Made by a program: the position numbers and the translations under genes
In this document: piece after piece, positions 1-64,000 of the stretch
How positions within the stretch are numbered: the stretch's first letter is position 1
How the letters are laid out: every line of letters begins with the position of its first letter
DNA from: Lytechinus variegatus
Taxonomy: Eukaryota
Reading direction: 5' to 3'
Assembly: GCF_018143015.1 (NCBI RefSeq)
Contig: NC_054742.1
Coordinates: 73,577,736-73,641,735, forward strand
Length of the DNA: 64,000 bases
Notes under the pieces: generated by a model
The model's input: only the letters and a program-made list of their open reading frames with translations
Database searches by the model: none
What the model was told of the DNA's origin: nothing

Positions 1-112
1 TCCTTTCATGAAACGCCACCCCCCTGAACGAACATTCTCACTGTCATGACCCCCCCCTGATTGATATGCACAATCATCTTCTTGCTAAATTATTTGGTTT
101 AAAGTTATTATT

Positions 113-706
113 AAAGGAGAAGTCCACTGGTTCAAAGAGGTTATTTTTAATAAATGAGGAAAATCCAACAAGCATAAAACTGAAAATTTCATCAAAATCG
201 GATGTAAAATAAAGTTATGACACTTTAAAGTTTCTCTTAATGTCACAAACACTTGTATGCACATCATGGTGCAAATGAGGAAACTGATGACGCCATCCAC
301 TCACTATTTATGGTATATTATTACATGAAAATGAAATATTCTAATTTTTCTCCTCATTGTCAAATAAAACAATGATTAATTCCTCCCTGAACATGTGAAA
401 TTAGCATTGCTTAATACTATATGGTTCAGTCAAATTGGTCCTTATTGTTAAATCTGTAAAAAAAATGAAATACTGTATAATTCAACCAATAAAAAAAAAG
501 AAACAGTGAGTGAAGGACATCATTGAATGTCTCATTTGCATGTCACAGAGTTGTGCATATCACTATTTTGTGAAATATAAACAAAACTTTAAAATGCCAT
601 AACTTTCTTAATTTACATCCGATTTTGATGAATTTTTCAGTGTTATGCTAGTTTGATTTTTCTCTATTTATTCTAATCAACTTTTTTGGGGGTGGATTTG
701 ACCTTT
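113..706. mobile_element. foldback MITE family A (PIF/Harbinger-like, ~600 bp), copy 1
   Basis: Terminal inverted repeats are AAGGAGAAGTCCAC ... GTGGATTTGACCTT. The arms (~250 bp) are a long near-perfect inverted repeat (catcaaaatcggatgtaaaataaag ... ctttaaaatgccataac...tacatccgattttgatg). Flanks are tTA|AAGG...CCTT|TAa. Confidence 0.75.
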
Positions 707-932
707 AATGAAACCTTCCAATATGCTGCTTGATACCTCCAAATATGAGGCATAATGACAGTGTACAAATACACAGAGGAAGCCATTGAATTGACTGGTA
801 AATGACACAATATAATTGACTTCAAGACATGATAAAGTCATCATTCATATTGATATGCATGTATTATTTGATATCTTCAAAAGTGAATTCAGATCAGCCA
901 CAAACTTCAAAGCCTTTGAATTTTCCTTTCAG

Positions 933-1035
933 AATCCCACCTACAAGCCTCCTGCATCCTAAGTGTAATGGAGTCATAACATGTTGTACATTCAGCCCAA
1001 GCGGAGATAGGCTGGTTCTAGGAACAAGAGATGCT
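933..1035 (+). CDS. WD40-repeat protein, exon (partial gene; first exon visible in window)
   Basis: Acceptor ttttcctttcag ends at 932 and donor GTGAGT starts at 1036. The open frame encodes IPPTSLLHPKCNGVITCCTFSPSGDRLVLGTRDA, a WD-repeat blade motif (FSPSGDRLVLG). The exon ends in phase 0, consistent with the next exon. Confidence 0.6.
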
Positions 1036-1834
1036 GTGAGTACTTCATTTAGAAAAAAAAATAATGAAAGTTGCAGTAAAAATAAAAATAATCATTTTGA
1101 ACTTTTGAATTTCTTTTCATATTTAGGAGAAAAATGTCATGAATAATGATGTTATGCTACAAAGAATTGCTCTTCCCGTTCAGTACCCTCAGAGTCAAAA
1201 TATAACAAATGATTGGTGAACTGTTTGGCTGACAATTTTGGTGTAGTCCATACATGGTTATCCATGTGCAGTGCATGTGACCAAAGATTTGCTTCTTAGA
1301 TGCATTATAAATTACACAATCACTGTAAGAGCGTTTTATCCATTATTAGAATTCATTATTTGAATGATATATTCTCTTTGATATCATTACATCATGATGA
1401 TTTATAAATAAAGTTGTAAACCACCTCTGAAAGAATTCTGCAATTTCAAGCAGGATCCATGTACATTCTAATGTTAAATCATTTATTCTGTCTTATGTCT
1501 GAGTGTTCCATTATTACATTTACATTTCTTTCCTTTATTTTCTTTATGATGATTGTTTTTGGTGGAATAAAACTGGCGAGAACAGTTAAGAAAAAGCAAG
1601 TCGTCTATCTGAATAAAATCAGCTTTTGAGAACTGAAAATCACGTTTATTGTATGTGCTGTGAGCCAAGAAATAACAAATATTTATAAAATATAGTGTTT
1701 TATGTATTTTTTCATGTATACTCATTCCTCATTCATCTTCAGACTGCAAGGAATATTATTTAATTATTGAGTAAACTCCATTAGTTATTTCAATTATTCT
1801 TTGATATTTTCCATTATTTTGTTTTTTATTTCAG

Positions 1835-1954
1835 ATGTTGTTTGTTTACGAAGTATGGGAATTAAATTCAGAATCTCAGCCTGTCCTTCATCTTGATAAC
1901 TGTCACAAAGATTGGATCAATTCATGTGCTTGGTCACCAGCCACCAATGTCTTG
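1835..1954 (+). CDS. WD40-repeat protein, exon
   Basis: Acceptor ttttttatttcag ends at 1834 and donor GTAAAT starts at 1955. The exon is 120 bp with no stop and encodes MLFVYEVWELNSESQPVLHLDNCHKDWINSCAWSPATNVL (CAWSP, WD-like). Phase is 0 to 0. Confidence 0.6.
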
Positions 1955-2173
1955 GTAAATATTCAGATATTTATATTATATTGAATGACTCAGAATGGGA
2001 TACCAGTGATGTTCCACAAGTTAGGGCCAATAATGCAAGACTCATAGACGATGGCAATATTACATTATTTGATTGTTGTCATTATTTTTGATAGCCTAGA
2101 TCGGGATACTGGTGATATTCCACGAGTAAGGGCCATTATTGCATGAATTATACATGAGTGCAATATTATTGTT

Positions 2174-2317
2174 ATCATCATCTTCATTATCTTCATTATC
2201 ATATTTATCATCATCATTGTTTCATCATCACCTTCATCATCATCTTCATCATTACCATCACCATCATCTTCATCATTACCATCACCATCTTCATCATCAC
2301 CACCATCATCATCATCG
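2174..2317. repeat. imperfect (ATC)n / (CATCAT) microsatellite, intronic
   Basis: The sequence shows direct runs of catcatcttcattatc...caccatcatcatcatc. Confidence 0.85.
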
Positions 2318-2355
2318 TTTATTATCTCAATCTTCCATTTATTTTACGCCTGCAG

Positions 2356-2463
2356 GCCACTGCATCCAACGATTCTACCATTAAACTATGGGACATGAAA
2401 ACAGGAAAGGTCAAATCTCACCTCAAAGGTCATCAGGCAGCTGTCTACTCGGTTGCCTTCTCT
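2356..2463 (+). CDS. WD40-repeat protein, exon
   Basis: Acceptor cgcctgcag ends at 2355 and donor GTAAGT starts at 2464. It encodes ATASNDSTIKLWDMKTGKVKSHLKGHQAAVYSVAFS, a canonical WD40 signature (SxDxTIKLWD ... GH). Phase is 0 to 0. Confidence 0.75.
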
Positions 2464-2864
2464 GTAAGTTATTAACTTTTATATATTCCTCTTCAATCTC
2501 TGTATTTATACCTTTTTTTTTCTTCAAAGTTTGAAATATGCAGATGTGTAGCTTTTGAGCCCTGTGCAGTTGTGTTGTGTTATAATGTACATGTTTAACC
2601 CTGATTCGAAATTCCATTGTAACTTATAATTGGATGATTCCATAAGTTTCGCTTCGATGGCAATTGCGCTGCTATAACTTTCACACTCTGATTGAATGAC
2701 TAACTTCAACCCTGGGTTTAACACTATACCCTATTCTTAACCTATCATAAGACCCATTTGCAACCATATTCCAAACCCTACATCTTTGATTAAGTAAAGT
2801 CCAGAGCAGTTGTCGCAGGAGCAATTGTGTGTCACCGTTGGGTAGGTACTTTCCAATATTCGAT

Positions 2865-3150
2865 GTGGAACGTTGTGGCCCAGTGTCTCCGGACTTTGAG
2901 TCAGAGGGTTGTGGGTTCGAATCCCAGCCATGGCGTAATTTCCTTTGGCAAGAAATTTATCCACATTGTGCTGCACTCGACCCAGGTGAGGTGAATGGGT
3001 ACCTGGTAGGAAGAAATTCCTTGAATACTCAAGCACCCGATCAAGGTAGCCATGCTAAAGCTGGGGTAAAAATGATAGCAGGGCCCGCTGGGAGAACAGT
3101 TTTGGGAACTGAAGCGGCTACCCTGGGTAAATTTGCCTTTATTATTATAA
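2865..3150 (+). mobile_element. tRNA-derived SINE, copy 1 (intronic, sense to the WD40 gene)
   Basis: It has a tRNA-like head (gtggcccagtg...gggttcgaatcccagccatggcg) and a conserved body (tttatccacattgtgctgcactcgacccaggtgaggtgaatgggtacc). The tail is A/T-rich (attattataa). Confidence 0.8.
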
Positions 3151-3929
3151 ACCTCTCTAAATTACCATTTTAGGGAGACATGAAAGGCGGTCTTTTTGAG
3201 CAGGTGGACTATATGGACAGGTTCCTTTTACATATGTTTCAATGGGAGAGATTATATAAGGGAAACCAAACTTGTGGTCTTTAAAGATGAGTAGTCCTTC
3301 TGTACAGGTGGTTTGCTGAAGTAGGTTTGACTGTTAACGGGTAGATTTGAAAAATTCATTGATGTCTTGCTATGACTCCTCGTAACACTTCTCCAATGCC
3401 TGAATGCAGCATTAAATCCTTGTTCAAACAAAAAAGATGGAGCTTAGCAAGACGAGTCTACCTGATCATACATGTTAATATTCAATTTTGAAGTCTGATG
3501 GGGCATTGCAAGGAACTTGCGATCAATTGCAAGTATATTTTGGTCTCTAATTGAATCATAAGTTTTGAAATTAATTGTGAATTTGCCAATGATTTCTTAT
3601 CTGTTTGTGAAACAAGCAGTGTAATCGAATTTGCTACAGTTGAAATTGATCTATCGATTGTTAGCTTGCAACAGAATATTTGCAATTGATTGCTAGTATT
3701 CTCTTACAACACCCCCTAAAAAATGATTCAAACTTGCCCATATCAGCTTTGACAAGTGAAATCTGCCATTTAGGATAGGCTTTAACAGGCTGCTTGTATT
3801 TTCATTTTCCAGGGCTATTTTGTTCATTTTGGGGGACATCACCCCGAACCCCCATGCAATTGTTTTCCCTGGTCTGAAGTAGCCATCGGGGAAGTAACCA
3901 TATTTTTACCTTTGATGAATCTTTTGCAG

Positions 3930-4080
3930 CATGGGTGTGTTGTATCGGGATGCCTGGATGCATCGGTCAAGGTCTGGTCTCATCGTGGTGTGGAGATCAC
4001 CACTCTCTATGGTCACTCACAGAAGGTCAACAAGGTGGACATTCATATACCAGAAAGAGGAAGCAATGTTCCTGCAATAG
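3930..4080 (+). CDS. WD40-repeat protein, exon
   Basis: Acceptor cttttgcag ends at 3929 and donor GTGAGT starts at 4081. It encodes HGCVVSGCLDASVKVWSHRGVEITTLYGHSQKVNKVDIHIPERGSNVPAI, which continues the previous blade (VYSVAFS|HGCVVSG..VKVW). The exon ends in phase 1. Confidence 0.7.
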
Positions 4081-4636
4081 GTGAGTGAAATGGTTTTGTT
4101 GATGTGTTTGAAGAGCAAGTCCAAGCAAAAATTTGACTTGAACGAAAAGAGAAAAATTAAAACTCGCCTAATGCTGGAAATCACACCAAAAATCAGAATT
4201 TCAGAGCTACCAACCAGTAGGTTTGGGGTATATTTAGTACAGTTTCTTTTTCTTTCTTTTTTTACAAAATTGTAATTTATTGCGTAAAATCATCTCTATG
4301 TTTCTATTTCATAAAACTTACACAAATATGGTTATTGGATCAATGTATTTTCAAGGTGACTTGTTTTTTTTAACATCATTTTGTTTAAACCAGGGTGAGA
4401 TATACATATGTTTTAAATGTTGGGTTTTTTTCTCATCTACAAGAGCAGTGCTCATTTTAGCTTGCATGCAGCTTGAGCGCCGCTATGAGCACGCGTCACA
4501 CATTTTATTATGAAATACAGTTTTTTGGGGGAAAAATAGAGATTTTTTTTATCACTTAATACAATTTTTCATTCCCAGAAGTTGACAGGTCTGGAATTTG
4601 AGTAAGGTTGAGCTATGACTATTCAATTTCATGGAA

Positions 4637-5668
4637 TTGATGATGATGAGGAAGGTGATGATGGTGGTGGTGGTGGTGGGGTGGTGGTGATGATGGTGGT
4701 GATGCTGATGATGGTGGTGGTGGGGTTGGTGGTGGTGGATGGTGGTAATGATGGTGGTGGTGGTGGGGGTGGTGGTGGTGGTGGTGGTGATGGTGGTGAT
4801 GATGATGATGGTGGTGGTGGTGGGGGGTGGTGGTGGTGGTGGTGGTGATGATGGTGGTGGTGGGGTGGTGGTGGTGGTGGTGATGATGGTGGTGGTGGTG
4901 GTGGGGTGGTGGTGATGATGATGGTGGTGGTGGTGGTGGTGGTGGTGTGGTGGTGGGGTGTGGTGATGATGATGGTGGTGGTGGTGGGGGTGGTGGTGGT
5001 GGTGGTGGTGGTGATGATGGTGGTGGTGGTGGGGGTGGTGGTGGTGGTGGTGGTGGTGATGATGGTGGTGGTGGTGTGGTGGTGGTGGTGGTGGTGATGA
5101 TGGTGGTGGTGGGGTGGTTGTGGTGGTGATGATGGTGGTGGTGGTGGTGGGGGGGGGGTGGTGGTGATGATGATGGTGGTGGTGGTGGTGATGATGATGG
5201 TGGTGGTGGGGGGTGGTGGTGGTGGTGGTGGTGGTGATGATGGTGGTGGTGGGGGTGGTGTGGTGGTGGTGGTGGTGATGATGGTGGTGGTGGGGTGGTG
5301 GTGATGATGATGGTGGTGGTGGTGGGGGTGGTGGTGGTGTGGTGGTGGTGATGATGGTGGTGGTGGGGGTGGTGTGGTGGTGGTGATGGTGGTGGTGATG
5401 GTGGTGGTGATGGGGGTGGTGGTGATGATGATGATGGTGGTGGTGGTGGGGGTGGTGGTGTTGGTGGTGGTGATGGTGGTGATGATGATGATGGTGGTGG
5501 TGGTGGGGTGGTGGTGGTGGTGGTGGTGGTGATGATGGTGGTGGTGGTGGTGGTGGTGATGATGGTGGTGGTGGGGGTGTGGTGATGATGATGGTGGTGA
5601 TGATGATGATGGTGGTGGTGGTGGTGGTGGTGGTGATGATGGTGGTGATGATGATGAGGAGGATGACA
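4637..5668. repeat. about 1-kb (GGT)n/(GAT)n minisatellite, intronic
   Basis: There is about 1 kb of GGT/GAT trinucleotide repeats with occasional GGGG runs. It lies in the intron between the exons at 3930..4080 and 5743..5930, so the minus-strand His/Pro/Thr ORFs are artefacts. Confidence 0.9.
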
Positions 5669-5742
5669 AGATTTATGATAATTATGAAGATTAATACGAT
5701 TGTCTAAACTTAAATAACAATGGTCTCTTCTATCACTGGTAG

Positions 5743-5930
5743 ATGTCGATAGCGATGATGAGTGGGACGACACGTCTGGAGCCAACTGGTCAGATATGAT
5801 GGCAGAAGAAGAATGGAAGAATCGTCATGAGAAGAAGAAGTTGGACAAAGATGCTAATATCAACCTGGAAGAGATAATGATTGCGTCGGCCAGTGATGAT
5901 GGTACCACACAGTTATGGAAACCCCTACAG
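5743..5930 (+). CDS. WD40-repeat protein, exon (acidic insert plus WD blade)
   Basis: Acceptor tatcactggtag ends at 5742 and donor GTTAGG starts at 5931. Entering in phase 1, it reads (D)VDSDDEWDDTSGANWSDMMAEEEWKNRHEKKKLDKDANINLEEIMIASASDDGTTQLWKPLQ, ending in the WD motif SASDDGTTQLWK. Exit phase 0 restores the frame. Confidence 0.65.
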
Positions 5931-6139
5931 GTTAGGTTCTGTGAAACCATATGTCTTCAAAATGTGTTTTTTTTTAATCTTGATTGATGAGATATGTAGC
6001 CAGTTTCTGACTTTTCAGATTTATCTCTCTTGTCTTAACTTCAATTTACACTCTTTTTATATCTTCAACTATATCCCTTTATTTCCTTCCATTATATTTA
6101 TAATTCTCAAAAATTTCAGTTTCTAAGGTTCATCCCAAT

Positions 6140-6490
6140 TTCCTGATTTTTTTTTTCTCTCTTTAGTATTATTTTTTTCATTCTTCCATTTTTTCATCTT
6201 CTTCTTGTTCCCTACTTCCTATTCCTTTCTTTTTCTCCTATCTACTCCTCTTTCTAATCCTTCCTTCTCTTTCTTTTCATCCTTTTTTTCATTTTCTTTC
6301 AATCTTTTCCTCTTCCACCTTCCCTGTCTCCTGTTTCTATTCCCTCTTCTTCTTTTCCTTCACCTCCTTCCCTTATTCTTATCAAAATTCTTTTTCCCTT
6401 TGATTGTCTTTTTCCTCTTCTCTATTTACTCCTCATTTATCTTTTCCCTTTTTTTCCACCTTAATTTCTTCTTCATTCACTTTACTTATT
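6140..6490. repeat. polypyrimidine (TC-rich) low-complexity tract
   Basis: The + strand is almost entirely T/C (ttccttctctttcttttc...) over about 350 bp and is intronic. Confidence 0.85.
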
Positions 6491-7581
6491 CTGTTTACAT
6501 TGATTAAAAATCTCCTTGCTTATTGAATCTTTTTCTCCAAGGTCTCAAATTGGGCTTCTTTAGTTGGATCTGACAAGGAGAATATCATGAATTATAATTC
6601 AGGCAATACTGTGAGTCTCTGCCTTCAAAAACACATGGCAAATTATATGTGCATGCTTACATGCGCTTGCACTCCGATATTATTTTGCCTCTCCAGGCTT
6701 GACTTGGCCATATATTTTCGAACTTGCCCAATGTTGTTAACATTTCTCAGCAATTAGCTGTTCGGAACTTGAAAATCTGTGGTTTCTAAATGTTTTCTAA
6801 TTTCTGACATCGATTTGACAAAAGATTTCTGACATGACCCAACTCGAGTATCTTCAGAACATGCTCTCCAGAGCAAATTTCATGATACTTGCCTCTTATT
6901 ACCACAGCTTTTCTTTCTTGGAGCATTGTTGTACTTAGCATGTATTTATGTGTTGTATACTGACGCTTCATGTAGGTCATTTTTCTTTAACACCTTCTGG
7001 TCTTATGGAAAGGACAGGAAATGCATCAATTTTTCATGATTTTTTTTAATCTGATATAGATTTAATGGTCATATATCATCAAATCACATGTATCAGCATC
7101 ATATCATTACAGTAACATTCATTGCATGAATGTGTTTTAGTTGCAAAGTGTGAATGCTTTTTTTTGGGGGGGGTAGGGATAAAATTACACCCATTATGTT
7201 TTCTTAAGACCACCGCACACCTCTCAACTTGTCTATGACCCAATTTTAGAACAAATAGCATTTTGCTTTTTAAAAACATGAATGAATTGAATCTTTTAAG
7301 AAAACTAAGATTGAAATTTTGGATACTTGCAAGCCTTTATTTTGGAATAAAGGCTAGATATGTTTCATATCATGGTCGGTCTTACGATTTTTATGACGTT
7401 AAGTGTTCCATGTGTCAATATTTGCATCAAATATTACATTTCATTCTAAGATTGGACCGCAGACCAATCGTAAGGTTTGCTGTGGCCTCTACATGTACAT
7501 GTATATGTAAAGTGTTCTGTGTTTGTTCAGTATTTTCTGTACAATATTATTCAACCTAATGTTTCCCTCTTGACCTTGCAG

Positions 7582-7701
7582 AGTAATGAATTGACCACGC
7601 TGATTGGTCACTCAGACCGGGTGTTGAGTGTTGCTATGGCAACCAGCGGTCAGGTGGTCACTACCTCCATGGACTGCACAGTCAAGATTTGGAAGCCCCA
7701 G
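7582..7701 (+). CDS. WD40-repeat protein, exon
   Basis: Acceptor cttgaccttgcag ends at 7581 and donor GTATGT starts at 7702. It encodes SNELTTLIGHSDRVLSVAMATSGQVVTTSMDCTVKIWKPQ (GH...D.TVKIW). Phase is 0 to 0. Confidence 0.75.
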
Positions 7702-8504
7702 GTATGTTATTCCTCAAAGCCATTTTTTTGAACAAATACATGTATTTCAAGACAATCGTCAGTTACTTACTAAATGTATTCTCTGTTGATGTATTATTCA
7801 AACATTTGTGATTAGGTGGGTATTTCATTAAGCTGTTTTTTAGTTCTGAAAGAATTTAAATGCTGGTACGAGAATAACTGAATTGAATTGAGAAAGCTTA
7901 GTGTTATTTTGTGTTCAATTTTAGTTAATTACATGCTTAGAAATCATATTGAGCAGCAAAATTTCTTTTTTAATTGTTGATCCACGTTGTCAGTTGATTT
8001 CGCGTGAAATCAAACAAAAAATAATCATATTCCAATGATAAATTTAGGAAGATGGCCGGGAAAACCTATATTGTTTATTATTAACCGAATCAGACCTCTG
8101 AGCAGGGCAACTTTGATACATTGTTGCCTGCTTAGACCGGATCAAATGGCCGGTCAATAAATTTCCAATTGTTTATCCATGGGCCCAATTTATTGCCCGC
8201 TCAGGAACGTCAATGAGAAAATGCGTGGAAATGTAGCGGGCAATAAGGCAGAGTTAACATCCGGTATTCTACGTGTTTTGATACGCGTCCTTAAACCATG
8301 CAGTGGTAATACGTCACAATGTTTAACAAGTTGAGACACCGCCGGATACTGCGTCCCCAGTCCAGGGACGCGTCATTTCAACTACATCACAATGTTAAAA
8401 TTCAGTGGCCCAGTCTGCTCTACATAACAAAATAGATTCCCATTCTTAAAATCTGAAATATCTCAATTTTAAAGATTTTTGCTTTAGATGTCTTATTTGG
8501 TTAA

Positions 8505-8635
8505 TAATAGCAATATTGACTGGCCTGGGGGCGAAAGGACATATATTGCCCTCACTAAATTGATGTCACCCTCATCTGCAACTCGGGCAATATATGTTGT
8601 ATCACCCCGAGGCCAGTCAATATTGCTTTATTGTT
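8505..8635. mobile_element. small palindromic MITE (~130 bp), intronic
   Basis: The inverted repeat is taatagcaatattgactggcctgggggcgaaaggacatatattgccc ... gggcaatatatgttgtatcaccccgaggccagtcaatattgctttatt. Confidence 0.6.
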
Positions 8636-8680
8636 TTTATTTATTCTTATTATAAATCACCTTCTTTTCTTTTCGAACAG

Positions 8681-8775
8681 CTTTCTCCCGACCTCGTCCA
8701 CGTAGGAGCCCACGATGCCGAGGTATCAGCCGTTGCCATGTCAACCAAGACTAACTTTGCCGTCACTGCAAGCAG
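8681..8775 (+). CDS. WD40-repeat protein, exon
   Basis: Acceptor ttttcttttcgaacag ends at 8680 and donor GTCAGT starts at 8776. It encodes LSPDLVHVGAHDAEVSAVAMSTKTNFAVTAS(R). The exon ends in phase 2. Confidence 0.65.
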
Positions 8776-9553
8776 GTCAGTGCCCTGTTTCATAAAGCAT
8801 TGTGATCCATCACAAATTTTTTCAGCCAATCACATGTCATCATTTCACAAGCTTATAGAATTTCATGTTTTAACTTTTATTTATAATTTTTTTGTATAGC
8901 ATGGTTTGGAAAATATTGCAAATCGATGGCTTTGAAAACCATTATTCAGTGAAATAGTCTGTAACTAGTGTAACTTCATATTTTTATGGAGATTATGCCT
9001 TTACATGCTTCTGTTTTGAAGTACGTCCTTACCTTTCCCCGTAATCCCTCCATCCCTTGAATGCTGTGTATTATTACTAATAGTATTATTTTGATTATAT
9101 AATTTTTGTTATCAAGACAATAACTTCACTGTAGAATCAAATGATGTTCAATCCACTCATTCGTAAGTGTTGTGTGTCACAGTTGCTCTGAATAGCGTGG
9201 TCTCATAAAAGTGTATACAAATTACAAGGAGTGACTGAGTGGTCATTTTGTCCATTTAAATAACTTGTCCGTAGGAAAACTCGGGAACCATGAGAAGGAT
9301 CAACTGCAAACTATTCTCATAAGTGCATATTGGAATGACAATGATTTGGGGTGCAGGTGATTTAACTATACTTGGATTTCTTCCCAAATCCATTATCATT
9401 TATCATTTAAAATAAAATTCTAAAAAAAATGTATTTACATCTCATAATTCTCCAGTGCTGTTTACAATAAATTGTGGCAGCTCTTGCTTCTGTCCCTCAT
9501 TTATATATTTATCTAACATCAACTTTTTTGTTTGTGACATCAGGAATGGCAGT

Positions 9554-9625
9554 GCTTGTCTATGGAAGGTGAATGGGTCTAACAAGGGAGAAGGCCAATC
9601 AATGACACTCCTTCATTCATGGATG
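9554..9625 (+). CDS. WD40-repeat protein, exon
   Basis: Acceptor tttgtgacatcag ends at 9553 and donor GTAAGT starts at 9626. Entering in phase 2 it completes R and reads NGSACLWKVNGSNKGEGQSMTLLHSWM. Joined to the previous exon it gives AVTASRNGSACLWK, a WD blade end. Exit phase is 0. Confidence 0.65.
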
Positions 9626-10376
9626 GTAAGTAAAACAAAATATTATCCTTTCATTTACCATCTTACTGTTGTTGTTTTATCCAAAAATTACATATCTTCC
9701 AGCTGTTCCAATGAAATAGGAATATTTTTATTTTTGGTACATGTAAAGGTAAATTGCCATTTTAATCTTTTTTTTTTTTTGCTATTCTGTGTGATTTTTA
9801 TGTAGCATTGAATGGGAAATTCACGAATGTTCATAATTCTGGAAAGTTTTTAGTAATTTGTTTCCATTTCTTGGCATTCAGGATTTGCAGGTATGAGTTG
9901 ATCAGAGTTACCTTAACAGGCATGATATTCTCCTGATTGTTAATCGGATATCTGATTTTTTTTCTTTTTTCCTGTTCATAGTCAATGACCACAATGTTTT
10001 TGTGATTTCATTTTGTAATAAACGATCATGTTTTGAAAAACAAACAATTTGTTGGGGTTGAATTATTTTCGGTCGATGTATAGCTGTGAGAGATACAGTC
10101 ATATGTTTTATGAAGGGACATTAACATGAGCGGGTGAGAAGCTGGTACCATGGTTTGTGTAGAAATGCATTGTGTGTGTGCGCTCAGGGGTGTGTTGGAT
10201 TTTATTTTGGCCGAATTGTAACAATGAAGGTACGCCTCTAGGCCTCGTAGTATATATTGTCGCTTGTATTGGTACTGAATTGATTGGAATAAAATAGTTT
10301 GAATTTTCATTGAAGCACAGTCCATTATGACATGGGTTTAACTCATTCCATATTCCTCACCCTCTGTCCAAACCAG

Positions 10377-10510
10377 GCTGCGGAGTGCGCCATCAATGCA
10401 GTTTGCTTCATTGGAAAGCATATGACCCTCGCCTTGGGTAAGGATGATGGCATCATCACACTTTGGAAGATACAAGAACTCAAGGACAAACCCGGATCAT
10501 ACACAACCTT
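10377..10510 (+). CDS. WD40-repeat protein, exon
   Basis: Acceptor tctgtccaaaccag ends at 10376 and donor GTAAGT starts at 10511. It encodes AAECAINAVCFIGKHMTLALGKDDGIITLWKIQELKDKPGSYTT. The exon ends in phase 2. Confidence 0.65.
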
Positions 10511-10597
10511 GTAAGTAATCCATGGTCTCGGAAACAAGCCAACTTCTAGGTTCTATCTATGGTGACATGACATTTGCTCCTGGCATAATTTCATCTT

Positions 10598-10979
10598 ATA
10601 CCCCTTTCATAAACCCAATTTTGCGGCTAATAGCAGCATAATTTGGTCGTAAAATTGGAGGAGGACCAGAGTTATCCGCATTATTTTGATGCTGCTATTA
10701 TCCGCATAATAGCAGCATCGGGACAAGATTTTGAGTTTATGAATGCATTTCCAAATAATGCGGATAATTGCCATGGTGCAGTCACAAGGTCACCCTTTTC
10801 CAACACAACCGCATCGGAGGGGGCGTGTCCAGTTGTCATGACGATTATCCGCCCTTTTCAGGACGGGCGCTCGTAAAAATTATGCGGCTTATTTTCGGAG
10901 TTTGTGAACGCAATTTTTATTGAATTATCCGCATTACTCTTAGGCGGCTAATTGGAGGATGGGTTTATGAAAGGGGTAT
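10598..10979. mobile_element. MITE family B (~380 bp, TIR ATACCCCTTTCATAAACC), copy 1, intronic
   Basis: The 18-bp TIRs are atacccctttcataaacc ... ggtttatgaaaggggtat. It carries internal ttatccgcat subrepeats. Confidence 0.8.
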
Positions 10980-11464
10980 TAGATGTAGGGTTAGGGTTGT
11001 AATAGGGTTTTATGTAAGGTGTCTGGGTAGGGTTAAGTGTTAAACCCAGAGTGAAAGTTTGTTCCTTTAGTGTGTGTAATTTAGAGCAGAGCAATTGTTA
11101 CGGACCACAACATCTATTTATGAACAGATATACGTGTATTTGTACTTGTATTTATAACCCACGTGGCTGATTACAATCAGTTACTAGTACTGGATTTATT
11201 ACCACAATTATTACTGGATTTGAATTTATATTTATGTTATGCTCATACATTTGTATATGATATAATTTCAATTCAGGTGAGTTTTTCAATGACCACTGTG
11301 TGTCATGGGGACCTTCCTGATTTTTTTTTTTTTTTGGGGGGGGGGAGTTCACACATGACAAATGGTTTATTATTTTGTTGACTGTTTCTGCTTCATTTGA
11401 GCATTGATGTATTTTTAGAAGGAATGACAGCCCAAACTTATCTTTTTTTTTTTTTTTTGCTCAG

Positions 11465-11632
11465 GCAAGGGAACAATCGTTTCTTGAATGTGTACTCCTT
11501 CACCTCCATGTCGAGCCCGGTGACCTGTCTCAGGTACGATGATGCTCAAGACATCCTGTACGTCGGCACGTGGAGCTCGGTTATTACCCTAAGGGGTTTC
11601 ACCTCCAATAAGATCAAACAGAATGCAAAGGG
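11465..11632 (+). CDS. WD40-repeat protein, exon
   Basis: Acceptor a long T-run then gctcag ends at 11464 and donor GTAAGT starts at 11633. Entering in phase 2 it reads (L)QGNNRFLNVYSFTSMSSPVTCLRYDDAQDILYVGTWSSVITLRGFTSNKIKQNAK. DAQDILYVGTWSS is WD-like. The exon ends in phase 2. Confidence 0.6.
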
Positions 11633-11660
11633 GTAAGTAATGCAAGGATGAAAGAATATC

Positions 11661-25084: not shown

Positions 25085-25640
25085 TTGGTATGCCTTTAGA
25101 AAGTAAGGTTAATAGGGAAACAAAATTGTCCTGCATGATATACTAGTCTGCTATGCAGACTCTGAATGGCTCGTGAGGTGGGATCTGCTACTGGTTTGCG
25201 AAGCAAACCAGTCTGAAAGGGCAAGCGAAGCGAGCTTTGCAGACTCGTTGAATCAGCTGAGGTACACACACTGCAGATGTGGGTCTACATTTGTAGACTA
25301 ATGATATACCTGTATCTGTACAGAGTAATTAATGCAACACCCATATGCCCAAGTCACACCAACGAAGCCGACTCTAAACCGGCCAATGGTATGCTGTTGG
25401 AAAATATCGCTTTAGTTTTGGTATTATGCATGATACAGGTAAACTTACTCCCTTGTTAACCACCTTGGTACGCCTGTAGAGTGGAACGTTTCACAGGGAA
25501 ACAAAAATGTCCTGTGTGAAATATCTGTATCTGTAAAGAGTAATTAATGCAACACCCATATGCTTCAGTCACAACAACGAAACTGACTTTAAACCGACCA
25601 ATGGTATGCCGTTGGAAAATATCATTTAAGTTTTGGTAGG
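25085..25640. repeat. tandem duplication (~180-bp conserved unit, two copies; the second copy lacks an internal ~170-bp segment)
   Basis: ccttggtatgcctttagaaagtaaggttaatagggaaacaaaattgtcctgcatgata...gtacagagtaattaatgcaacacccatatgcccaagtcacaccaacgaagccgactctaaaccggccaatggtatgctgttggaaaatatc is repeated at 25462..25640 with about 90 percent identity. Confidence 0.7.
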
Positions 25641-26464
25641 TGTGAAGTAGGTTTCGCCAGTGTACCTGTGACGATATCTGTAAGTATCAATGGTACCCGG
25701 GCTAAACAGGATGGTGAAATTAGAACACGTGCATGCTGAAAAAATGCCACTGATTGATCTGCAAAAAGTCTCTGCATTACTAATTGCTTTTATATTTATC
25801 CATTCCACATCTTCCAGAGGAAGACGTCCTCGACCTTCTGTTGTTCTGTCGGCTGGCGAAGGTTTCTGGTAATGATCCCAAGGAAACAACTTGATCCATT
25901 ACCTTTAACTCGGGATCTATGATGCTCGCTTACTCAGACCCTCAATGGCTTCCCCCGCGACAAATTGCTTAAGACGTTCGGAATTATTTCATTTACGAAT
26001 GTCCAGACATTGGATTTGCGTGTAGCTGTCCATCTCATGCTTATTTTGGTTGTGCACTCATTCCGGAGATTGGAGTATGAGAAACGGGTCTGATCTCGAT
26101 GGCTCTTGTTAACAGTTGTAATTGCTTCGGTATGAGATGTCCTCTTTTGATTTTCCTGGTCAGACATGGCAGCAGAAACAATCTATACAATGTGGAAGGA
26201 AGTAACCATATTGAAACATCCTTCCTAATTACATTGATCTTCAAATGACTAATTTTGATAGCACAAATGGAATGTTTGTATTCATTTTTGACATTATTAT
26301 TAGCGTAAATGTACTTCAAGACATATCCTTAGATCATGTATATACTCTGTAAATTAGGGCTGAAAATTGAAATTCAATGGATGTGAACTACACGAAGATG
26401 CTTGGAAAATTGTGGTTGAAAATCAGAATGAAATGGAATTTAAAAATGTAAATTTGATAGTTTA

Positions 26465-27375
26465 TTTCCAGTTCGTCCAATTGCCAACTCATCTACTACC
26501 ATTTGGTCTATCATCAGTTCGTCTACTCACCACACTGTCTATTTTCATTTAGTCTAATACCATTCCGTCTAATAACTAGTTGGTCCAATAGCCATTTAGT
26601 CCATATTCCATTTGGTCTAATTAAACTAAAGTGTTAACTGTGAAACTGAATGAAAAGAAGATGGGTATTAGACCAAGCTGGAGATATTTATATCTCAATA
26701 AATAGTAAAATTCACAAAGCAAAAATTTTTTATCAAAATCGGATATCAAATAACAAAGTTATTGAATTCTAAAGATTTGCATTATTCCAGTGAAACAGTT
26801 CGAGGCAAATCTTCATGAATATTCATTAGGTGGGCTGATGATGTCATATCCCCACTTGTTCTTTTGTATTTTATTATATCATATATGAAATTAGGTTTTT
26901 TCAAAATTTTCTACCAAGAACTAAAATCATTGGATTGACAACTGGTTAAGTGCTTTAGTTATTTATTGCTGCAACTTATTTCATCATAATGGAGACACAA
27001 CATTTACACGTGTATGAAAAAAATGAAACAATTATGATTTCATGTAATAACATAAGAAAAAGGAAAGTGGGAATATGACATCATCAGCACACCTAATGAA
27101 TACTCATGACGATGTGCATATAACTGTTTTCACAAAATATTGATAAACTTAAAAATGCAATAACTTCTTTTTTTTATATCCGATTTTGATGAAATTTTCT
27201 GTATTGTGCTCTGTGAATTTTACTCTTTTTTTTAGATATGAATATTTTCAGCCCGGACCATCCCTTTAAACGAAATGTTGATTGACAGAATGGCATTAGA
27301 CTAAATGAAGGTAGACCATGTGTGTGAGTGGACGAGTTGGCAGTGGACGAATTGGAAATTTACCAATTTGAGTGC
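26465..27375. mobile_element. foldback element with subterminal tandem ~20-bp repeats (catttggtctaat-type) enclosing a family A-like core
   Basis: Outer inverted repeats are cgtccaattgccaactcatc (about 26472) and gacgagttggcagtggacgaattgg (about 27330). Arrays of ccatttggtctaa-like subrepeats sit on both sides. The core 26690..27240 is homologous to family A arms (atccgattttgatgaaattttc...). Confidence 0.55.
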
Positions 27376-29667
27376 TAGTAGTTCAAGACTTCCCTGTGAG
27401 CTACACATAGATGCTTTGTAAATTGGGGCTACCCCATCAATTTTCCATGATCCAATCATAATTAGAATAGGAAATAAATCTAATTACAATTACTTTCAAA
27501 TATATATATATACATGTGCATATATCATTGTTAATACCCCTGCTAAATAAAGTTTTAATGGGGATTATAGGATTTGGGCGGGTCATCGTTTGGTTGGTCA
27601 GTCGATTGCAAATCTTTTGGTTTTATCTTCTTCCTCACTTTTTGCCCAATGCTCCGTGACTTGGGCAATACATGTTGGCCTTGGAATGAAGAAGTGCAAG
27701 ACACATTTTAAAAGAATTATTTCTTTATAAGTTTGTTTTATCCTGGACATTCCCAGTCCAGTCAATTTGTCCTCTTTGACACTGTTTTTACTGGTGGGAG
27801 GATCCCCCTGGCCCCCTACTTCTGTCTCTTGTTTATAATTGGGAGGATATGAGATCACGTGTTTGATCCCAAGCCCTCGTTACCTGCCCCCAAACAGTTG
27901 CTGGCTACTGTCACAGCCAGTGATGCAGTCAAGCAACCACATCAAGAATGGTTGTCCTAGAGTAGAAAGATATCCTATGTTCACAGAAGTAACACATCCT
28001 ATTCTCTAAGGAAAAATCTACAGTAATGCTTTCAGCATCCATTATTGCTTAGGATTTTTACCACTGCCATTTCCTCTCTCCCGAGTCTCCTCAGCTGCTC
28101 TTATTTTCTTTTTTTACATCTGAATATATTTTGAAAATGCTATAGGGAATCTCCATTTACTCTTACCCATTTCTCTGTTTTCTTCGATAACATACATTTC
28201 TCGGGGGTGCACAGAATTGCCTTTGAAAAGTTAAGAATTACCATTGACCTTCATTACTATAAACAAGTGGAATTCAAGTACAGTGCTTGTCCTCGTCCTT
28301 TCATCATTCCAGGTACTCTCACAATACCACATGTATTATAAATTTCCTTCCATCGTTTCCCTTTCAATCCGTCTGTCTGTATGTCTACATCTTCCTCTCC
28401 TCCCCCCCCCCCCTCTCTCACTGTCTATTTCTGTCTGTCTTCTTTTCCAAGTAATTCTGTCCACCGCTCTGTCATCTTTATCTTCTCAGTCTTTCTTACA
28501 GGGACATTAAACCTTAGTTCTTGCTTTTAAATTTCTTTTGTATCTTGTGTAAAATCTTTTGAACTTGAGAAGTACAGTGTACATAAAAATAAAACTTTTC
28601 AACAAAAATCTTGTTGATGATAATTAATTCGGTATGAACACCGAAGGCAATTGGAAAAGATTGTTTTCAATATTGCAAGTTTCTATGAAGGTGCATCAAA
28701 TTGCTCTCATACATGTAGTATATATTATAAAGCACATTTTGTTGGACGAAATATGTCTTTTTGTACATGATTCTAATTCTTGGCTTGTTCCTCAAAACTA
28801 TATGTAAAACCCATCATCCAGGCTTCTGCTATTCTCCAGAGTTTCATTTTTTGTCACATTTTGTTGCTTGGGTACTTCCTCAATATTTCATGTCAGTTTG
28901 TTTTCTTTGCTTGGCTTTCCTCTTCCTGGCGTCGGTTGAAGTAGGTCGGATGTCGCACTTGATGTTGAAACATCAAAAGTTGTGAAATATGATCGGAGGA
29001 CACGATGCGGAGCAAATCAGTAATTGAACTGCCAAGATCTTAATTAGCATCTTGCTTAGAGCTCTCATAAGCTTGCAGGTCGAGATTTTGATTATCAGTG
29101 ATTCTCGTTTACGATGGACTAATACTCCTTTTAACTCTATTTCTACTTTCTTTGAACATATCCCTCCAGCTGCGTGCACCGCCAAGTGAAGACAGATGCG
29201 TGATAAATTCCTCATTCTTATCTTCAGAGTTTTCAACAACTGTAGATATAGGCCATAAAGCATTTATTACAAACAATTTGCTCTAGTTAACTTGTTCTGT
29301 GTATCACTCTCTTAAAAAATACATTTTATCCTCAAATTTTCTGTTGATATCTCAAATTTTGAAATTGGGTCACAATCCCCCCTCACCGCCCCCCCAAAAA
29401 AAAAAATCTCAAATCTTCTGATTGGATCATATCTACCGGTATTAAAATATTTGCAGATGATTAGGGTTAGTTTGGCAAAAGGATGTGTTTTGTGTTGTGT
29501 TTTTTATAAGATGACATCAGTTTATAGAAAGAATACACATTTCCATATCATTGACATTCCTTTCAGAATTTGAGTATTTCTGAAGAAATCTTGCAACATT
29601 AGAGGTCATAAGTATTTGGGGAAATTAAAAAAAAGCATAGAAAAAAGTCGGGGCTTTTCAGTGAATT

Positions 29668-29839
29668 CACTAATACCTTGGTCACATTTGTTCTACGGCG
29701 GCCGTACGGCTAGTCGAAAACAGCCATTTTATTAATTTCATGTCAAACCACCTATATATGGTTGGACAAAAATGTTAAAACGGCTGTTTTCGACTAGCCG
29801 TACGGCCGCCGTAGAACAAATGTGACCAAGGTATTAGTG
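29668..29839. mobile_element. perfect-palindrome MITE (~170 bp), TA-flanked
   Basis: It runs cactaataccttggtcacatttgttctacggcggccgtacggctagtcgaaaacagcc ... exact reverse complement. The two arms are almost identical. Confidence 0.7.
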
Positions 29840-29895
29840 TCGAAAGTCTTTTCAGTTTGGAGAAGCCTCCAAGATGTAAGGTTTGATCCTGCTCA

Positions 29896-30262
29896 CTTGC
29901 AAAAGGGGTTAGGTCCATTTTCATCAAATTTGATTTTTTTTTTATGTATTAATGCATAGATTCTTAGTAGCTCTATAAGATGATACCAAAGAAAAGTTGA
30001 AATTCCCATTAAAAAGTAAACAAAAATCACTCTTTTTTTAAGGGGTTAGGTCCATTTATGTTAGGTTGCAAAAGGGGTTAGGTCCGCAAATAGTTTTTTT
30101 GGTAAAGAATATTTTTAACAATATGAAGACTGGTACATTTCTTTTATACACAATATAGTACATCATGACAATTTAGTTTCTCTTAAGAATATTGCAATAA
30201 GTGAGAATAAAAACATGATTTTTCTTGGAATGGTCAAAAGTGGACCTAACCCCTTTTGCAAC
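29896..30262. mobile_element. MITE with TIR ttgcaaaaggggttaggtcca (~370 bp)
   Basis: Left end is cttgcaaaaggggttaggtccattt and right end is tggacctaaccccttttgcaa. Internal direct copies of aaggggttaggtcc occur at about 30043 and 30068. Confidence 0.65.
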
Positions 30263-32389
30263 CAAACTCTTCAGATATAAATTAGTTATTTCTGTGAATC
30301 ACTTGTCCACACTTCCTGTAAAAAAAGATTATTCACCAATCTCAATCATAAATGAAGTCAATATTGGTTTTCAATTTTTCTATCCCAAAAATATAAATCA
30401 TTCGGCAAAAGAGACATTTTCTTCAGTTGCCTTTCTCAACTCCTACATGTACTTTCCGCTCACTGAACGAACATCCGATTAGCATGAATTGAATTACTTT
30501 AATAACGAGGAGGAAAGGGAGATGATGTTATTGTGATTGGTAATGAATGTGCATCCGATTGGATAATGTTAACTTAATATCTTCTCCTCCTCCCCGTCAG
30601 ACTTGCCACAGGTGCTCTCGTTATACCCCATCAGCTATTACAACAACAAATTTCACAATTGTCGCTCCAATTACATGCATTACAGGCAATACAAGTTAGA
30701 AGCCCAGGGCCAGTATTTAATTCTGACCACTGATCGACTAAGTACGGAAATTTATTATACTCATTCAGATCACTTTTTAAAGTATTTTGCTTTCAAGCCA
30801 AATACATCCTAATAACCATTATATACCTCAAATCATGGAAAATGCCTCAAATGAGGGAATTTTAATAGGCCCTAAAGTCGAAAACACGGTAGTCAGTCAG
30901 ACTCTGTTTCTGTTATATTGTGATCCATATCAAAATACATCCATTGAATGACTGGTTATGGTGGTATTAGTGAGTTTTGTATTATTGTTTTTATACTGAA
31001 AACACATGTAATTCACTGCAACAACTTAGAAAAATGCGAAACTGGGAATGGATTTAAAAAATTATCAGGGAATTTTTCAAACTTCATCAGGGGAAAATCA
31101 GGGAATTTTATTTTCTTGAAAAACTGGGAACCCTGATGATTAGAAAAAATAGACAACTAAACAGTGAAGATGATTACGTAAGCAGAATACTGAATAAAAT
31201 ACTCCCTGAAAACTGAAATCCAGCCCAGGTATTTTGGAAGGACTGCGCAGGGCTACTTCCTTTGAGCGTGCTCTGCGCTTGCTGGTGAGGAGTATACACT
31301 CATAAATGCCAAGAATTTAATTATAGGTGGCTGTCATTTGGCGACCACTGTTCATCGACAGGGAATCATCTAGTGTTTTATTACCTATTAATATTGATAG
31401 CTTGGGTGCCATATGCTGTCCAAAATATGGCAAAAGAACAATGATGTTATGAATCATAGTCGCTTACTCTTTAAAGGTAAAAGACAGTAATTGCAGCAAA
31501 TATTTATTTCATGAGAAAGTCATTTAGATAAAGGTTAATTGTCAAAATAATTTCAGACATCTAGATCTGGTACATAAATGTAAAACTTATCTTTGTAAAA
31601 TCATGAAATCTTAGCTCAAAATTGATATTTCTGATGATCACTTACACAGAAAAGCACATGTTGGGCAGCGCTTTGATATTGCTTTGAAAATACCCGACAT
31701 TTGACGGAATCCCATACTTACTTTGCTCATTTCTCACCATTTATGCATTTTCTTCCAGAGCTACATGTATTTGGCAAATATTTTCTATTATACAAATTCT
31801 TTGGTGTTAATTTCATTGGATTCTTTTCAAATGCATTTTTAGATCGTTACCACAATTCTTCATTAAAGGCTTCGGGTCTTAAGAGTTTTGATATTTTCTT
31901 CATAAATGTAGTTTCAAAGGCAAAAAGAAAAGAAATACAGTTATGTTTATGTAGCATCCAATACAAATGTTTATGAATGTGCAGTAGAGGTACATGTATT
32001 TTGGATCAGTGGTCAAGTGTCCGGGCTATTCGACATTTTGGGTCCAGTGTTCAAACCCCATTGCAGCAATCATGTCCATTGGCAAGGCATTTATCTACCT
32101 TTGTCACTCTCCACCCATGTGTAGATAATTCCTTGCTAAAATACCTGAAGCTGTGCTAAAGATAATGTAATCATAATGCAGTGCTTTTGTATTAAAAACT
32201 GTAAATTTGCTGGGTTTTTTTTTATAAAGTGAAATAAAATTCCTCCAAGAGATCTTGATAATATCAGCATAATGATTTTTTTTTATTCTTTTGTTTTTCT
32301 TTCGCTCTTTCACAAAAGTTTTCATGAAAGTGTGCTGGACTGTGCTGCTTCCTTTATCAGGAATACTGCAATGAAGGCACTATATGACT

Positions 32390-32834
32390 ACGTTCTCATT
32401 ACCGCCCTAAAACTAGTTTACTAAAAACTAGCTTAACGTGTGATGAGAACGGTCGAAGCGGTCTTGGAAGCGATCTTCCAAACCAGTTCAGGAAACCACC
32501 TCGCGATGTAGTTTTCGAGATTGATTTGCCTCGTTAAACTGGTTTTAGCATAAGTTGAGGACACGACTGTTCTTCGGGAAGCGATTTTCGCACATATTGA
32601 GCACACTGCTCCACACACTGTGTGGGAGTGTCTAGAATGTCTATGCTGCGGTTTCGAATTTCGCGCAAAACATGTAACCCTCACTGAGAGCGTTCCCAGA
32701 GCAACAAGGCCACTTTGTGTAAATTGATTTTGAAAACACTTTAGTGTGCTCAAGAGGGAACGTGAGCAGAGCGATCTTCCAAACTGGTTTCCTGAAACGC
32801 TTTTGAGTAAACTAGTCAGGAAGAGAACGGTGGC
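32390..32834. mobile_element. MITE family C, copy 3
   Basis: Its ends are cgttctcattaccgccctaaaactagtttactaaaaactag ... aaactagtcaggaagagaacggtggc. Confidence 0.7.
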
Positions 32835-33543
32835 TTTTAGGAAGTATAATGAAATGATGTTTATGTCTTTTCATTGCGCCTCTCTTGCATGATTTTGTCC
32901 ATTATGAAAATAAAAGGATTGCTAATGAAAGCCCGCTTGTTCATTTCCGTTGAGAAAGGCGTGGCTCTGACCAGGTGCCTGATAACTTTCTCTTTTTATG
33001 CCCCCCCCCCACCTTCAATGGTCAAGGGATAATGCAGAGGAAGTTTTCAATCCATCTGGATAATCCATAAAGATCAATGCTAGTATTAAAAATAAACTTA
33101 AAGATTTTATTTTTGTTATACAGATTGAGGGTCAAACTGACCGCGTGAGGCCACTTGAGGCAATAACAATTCAAGATCACTATTTGTGGCATTTATGATG
33201 TGTATTGGAAAAGAAATTTAAAGTTCTTTCCTTGGCAGGATTTATCAAGTTTTCTTTATATCAATGGCCCACACTTCTACACAAAGTAGGCCCTATTTAT
33301 AATCACACAATGGATTTCTAATTTGCTCTTGTTTGGGAAAGAAAGGGTATTAGCTTCCATTGTGAAATGTGAAAGTATTTGAGGTCACCTTTTCACAAAA
33401 ATAATCAGATTCTACCCTCCCCCCCCCCCTTCATCAGTGCCCATTCAGCCGATATTGATGTGGGGTGGAATATTGTGACTTTCAAAAGTCTCCCTCTATA
33501 TTTCGCTTTGGGATAGGTATGGATGGAACAAATTGAACATCTT

Positions 33544-33945
33544 ATACCCCTTTCATAAACCCAATTAAAATGAATTAGGCGGCTAATAGCAGCATAATTT
33601 GGTCGTAAAATTGGAGGAGGACAAGAGTTATCCGCATTACTCTGATGCTGCTATTATCCGCATAATAGCGGCATCGGGATAAGATTTTGAGTTTATGAAC
33701 GCATTTCCAAATAATGCGGATAATTGCCATGGTGCGGTCACAAGGTCACCCTTTTCCAACACAACCGCATCGGAGGGGGCGTGTCCAGTTGTCATGGCGA
33801 TTATCCGCCTTTTTCAGGACGGGCGCTCGTAAAAATAATGCGGCTTATTTTCGGAGTTTATGAATGCAATTTTTATTGAATTATCCGCATTACTCTTAGG
33901 CGGCTAATTGGAGGATAGGTTTATGAAAAGGGTATAACTCTATCT
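33544..33945. mobile_element. MITE family B, copy 2
   Basis: It has the same TIRs and is near-identical internally to copy 1. Confidence 0.8.
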
Positions 33946-34904
33946 GTATATTGATTTGATTTCTGTTTGTGGCGTGATGGTCAAGGTGACCACATGAGGC
34001 CATTCTATCAGGTGTTTTTGATGATTCCTTGCAACATTGACATGATGTTTTAGTTTGACCATGGCATTCTATGAAGAATAGAGAATAGATAAAAATATAG
34101 GCCTAGGTCAGATATATATGTATATACTGTTAATGATATCAATTGGTCAACCTTGTCCTAGGCTGGAATACTGTGCTTATTCTTTTGATCTATGATTTCC
34201 TTTTTTACGCCTTGCCCAATTGGTGAGTCAGATGCAGCAACACTATGATAATACTTAATGTATTATCTTTAAAACCATTGCAATAATTACTTTTATGTTT
34301 ACATGTATTAAAATATGTTGTATAAAGAAAGATAGTACCCCCCCAAAAAAAAAAAAAGTGAAGTATAATATTATGAATTAATGAATAAAATTCATTTGTA
34401 ATTAAATAAGATAAATCAATAAATAACTGATAAGGTATATTAATGCATCATAATCATGACTATTCAGAATTCATCCCATTCATATTGTGTAATTAATAAT
34501 TGTTACTAGTTTAGGGGGTTAGGCCTACATTAGGCAAACCAACAAAGTGACAAATAGCTTTGCAGCAGGAAGCAGATTTTTTTTAATCACTGCTTTGTAA
34601 TAAATCAAACAAACTAACCTTGATAGATATGTTAGCAAATCTACTAACAAAATACTTTAAAGTATTAGATAGTTTGCTGAGTAATCAGACTCTTGATATG
34701 CATGGGACACTCCTCCCTGAAACAGTTTAGAGTAGAAAAACAATTCTTACATATGTCTTATGACATTTGTCAATGTCTTTTCAAGAAATCAAGAATTTGT
34801 AAACAAGTTTGCGAAGTGATTAAGCATTGTGTTAACTGAGTTTTGATTGGAAAGATTAATGAGTTGGTGCTCTTCAGGAGTAGATTGAGGGGATGTATCA
34901 TCCA

Positions 34905-35065
34905 CTTGGTCTTCACACATTTGGTCTAATTTAATAGTCTAACACCACATGGAATAAACTCATTTGGACTGCTATCAGTTTTGTACAATTACCAATTGGT
35001 TTGAACATCTTTTGGTCTAAAACTCACTTGGTCTACTGCCATTTAGTCTAGTGCCTAGATCTAAT
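34905..35065. repeat. array of catttggtctaat-type ~20-bp subrepeats (same motif as subterminal repeats of the 26465..27375 element)
   Basis: Successive units are ccacttggtcttcacacatttggtctaattt...ctcatttggactgc...tcttttggtctaaaactcacttggtctactgccatttagtctagtg. Confidence 0.6.
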
Positions 35066-35779
35066 ATCCCCTTTGTCAACTTTTTTTTAAATTTTGCTCT
35101 TGGTCAAAATGAAAACTTGGTCCTTACATAGGGAATGCTAGAAGTAAGCTCTCAAGGAAGAGACTTTCTTCTAATATTTGGTAATCATGAATTTTCCCAT
35201 TTTTTCAGGATCGAGAATGAATTATTTTGTTAAAGATCATGGAATAAAGAGACTCTCTTTGTATTTTTCAATCGTTTTATCATAAATATTCCCTCAACCT
35301 TTAAAACATCCTCCCCCATGAACCCTCTACTTCCAACGAGGAAGGGAAGCCCTCACCAATTATAAACTTCACCTGTTGAGTGGTTGTTTGGCATGTACGT
35401 GGGCTATTCTTCAGCGCTGTCTACTAATTAAGAGGGAATGAACTCGGCAAACATGGGGTGTATTTTTAGCCTCGGTGTGGTATTTTCCAAGTCATGGGTT
35501 TCCTTTTATGATCTTCACCCCTGAATTAGAAGATTACAGAACGCCTTTTCCCTTTCTCATTCATCAACATAGCATGGATCCTAGTCTGCTGTGCAAACCC
35601 TTCACTCGAGTTCAGGGTCTGAATGTGCAGCCTACTCATGCCTTGTGTACTGAAGGCCCTCTGAGTGCTAGTCTTTTTTTGCGTGGAGACACACTTGTTG
35701 ATCAAAGTTTCAATCAGGGTTTGTGTCTGCAGACTACATGCATCCTGGGGATTATTCTCATGAATCAAATAGCTAGTGA

Positions 35780-35884
35780 TTTTCACTGACTATTGTTATA
35801 AGCTACCAAAATCCTTGCATCTGATTGGCTCTGAACAAGTTTGTTGTTGCAAATCACTGACAAGGTACTTTGTAAAAGTGTCCC
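35780..35884. mobile_element. MITE family D copy
   Basis: The core is ataagctaccaaaatccttgcatctgattggctctgaac. Confidence 0.55.
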
Positions 35885-37289
35885 GGAGTCTGGGGTAATA
35901 GTAACCTAGGGTTGTGTTCAATAACATTTCTCAAGAAAGGATCAGTAAAGCAAGTCGCAAATCAAATGCAAACACGAAACATGATTACTTGAGAAGAGCA
36001 TGATTTCAAGTACAATGTTAAGTGATGGTATTGGTGTTGAGAGCTTGAAAAATCTCTTGAACCAAGCTCCAACACTGAGCTGGGTTCATTTATAAGTATG
36101 ATACCAATCACGTTATTATTACCGTTTGACTTCTCACTCAGGGAAAAAAATCACAGGCGCTTGGGTCGATTTGGCCCTCAAAATGTTTTCAAAAAACCTG
36201 AATTTATAAAAAGAAACAGCCTTAAAAATTCCCTACTCACTGCAATGTTGCAGGTTTGGGCAGAAGGTTGTGAAAACCAGCCCTCGAAGATAAAATACCT
36301 GTATTTATTTTCTGCCCGGTCTCAGTTCTCTGCTGCGCTACTGATCACTGCAACTTCAGGCGAGAAGCCTTGATGACGAAAGTGAAATCGGGGAGAAATT
36401 TCAGTGATATTTCATCATAAAGAATACAAATCTAAAATAACGTCAAAAATCTGACACATCCATGGTTCCGCAGAATATTCTTTAAAGACACATTTTTTCT
36501 TAATGTTTGATATTCACGTTTGAAAACTTCATTTATGACTGACTAGAAATCTATTGAACACAACTGCCTTGGAAGTCCTATAAAGCTTCTTGCAAACCTT
36601 GTTTCTAGGGTAAAAACATACCGATAGAACACAGCCTAGGTGATATCATTTTATAGACCGCTGGTGTATATTTAGGTTTTAAAAACTACATGGCATCAGC
36701 ACTGAATGTCAGGGTTATTCTCGTTATGCATGCAGTATCAAGGGAGAAAATAACTTCAGGGAATTCAATGATAATGTCCCATGTAATTTACTCTTGTTAA
36801 TTTCCTAAGATATTCCAGGTAAACGCTGACATTTTCTGTATGTATATATTGTGTTGGTATTTTGTGGGTTGTCTGGGGTATATACATATATATTTAAGTC
36901 CAATGACCAAGCATTCTGAAAGTATAGAAAGAACAAATTTAAGACTAAGAAAATAGGCACATGAAGGAATCTAATATTCTTAACCATATTTTCATTTTCT
37001 CTGTTATATCACCTCCTTTTCTGTATTATTGACCTATATATGGCTGTTCATTGTTGACAATATTTGTTTTGAAAATGGAATAAAATAAAAATCACAATAA
37101 TAGTTTAATATTTGTACAATGGTGTCTTCAGTCATAGTCTCTCTTTCTCTTTATGTCCTAAACATTCTTTTTCAGAGATGATTTCTTATTACCGATATAC
37201 AGTTTATGTGTTTCTCGAGGTCCCTCCACTTTGAGGAGGGCTTCAGATTTTTTCTTTTATCTGCATTACCGTTAATCATAATTACATGT

Positions 37290-37375
37290 ATTTGACCAGT
37301 GTATTGGCTCAGTTGGTAAGAGCATCTGTCTCACAAACGGGAGGTTGGGGGTTCGAACCCTGGCTGCGTCAGACC
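37290..37375 (+). pseudogene. tRNA-like sequence (tRNA pseudogene or head of a different tRNA-derived SINE)
   Basis: ggctcagttggtaagagca is D-arm-like. ggttgggggttcgaaccctgg is T-arm-like. The candidate anticodon loop ctCACaa would correspond to tRNA-Val-like CAC. The 5' and 3' ends (gtattgg / cgtcaga) do not pair into an acceptor stem. Confidence 0.35.
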
Positions 37376-37730
37376 AAAAGAAGTTAAAAGATGGGAGCTG
37401 CTGCTACCCTATTTGACGTTCAACTATCAAAGGAATAGAGACTCGTCGATCTGGCGCTGCACAGCAACTGCTGGGCCCACAATCAATTGGGCAAAGCAAT
37501 TTTTCGGAGTATTTCATTTCATGTTTATGTTGAACAATAAAAATATGGATTTATTTATTAACTATTTCAGAATGAGTTATACATGTATGCTTTGTATTCA
37601 ATTGATTTGTGGAAAAATGAATGAAATTAATTTTTTTATGATGAATTGACATGCTGATGTAAAATATCTCAATCATAACTGATTATTCATCTCTTTTTTT
37701 TCTTTCTCTGTCTTTTAACTTTCCTTACAG

Positions 37731-37832
37731 CTGAAGGGAGCAGTGACTAGTCTAGCTCTCAGCCAGGATCACATCGTTTCAGCCTCCAGTGACGGCACAG
37801 TGAAGTTCTGGAACAAAGACTTTTCCAAACAG
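37731..37832 (+). CDS. WD40-repeat exon (LKGAVTSLALSQDHIVSASSDGTVKFWNKDFSKQ)
   Basis: Acceptor ttaactttccttacag ends at 37730 and donor GTAAAT starts at 37833. It carries the classic SASSDGTVKFW motif and is phase 0 to 0. It has the same strand and repeat type as the upstream exons, so it is either a distal exon of the same gene across a ~25-kb repeat-filled intron, or a neighbouring WD gene. Confidence 0.55.
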
Positions 37833-40020
37833 GTAAATATGTGAAGTAACAGAGTAATTCAAAACCATCTCATCTGAACAAATTGGTGATCTAATCAAGG
37901 GAATACTCTCTAGTCTGCAATCTCAGACTCATATTTGACACTTTTAACAAATGATATCATGTCTAGGGTAGAGACTAGACCTCCAGTGGTACAAGCAGTC
38001 ACAGTACAAGAGCAAATCTAGTCTCCCAATTACAGACTTTGCATAATGTGTGATGCAAAAACCAAAAAAATCTGGGCCTTCAGACTAAATACTGCAACTA
38101 GGAATTTTCCATCAAATTTTTTTTCTTAAAATTTCCAAGTGAAGAACAGAGTTATTACAGCAGGGAAAAGTTAGTTTCATATCTCTTTTATTTTTTTTTA
38201 GTACATTTATGTGTGAAATAGAAACTTGTGAGATTTTTCTGCTTGTGGTGTAAAAAAAGTTGTATTTACTGAGGAGTTGCTGATTTTGCTTGATCTTTGT
38301 CATAACTGGAGGTGAGTGTTGCAGTGTCAAGGAATAAAAGATAACTTGTGATTAGATTACGACAAGGAGTATCTGCTTACTATATTCCACATCTTTACTA
38401 CAAATCGTTTCGTACTTCATATCCGTGACCCTAAAGTATACATCAGCCATTTTACCTTTTAGGTTAAGCCTCCAAGTAGGCCTACAGTTCTGATCCCTAA
38501 TCTCGGCTATGGTCTTAAAGAATTTGGTGATCTGATTCAACCTTGTCGATGTATGACTGATACCTCCCACTGAACTTTACTTCTTATTAATATCAGAAAG
38601 AAATGTATAAAACTCAGTGGGTTGAATTAGTCATTTGTTCTCACATTGGAGCTTTGTTCTTTAGGCCTATTCTGAGTGAACTTTCTTAAAATGTTGTCCA
38701 ACTTAAGAAGCAATATATCAATCTTTGCTCATAAGCTGGATCATATTAGCTTCTTGATACAGTTAGTCATTTCTTTAGCTTTTATCTTTTTCTTTTTAAT
38801 ATTTAGTAAAATCTTTGAAATAAAATAAACAAGTTTGTGACTAATTCTCATCAGAAGGCAAATATATAGACCTTAAAGGGGGAAAGAAGGAAAGAAATTG
38901 TGGAAATGAGAAAATTCATGAAATAGATAGAGAGGGAGGTAGACAGACCAACACAAAGAAAATGTGTAAAGAAAGAAATAATTTTTAGAGATAATTAATA
39001 TTACGGTATGGGCCACAGCAAGAAACTCTTTAGATCCTGACTATGATAAAAAATGAAAATCTAAAGATACGGAGAAACTGATGAAAACAGACAATAATAT
39101 AATGCAACTAAAGATTAAATTGTAAATTGGAGCAGAAATGCTGTAGAATGGGAAGGAGACTGGAGTATCAGCCAATAGTTAGATGAAGATAAGACAGATG
39201 GAGTGAAGGATTGAGTAGAAGGGAGGGAAGAGGGGTGTAATCTTGGGATGCTTGCCAAGCCAAGTCATCAACCCCAGGACTAACCACTAACTCTTCAGAG
39301 TGTAAAATCTATATTGCTTGACCTTTGGGGAATATTAGAAGAAAACAAGGACCCATGTCCTCTCTCTCATCAGTGTCTGAGAGGATAAGGCCCTTCGATC
39401 CTTGGGGTATGATAGAAGTTACACATAACAAGACTCTTCTCCAGGACTACACCTCCCCCTCTCCTATAAAGGCCCTTAACAAAGTAAAATTCTAAGTGAA
39501 ATACTAAAAAATCAATAATTGAATACTGGCCCAGGACTGCCAACTACCACACCCCCACACCTGTAAGACCCTTCAATCCGTCTGCGGATGAATGAATAAA
39601 AAGTAACAATCAGATATAAGCTCTAAAAAAGATTGAAATGAAAGATATTTTAGAAGTACATGTAAATGGACCCTCGCTTGAGAAGTATGGGTACATGAAC
39701 TAGTTACACAAACTTTTTTAGAATAAAAAAAAATGTTATATTTTTATTATATAGTCTATTTCTCTTACATTCTTTTTTAATGAAACTAGTCTGAAATTTG
39801 CAGAAAAGTATTCTTAAAGTGTTATTGTAGACCTCGGAGGTATCTGTTCCTTCTTATTGAGCTATGTTATCTCTACACGATCTGACATCTTGTCTTTGTT
39901 AGAATGGTTGTATCTGACAGTTAAGATGTGTTTTTCTCTTGGCACGAAAGCTCGGGTTTAGATTAGGCTGGATAGGAGCTAAGGATAGGAGCTAGTTCCT
40001 TGATGGGCGCTCATGCACAG

Positions 40021-40158
40021 GGGGTGTGTTTCATGAAACAAAGTAGTCAGTAATATGCATTAACTACTGTTATAAGCTACTGAAATCCTTGCATCTGATT
40101 GGCTCAGATCTACTTAGTCATTGAAAATCACTAACAGGATGCCTCATGAAACTTTCCC
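40021..40158. mobile_element. short MITE family D (~120-140 bp) carrying a CTGATTGGCT (inverted CCAAT) core, copy
   Basis: TIR-like ends are ggggtgtgtttcatgaaac ... gcctcatgaaactttccc. The core is aagctactgaaatccttgcatctgattggctca. Confidence 0.6.
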
Positions 40159-42499
40159 ATGATTTGTCCGTAGGGGATGTGCGAAAATAAAGATTGCCCT
40201 TCCTGAGACTTGATTGAAAGGCATGCAGGCATCCATGAGTGTTTCATCTTCCAGCCCACCAGACTTCCCAAAGTGAAACCAAACCTCTTCGATTTTATTT
40301 CCTTACAGATCTCTAAACACTTCCTCCATATAGATCAGTGCCGGCCACACAAATATGTTGTTAGCCTAACAGTCATCCCAGTCACATCTTTCGGATCGTT
40401 CAGTCAAAACATTTATTTCAATGCATTGTTGCAACTTTAGGCATCGCTGCCACATTACCGGTTGTAACAGGGCCTCTGTTAGCACATTGTTAGCGCTAAC
40501 AACGTTTCTGTGCGGTCAGTACAGATGCTTATTTGTTGAGAAAGGAATGTGACCTAATCAATGAAGTGATTTCTTTTCTCTCTGTTTTAAGGTTTCTCAC
40601 AGGCATTTTAAGGAAAATTTAAATTAAGACCTCCTGTCTATAGAGACCACCTTTTACAGATTCCTTTCTTGAATGTTCTTTGTTTTGTACATTGCCATTT
40701 TTAATTTACTCTTTTAATTCCTCCATGGTTAAGAGCTAGAAGGTTGTTGCTTTGACATAAGGATTTGGGCATTATTGAATGGATTATTATGTTGTAGACT
40801 ACCGCTCATGTACCCGGAACTTTCTATTTTCTGCAATTATATTCTTTTATTGTCTGTACATTTTTTTTAACTCCAATTATCCTGCTCAAATGTAAGGATC
40901 AGTCTAGCTTTTTTTTTAACCAGGCTATTTGGAAAAAAATTGACTGCCTGCCAGAAATTATTTTGTCAAAATTTGTATTAATTCACAATAAAACATGTGA
41001 GACAAAGTAACATTTCTGACTGGCATTCAACACAGTGGTGTTATTTTTAACCTTGAATTCATGTTTTTTATCAATTTTCTTTAGAAAATCTAGTTTTCTG
41101 TTGACAGCCTTGTCTGTGGTCCATGTGTTAATCATCTTCTTGTTGTTCCTGTGTATTCCCCATCCTTCTTTCTACTTCAAACAGGGAATTGGTTTATATT
41201 TATATCGGAAGTACTCCTCTCAATACAGATGTAGATGCCATATGTCTAATGATTAAAGATGGATTTCAAGGTCAGAAATTTGGCTTTAGAGTATAGCCTC
41301 CCATGTCTGTGGACCAGGCAAGGATGTCAAAATTCAGTCTTTGAGGTTTCATTTTGTCATCTTTGAATAATTAAGTAACAATGAAGTAGAAATAATGTTC
41401 CCTTTTTACTTTTCATTTACTGATTTGACAACATTCTCTTGAAAATGAAAAAAAGGTCTCATTTACACCCTCCTACATGTTCTCCTTCACCTATTAAAGT
41501 CAGATGCTTTCCATGTTTAGATTCTGTATATATGTAGAGTGGAGATCGCCTGCTTGAGGAAAGACATTTTTGGTCATTGTCCTGGTAGAAATATATATGC
41601 AAATAAAACATTTTATGCTTAATGATAATCAAATTGCGTTATCCAGTGACTGCTTTTCTAGGTTAACAAGTCGACAGGCCGCTCATCCCGAGCAGAAATG
41701 CCATCTATCTTCTTGGTGACCTTGTGGCAGTATTTCCCTTTTCCTGGGAATAGGTACCATCCTCAGACGTCCATTGAGACACCCACTTCCTGGAGATCGT
41801 GTCTTGACCTTCAGGACGGGTTGCCTGCTCTGCGCTTGACCTGTCCGACAAGTGAAAAGATCTTCCGTTCCCCCTTCAGGATCCATTAAAGTCGGATGTT
41901 TTCCACTTTCCGTATTTAGATACTGTCGTTCATGCTTGCTGAAGATCATGGACTGCTGCAATAGAGTCATGTTTTCATTATACCATTATTAACTAATGAT
42001 TATTTATTTCATAGTCACTACTAAGTTTCTGTTTTGATGATTAGAATGCTTTGAAGCAAGTTTAGCTTTGCTGACTTTGTTAGCATCTCATAAAAGAGTC
42101 CTTAGTGTTTGTCTTCTTCTGCTACGGTGAGTGGTTATTCCTATTTCAAACATGTCAGCTTGTAGTAGTAAAACCATGATAAGCAGTAAATGAAAGAATA
42201 AAATGTTTACAGCACTTTAAGAATCTATTTTCACTTTCATATTCCGGGGCTGCCTAAATGCTCACAACGTATCCATTAGTTTTTGATTCTCATTGGGACA
42301 CACAAATGATGATGGCGATGATAATAAAAATAGTTATACTGACTTGCATTACATTACATAACTTACTTTATCAGAAGTCTCTTTTTGCTTTATGATAAAG
42401 CAGCTTAATTACCCTGGGCTTTAGCAGAACAGCTGTTACCTACTTACAGTATAGCATTCAAGAAATAAATGTCTGTCAAGTCTCCATTTACCTTTCCTG

Positions 42500-42600
42500 A
42501 GTCGAGAGTAGCACAATTTGGATGAATTTCTTGCTGAATGAAATTAATGTGTGGAGTGGGATTTGAACCTACGACCCCCTGATTAAGAGACAAGAGTTAG
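42500..42600 (-). mobile_element. tRNA-derived SINE fragment
   Basis: Matching sequence is gcacaatttggatgaatttcttgctgaatgaaatta...gggatttgaacctacgaccc. Confidence 0.5.
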
Positions 42601-43448
42601 AACTACGACATATCGTATCTCTATGGAAATTTGCAAAATGTCCTTTGAAAACAAAGGAGAACACACCAAATTGTCAAGAAATCAGTAAATTTATGAATAT
42701 ACATCATATCTAGAAAAAAATTGAACAAACATGCATTTTATATGTTGACTTTGCTGGCTTTCTCAAACACTTTGTAAGATGGTGCCCTGAATTCATGGTC
42801 CTGATAAGATTTAAAATCATTTGAAAGGGTGGGCAGATGAATAATTGAAACACAGGATAGTTTTCTCACAATTCATTTCCTACTCATCTTCCACAAATGG
42901 GGACAGCCTCTGTGTGGGTTGAGGTATCATTGGATTGATCATGGAAATATCAATGGATAATACAATCATTTCTTGCAGACGTTAGGAAGTACTTTATAGC
43001 CTCAATACGTCCTGTTTCAAAATCAAGGAAAGGGGGCGGTTCTTTGGTCACCATTAAAGACAGATTCAGAATGATCTATTTATGTACCTCTAATTTCATT
43101 TGACTTCTTTGGGATTGGTAAGAAGGCAGTGACAATTTCAGTTTCAAGTGGTCAGTGATGAAGTAAAGAGCAACGCAGAATATTTTTAAGAAAAACTAAT
43201 GATTATAAATAATAATAATAGGCATTTATATTGTGCCATGTATCTAGAAATAATCTATTGCGAGGCACATTGTTATTGTTAACTAGACTCTGGAATTTAA
43301 AATTAAGGATCAGAGAACTAGTGTGAAATGTGTAAATGAAACTCACAATTTTGTTCTTCTCTGACTTACAAGATGAAGTATTCTTGATTTGGAGTATTCA
43401 GTCTTTATCCTACTCTTAATTCTAATTAGATTCCACAACATTTCTCTA

Positions 43449-43742
43449 TGTGGAACGTTGTGGCCCAGTGGAATTGTCTTCTGACTTTGAAACAGAGGGT
43501 CGTGGGCTCAAATCCCAGCCATGGCGTAATTTCCTTCAGCAAGAAATTTATCCACATTGTGCTGCACTCAACCCAGGTGAGGTGAATGGTTACCCGGTAG
43601 GAAGAAATTCCTTGAATGCTTGAGCACCTTGGCAGCCCAGCTGAAGCCGGGGTTATAGTAATAGCAGGGCCCGCTGGAGAACAGTTTCAAAACTGAAGTG
43701 GCTTCCCTGGGTTAATATACCTATATTATTATTATATTATTA
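43449..43742 (+). mobile_element. tRNA-derived SINE, copy 3
   Basis: It is a full-length copy collinear with copy 1 and has an (ATT)n-like tail. Confidence 0.8.
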
Positions 43743-45252
43743 ACCAAGGTTTTAGAATAATTCAGGACGTTTAAACATTAGACTTTGCATGAATATGTAT
43801 AAAGACCAGAATATGCAACATAGGTGTTGATTACATCTTCTAGAGTCCAACAAATTTTTCTGGTCCCAGGAGATTTTCACATGTGAATCTTGAATGATCA
43901 TTGTAATGATGATTGTAATTCGTCCTTAGAATCATCGGACCTTTCACACGCTCACTCAAAAACTGTGATTTGAATTCAAATTCCCGTCATTAGCCTTATT
44001 TTTCACTGAAATCATCATTCATATTACAATTTTTTTACCGTGTGAAAGGACTGTTAGCCTTCTCTCATGTACTCAAGCCTCCCTCACCTCTCCAACCCAA
44101 CCAGCCTCCTGCTCAAGCCCTCTACTCGAGCCTCTCACTCTGCCTCCTACTCAGCTTTCCTCTCCTTCTGGTCTTTTTAAGGACTACACTCATTTCAAAA
44201 AGAATATTCTACTTCTCAACCTCTACTTTCTCTCCTTTCCAATTCACTTTCTCCATCCACTTTTATCTCAGCCCTTCCAGGACTTTACACATGGTGAACC
44301 ATAAACTACTTCCACAAATGTTCCAAATTATATTGCTTTTTAAAATGAAAGAATGGTTTCTTCCGAAAACAGTCAGCATATTAAGTTAATCTGTCAACCT
44401 TTTATTGTTGTGACTCATTCTGACAGCATCAATAGATGCTTTTATCAAGGAGAACTCCATTCATGATAAATCTAGCTGTTTACTGTTTGCCTGTAAGTTT
44501 TAAAACTTCTTCAGCGAAACTAAAGCAGGAACTGGAAGTCATTTATTTTTCCGAGCACAGTACAGTATCTGGATTGTTTTCTTGAAACGTAATTAAGTTT
44601 TCAGCAAGCTGATGTAGAAGTGAGATATTTTACAAAGACAGGAAGGTTGATAAAGGGTTGCCTGTTTGGGGAAGTGTGATGGCTAATTAATTAGGTTAGA
44701 TTGCTTGCAAGCCCTTGGGTAGTCCTCCAAAGCAGCAAATGAAGGGCACAGTTTCCTCTTCACAATGGTGTTAGAGCAGAGAATTTCCCTGTGCGTGTGT
44801 CCTGAACATGGATTTTATTTCTGTAGTTGAGGGAGTATTTATGTCCATAAAACTAGAATAAATTTGCCTAATTTGATGACTCTCATCCAGAAGCCAATGT
44901 ATTTAAATACTATAGAAGATTGCAATTTTCATGTGAAAAACATCAGCATGTCTTGATGAAACTTGTGCCTTTTTTGCTCTAAGAGTGCTTACTTGGCCCT
45001 TGAAATGTGGGTGTAAGGACTTGCAGAGAATGCCAGCTCATCCACATCAAGGGTGGGGCTCTCTGTTACCATGGCTTCATTGGGGGGTTCACTTCTGCCC
45101 CCCTGCGGGTGTCATGCATGAATTCTGTCATCTTGTTATGAGAAGATCATACAGGGGATGTGCTCGTTTAGAGGGAACAACCCATGTTTGCCTCCTCTCT
45201 TCTGCTCTCGTTTCAAAGTAATATCCATCTCATGTTTGCTTTATCCAAATCA

Positions 45253-45399
45253 GGGGCCCGTTGCAGAAAGAGTTGCGTTTAAACGCAAGTCAAAAAATCA
45301 ATCGCAAGTCCCAAATGCGCGCTGTTGATTGGTTGAAAATCAAGTTGCGCATGATTTTTAGAGTTGCGATTGATTGCAACTCTTTCTGCAACGGGCCCC
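45253..45399. mobile_element. palindromic MITE (~147 bp, TIR ggggcccgttgcagaaagagttgc)
   Basis: The 24-bp TIRs are perfect: ggggcccgttgcagaaagagttgc ... gcaactctttctgcaacgggcccc. Confidence 0.7.
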
Positions 45400-46764
45400 A
45401 GGCCTTATATATATCTTTTTTAAACATCTAGAGTCTTTTGCATCCTCCCTTGTTCTAAACATTTTTTCATGTTTTATTGCATAGTATACACAAAGAAAAG
45501 AGTAAAAAAGCAACACATCCGATACCAAATTAACAAAAACTTAACAATGAATCAGTTATTACAGCTTACCAAGGATTTATTTGCCTTTATGTTGCTTTCC
45601 CCCCATATCATGTTCTATTTCTTCAAAGGCTCTTATAAAAAGAAACCTGACAATGTTCATGATTGTAACCTAATTACCTTCTCCGTCTTGCCATCTTGTT
45701 TCATTTCATTGACATTTTCCACCAAATCCTTTGTCTCTTGGGCAGGTCACTAGGTTGCTACAAAATCTACAAAACTTTTGTTAGATGAAGGTGGAGCAAC
45801 ATGTTGCTATGGTAACCATGAAAGAAATGGGTCTAGTTTGTTCTTCCCTGAGGCAGTCGTGCATGGGTTGCATCATCTTGCTAAAGAGAAGGGAAGCATT
45901 CATTATAAGGTGAATGCTGAGTGCTAATCCTCATCCTTAATTTCTCATCTCTCTTTTTCTTTCACCATCTCCTATGTGGGTTCTTGATTTGTTCTGCAAG
46001 ATGATGCATCCTGGGACTGTTCCCATAGTTATGTGTGTTGTGTCTTGTCAGTGTTGTGCATTACCCCTATGATGTTGTTACAGTCTGATAGCAAGTATAC
46101 AAAGACTTGACTGTGGGAATGACGTGTGGCAGCGGTGGGATATAGCCTTTCTCCAATGATCAAGCCTTCCCTCCTTTTCCTTTGGTCATGCTAGTAATCA
46201 ACCTACCTGTCTCCATTATCTGTGTACAACCGCTTTTTCATCCTTGAATCTGATATGCATTCCATTACTGATGCAACTCAGCACAGAATCTTTTGAACGC
46301 TTTGGCGGTGGGGATATTTTGTGGCAGCAGTGGGATGTGGCCTGTCTTCAGTCATCAAACTTTACTTGTCCTCCTTTTCCGTTGGTCATGCTAGTGGTTT
46401 ACCTGTATGGCCAGAAATTAAATTTGATAACAAGGGTGGGGCTCCATACATCACCTTGCAGTTGTTCTGCAGGGTGCGCTTCATGCCCCCTTAGGAATAG
46501 AATTCAACTTTTTTTTTTGCTAACAGGAAAAAAATTTTCTTGAGTGTGTTTGATTACAATTTCTGTTGCTCCTTATTTTACTTTGATATTTCTTTGATAT
46601 TACTTTTTTTTTCCTAATTTTCTTCATTTTTCCTTGTCAATCAATTTATTAAGTGTGTTTCAATATCTCATGTAAACGATTTTCCTCTGTGAACTTTTAA
46701 TTTTATCCCACTAGATATGGATCAAATGCAGTTCTTTCATTTTAACTGATCTCTGAATCACATA

Positions 46765-47000
46765 ATGGCTGGTCTCATATTCTTCATCTTCTCCTTCTTT
46801 TCTCCCTCTTTTCTTTCTAATTTTCTTCCTTTTCCTCCCCTCTCCCTCTTCGAATTTTTCATTCCATTCGCCATTTTCTCCTCTTCCCCCTACATTTTAT
46901 CCTTCTGTTCTTTACTCATATCCAATCTTTTCCTTTTTTCTCAATTTTCCTCTTCTTTCTCCTCAACCAATCTCTCTTTTCTCTCAGTTTTCTTTTTGTT
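46765..47000. repeat. polypyrimidine (TC-rich) low-complexity tract
   Basis: Composition is tcttcatcttctccttcttttctccctc... Confidence 0.8.
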
Positions 47001-47589
47001 ACTCTAAAAAAAAAAAGAATGTGTGAAGATGTTTCTTTCTCGACTCCCTATCCCTTCATCATTACCTTCTTGGAGAAGTTTCTTTGGTTAGTCAGAGGTA
47101 TTATTGAAGGGTAGGGCTCCACCCATCCATCCATTCTGCTTGCTCTGGTGCATGTTCTACCCATTGAGCTCCCTGAAATATAAAGGACATCATCACTTCA
47201 CCAGACTTTAGAAAGGACTGAATCCATTTATAGATAGAACTGTTTGCATTTTTTATTCATTATTTCATTTTCTTTGCTTGTCTAAGTTTTGTGTTTCTTT
47301 TTTTAATCTTTTCTATGTTGGTCTCAGCCTTTTGGATTGTTGTGGGAAAGGCCTCTTTGGTAATGTCTCCATATTTTTAACCAGTCTAGTCTTGATAATG
47401 TTTCACAGCAAAGGAAGCTGCAGTCTGATGCTCAAAGGGTGAAGGTATCCCATGTAAGGCCCTCAAACCCTCAACTGTCCGACCTTCACACATCCTGATA
47501 GGGGCTCCCCTCATGTTTTTTCTGTCTACTTTAACAAATAAACTTTCTTTAGCAAAAAAAAAAAAATCTGAGCAAACTCATAAATGAAC

Positions 47590-47690
47590 TCAATTGAATT
47601 AAATTTCTTGCTGAAGAAAATTAATGCTACTACTGAGATTTGAACCAACAACCCTCAGATTAAAATGCAAGAGTCTGACTGAGTCACAAG
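47590..47690 (-). mobile_element. tRNA-derived SINE fragment
   Basis: Matching sequence is aaatttcttgctgaagaaaattaatg...gatttgaaccaacaaccctc. Confidence 0.45.
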
Positions 47691-48103
47691 ATAACAATGC
47701 TTAGCCAAACTCTCCAAGGACAGTCCCTGAACTAAAATTCTGGGGAGCATATGCCAGAAGAGAGACGTGGTTTCAATTTAATGGTTTATAATGGAGGCAT
47801 ATTTCTATTCTTCAAAACAAAGCTCTGGAGTATATATTTCATCTGTGTTTTATTAACATACAGTAGCAAGCACGAAAGGACCTGCTTTATGGTAGATGTG
47901 ACCAAGATAAAAAGACCTGTCTAACAATGAAACCCTTTAGGACCGAGGCTTCCTGTCTTTCATGAGCGGTTTTCTTTTCTGATCCCTAGCACCAACAGCC
48001 ACATATGTAACTAATATTAACCCCTCATCATGCCAAATAAATATGGAGAGTCCATATATGTGTATTCGCCCTTTTTTCATTTTCTGTAATTAATACCCCT
48101 TTC

Positions 48104-48486
48104 ATAAACCCAATTATGCGGCTAATAGCAGCATAATTTGGTCGTAAAATTTGAGGAGAACAAGAGTAATCCGCATTATTTCGATGCTGCAATTATCCCC
48201 ATAATAGCAGCATCGGGACCAGATTTTGACTTTATGAATGCATTTCCACAGTAATGCGGATAATTGCCATGGTGCAGTCACAAGGTCACCCTTTTTTTCA
48301 ACTTTTTCAACACAACCGCAATGGAGGGGGCGTGTCCAGTTGTCATGACGATTATCCGCCTTCTTCAGGACGCGCGCTCGTAAAAATGATGCGGCTTATT
48401 TTCGGAGTTTGTGAACGCAATTTTTATTGAATTATCCGCATTACTCTCAGGCGGCTAATTGGAGGATAGGTTTATGAAAAGGGTAT
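48104..48486. mobile_element. MITE family B, copy 3
   Basis: It has the same TIRs and is near-identical internally to copy 1. Confidence 0.8.
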
Positions 48487-49124
48487 TAGTACTAATTTGG
48501 CAAGTTCATGATAACTTTACAAAAAAAAACTTGTTTGAATAAAACGTGATTACCAGCAAGTGTTTTGTATTAATTAAAGTGATGTGGAAATTTATTCTGG
48601 TAGAATATGGATAAGTGCTTGGTAAGATTAAAGGTATAGTGTGACATTGGTTGACAGTCAAGTAATGATTATATTTGCCCACTTTTACCTATCTTGTTCT
48701 CTGTGATAGTTATAGTTGTGGAATTGCTGACGCTAAGTCGGATTCGAAAGATCTAGAACTCTGATTCACCTCGATTCGAGAGATTTTTATCTCAAAATCA
48801 TTTGTCACTGCAACTACCCGAGTCTGGCTTTAGCACAACTGTTATGACAACAGGTTCATGATCTCATACTTGTCTTACATCTGTAATAAAGCAATTAACT
48901 TTGGGCTGTAGGTTTAGCTGGAACAGGGAATTGGATGAGTTTAAGAATTGCAGTATGACCGTGGTGCCGCTACACAAAATTTGATTAACTGGAGCCAGCA
49001 ACCTTGACATATTGACCTGTTTGACATCACACTTCATTATTCTAGTTAGAGAAAGTGTGAAATTGGACATGAATCATGCATGCTTGTGTTTTGGTTGCCT
49101 GGGATCCAAGTAATGGAGGAGGAC

Positions 49125-49500
49125 CTACTTCTGTGACAAGCTACTGAAATCCTTGTATCTGATTGGTGGCCAAGACGATATTGCTCCCATGAAACACCAT
49201 CACCATCCCGTCAATATTAGCATTCAGTCAAGCAACACAAAAAATGTCAGATATGATCACAGACATGATTTTCACCAGGGGCCTGTTTCATAAAACTAGT
49301 TATAATACCAAATTTGCAATAACAGATTAAAGCTATTGAAATCCTTCAATGTGATTGGATGATAGTGACTTTGTTATAGAAATTTTGCATTTGTTATGGT
49401 AAGAAGTTTTTATGAAACCTGACCCAGCTGCTGATACAAGCTACTCAAATCATTGCATCTGTTTGGCTGAGATTGAATTCGACGGTGAAATCACTACATA
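49125..49500. mobile_element. cluster of three family D-like copies
   Basis: Three cores occur: aagctactgaaatccttgtatctgattggtgg (49140), aaagctattgaaatccttcaatgtgattggatg (49330) and aagctactcaaatcattgcatctgtttggctg (49437), with gtttcataaaac / ttttatgaaac ends. Confidence 0.5.
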
Positions 49501-49821
49501 TTATGCTGAAGGGTATGCTCCCATAATTTAATAAACACCATCTCCATCCCCTCGTGAAAAGTATTTAAAATACCAACAACAACAACAAAAACTGTCAAAC
49601 TTATTATGGAATGACATCATAGCATTCAGTATTGTGCAGGAATTCTGAGCATGATTTTTATCGAGTAACCAAGTTAAACAAGTTTAAATAGATTGTTTTC
49701 GTAGCTTTATTCTTTTACATACACACTCATAATCGAGGAATTCAGTTAGGAAGAAGAAGGCGAGACATGAATTATGGGTAATGAACAGGAGGAGGGTAAA
49801 GGAGGGTTGGTATAAAATAGG

Positions 49822-52289
49822 GGTGCGTTTATTCGACACTTTTTTACCCTAGAATCATGATTAGAATCATGATTCAAATCACGATTCTGCAGAATCACGA
49901 TTGCGTTTAGTCGAAAGTGGAAATAAACGTCTTTCAAATCACAAACATGAAACACGGAAAAAGGGGCGTTTGGAAAGACGTTTCTGTAGAATCACGAACG
50001 AAAAGGGTCGTATAAACGATATCGTGATTTGAATCATGATTCTATGACGTCATTGTGTCGTGCTTCTTCCGGGTTCGACTCAAAGGCGCGCGCAGTGTTT
50101 CGTGCAGGTTAATTTTCGTGTAGCAGATTGCCAGTGTACTAGTACCGGTATATGCCAATTGTCATGTGCATTTAGGCATTTAGGATTATCATTCTGTGTA
50201 TTGTACCCCGGGGTTGTACTGTAGCGTCATTTGTATATTTCACTCAGGGTGACCAGATTTCACAAAATGAAATACGGGACAATTGACAAACGAAGATCAA
50301 CAAAGAAGCCCACACAAAGTGTGGGCTTCTGAGAATCCATAGCATAATTTTAAGACTTTTGAAAAAAAATATAAAGAATTAGAAGGGAAGGTGAACGAAA
50401 GAATGAAGGAGAGAAAGAAAGATGATTGGGAAGGAAAGAAAATAAAGGAAAACAGAAAAAATAACAGAAAGTTAGAATAAAAGGATGAAAGAAATAATAA
50501 AAGAGATAAAAAAAGGTTTCCGTCATTCTTTGAAATGAATATAGAAAGAAAGGAAGGGAAGATTAATAAATGTCTCGCAAAATAAAGGAGACAATTAAAG
50601 GGGGAAAGGTGAGAAAAAGAAGGAGGAAAGAAAGAATGAAGGAAATAAACATGTTTCCTTCATTCTTTGAAAGAAAGAAAGAAAGAAAATAAAAATAAGG
50701 GAAAAGAATAAGAAGGGGAAAATGAAGAAAGGAATAAAGAATGGAAAGGAAGAATGAAGGGGAAGAGAACGAAAAAATAGAAAATAATGGAAGGAGAGAA
50801 AGAACGAAAAGAAACAGGAGACGAAGAGAGAAGGAAGCCAAGGTAATTATAAGGAAAGAAAGAATGAAGGAAATAAAAAAGTATATTGGATAAAGAAGGA
50901 AAGAAAGAAAAATGAACAGAGAGAGAGAGAGAAAAGAAAATGTCGAGGAAAGAAAGATAGGAAATAAAGATAGATGGAACAAAAAAGGGCAAGCAGAAAG
51001 GATAGGGTATATAATTATAAAATAAAGATAAGGGAAAAGTTCAAACTTCAAGTAAACAAAAAATCCAATCATCTAATAAAAATCATAACTTTATTTGGTG
51101 TTTTTTTAAATGTATTTTTAAAATTTTAAACATAAAATGTTTTAGAAATGAATAAAATTTCAAAGTGAAACATATTGTCAAACTTAAAAATTAGATGAAA
51201 CATCGCGGCATCGTGCACACCAAGACTCAAAACGAAAGCTGAAACAACTAGATCTATGAAAAGTCAATAACATTTTCCTCCGATTACATCTCCAAATCAT
51301 TAAACTGAGAATCCATAGTATAATTTTAAGAATTTCCCGCCGATTTTGTGATTATTTTGGTGGAAAAAACTGTAAATCATGTGAGGTGTTTGCACCATTG
51401 AGAATTTGCTTCGATCCTCCATGCCTAGCTAGTAGCCTGCCACACACAGGCAGGAGGCCAGTTCGTTTGCAATGTATTAGCAAGAGATCATCGCAGAACT
51501 TGCAAAAGTTTACAGTTATCGATTTAATTGTTGTCCCTGCTTCGTCAGCTGTTGGTTATTTAATGAAAATTCGTCACTTTTAAATGTATTAACTACATTT
51601 TGTTCAATATTCTGAAATACGGGACAATCCCGGGAAATACGGGACGTCTGGTCACTGTTTTCATCAATACTGTCTTCAAGTTCCAAAGGCACAAATTGGA
51701 CTGACGACGAACTCAGGGCTCTGCTTGTGCTTTGGGCTCAGCCTGAAGCACAAGCATCCCTTACCGGGATTCATAGAAATATAAGACGATCTACGAGTCC
51801 CTTTCAGCGGCGCTTGCGAGGGAGGGATTTCAACGGAGATGTGGCACCGCCTGTCGAGACAAAATTAACAGAATTCGTGCCCAGTACTACGGCTACCGAA
51901 CACCATTTTTGATGAACCGACAAGACTGAATACAAGTAAACAAAAACAATACGAGGTACAATACACGGAATTCTGGAAGTAAAAGATTTATTTTTCGGAA
52001 GCCGAGTTGCACTTGCACAAACGATCGCGCGTTAGCTCCGGTGGCAGCAAAAATCTAGCAGCCGACGTGAAGTTAGAAACACGCGCGAAAATGTTGACCT
52101 ATACTTCCTGGGTCAAACTGCGCACTGTGATGCGCACTGGATCGGCCCGAATTCAGGGAGAAACAGCGTTAGAAAGATGGTCGTATAAACGCTGATTCTG
52201 TCGGATCGTGATTCATGTTGCTGTTTTGAATCATGATTCAAATCGTGATTCCAATCATGATTCTGGGTTGAGGTCGCATAAACGCAGCC
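49822..52289. mobile_element. ~2.5-kb composite TIR element (nested inverted repeats, GA satellite, Myb/SANT-like ORF remnant)
   Basis: Outer TIRs are gggtgcgtttattcgac...gaatcatgattcaaatcacgattc (49822) versus gaatcatgattcaaatcgtgattccaatcatgattc...gtcgcataaacgcagcc (52289). Inner inverted pair is gtgaccagatttcacaaaatgaaatacgggac (about 50246) versus gaaatacgggacgtctggtcac (about 51633). The ORF remnant at 51664..51912 reads ...GTNWTDDELRALLVLWAQPEAQASLTGIHRNIRR..., a W-x-DDE-x-x-ALL-x-x-W pattern typical of Myb/SANT-like (MADF-type) domains. Confidence 0.5.
50370..51040. repeat. GA-rich (GAAAGA/GGAAG)n satellite inside the composite element
   Basis: About 670 bp is nearly pure purine on the + strand. 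It is flanked by direct repeats tgagaatccatagyataattttaaga at about 50328 and 51308. Confidence 0.85.
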
Positions 52290-52722
52290 TAGATGACACG
52301 ACATTTGCTCTTCCAAAATTTGCTTCTGCGACATTTGCTCCGGCTTTAATATCTCAGAAGGCATAGGGTTAGAGTTAAGATTGTAATTTAGTTTATAATT
52401 ATGAATAATGTAAAGATAAGGATTAGGCCTAGGGTTAATTTATTTTCGGAGTTTAGGTTTAATGTTAGACCCCCTGCTGAAAACCGATTACGCCAAACAT
52501 TGCTAACTCATTTTGATACCATACTCAAGTCAAGGAAGTCGGTTAGACTTCATGTAACCATACAATGTCTTAATTTGAAACCATGACTAGTGTCCGATCT
52601 GTCACCAACACTTGTCTTTTCTCACTTCTGTTTGTATTTGTGGTTCATGTGGCTTTATTCAGCCATCTACATATAGACACGTTCACCAGGTACAATGTAA
52701 GTGGCAGACATACCCATCCCAG

Positions 52723-53338
52723 GGCATGCTTAAAGGACAAGTCCACCCCAACAAAAACTTCATTTGAATAAATGTAGAAAACTTCAACAGGGGTAATACT
52801 GAAAATTTCATCAAAATCAGATTAAAAATAAGAAAATTTATGGCATTTTAAAGTTTCGCTTATTGTCAACAAAATAGTTATATGAACGAGCCAGTTACAT
52901 CCAAATGAGAGAGTTGATGACATCACTCACTCACTATTTCTTTTGTATTTTATTATATGAAATATGAAATACTTTTATTTTCTCATCATTGTCATGTGAA
53001 ATAAGGTTTCATTCCTCCCTGAACACATGGAATTCCATTATTTTAACATTTTGTGCTTCAGGCAAGGAGGTCCTAATCGTCAAATTCGTAAAAAATTGAA
53101 ATATTGTATAATTCAAACAAAAAACAAAAGAAATAGTGAGTGAGTGACATCATCGACTCTCTCATTTGGATGTAACTGGCTCGCTCATATAACTATTTTG
53201 TTGAAAATAAGCGAAACTTTGAAATGTCATAAATTTCTTATTTTCAATCTGATTTTGATGAAATTTTCAGTATTATGCTTGTTGAATTTTTCTACATTTA
53301 TTCAAAACAACATTTTTCTGAGGTGGACTTGACCTTTA
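52723..53338. mobile_element. foldback MITE family A, copy 4
   Basis: Ends are AAGGACAAGTCCACC ... GGTGGACTTGACCTT, with flanks ttA|AAGG and CCTT|TAAgg. Confidence 0.75.
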
Positions 53339-53436
53339 AGGGGTCTCCAGGTCCAAAGTACCGGTACTGTTACCCTGTCCATAGGTAGATGGCTGTGCAG
53401 ACCCTTTTACCCAAGGAACATAGTGCAGCCTATAGC

Positions 53437-54618
53437 CCGGGGGGGGGGCACTTTCATTGATGAGTGGATACTGTGCGTGACCATGGGGTCTCGAAAAGCA
53501 CCCTAAACAAGTATTTTCCATATTCTGAAAATGTACCCCTTTACACAAGTATTGGCCTGTGAAACCCTACCCTTAAGAAGTATTGGAAACAAAACGATAA
53601 ACAAGTACAGCAATATTTTGATTGTTGTATGTCACAGACTTTGGTCGTCGGTTTTACCTTTACCTACATTATTGGGTTTAGTACGGCCCCACCTCCCACA
53701 CCTCGCGCAAAAAGTACATCCTTTATAAACCATTTTAGTCTTTTATACACTCTAATTTGACCCTTATTACTTAATTAGCTTTCCTAGTGAAATAGATGCT
53801 CTTTTTCTCATTATTTTAGTGTTTTTGGCACCCTCATTATGTTACGTACGTAAAGTGCCCTATCTTGAAAAAGACATCCTTTTAGAATACATGTATTTTT
53901 GGTTGCGCATGGTATCCACTCGTCAATACGAGCCCCCCCCCCCCCCCCACCTGCCCTGCCTAAAGCCCCTTGCAGTGACTTTTGCACACTACGGCCCTCT
54001 CGCTCAAGACAACAAGTTGTATTTGTGCTAGTCTTGTGTCAAGGCCCACTGGTTGGTACTGGTTGTGTCCCGGGGGGGCCACTTACATTGACGAGTGGAT
54101 ACCATGCGCGACCAAAAAAACACGTAAAAAGGATGTCTTTTTCACGATAGGGCACGTTACGTACGTAACGTGATAAGGGTGTCAAAAACACAAAAATAAT
54201 GAAAAAAGGGTATCGATTTCGCTAGGAAAATTACGTGTTTAGGGTCAAATTTGCGAGGATGATAAAACAAAATTAAAATGTTTTATTAAGGATGTCCTTT
54301 TTGCGCCAACACTTCGTGTTTAGAGTCCGATTTGCACGAGGTGTAGAAGGTGGGGTCCTACTAAACCAAATAAGGTAAAGCCGACGACCGAAGGACCCGT
54401 AACAATAAAACGTTCCTGTACTTGTTTAGGGGTTCATTCAGGGAATATTTGCCAAGAGTATCGTTTTGTTTCCAATACTTGTTAAGGGTAGGGTTTCACA
54501 CGCCCATACTTGTTAAGGGGTGCATTTTCAGAATATGGAAATTACGTGTTTAGGGTGCTTTTCGAGACCCCATGGTCGCGCATGGTATCCACTCGTGAAT
54601 GGAAGTGGCCCCCCCGGG
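53437..54618. mobile_element. ~1.2-kb nested foldback (long inverted repeat) centred on GTTACGTACGTAAC
   Basis: The left arm (cactttcattgatgagtggatactgtgcgtgaccatggggtctcgaaaagcaccctaaacaagtattttccatattctgaaaatg...) is the reverse complement of the right arm (...cattttcagaatatggaaattacgtgtttagggtgcttttcgagaccccatggtcgcgcatggtatccactcgtgaatggaagtg). An inner inverted pair is atgttacgtacgtaaagtgccctatcttgaaaaagacatcc / ggatgtctttttcacgatagggcacgttacgtacgtaacgtg. C/G homopolymers sit at the arm bases. Confidence 0.7.
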
Positions 54619-55707
54619 GATTCAGTCAGGTTCTGCACCTCAGATTAGGTCATAGACCAGCAGATGACCTTATGTGCTTCAAAACTTGATCCTGGGGGGT
54701 AGTCAGTCTTGGGAAAAGCATGAATAGACACCCAGGACACTATGCGATGCGATTGCACTAAGATCCGATCGCAACAAAGTCGCAGAGTGTGCGCCAACCT
54801 GCAAATGCCTTGCAGGTGTGAGACTGAGTCTTCTGCGAGTTTGATTCTTTGAGCCAGTCAGGTTTGTCCTAGACAGTGACGTCACGACCAATCAGTCGCA
54901 CTGCTGCTGCATAGACAACATAGGCCTACACGTAAAGACGAGATGCCATGGAGATGAAATTGCGTTGGGTCGCATCGTATGCGCTGGGCTTACAAGTGAC
55001 TAATTGTAACCTCTCTTTTGTGAATACTGTCTAATGTAACCTGCGTGGATCCACAGTCCATTGTAATGTGAATTGGATTAGTATGACTTTGTGTTTCGTA
55101 ATCCAGGGACAGACTATGATGCAGCTTTGTATGTTGTGCATCTTCACCATGTAAAGACATGCCTTGATCTGTAACCTGTGGTTATGGCCTGCCCCCCTGA
55201 GCAGACCAATATACGTGACATAATATGGTACTGTTCAGCAATCCCTGCTTTACTTTAATCCTGGTTTGGTGAATCATAGCACTCAAATCTGTGTTCTCAG
55301 TACATCAAATCTCTTCAAACTTGGATAGGTCCCTGCCAAAGTTCTGGAAATTAAGGAGAAGAAAAATTCTTTCAGGGAACTCTGGCAGAATTTATATATG
55401 TTTTTTGTCCCTGGATTGGTTTGAAACCTTTTTTTTCAGAGAAATATTTCAAATCTTTGCATAAGAAGGCCAAAGCGTCCTTTGAGTTTGGTCCTTCACA
55501 TTTAGCAAGTGGTTTTTTTTTCCTTTTCTCTACAAATTAACATTAAAGCTTGTGAGTTCTACCAGAGCTTTTCAAAAGACTGACTCCAATTTTTCCCCAA
55601 AAGATAATCCATTTGCTCAGACTGTGAAAACAATATGATTTTAATGAGATCCTCACCCCTTCTCTCTTAATAGGGAGCATTCCATGATACAAATAATTAG
55701 TAAATTT

Positions 55708-55810
55708 TCACAGACTGTTTTTTATAAGCTACTGAAATCCTTGCATCCGATTGGCTATGATCAAATTTGTCAGTGAAAGTCACTGACAAAGCTCTTTGTG
55801 AAACACCCCC
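55708..55810. mobile_element. MITE family D copy
   Basis: The core is ataagctactgaaatccttgcatccgattggctatgatc and the end is ctttgtgaaacaccccc. Confidence 0.55.
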
Positions 55811-56986
55811 TCCCCCAGGTGCATGACAAATGAAATTTTCTATACCACACTGGTGTGGTTTACACAAAATTAAAGATGATCTCTTTAATCTCTTCTGTCT
55901 GCTGTCTAGCAAAACCATATGAAATGTATTTATTCCGTCTGCCCACAGCCCCACCATTTGGTGAGCTGGGCCCGGTATCACAAAGCTTGGCAATCGATCG
56001 CAGGACTACTAGTTTTTATGATTCATCATACACAATAATCAATGCAATCGATCATAAAAACCAGCCCTTGATCAATCGCTTACCTCTATGTTACGGGGGC
56101 CTTGGTGTACCTTTCACAGATTAATATGGTAGATGGTGTGATAGGTCAATTCTCTAAGGCTGGTATTCTCAAAAGATGTTTCAATAGTACCATGGTACAA
56201 AACGAGGGACTATGCAGATATCTAACCCTTTGCCAGAAGCGTGCATTCTACTGATGAAATTAGCAAGATTACATGAAAATAAAATCTTCATAGTCCATGG
56301 TTTTGTATCAAGGTACAACTTCTTTGGAGAATAGGGGCCTGCTGCGTGTGTATGTGTAAAGTTAATTAGGGGAGGAAGAAGGGGAACAGGTTGTCCCCAT
56401 CGGGTTAGGGGGCAAGAGGGGTAAATGGTTATTATGTCATCGTCGAGGGTTGTCTGTTGAAGTACTTGGAAAATGATTTTGAGAGCCAAAGGTAAGAAAG
56501 GAAGACATGATTCACATCCTTGACTCACCGAGCAGGTTGACAGTTGCCATGGTAACCCAATGAAGTTTTGAAATGTATCCCAGAATGCTCAGAGGAGACA
56601 TGTCCCACTTCTGGCTTGCTTTTTACCTGACTTTGTCATTTGAGATGTTGATGAAATCCATGATTAGCACTGTGCCACAAGTAGCCTCATTTTCTTTCCT
56701 GCGCAAATCGTATAAAATAATTCACATATTTCACAAAAGATTAAAAGTGATTAATCCTGGGAGAAAATTAACAAGAGAAACAGACTGGCACTTCAAGCAC
56801 CTATAGTTGGTACAGTGTGTTGTGGTGACACAACATTTGCTTTCTGTAACAATTGCTCATGGCCTTATTTTGTCTATTATGTATAGTTAGGGTTGCAATT
56901 GGGATTTATGTTATGTTTAGTGCTAGGTTTAGTGTAGGTATAAATCCAGGGTTGAAATTAGACCTTCGATAAGTGAGTGGAATTTG

Positions 56987-57506
56987 AAGGTCAAGTCGGG
57001 TGTGAAATAAGAAAGTTATGACATTTTAAAGTTTTGCTTGTTTTTCAGAAAAAAGTGATATATGCACAACTCGAATGAGACAGTCGATGATGCCCTTCAC
57101 TCACTATTTCTTTTGTTTTTTATTGTTTGAATTATACAATATCTAATTTCTTATAGATTTGACAATAAGGACCAACTTGACTGAATCAAATATAGTATTA
57201 AACAATGCTGATTCTACATGTTCAGGGAGGGATTAATAGTTGTTTCACTTGACAATGAGGAGAAAAATATAAAAATAGAATATTCCCTATTTCAAATAAT
57301 AAAACAGTGAGTGGATGACATCAGTCTCCTCATTTGCATACCCACCAGGATATTCTAATAACTGTTCTTTTTAATTAAGCAAAACTTTAGAATGTCATAA
57401 CTTTCTTATTATACATCCGATTTTGATGAAATTTTCAGTGTTATGCTTGTTGGATTTTTCTCTTTTTATTCAAATCAACTTTTTGTTGGGGTGGACTTGT
57501 CCTTTA
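56987..57506. mobile_element. foldback MITE family A, copy 5
   Basis: Ends are AAGGTCAAGTCGGG ... GGGTGGACTTGTCCTT|TAAtaa. Confidence 0.7.
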
Positions 57507-57727
57507 ATAACAGAGCAAATATCAGGCAATCAATGTTGTAGGTTGGGAACTATTGGGTCCCCCTCTTATATTGCTTATATCGTTTTGGCTAACATCCCTT
57601 TTCCCTTTTTAATTCCTGTCACTGTTTTTTGATTATCTGTCTTGTGTTTTAACAAAAAAAATTTAGTACTGATGAGAACAATTATCAGCAGTTGCGGCAA
57701 TCTATCTAGAAATCTGAGGTGCACTGT

Positions 57728-57945
57728 TATTATTACCCTGGCTTAAGCCTAAGCTGCCTTCCAGCGCTCGGTGCATTCATGGAATTGAACCTGCCGGGTA
57801 CCCATTCACCTCACCTGGGTTGAGTGAAGCACAATGTGGATAAATTTCTTGCTGAATGAAAACACACCATCACTGAGATTCGAGCCCACCCACGACCCTC
57901 TTTTTTAAAGTCCAGAGACTCAACCACTGGGCCACAGTGCTCTAA
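57728..57945 (-). mobile_element. tRNA-derived SINE, copy 4
   Basis: This is a reverse-complement copy. Confidence 0.75.
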
Positions 57946-59840
57946 CGCTAATGTGGTTGTTTTCATTTTTGGCCCTATTTTATCTCTTTAATTGTCTTGT
58001 GTATTCTGTACTTGAGCTCTAACCCATTCAAATCCCATGCATTCTTCAGACACCAAACCCTAAACCATTATTACAGTTCCTTGATGACTACTGAAATATG
58101 TACTAATTGCTTCTTCATTCTCGCTCTAATTGAGCGGACAGAAGTGAAAACGAAACAGCCGACATCTAGTTAATGCCAATTTCAGAAATGAAGTCCTCTC
58201 AGAAGTGCCGATATAGAGGCTTGATTGACTGATTGCCAGTTGATAGGCTCGTTGAGAAATTGTACAGTCATCGACAAAATGAAAATAAACTCATTGCTGC
58301 ATTCATTTCATAGGTGTTAACTGCTTACTACTACCATTATATTTTTTTTTGTTCAAATATAAAAATTGATATTTGGAGGAGAATACAAATCATGCTTTTA
58401 ACCTTTTTTCATCCCCAAAATGGTTGAGTTTGTTGATGTCTATTTTGTTTTCAAAGGATAGGTTCAGTTGTGAAATTTTTGTGAAAGCTAATTTAAAATA
58501 AATGACACAAAACTGATTAAAATAGTCCTGAATCACCCAAGGTCCATGCAAGAGATTATCATGACATTGTTTAATAGTTAAAGGCTTGTTATAATTACAA
58601 ATGCACAATTTTTATAACTAACTTATATTACTTTCAGCCAATCAAGTTGGAAGATTTCAGTAGCTTTTAAAGTGTTTTCGGCAAATTTGTTGTTGTAGCA
58701 AGTTGTTCTTAACAGGGGGCCCCTGGGTTAGGAAAGCGATGGTGATAGCGTGCAGATCAGTTGGCCAGTCCACAAATGACATACATGTATCATAGATATC
58801 AGTATTTTCTTATATACTACAATAAAAACATCAGGTGTTAGAACAATGGGTTTGGATGTATGACATAGTGCAATGCATCGTCATCATCCTACTAGAGGTC
58901 CTGAATCCAAAAATAGCAGAAACAGAATTGTCCAAATAAAGAACAACCATTTAGATCTATTTATGGCATATACATGTAGGCCTATTAATATTAACACCTA
59001 CACAATAAAAAAAACAGGTATTTTCTGATCAGGTATTTTGCCAGTGTGAAAGCGCTGTAATAGTGATATGACCAAAAACAAATGTCCAGATGCAAAATGA
59101 TGACTTTAATATTATTAGACTTTCTCAGGGATTTTTCCAAGAACATACTATCAGCTGTATTGCAAGGAATTTTTTTTTAATGAAAGAAGTCATATTCATC
59201 TTCGGTTCTTGTGTAATTAGTAATTGATAGATTCTAAAATGACACAAAGAACTGAGGAAACGAATGCTTGAAACTGAATATTTATCATACAGCTCTGTAC
59301 TACTTTTGTGAATTTTCTTTGATTCTGTTTCTGCTTCTGAAGCGAATGGATTTGTAATTGAACTCTTTAGTAATAATCTAAAATGTAATCAAACTTTCAT
59401 GCTCATGGATAAATGCAGTCCTTGCTCTCAGCATTTTCCACATGAAAGCTTGAAGTGGAAAAGGTCAACAATCCAATAATTCACACTGGATATTGACTAA
59501 TATTTTGAAGTGATGATGAGGAAACGATTGCATGTACATTGACAGATCAGAGGCAACAAGCTGGGAGACATACTCCATAAGTAGGCCAGGGTTTTTATCA
59601 GGATATAGCATTAAATGAGATAAAATACCTGGCCTCCGTACAAATATATTTTGGATTTGAGCTGTGATGTTGGTGCTTACCTGTTTAGAAGATATGCAGT
59701 ATGCATTTAGAGCTCTGGAGAATGTAAGCATTTATTTTCTGTGAATAGGGTAATATTGATTTAAATATCTGTTTCAAATTTTCTGTGGAGTGGGGTTTAT
59801 TTTTTGTTTCCATCATAATTGCAATATATACACAGCAAAA

Positions 59841-60056
59841 ACTGGTGTTAAACGGTGTACATAGAGGACCACACCAGTTATTTTACACCGGTGTTAAATT
59901 GGTGGTGTTTCTTTTACACCTATAGGTATTATTACAACACCTTTGGTTGTTACATTTACACTCTTTGGTGATATGTTCAATCTCTAGGGTGTAATTTTAA
60001 CACCTCAGGGTGTGGTCCTCTATTAACACCAATTGGTGTCAGTTTTAACACCACAG
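59841..60056. mobile_element. MITE built from ggtgttaaa / tttaacacc subrepeats (TIR tagaggaccacacc)
   Basis: It contains the inverted pair catagaggaccacaccagtt ... ctgaggtgtggtcctctat and repeated ggtgttaaa / ttaacacc units. Confidence 0.6.
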
Positions 60057-62820
60057 TTTTTACAGTGTAGGCCTATTTGGAAAAAATGATACATCAAGAA
60101 TAGCAATAACGGAATGAAGTAAATATTCATTGTAAATTGGATATACCTAAAGAAACATCTTTAAGAGGAAATGATAAGGTCATATAGTGAAATATAAAAT
60201 GGCATGTCCAAAAAGCAGATATTCACCTTCACCTTGCATAACTAACATTGATGATTGATTCCTGGAAAAAAAAAACAGAAGTGAATTGAGTTTTTTATGA
60301 ATTATTAAATTCATTTGGTCAAGTGCTATACTTTTTCATTCATTCTGTCCATCATTTATTTAAAAAAAAAAACAGGCCTCGGAGTGATCAGAATAATGTC
60401 TTCTATATTTTAGAGTGTTTTTTTTCTCTAAATTCCACTCTACAAAGTACGAAATCAATTTTTTCAATGCGGTCACTCACAGGCCCGAAGAATAGAAAGC
60501 TATATTTAGAATTTTCAGGCTAAAAAGAGAACGATCAAATTAGTTTTATCCTACTCTCTGTTGGAGAGAAATAATCATCAAATGAAAGCCTATTTGCCAT
60601 TAATTTATTATTTCCACAATTATTCAGTATTTGGTCAAATATTTTCCGATTTATTAAGTCTAGACCAACCCCCAGCCGGAGAGGAAATACTAAGTAGCTT
60701 TTCCCTTCCAATGACCAAACTGCAATCCCTTCCTTTATAAAAAAGGGTAATATTTTTCATTTAATTTTAAACCTAAATAAAAAAAATTGTTTGAAAGGTA
60801 GGAGAAAAATCCACACAAGTTGCTTTAAAAATTTGACCGGTTTCAGCTTGCCCAGTGCCTGTTGCGGTCCCTCAAAGGCGCCTGCTGGTAGTTCTAGTAA
60901 TATGTTGATTATTGTATTATATACTAAGATTTGTCTTTTTTCTGTATTAAATTTTATTGCCCTGCCTTTTCTTGTTAAAGGCAAGTGTCCTGGTGATATA
61001 TTGTGCAGATTTGCAAATAAAGTGATGATATAAAAAAAATGGGTTTAAGTTGATAAGACCCATACTGTTAAATCAGTTCAATATCAAGAATCAAATATTT
61101 CCAACAACATATTAAAGTAAGTGGCATATGAAGTTACCGTGATGATTAATCTTTTCTGATAGCTTGTGTTAAATTAAGATAGTTGTAAACAAGTGCAAAA
61201 TTTAATCTGTAGCTGAAAGTTTGTGAATGCAATGCAATTATTTATTTATTTATCTATTCATTCATTTATTTTGTTTGTTCATTTGTTCCTTTGGTCGTTC
61301 TTCCTTCGTTCGTTCATTTATTTATTAATTTATAGTGGTGAATGTGAATGAGATAATGTATAGCAACTGTGCTTATAGACAAGTAGGCAATACTTCAATC
61401 TACTTAATTATAAAGAAAAGTAGATCTATTTGAAAATTAGGGAAAAAATAAAAGCTTGTTGTTGACAAGATATGCTTTTCACACTGCATTTCCTTAACCC
61501 CATCCATACTATCTTTTGTTTTGTTTCACACTGTCTTTCTTAACCCCATAGTATTTGCTTAGCCGGAGTTAACGCCTTAACCCCTGACTATTGCACAGCT
61601 CATGAATATTGATGATTAATGTGTAATTTTGACTTTTGTGAATGGCTAATGCTTAGCCCCACTTTTCCTTGGCCTGGTTTCGTTTCACACTGCATCTCTT
61701 AGCACTGCAATTTTTGTGCTAGCACCACAATATGCTGGCTAACCCTGCTTTTTTACAGAGCCAGATAGTACCGTACTATTTACCGTGCTAGCCTACTTTG
61801 CTGAAACATAGTATGAAATCAAAGTGGGCTAAGCTGAACCCTGGGAAATTGGTGGAAAATATGTGCAGTGTGAAAAGCATATATGATTGTTATGTAGCCT
61901 CTACAGTCTTTACCACAAACAAAGATCTCAAATATTTATACGGTCACTCACCCTTGTTTGAAACTAGATATATCAGTTCTATCAAACGAAGAAGCTTAAT
62001 CTCTTATCCTCTAAGCTGTTTTTTGTGTATTATGAGATTGTTGTTTTGTGTAGGTCAGATTACCAATATCAATATTGTCTTTAAATAGTAGTATCATTCT
62101 ATCAGTTGAATGCTTTTAGTCATAGGATTTAATCCCCTGCGATTGTCCCCACTCTGTATTTGAGGTTGATGCAACTCTGAATGATTTTGTTCATAATTTT
62201 GATGAAATATTCAACATTTTGCATGGCAAATTTAACTCTTTTCATTAAATTATTTTTAGTCCATATAGTACTTTTTTGTAATGTTCAGCATGGAGTAACC
62301 TTTTTCAAAATAAAAATTTCAGTGAATTATATTTTTTCCATTGTTTTGAAAGATGTTAGAAAAATGTTGCTATTGTGAGGCAGACCTAGTCATCCAGGGG
62401 AACATTTCCGAAAAGAACATGTCAGGTGATTTATCCGATAAAATTTTTTTTTTCATCTGGCGTTAACATAGGAACTGTGCTTCTCAGCCAATAAAAATCA
62501 TGGAAAGATGTCAGATCTGATAACTTTTCGGGTGAAAAATTTGGATGATACCCCCCTCCCCACCCCCGGCCAGGCTGATTTTTTTTATAAAGAGTTTTGA
62601 CTGTGGTAACTTTACCATAATGGCAACTCTCATGGTACCAGGGCTTAGCAGTCAATCACCGTCAACATCTCAATGTAACAAAGTTACAACAATGGGGGAG
62701 GGGCCGAAAGGGGGTCGAGAAGTTGAAGACCTTATTTTTTTTGCTTGTTAATTTTCTTTAGCGACGCGATTTTGCCCCCCCCCCCCCCCGCCTCGTCTTT
62801 CATTATGAAGGGCGTGGTTC

Positions 62821-62975
62821 GATTCCAAGCCATGGCGTGTTTTCCTTCAGCAAGAAATCCACACTGTGCTGCACTCAACCCAGGTGAGGTAAATGGGTAC
62901 CGGCAGGAAGTGATTCCTCAAAAAGCTTTCCGCACCAGAATTGGTAGTCCAGCTTAGCCGGGGTATTATAGGAGC
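62821..62975 (+). mobile_element. tRNA-derived SINE, 5'-truncated copy
   Basis: Matching sequence is ggttcgattccaagccatggcg...caagaaatccacactgtgctgcactcaacccaggtgaggtaaatgggtacc. Confidence 0.65.
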
Positions 62976-64000
62976 GCATTGAGCACCTAGCAAGGTGGAT
63001 ACGTGTCGTGTACTTTACAAATCCTTTATTATTTTTTTATTTATAATTGTGAAGTTACAATGGTTGTAAGTTATTAATGAAACAGGACCCAGGGCTCAGC
63101 AGCCAATCACTATCAAGGTTTCCATGGAAGTTACAATAATTGCAATCAGTGGTGGACCGTGCCCCGAAGGAGACAAAGAATTGGAGAGGCACAGCATTGT
63201 TCACAAACAATACAGTGCCCCTCCAATCATTGTCTCCTCTGGATCATGGTCTGCCACTGTTTGCAAAGTTCCAATGGTCGTAAGTCTTTATGAAACAGTC
63301 CCCAGATCTTGTATTGTTTAAAGTCTGATTACAATCTGGATCTCATTACACCTGTCTCTCTCCGTAGGGAGTTACACTAACAACCCTTCTTATCATATAA
63401 TATGTAACTGAATGCCTTGCCTGAGGATATAGCTGCTGTATCAGGGACTGATACCAAGATGGCATCTCTTTTGTGTAGTGAGTGCGCTTGGATGACCTGT
63501 AATTCAAGGGTTCAATGAAATGACCGTTTTGTTGAACAACATTCAAACTTGTATGCGCCAGACAAAGGAGTCTGTCATTCCATGTCTTATATTTCTTTGG
63601 ACTTATTTCTTATCTTTCCTTGGACCTTTGTGTAAAAGTAGCTGTTGTGGTAACTTTGCCATCAAATGGTAACTTCCAAGGAATCCTTGGTTCTTATTGG
63701 CTGTTGGAAACTGTTACCATGGTAATTTCCATTAGTTGCCATGGTTGCAGAGTTACCCTGGAAAGTTTGTCGAGATTTTTGAAAGCTTTCTCTATTAAGG
63801 CAATTGTTGCTATGTGACATTTGTCAATACTAAGTATTCAAGTAGGGCATATTATGTTTGACAGATCTATGCATCATATACAATCTTCAAGAACATTTAT
63901 TCTCTAACTCGATCATTGTTCAGTGAATTGATTGATTCCACACAGTTTCCATAGAGTGTTACAAATATTTCAAGACAAGTAATCATATGCCTTGCCCAAG

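Follow-up and report, generated by a model that had tools for sequence, protein, structure and literature searches.

A probable three-layer nest of transposon remnants in Lytechinus variegatus: a Myb-only Harbinger-type copy, a hAT-like MITE and a 976-bp unit

Results

The window analyzed here, a stretch of 64,000 nucleotides of Lytechinus variegatus DNA (contig NC_054742.1), contains at 49821-52289 a degraded TIR element, 1,058 bp long without its insert and with the terminus GGGTGCGTTTAT. Between its ends lie the remnant of a short Myb/SANT gene, a 1.4-kb inner segment with hAT-like ends and, inside this segment, an A/G-rich tract accompanied by direct repeats (Table 1).

Table 1. Features of the nested locus, in window coordinates.
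Feature	Position	Strand	Basis and remarks
3-bp target-site duplication TAG, left copy	49818..49820	.	identical to 52290-52292
Left TIR, GGGTGCGTTTATTCGAC	49821..49837	+	15/17 vs 52273-52289; same terminus in L002, L007, L132, L133 and left end of L009
Left subterminal 12-mer array (T)AGAATCATGAT(TC), 3.1 copies	49850..49886	.	TRF; inverted 85% match to 52228-52267
Left subterminal region, inner part	49903..50044	.	conserved in L001 and L002; 70% identical to L009 4449-4675
Conserved block upstream of the ORF	50032..50093	+	TGACGTCA at 50045-50052, GGCGCGCGC at 50085-50093
Nested hAT-like non-autonomous element, 1,413 bp	50245..51657	+	absent from L001; MITE-like end architecture
31-nt direct repeat CTGAGAATCCATAGCATAATTTTAAGACTTT, left copy	50329..50359	+	29/31 identical to 51305-51335
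A/G-rich low-complexity tract	50360..51045	+	82% purine; longest pure purine run 26 nt
AT-rich unique sequence completing the inter-repeat segment	51046..51304	+	no second copy in window or fetched loci
31-nt direct repeat, right copy	51305..51335	+	29/31 vs left copy
Myb/SANT-only ORF remnant (pseudogene)	51670..52058	+	Myb domain ~51685-51905; aligned to L001 and L002; Pfam; HMMER relatives
Conserved right-subterminal motif GGGTCAAACTGCGCACTG	52110..52127	+	~170-190 bp from right end in L004, L008, L007, L132, L133
Right subterminal region: TIR-like GTCGTATAAACGC (52180-52192) and 12-mer array 52228-52263, 2.9 copies	52180..52263	.	
Right TIR, reverse complement GGCTGCGTTTATGCGAC	52273..52289	-	same end in L001, there with different flanking DNA
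3-bp target-site duplication TAG, right copy	52290..52292	.	identical to left copy

The outer inverted termini, which an initial annotation had proposed, are real and belong to a TIR element that recurs in other loci. Their inverted similarity reaches 67 nt at 76%, and the short TIRs are conserved among copies, with the 17-nt terminus recurring in L001, L002, L007, L132, L133 and L009; L001, L002 and the three related lineages described below were drawn from metagenome contigs. Exact 3-bp duplications in the same register flank the window element (TAG/TAG), L004 (TTG/TTG) and L008 (AAT/AAT), i.e., three of the seven complete elements (P for at least three of seven ~3e-4). Imperfect 3-bp flanks are found in the other four of the seven, and those of L132 and L133 match at 2/3 positions. 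In this small sample, the left flanks TAA (L132) and TTA (L133) fit a TWA (TAA/TTA) target; TAG, TTG and AAT do not.

Arrays of a self-palindromic unit following the termini, likewise part of the initial annotation, were recovered at three sites. The palindromic 12-mer GAATCATGATTC has five matches against 0.38 expected, and the motif GCGTTTATKCGAC occurs five times against 0.8 expected by chance; within the window, both are confined to the locus. Arrays of GAATCATGATTC occupy 49850-49886, 50021-50044 and 52228-52263, and the 12-mer pair at the second of these sites is complementary to 49862-49885 at 24/24 positions. The left array is a putative protein-binding site. Additional TIR-like sequences in the left subterminal region are GCGTTTAGTCGAA at 49903-49915 and, in inverted orientation, GTCGTATAAACGA at 50007-50019. 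Both ends of the outer element are kept, with their 17-nt TIRs, TIR-like GCGTTTATNCGAC motifs and GAATCATGATTC arrays.

An open reading frame with a W-x-DDE...ALL...W motif had been compared to the Myb/SANT-like domains of Harbinger accessory proteins. The frame is present from 51685 onward and the comparison is borne out, with the qualification that the Pfam threshold is passed only once a 2-nt frameshift is repaired: the repaired frame matches Myb_DNA-bind_4 (PF13837) with 38.5 bits (E 1.6e-9; Pfam cut-off 27). Among the unrepaired frames, the N-terminal one alone gives no Pfam match and the C-terminal one alone a sub-threshold 22.3 bits. A word-index protein search with the repaired 84-aa fragment returned no matches, a consequence of index sensitivity, and an exhaustive HMMER search was needed to collect 269 relatives. 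The closest relatives (49-94% identity) are all short ORFs in TIR-bounded 1-kb elements.

The gene itself is decayed. Its start codon, once ATG, now reads CTG (51670-51672), two nucleotides inserted near 51780 put the downstream part out of frame, and indels after 51887 disrupt the C-terminal third of the Myb domain; with these lesions, the window copy of the outer element is inactive. The conserved block upstream of the ORF is a candidate promoter. The window, L001 and L002 share the 29-nt sequence AATCATGATTCTATGACGTCATTGTGTCG without a mismatch, and a GCGCGCGCC block stands upstream of the ORF in L007, L132 and L008. A tblastn search with Harbinger DDE proteins detected no DDE transposase remnant in the window element, no further exons or coding signal were found near the Myb-like frame, and Rfam yielded only sub-threshold chance matches in the region.

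Two other copies of the outer element, L001 and L002, are 86-88% identical and have common termini in different flanks. Three related Myb-only lineages, with sizes of 1,023-1,111 bp and the terminus GGGTG[C/T]GTTTAT, are represented by L007, by L004 together with L008, and by L132, L133 and L134. L004 and L008 are 90% identical and come from two loci. L132, L133 and L134 have different flanks, occupy three or more different loci and differ at 6 of 1,081 compared columns, too few for selection on the ORF to be readable from L132-L135. Near-identical copies at different loci suggest that these relatives have been mobile. The intact ORFs of L007, L132 and L008 bear precomputed PF13837 matches. 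In three groups (the window element with L001 and L002; L004 with L008; L132 with L133 and L134), a TIR-bounded DNA-binding gene with no transposase is thus present at multiple loci. A 23-mer conserved in three copies has no exact match in JGI metagenomes and none in GTDB genomes. A 58% Myb relative, L003, is uninformative, with gypsy-like and tyrosine-recombinase-like ORFs around it and no TIR.

Several relatives link the Myb gene to Harbinger transposases. A complete Harbinger is found in L006, where a 20-nt perfect TIR pair surrounds the genes for a 288-aa Myb protein and a DDE_Tnp_4 transposase; a tblastn match of 32 aa aligns this Myb protein with the window fragment at 50% identity, and the TIRs of L006 differ from those of the outer family. 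The left end of L009 matches the first 228 bp of the window element at 70% identity, and L009 also carries a Myb ORF and, ~3.8 kb downstream of it, a DDE_Tnp_4 ORF. No right TIR is detectable in L009, and retroelement fragments and an 88-bp satellite in 18 copies separate the two genes. The DDE gene of L009 shares only 27% identity with its L006 counterpart and may be part of a different element. In L005, a partial sequence, a left end of the L004/L008 type is combined with a Myb ORF and a DDE fragment. Because relatives adjoin DDE_Tnp_4 genes in this way, we assign the outer element to the “solo-ORF” derivatives of PIF/Harbinger. The earlier suggestion of a non-autonomous derivative of a two-gene transposon stands as far as the missing transposase is concerned; none of the recovered loci is an autonomous element with the outer-family TIR at both ends enclosing both genes. 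L130 and L131, whose DDE genes are closest to the transposase of L009, did not supply the autonomous partner, since neither a Myb gene nor a matching TIR lies nearby.

The inner element ends in CAGGGTGACCAGA (50245-50257) and TCTGGTCACTG (51647-51657). L001, the one comparison copy that covers the insertion site, joins window position ~50242 directly to 51652 and lacks the inner 1.4 kb, which identifies the segment as a later insertion. Of the second inverted pair described in the initial annotation, the inversion is limited to GTGACCAGA (9 nt; 11-13 nt if CAG is included); the 12-mer gaaatacgggac (GAAATACGGGAC) occurs as three direct copies, at 50269, 51614 and 51634. A hAT-type TIR start, (C/T)A(G/A)NG, is found in CAGGGTGACCAGA and in TAGGGTTGCCAAC, the TIR of high-copy JGI MITEs that resemble the inner element in end architecture and have 8-bp duplications. 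In 10 of 15 of these related MITEs the duplications match at no fewer than 7 of 8 positions, many sharing one target. The similarity comprises ~35 nt and the overall architecture, no more. In the window, the flanks ATTTCACT/TTTTCATC match at 5/8 positions and form no clean 8-bp duplication, both 8-mers are already present in the L001 site, and the right TIR is 2 nt short. In the JGI contigs, which are short, no long ORF resembling a hAT transposase was found beside the inner-family motif.

Other assignments of the inner segment were tried and rejected. It has neither the 5'-TC...CTRR-3' termini nor the A|T insertion site of a Helitron, no poly(A) or simple-repeat tail adjoining a duplication as in a LINE or SINE, and no TA duplication in the window as in Tc1/mariner. 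L098, considered as representing both ends of the inner family, is a palindromic contig and probably an assembly artefact.

The direct-repeat pair inside the inner element is present and longer than first described, at 31 nt with 29/31 identities. One repeat and the intervening DNA together make up 976 bp, and their removal leaves an inner element of 437 bp, within the sizes of the related MITEs. The intervening tract had been described as a purine-only satellite of ~670 bp, which it is not: its purine content varies between 64 and 94% per 50 nt, and it does not form a regular tandem array. The repeats reported by TRF are confined to short patches (at best a 43-nt unit in 2.6 copies at 72%), and those detected by BLAST within the tract are degenerate, with 70-79% identity. 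Capture or generation of a satellite by the outer element is contradicted by L001, which is devoid of the inner 1.4 kb, and the claim of a strong H-DNA or triplex candidate is weak given that no pure purine run exceeds 26 nt. The tract should accordingly be regarded neither as a captured satellite nor as a strong H-DNA former. Another tract of this kind, on the opposite strand at 6184-6307 of the window, is 72% similar to it.

Discussion

We consider it likely that the locus is a nest of three insertion levels in non-coding DNA: a dead Myb-only Harbinger copy, a hAT-like MITE that entered it later, and a 976-bp unit inside the MITE. The initial annotation had proposed one composite 2.5-kb TIR element, and the features it listed are mostly present, distributed over two nested transposons in place of a single one. 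A single transposon to which the inverted repeats and the GA tract belong from the outset, all mobilized together, would account for the position of every part within one TIR pair and one TAG/TAG duplication, and the internal satellite of L009 indicates that repeat arrays do occur in the group. It is nevertheless extremely improbable, because L001 lacks the entire inner segment and the inner ends fit an independent hAT-like MITE family, both of which argue for independent insertions, and all related lineages are 1.0-1.1 kb long with the inner segment missing. That the inner 1.4 kb did not arrive by ordinary transposition is unlikely, yet several details would agree with it. The segment might be filler DNA in a double-strand break, templated by a distant hAT-like MITE with 1-4 nt of junction homology, or it might be ancestral to the sub-lineage, with L001 carrying an excision footprint. 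The window has no clean 8-bp duplication, its junctions have just t/tcac in common, the right TIR has lost 2 nt, and the L001 site atttcatt-g-ttttcatc, with its tandem similar 8-mers, resembles a hAT excision footprint. However, these 8-mers differ at 3/8 positions, above the expectation from a copy divergence of ~13%, and one 11-nt deletion at the right junction after a normal insertion explains the pattern equally well.

The classification of the outer element can be questioned on similar grounds. Another superfamily with ~3-bp duplications (CACTA/EnSpm, Zator, Academ) or ISL2EU, with a captured or host-derived Myb ORF, would be compatible with the lack of a transposase between matching TIRs of the outer family and with a TAG duplication where TWA is canonical. 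We hold this to be very unlikely: the TIRs do not start with CACTA, all four divergent lineages preserve a Myb_DNA-bind_4 ORF between their TIRs, homologous Myb proteins adjoin DDE_Tnp_4 genes in L006, L009 and L005, and the left flanks of L132 and L133 are TAA and TTA. A decayed exon of a host Myb/SANT gene (ZSCAN29-like or MSANTD-like), close to unrelated inverted repeats by chance, might be suspected because many HMMER matches are to fish and reptile proteins with several domains that are annotated as host ‘ZSCAN29-like’ proteins. This explanation is effectively refuted by the joint occurrence of ORF and TIRs in L001, L002, L007, L004, L008, L132 and L133; the closest relatives all being ORFs of short TIR-bounded elements and the absence of other exons nearby also count against it.

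In the nested arrangement that we prefer, the first level is a dead non-autonomous copy of PIF/Harbinger type, with one short Myb/SANT gene and no transposase. Solo-ORF elements of this type depend for their movement on a DDE_Tnp_4 transposase provided in trans by a related autonomous element. If Harbinger3_DR is taken as a model, the Myb protein may attach to the subterminal repeats and attract the transposase, which would then cut at the TIRs and paste the element with a 3-bp duplication. At the second level, a hAT-like MITE later inserted into the Myb gene's 5' leader, ~13 bp before the site of the lost start codon. The third level, the A/G-rich tract and the AT-rich piece with their 31-nt direct repeats, is most simply a further insertion or duplication. 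In zebrafish Harbinger3_DR (Sinzelle et al. 2008, summarized in PMC9710019), a Myb-like protein recognizes a 9-bp motif in the subterminal regions and recruits the transposase. The zebrafish element has in common with the outer element a 3-bp duplication and short repeated subterminal motifs; it differs in being autonomous with both genes, and the motifs here are others, the 12-mer palindrome and GCGTTTATNCGAC, for which binding is putative.

Solo-ORF Harbinger variants have been described before, including from sea urchins (Galbraith et al. 2021, PMC8437027). Like the outer element, Harbinger-Snek and its sea-urchin relatives are TIR-bounded and have kept a Myb-like gene and lost the transposase, and both they and the outer family are multi-copy, occur in marine animals including echinoids, and are presumed to be mobilized in trans. 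They differ from the family reported here, whose ORF of ~95-150 aa is essentially the Myb domain alone and not a ~300-aa accessory protein, and whose window copy is a pseudogene. Another parallel is Harbinger-1M_cIno, a group of MADF-only PIF/Harbinger derivatives of Caenorhabditis inopinata whose activity was shown by a new mutation (bioRxiv 10.64898/2026.05.26.728016). These also contain only the DNA-binding module, generate a 3-bp duplication and are expanded relative to DDE-bearing copies, so that in both cases DDE and DNA-binding functions are split over separate elements; the domain is MADF there and Myb_DNA-bind_4 here, and host phylum and TIRs are different. The inner element, in turn, resembles MITEs of the hAT superfamily in its TIR start CAGGG, its length of ~440 bp without the extra unit and its short subterminal repeats, but its subterminal 12-mers are direct at both ends instead of inverted, and its copy in the window lacks a clean duplication.

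Four divergent lineages (48-60% amino acid identity) each consist of a ~1.0-1.1-kb unit in which the candidate promoter, a complete Myb domain and both ends are kept, and their ORFs of 95-150 aa have different C-terminal break points. That each of the four settled on such a unit may not be due to random deletion. The truncated Myb protein might be selected for, either as a trans helper that marks its own ends for a transposase encoded elsewhere or as a competitor of the KP type that would damp transposition of the family by sitting on the subterminal 12-mers; we regard selection of either kind as decidedly doubtful. KP elements of the Drosophila P family are internally deleted, encode only the DNA-binding N-terminus and act as repressors. 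The outer family is likewise made up of internally deleted transposons that keep a DNA-binding part and still spread, whereas the superfamily is another and the gene kept here is that of an accessory protein, not of a transposase. A KP-like repressor function in this family is pure speculation.

The locus represents ordinary transposon debris, of a type known before, and has little importance alone; Myb-only Harbinger derivatives are already on record from sea urchins, sea kraits and nematodes. Of practical use are the clean boundaries now available for annotating the three repeat layers at this site. Beyond the locus, the ~1.06-kb Myb-only family with its conserved subterminal motifs offers a possible test case for end recognition by Harbinger accessory proteins.

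Results

Nested architecture of the locus

The locus had initially been annotated as a single composite 2.5-kb TIR element enclosing a purine-only GA satellite and a degraded Myb/SANT-like ORF. Its outer inverted termini are confirmed, as 15 of 17 terminal positions match and the likeness of the ends reaches 67 nt inward at 76%, and so are the arrays of a self-palindromic unit, the 12-mer GAATCATGATTC, with ~3 units just inside each end. This 12-mer and the motif GCGTTTATKCGAC each occur five times, within 64 kb only at this locus, against 0.38 and 0.8 occurrences, respectively, expected by chance. Because of a run of four G, the element was taken to start at 49821, and the flanking TAG is therefore duplicated (see table). 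The single composite element does not survive comparison with L001, a related metagenome contig that runs from ...gtatatttcat (window ~50242) directly to tgttttcatcc... (~51652) with nothing between. Judged from this junction, the inner segment is best read as a separate insertion.

Features of the locus and of related contigs (window coordinates unless a contig is named)
Feature	Coordinates or loci	Description
Outer element	49821-52289	termini 49821-49837 and 52273-52289
TAG duplication	49818-49820; 52290-52292	
12-mer pair	50021-50044	perfectly complementary to 49862-49885
Inner element	50245-51657	inserted DNA
Hairpin, left arm of inner element	50305-50329	perfect; GAAGCCCACAC-AAA-GTGTGGGCTTC
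A/G-rich tract	50360-51045	
Hairpin inside tract	50631-50668	perfect; AAAGAATGAAGGAAA...TTTCCTTCATTCTTT
Opposite-strand A/G-rich (pyrimidine-rich) tracts	6051-6550; 46787-46851	low complexity
WD40-repeat-like ORF pieces	829-1146; 2158-2475; 8594-8899; 9455-9805	+ strand; e.g. ...ATASNDSTIKLWDMKTGKVKSHLKGHQAAVYSVAFS
Simple-repeat arrays	4000-6000; 11500-12250	long; G-rich, with GC skew as high as +0.82, and triplet-type
Downstream stretch	52730-52838	109 nt, 70% similar to L009:2297-2404
Satellite between Myb and DDE_Tnp_4 genes	L009:6815-8401	tandem, 88-bp period, 18 copies, 94% matches
Outer family, lineage 1	L007	1,107 bp; intact 111-aa ORF, 60% aa identity
Outer family, lineage 2	L004, L008	1,023 and 1,058 bp; mutual identity 90%, two loci
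Outer family, lineage 3	L132, L133, L134	1,081-1,111 bp; 6/1,081 compared columns differ, at least 3 loci

The outer element as a mobile family

An exhaustive HMMER search returned 269 relatives of the window Myb domain, the closest being short unannotated ORFs on metagenome contigs. Since the outer element shares 86-88% identity with L001 and L002, which end at the same TIR before different flanking DNA begins, these contigs represent further copies, and the outer termini do recur elsewhere. L002 is an additional deletion derivative. Outside its left TIR, L002:1-36 (ENA contig ERZ17293373 NODE_770313) is an inverted copy of the element interior (91% to window 49952-49986). A simple self-nested insertion was rejected because the right flank does not carry the internal region onward; self-targeting, rearrangement or a chimera from low-coverage assembly could each account for this stretch.

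Three more distant lineages (see table) have in common the terminus GGGTG[C/T]GTTTAT, an overall size like that of the outer element without its insert and one Myb-only ORF, and keep the motif GGGTCA(A/T)ACTGCGCA ~180 bp from the right end. Exact 3-bp duplications in one register flank three of seven elements (window TAG, L004 TTG, L008 AAT; p ~3e-4), and the flanks of L132 and L133 (left flanks TAA and TTA) each match at 2/3 positions. The outer family has conserved ends and moves as a ~1.06-kb unit with 3-bp duplications, the Myb domain being its only coding content.

In the window copy, the Myb ORF is read in frame 2 (SSSKGTNWTDDELRALLVLWAQPEAQASLTGIHRN) and continues past a frame change in frame 1 (KTIYESLSAALAREGFQRRCGTACRDKINRIRAQY). 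The joined frames match Pfam Myb_DNA-bind_4 with 38.5 bits (E 1.6e-9; cut-off 27 bits), but of the unjoined halves one has no Pfam match and the other reaches 22.3 bits, so that the annotated domain stands only across the joined frames. Alignment with two other copies revealed a CTG start codon (ATG in L002), a 2-nt insertion near 51780 and indels scrambling the last third of the domain; the gene is dead. Upstream of the ORF, a 29-nt block containing TGACGTCA and a GCGCGCGC block are conserved among copies and may be its promoter.

Superfamily and DDE-bearing relatives

An affiliation with PIF/Harbinger is indicated by the 3-bp duplication, the short TIRs and the accessory gene of Myb/SANT type. 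Three further loci lend it support. L006 carries a complete Harbinger, in which a perfect 20-nt TIR pair surrounds a DDE_Tnp_4 gene and a gene for a 288-aa Myb-like protein (50% identity to the window fragment in a 32-aa tblastn match); a Penelope-like insertion separates the two genes. The left end of L009 is 70% identical to the first 228 bp of the window element, the first 40 nt nearly identically, and is followed by a Myb ORF split by a retroelement fragment, an 88-bp satellite and a DDE_Tnp_4 ORF; a right TIR was not found in this locus. L005 combines an L004/L008-type left end and Myb ORF with a DDE fragment ~9 kb off, in an incomplete locus sequence. Given these contexts, the autonomous partner is not cleanly captured among the loci. 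The named proteins closest to the transposase of L009, the closest DDE-bearing relative, are from echinoderms (Diadema, Holothuria, crinoids, S. purpuratus), which hints at the type of host. The L009 satellite gives a long artefactual ORF.

At L003:4114-6313, a Myb ORF with 58% identity to the window fragment lies beside gypsy-type RT/RNase H fragments and adjoins an ORF that has a tyrosine-recombinase-like motif (GHDVRTHREYYRLP). Harbinger TIRs are absent there, and the Myb domain may therefore also travel in other contexts.

The inner element and its A/G-rich tract

Only GTGACCAGA, or CAGGGTGACCAGA versus CAG--TGACCAGA, is inverted between the inner ends, while the 12-mer GAAATACGGGAC is direct at both, so the second inverted pair described initially holds for the former alone. 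A scan for the doubled-12-mer pattern matched >120 JGI metagenome contigs that have only ~35 nt in common with the inner element, yet match its unusual layout exactly, with a TIR (TAGGGTTGCCAAC in the JGI contigs), one direct-orientation 12-mer ~10 nt inside the left TIR and a double 12-mer directly inside the right TIR. The JGI elements are complete, measure 275-722 bp and have 8-bp duplications, with at least 7/8 positions matching in 10 of 15; this behaviour is hAT-type. L010-L129 (JGI contigs, e.g. Ga0126325-Ga0126334, Ga0056114, Ga0056123) constitute a high-copy hAT-like MITE family with this TIR and subterminal GAAATACGGGAC repeats. Many copies have the same 8-bp target GTCACAGT and flank (gtcacagtccgtggcactctgtataaatgac) and may therefore sit in, or amplify with, a larger repeat. 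L098 (7,924 bp) was rejected as evidence for a complete element, since the contig forms a perfect palindrome over its full length, centred at ~3960, and is most likely an assembly artefact.

The window inner element has no clean duplication (flanks 5/8, both 8-mers already in L001), and 2 nt are missing from its right TIR. The absence of the duplication may go back to a small deletion at the junction, to copying during repair or to a footprint of excision in L001.

The inner element contains two direct copies of a 31-nt repeat (29/31 identical) on either side of 945 bp, which comprise the A/G-rich tract and 259 bp of unique AT-rich DNA. Without one repeat and the DNA between the two, the inner element would measure 437 bp, as is normal for related MITEs, so the tract probably came as a third event. 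No other copies of the repeat-bounded unit were found in the window or fetched loci, and both its ends lack poly(A) or another diagnostic terminus. Purines make up 82% of the tract, the longest pure run being 26 nt, and its internal repeats are degenerate only; the tract is not purine-only, does not qualify as a satellite and is no strong candidate for H-DNA. Its hairpin gave only below-threshold miRNA-like matches in Rfam. Window 50674-50782 has a reverse-orientation counterpart at 6184-6307 with 72% similarity; such tracts thus recur in the genome independently of the outer element.

Surroundings of the locus

The window is AT-rich (~36% GC) with many microsatellites, and no coding signal was seen in the DNA around the outer element. 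The WD40-like pieces near the window start probably represent exons of a host gene situated far upstream of the outer element. The simple-repeat arrays give artefactual His/Pro/Thr-rich ORFs of 200-390 aa. The 109-nt stretch just downstream of the outer element resembles an unrelated part of L009, which suggests another repeat family common to the window genome and the host of the L009 metagenome.

Discussion

If the outer family works like other PIF elements such as Harbinger3_DR (PMC9710019), its Myb protein would bind the repeated subterminal motifs and recruit a DDE_Tnp_4 transposase encoded elsewhere, which would excise and then reinsert the outer element. 'Solo-ORF' variants of Harbinger-Snek have been published, S. 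purpuratus relatives encoding either protein alone (PMC8437027), and Harbinger-1M_cIno of C. inopinata is a MADF-only derivative (bioRxiv 10.64898/2026.05.26.728016). Like these, the outer family keeps the DNA-binding gene only, and is thus a new example of an already published type of Harbinger derivative. The initial annotation is thereby partly confirmed in its observations and partly supported in its interpretation. The copy in the window is a relic, no longer active, that carries two more insertion layers; its family stands out only by the short retained ORF and by a ~1.06-kb layout that recurs in four lineages.

Follow-up and report, generated by a model that had tools for sequence, protein, structure and literature searches.

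Sea urchin foldback elements are known as TU. The foldback architecture comprises one pair of ends, modular TIRs that hold tandem arrays, and a middle domain, with duplications of 8–10 bp in the element Tetris (PMC4079207). Hairpins can also form where two cognate TEs lie next to each other as an inverted pair, giving proto-miRNA or siRNA loci (PMC3086885), and the passage cited from PMC1784062 describes a human miRNA family that is derived from a MITE. On the stability of such structures, the passages cited from PMC10164571 state that the instability of inverted repeats declines with spacer length and with divergence, and that widely spaced repeats with ≤25% heterology stay active solely where the DNA is single-stranded over a long stretch.

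The locus described here (52723–54618) is non-coding and lies within a window of 64 kb, the whole stretch of DNA that was analysed, ~40 kb downstream of the exons of a TEP1-like gene. It is probably an ordinary cluster of three transposon relics, one belonging to a family that we call A and two to a family that we call B. The window has a G+C content of 36.9% and contains microsatellite-like tracts and SINE-like repeats, and an Rfam search of its whole length at the gathering threshold returned a SINE-like tRNA match at 37305. The TEP1-like WD40 gene contains introns (split exons at ~0.9–13 kb, + strand), and the best database proteins are just 37–38% identical to it; the split WD40 exons identify the window as eukaryotic chromosomal DNA. 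No long ORFs of ordinary composition were found in the 64-kb window, and no transposase gene in it lies near the repeat locus.

The upstream part of the locus is a copy of family A, with the following features.

52730–52733, no strand: TTAA at the left flank of family A, a putative target-site duplication that abuts the element end.
52734–53335, + strand: family A foldback MITE, 602 bp, non-coding, with termini AGGACAAGTCCACC and GGTGGACTTGACCT.
53336–53339, no strand: TTAA at the right flank of family A, abutting the element end.

The arms of this copy, about 225 nt long, comprise segments of 121 nt (93%) and 110 nt (87%) and enclose a loop of 161 nt. Compared with its own reverse complement, the interval 52729–53340 scores 544 bits, and its predicted DNA fold reaches −206 kcal/mol as against −56 ± 5 kcal/mol for shuffled sequences (z = −31). 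The terminal 10 nt inside the TTAA are complementary at 9/10 positions. Across the five copies compared, the 5′ flank is TTAA in every case and the 3′ flank is TTAA in three and TCAA in two, while outside the TTAA the flanks are unconserved. Written with its flanking target, the family A end is TTAA-AGGNCAAGTCCACC. Transposons of the piggyBac and Kolobok types are reported to target TTAA, and piggyBac termini typically begin with CCC, whereas the termini of family A (AGGNCAAGTCC) lack an initial CCC.

Family A is present in the 64-kb window as four full copies (including 52734–53335) and one fragment. The other full copies, at 111–708, 22106–22691 (−) and 57005–57507 (−), and the fragment at 26853–27224 are 76–77% identical to the copy at 52734–53335. 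A further full, TTAA-flanked copy (79% identity) was reached via one ORF from the translated-ORF search with family A and lies in an 846-bp ENA contig (L019) with unrelated surroundings. A metagenome scan with a family A 21-mer returned 14 loci with matches of only 21–48 bp, none of them accompanied by family B, and no Pfam domain was found in family A at 52734–53335. Given its TIRs, its TTAA flanks and its multiple copies in unrelated surroundings, family A is a dispersed, multi-copy, TTAA-flanked MITE; its dispersal in the window and elsewhere marks the region as TE-rich and non-coding. An earlier note on this DNA had placed a family A MITE at the upstream edge of the locus. The self-complementary, multi-copy MITE stands, with a start at 52734, inside the TTAA at 52730–52733, in place of 52723.

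The downstream part of the locus consists of two copies of family B separated by a spacer.

53436–53948, + strand: B1, the apparently older copy of family B, running from L-end to R-end.
53949–54068, no strand: spacer between B1 and B2, 120 bp, unique, holding the symmetry axis.
54069–54618, − strand: B2, the apparently younger copy of family B, reversed relative to B1.

B1 is 510–513 bp in length and B2 is 550 bp. All four termini of these copies consist of a G run followed by a common 36-nt core, CCACTTNCATTGACGAGTGGATACCATGCGCGACCA, past which the L-type ends continue with TGGGGTCTCGAAAAGCACCCTAAACA and the R-type ends with AAAAAWACAYGTA...AAAAGGATGTCT. Along the + strand the ends are ordered L–R (B1), spacer, R–L (B2), which is a tail-to-tail arrangement. 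Since the common core gives way to end-specific sequences in this L–R ... R–L order, each B arm is a complete polar unit with its own two ends. The 46-bp terminus of the family can be given as CCCG(n)CCACTTNCATTGACGAGTGGATACCATGCGCGACCA, and its end sequence is also written CCCG(n)CCACTTNCATTGACGAGTGG. The TIRs of B1 span about 53436–53484 and 53900–53948, ending in G10 and C16, respectively, and those of B2 span 54069–54114 and 54573–54618 (CCCG7CCACTT... / ...AAGTGGC7GGG). The homopolymer runs themselves lie at 53439–53448 (G10), 53933–53948 (C16), 54072–54078 (G7) and 54609–54615 (C7), so that C or G runs are present at 4/4 arm junctions, as the earlier note had described.

When 53425–53960 was compared with the reverse complement of 54055–54635, the two were collinear throughout and their likeness halted exactly at the element ends. 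This cut-off holds on the inner as well as the outer sides, and the flanks share nothing. The 120-bp spacer has no match elsewhere in the window. Flanking duplications are less distinct: for B2 the sole fit is the palindromic CCCGGG/CCGG, which is inseparable from an extension of the TIR, and the right end of B1 is C16 followed by ACC, without CCCGGG/CCGG. The outermost ends of the pair, at 53436 and 54618, both bear CCCGGG, a sequence that occurs seven times in the window, three of these at B ends.

The two arms together produce the impression of one large palindrome. The interval 53441–54615 matches its own reverse complement with 625 bits (E = 0) and is predicted to fold as a single long hairpin of −394 kcal/mol, with the spacer as a mostly unpaired loop. 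The arms of B1 and B2 align with 414 matches and 68 mismatches (85.9% identity) and with 97 gap columns in 11 indels, which lowers identity over all columns to 71.5%; the longest perfect duplex stretches between them are 31, 23, 20, 19 and 19 bp. The 1.2-kb palindrome exists because two oppositely oriented B copies are complementary along their whole length, and the impression of nesting arises because TIRs of ~46 bp make all four B ends alike. The earlier description of this interval as a near-perfect inverted repeat with a second inverted pair nested inside is therefore not upheld by an identity of 85.9%, 11 indels and a longest perfect run of 31 bp, nor by the inner pairs, which are the same two collinear arms broken by indels. 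Taken with family A, the claim of ~1.9 kb of self-complementary DNA is sound in that both blocks are real and far beyond chance, and is partly wrong in how they were described.

Long inverted repeats are known to cause assembly and library artefacts, and the palindrome could in principle derive from a chimeric or fold-back read or from a collapsed repeat. Such an error would be expected to give near-identical, directly joined arms; here the arms differ by 68 mismatches and 11 indels, a 120-bp unique spacer lies between them and the polar ends of B1 and B2 are intact. We consider this origin extremely unlikely.

Both arms contain an internal palindromic motif and a set of short sub-repeats.

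53501–53607, + strand: degenerate sub-repeats with CCCTWAACAMGTA in B1, with starts at 53501, 53539, 53570 and 53595.
53841–53853, no strand: motif GTTACGTACGTAA in B1, an imperfect palindrome, located by arm alignment.
54153–54172, no strand: perfect 20-bp palindrome CACGTTACGTACGTAACGTG in B2 (100% self-match), the counterpart of the B1 motif.
54232–54555, − strand: sub-repeats with CCCTWAACAMGTA in B2, six copies, located by motif search.

The sequence GTTACGTACGTAAC, which had been taken for the centre of the palindrome, occurs once per B copy, at 53841 (B1, imperfect) and at 54156 (B2). It is internal to each arm, and the symmetry axis of the inverted repeat falls at about 54005–54028, within the non-palindromic 120-bp spacer. 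The motif itself is confirmed as palindromic, with cacgttacgtacgtaacgtg forming the perfect 20-bp palindrome at 54153–54172. The CCCTWAACAMGTA units, searched for with a tolerance of ≤3 substitutions, are spaced about 26–38 nt apart in B1, and in B2 they lie at 54543–54555, 54507–54519, 54476–54488, 54419–54431, 54313–54325 and 54232–54244. The two largest indels between B1 and B2 (31 and 32 bp) each correspond to one additional CCCTWAACAMGTA unit in B2. Tandem Repeats Finder reported no array within the repeat locus.

Differences between the termini of the two copies bear on how the pair arose. The TIRs of B1 match at 35/45 positions (78%) and those of B2 at 44/46 (96%), a difference in complementarity with a Fisher p of 0.014, and the B2 TIRs agree with each other more closely than would be predicted from the 86% identity of the arms (binomial p = 0.023). 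As we read the alignment of the four termini, the B1 ends carry ~11 singleton substitutions and the B2 ends ~2. Because the B1 termini are far more decayed than the B2 termini, the two copies appear to differ in insertion age, which argues against both arms arising in one event. Taken together, a divergence of 14%, 11 indels and the gain or loss of sub-repeats form the pattern that would be expected of old family members, judging from the alignment of the arms.

We conclude that family B is probably a non-autonomous, MITE-like, non-coding TIR transposon and, as part of the same joint assessment, that the pair probably consists of two diverged copies from insertions of different age, which lie tail-to-tail with 120 bp between them, beside a family A MITE. 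B1 would have inserted earlier and B2 later, with a family consensus close to B2. Mobilisation would have occurred in trans, through an unseen transposase with the TIRs, and possibly also the CCCTWAACAMGTA sub-repeats, as its recognition sites. The closeness of B1 and B2 is itself in need of explanation, since by our estimate two uniform insertions would fall within about 630 bp of each other in 64 kb with a chance of ~2%. This low value suggests some non-independence, whether local hopping, target preference or a composite origin; the element may have hopped locally, or it may favour GC-rich targets such as CCCGGG.

The same estimate can be read in favour of a single event, as both B copies of the window sit at one locus. 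B1, spacer and B2 might be a single mobile unit, either Foldback-like or composite with the spacer as its middle domain, or a MITE might have been inverted and duplicated in place. The geometry fits a foldback layout of long inverted arms and a middle domain (PMC4079207), the arms hold degenerate sub-repeats of about 31 nt, and CCCGGG at both outermost ends leaves room for a palindromic duplication around the whole. A single unit is nonetheless difficult to reconcile with a full TIR pair in each arm, with inner ends as sharp as the outer ones, with arms that are just 85.9% identical and carry 11 indels, and with agreement between the B2 TIRs (96%) that exceeds the agreement between the two arms. 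The much more decayed termini of B1 are also unlike a simultaneous origin, and an inverted duplication in place would be expected to have copied some flanking DNA, none of which is common to B1 and B2. We therefore regard these single-event origins as unlikely. The earlier proposal of a Foldback-type transposon is retained insofar as the units are transposon-like, and the pair is better read as two complete TIR elements than as one Foldback. That B1, spacer and B2 now act as a functional unit, either as a dimeric foldback-type transposon moving by its outer CCCG(n) ends or as a silencing hairpin-RNA locus, is in our view very unlikely.

A contig from a related species (L018) matches the TEP1-like exons at 72–87% nucleotide identity and spans only positions 922–7704 of the window, its alignment ending ~45 kb short of the repeat locus at 52.7–54.7 kb, so that no orthologous empty site is visible for the B pair.

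Within the 64-kb window, searches with mismatch-tolerant patterns and low-stringency BLAST found no third B copy. Other pairs of G/C runs (14627–14749 and the rest) were considered as diverged B ends and rejected, their resemblance being confined to GGGGGGGGCACTT. The ORFs of B1 and B2 are ≤83 aa and have no Pfam match, and 14 concatenated stop-free translations of the two copies recovered no protein relatives from 5.8 billion protein clusters. When family A, which is abundant, was put through the same translated-ORF search as a control, a single match came back; the approach thus works, but the host lineage is barely represented and these negatives for B are weak. The same representation limits the finding that a degenerate 23-mer of the B terminus occurs zero times in metagenome and GTDB genome contigs. 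A B-terminus 17-mer matched three times in viral contigs, by chance as we read it; the flanks of one match (L001) are unrelated, and BLAST with B found no more than an 18-nt seed in L002 and L003. In the full-text literature, the TIR strings returned one 15-mer match, to an unrelated ferret paper.

Family B is possibly an uncatalogued family with unusual CCCG(n) termini. Its termini, CCC followed by a variable run of G7–G16, could represent an uncatalogued lineage with the palindromic GC-rich target CCCGGG.

If the locus were transcribed from end to end, the RNA would form long imperfect hairpins. Read-through transcription might thus yield imperfect dsRNA and, from it, endo-siRNAs or a proto-miRNA directed against A or B copies or against genes containing them. 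The predicted A and B hairpins are very stable, and the B arms hold perfect duplexes of 31, 23, 20, 19 and 19 bp. Small RNAs have been documented from MITEs and from TEs that lie side by side in inverted orientation (PMC3086885), and the passage cited from PMC1784062 lists a human miRNA family of MITE origin. Against such a role, neither an miRNA family nor any other RNA family in Rfam matches the locus, and its conservation is no greater than transposon relics would show; even at a relaxed Rfam threshold, the repeat locus returned only a meaningless weak match. On this balance, a hairpin-RNA source seems quite unlikely. A hairpin-RNA role is compatible with two separate B insertions and would be a possible consequence of them. 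A derivation of family B from a structured RNA or a SINE was also considered and rejected, as the locus has no Rfam or tRNA signal.

In practical terms, the locus can be masked as three MITE copies and has little import beyond repeat annotation. Two products would serve a repeat library: the consensus of family A with its TTAA flanks, and the 46-bp terminus of family B, CCCG(n)CCACTTNCATTGACGAGTGGATACCATGCGCGACCA. With its structure resolved, the region contains no single exotic palindrome, is a poor candidate for a cruciform and is unlikely to be an assembly error. Inverted pairs such as B1 and B2 are sensible places to seek endo-siRNA clusters; if the pair were a hairpin-RNA locus, the targets silenced by its small RNAs would be family B or a gene that contains part of a B element.

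How the locus relates to described systems depends on which feature is compared. The plant TE-derived MIR loci (PMC3086885) share the architecture of the B pair; they are defined by small RNAs and the B pair by sequence alone, and the TEP1-like WD40 gene with introns shows that the B locus is evidently not of the plant kind. Fragile inverted repeats, such as inverted Alu pairs, are a second point of likeness, as the B pair also consists of two homologous inverted repeats of ~500 bp. The locus had been presented as a cruciform-prone palindrome, which calls for near-identical arms and a very short spacer; an identity of 85.9%, 11 indels and a 120-bp spacer speak against this. Given that spacer and the 14% divergence of its arms, the B pair would be a poor candidate to extrude a cruciform from duplex DNA.

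Foldback elements (Drosophila FB, Tetris and Galileo-like elements, and sea urchin TU) resemble family A loosely, with about 75% of the element in inverted arms, and B1, spacer and B2 mimic their long TIRs and middle domain, the arms bearing short degenerate sub-repeats. Two copies lying side by side would produce the same foldback-like geometry just as well. The arrangement of ends departs from the foldback pattern, as foldback elements have one pair of ends each and in the B pair each arm has two, so that the geometry is present and the single pair of ends is not. Foldback TIRs are modular; the arms of the B pair have 4–6 degenerate, loosely spaced CCCTWAACAMGTA units. Tetris is flanked by duplications of 8–10 bp, whereas the B pair lacks such a duplication; no non-palindromic duplication flanks B1–spacer–B2, and no second such unit was found in the window.

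MITEs are among the closest comparisons. The TIRs of family B differ from those of MITEs in ending in variable G/C runs (7–16 nt) preceded by CCC, and family B is seen only as the two copies here. Its sub-repeats are of a type that often provides extra transposase-binding sites, as described for Galileo (PMC4079207). Families A and B are, like MITEs, <650 bp and non-coding, with TIRs that have discrete ends, and family A is in addition multi-copy, dispersed and flanked by TTAA.

The copy of family A, a TTAA-flanked foldback MITE, is itself flanked by the arms of a 27-nt inverted repeat (81%), which lie ~30-45 bp off either side, at 52660-52686 (beginning CAGCCATCTAC) and 53369-53395 (ending GTAGATGGCTG). 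The 11-mers of these arms (CAGCCATCTAC and GTAGATGGCTG) each occur once within the window. One possibility is that the copy landed within a different small palindromic element; another is that the flanking repeat is a chance match. Some 800 bp upstream of the copy lies a further feature, on the plus strand:

51700-51930, +, Myb/SANT-like DNA-binding domain (Pfam Myb_DNA-bind_4), split by one frameshift

When frame 2 (ending in NWTDDELRALLVLWAQPEAQASLTGIHRNI) is joined to frame 1 (KTIYESLSAALAREGFQRRCGTACRDKINRIRAQYY), the translation matches Myb_DNA-bind_4 with E = 1.7e-9 and 38.4 bits, the cut-off for this family being 27 bits. This stretch is probably a pseudogene or a transposon-derived fragment.

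Outside the window, the family A core ACTGAAAATTTCATCAAAATC was found in several JGI metagenome contigs (L015 at 2655-2712; L004-L014 around 21-mer matches). Similarity around the core spans at most 48 nt, at 88%, and these contigs bear no other resemblance to family A. The matches may come from elements in other eukaryotes that are distantly related to the MITE, or they may have arisen by chance in AT-rich DNA.

Other repeats and low-complexity tracts lie elsewhere in the window:

2740-3170, 17536-17784, 43429-43686, 62727-62954, SINE-like repeat
4555-5824, 11549-12229, long, imperfect trinucleotide-type microsatellite tracts
7166, 11336, 29389, 34338, 28402, 33001, 33419, 62775, examples of G/C runs

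Translation of the SINE-like copies gives similar peptides at several sites (e.g., ...ISSYRVPIHLTWV.CSTMWI.FLLKEI.PWLGFEPTT), and a single weak tRNA-like match, at the Rfam threshold, falls at 37305-37362. The repeat is probably a tRNA-derived SINE family. On the minus strand, the microsatellite tracts read as spurious ORFs 200-400 aa long, in which His, Pro, Thr, Ser, and Ile are abundant. Homopolymer runs of G or C of at least 7 bases number 20 in 64 kb, versus ~1 expected by our estimate from base composition, and four have the shape T(n)G(n) or C(n)A(n). The excess and the form of the runs point to a genome in which repeat families that end in homopolymers, or carry them as tails, are common.

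The window also contains candidate exons of a protein-coding gene:

~820-13000, +, nine or more short candidate exons with WD40 repeats, from a gene resembling TEP1 (telomerase protein component 1)

The top database proteins reach only 37-38% identity. In an 11.5-kb ENA contig (L018, sample ERZ26222911), presumably from a related species, the exons are collinear with those of the window, at 72-87% nucleotide identity.
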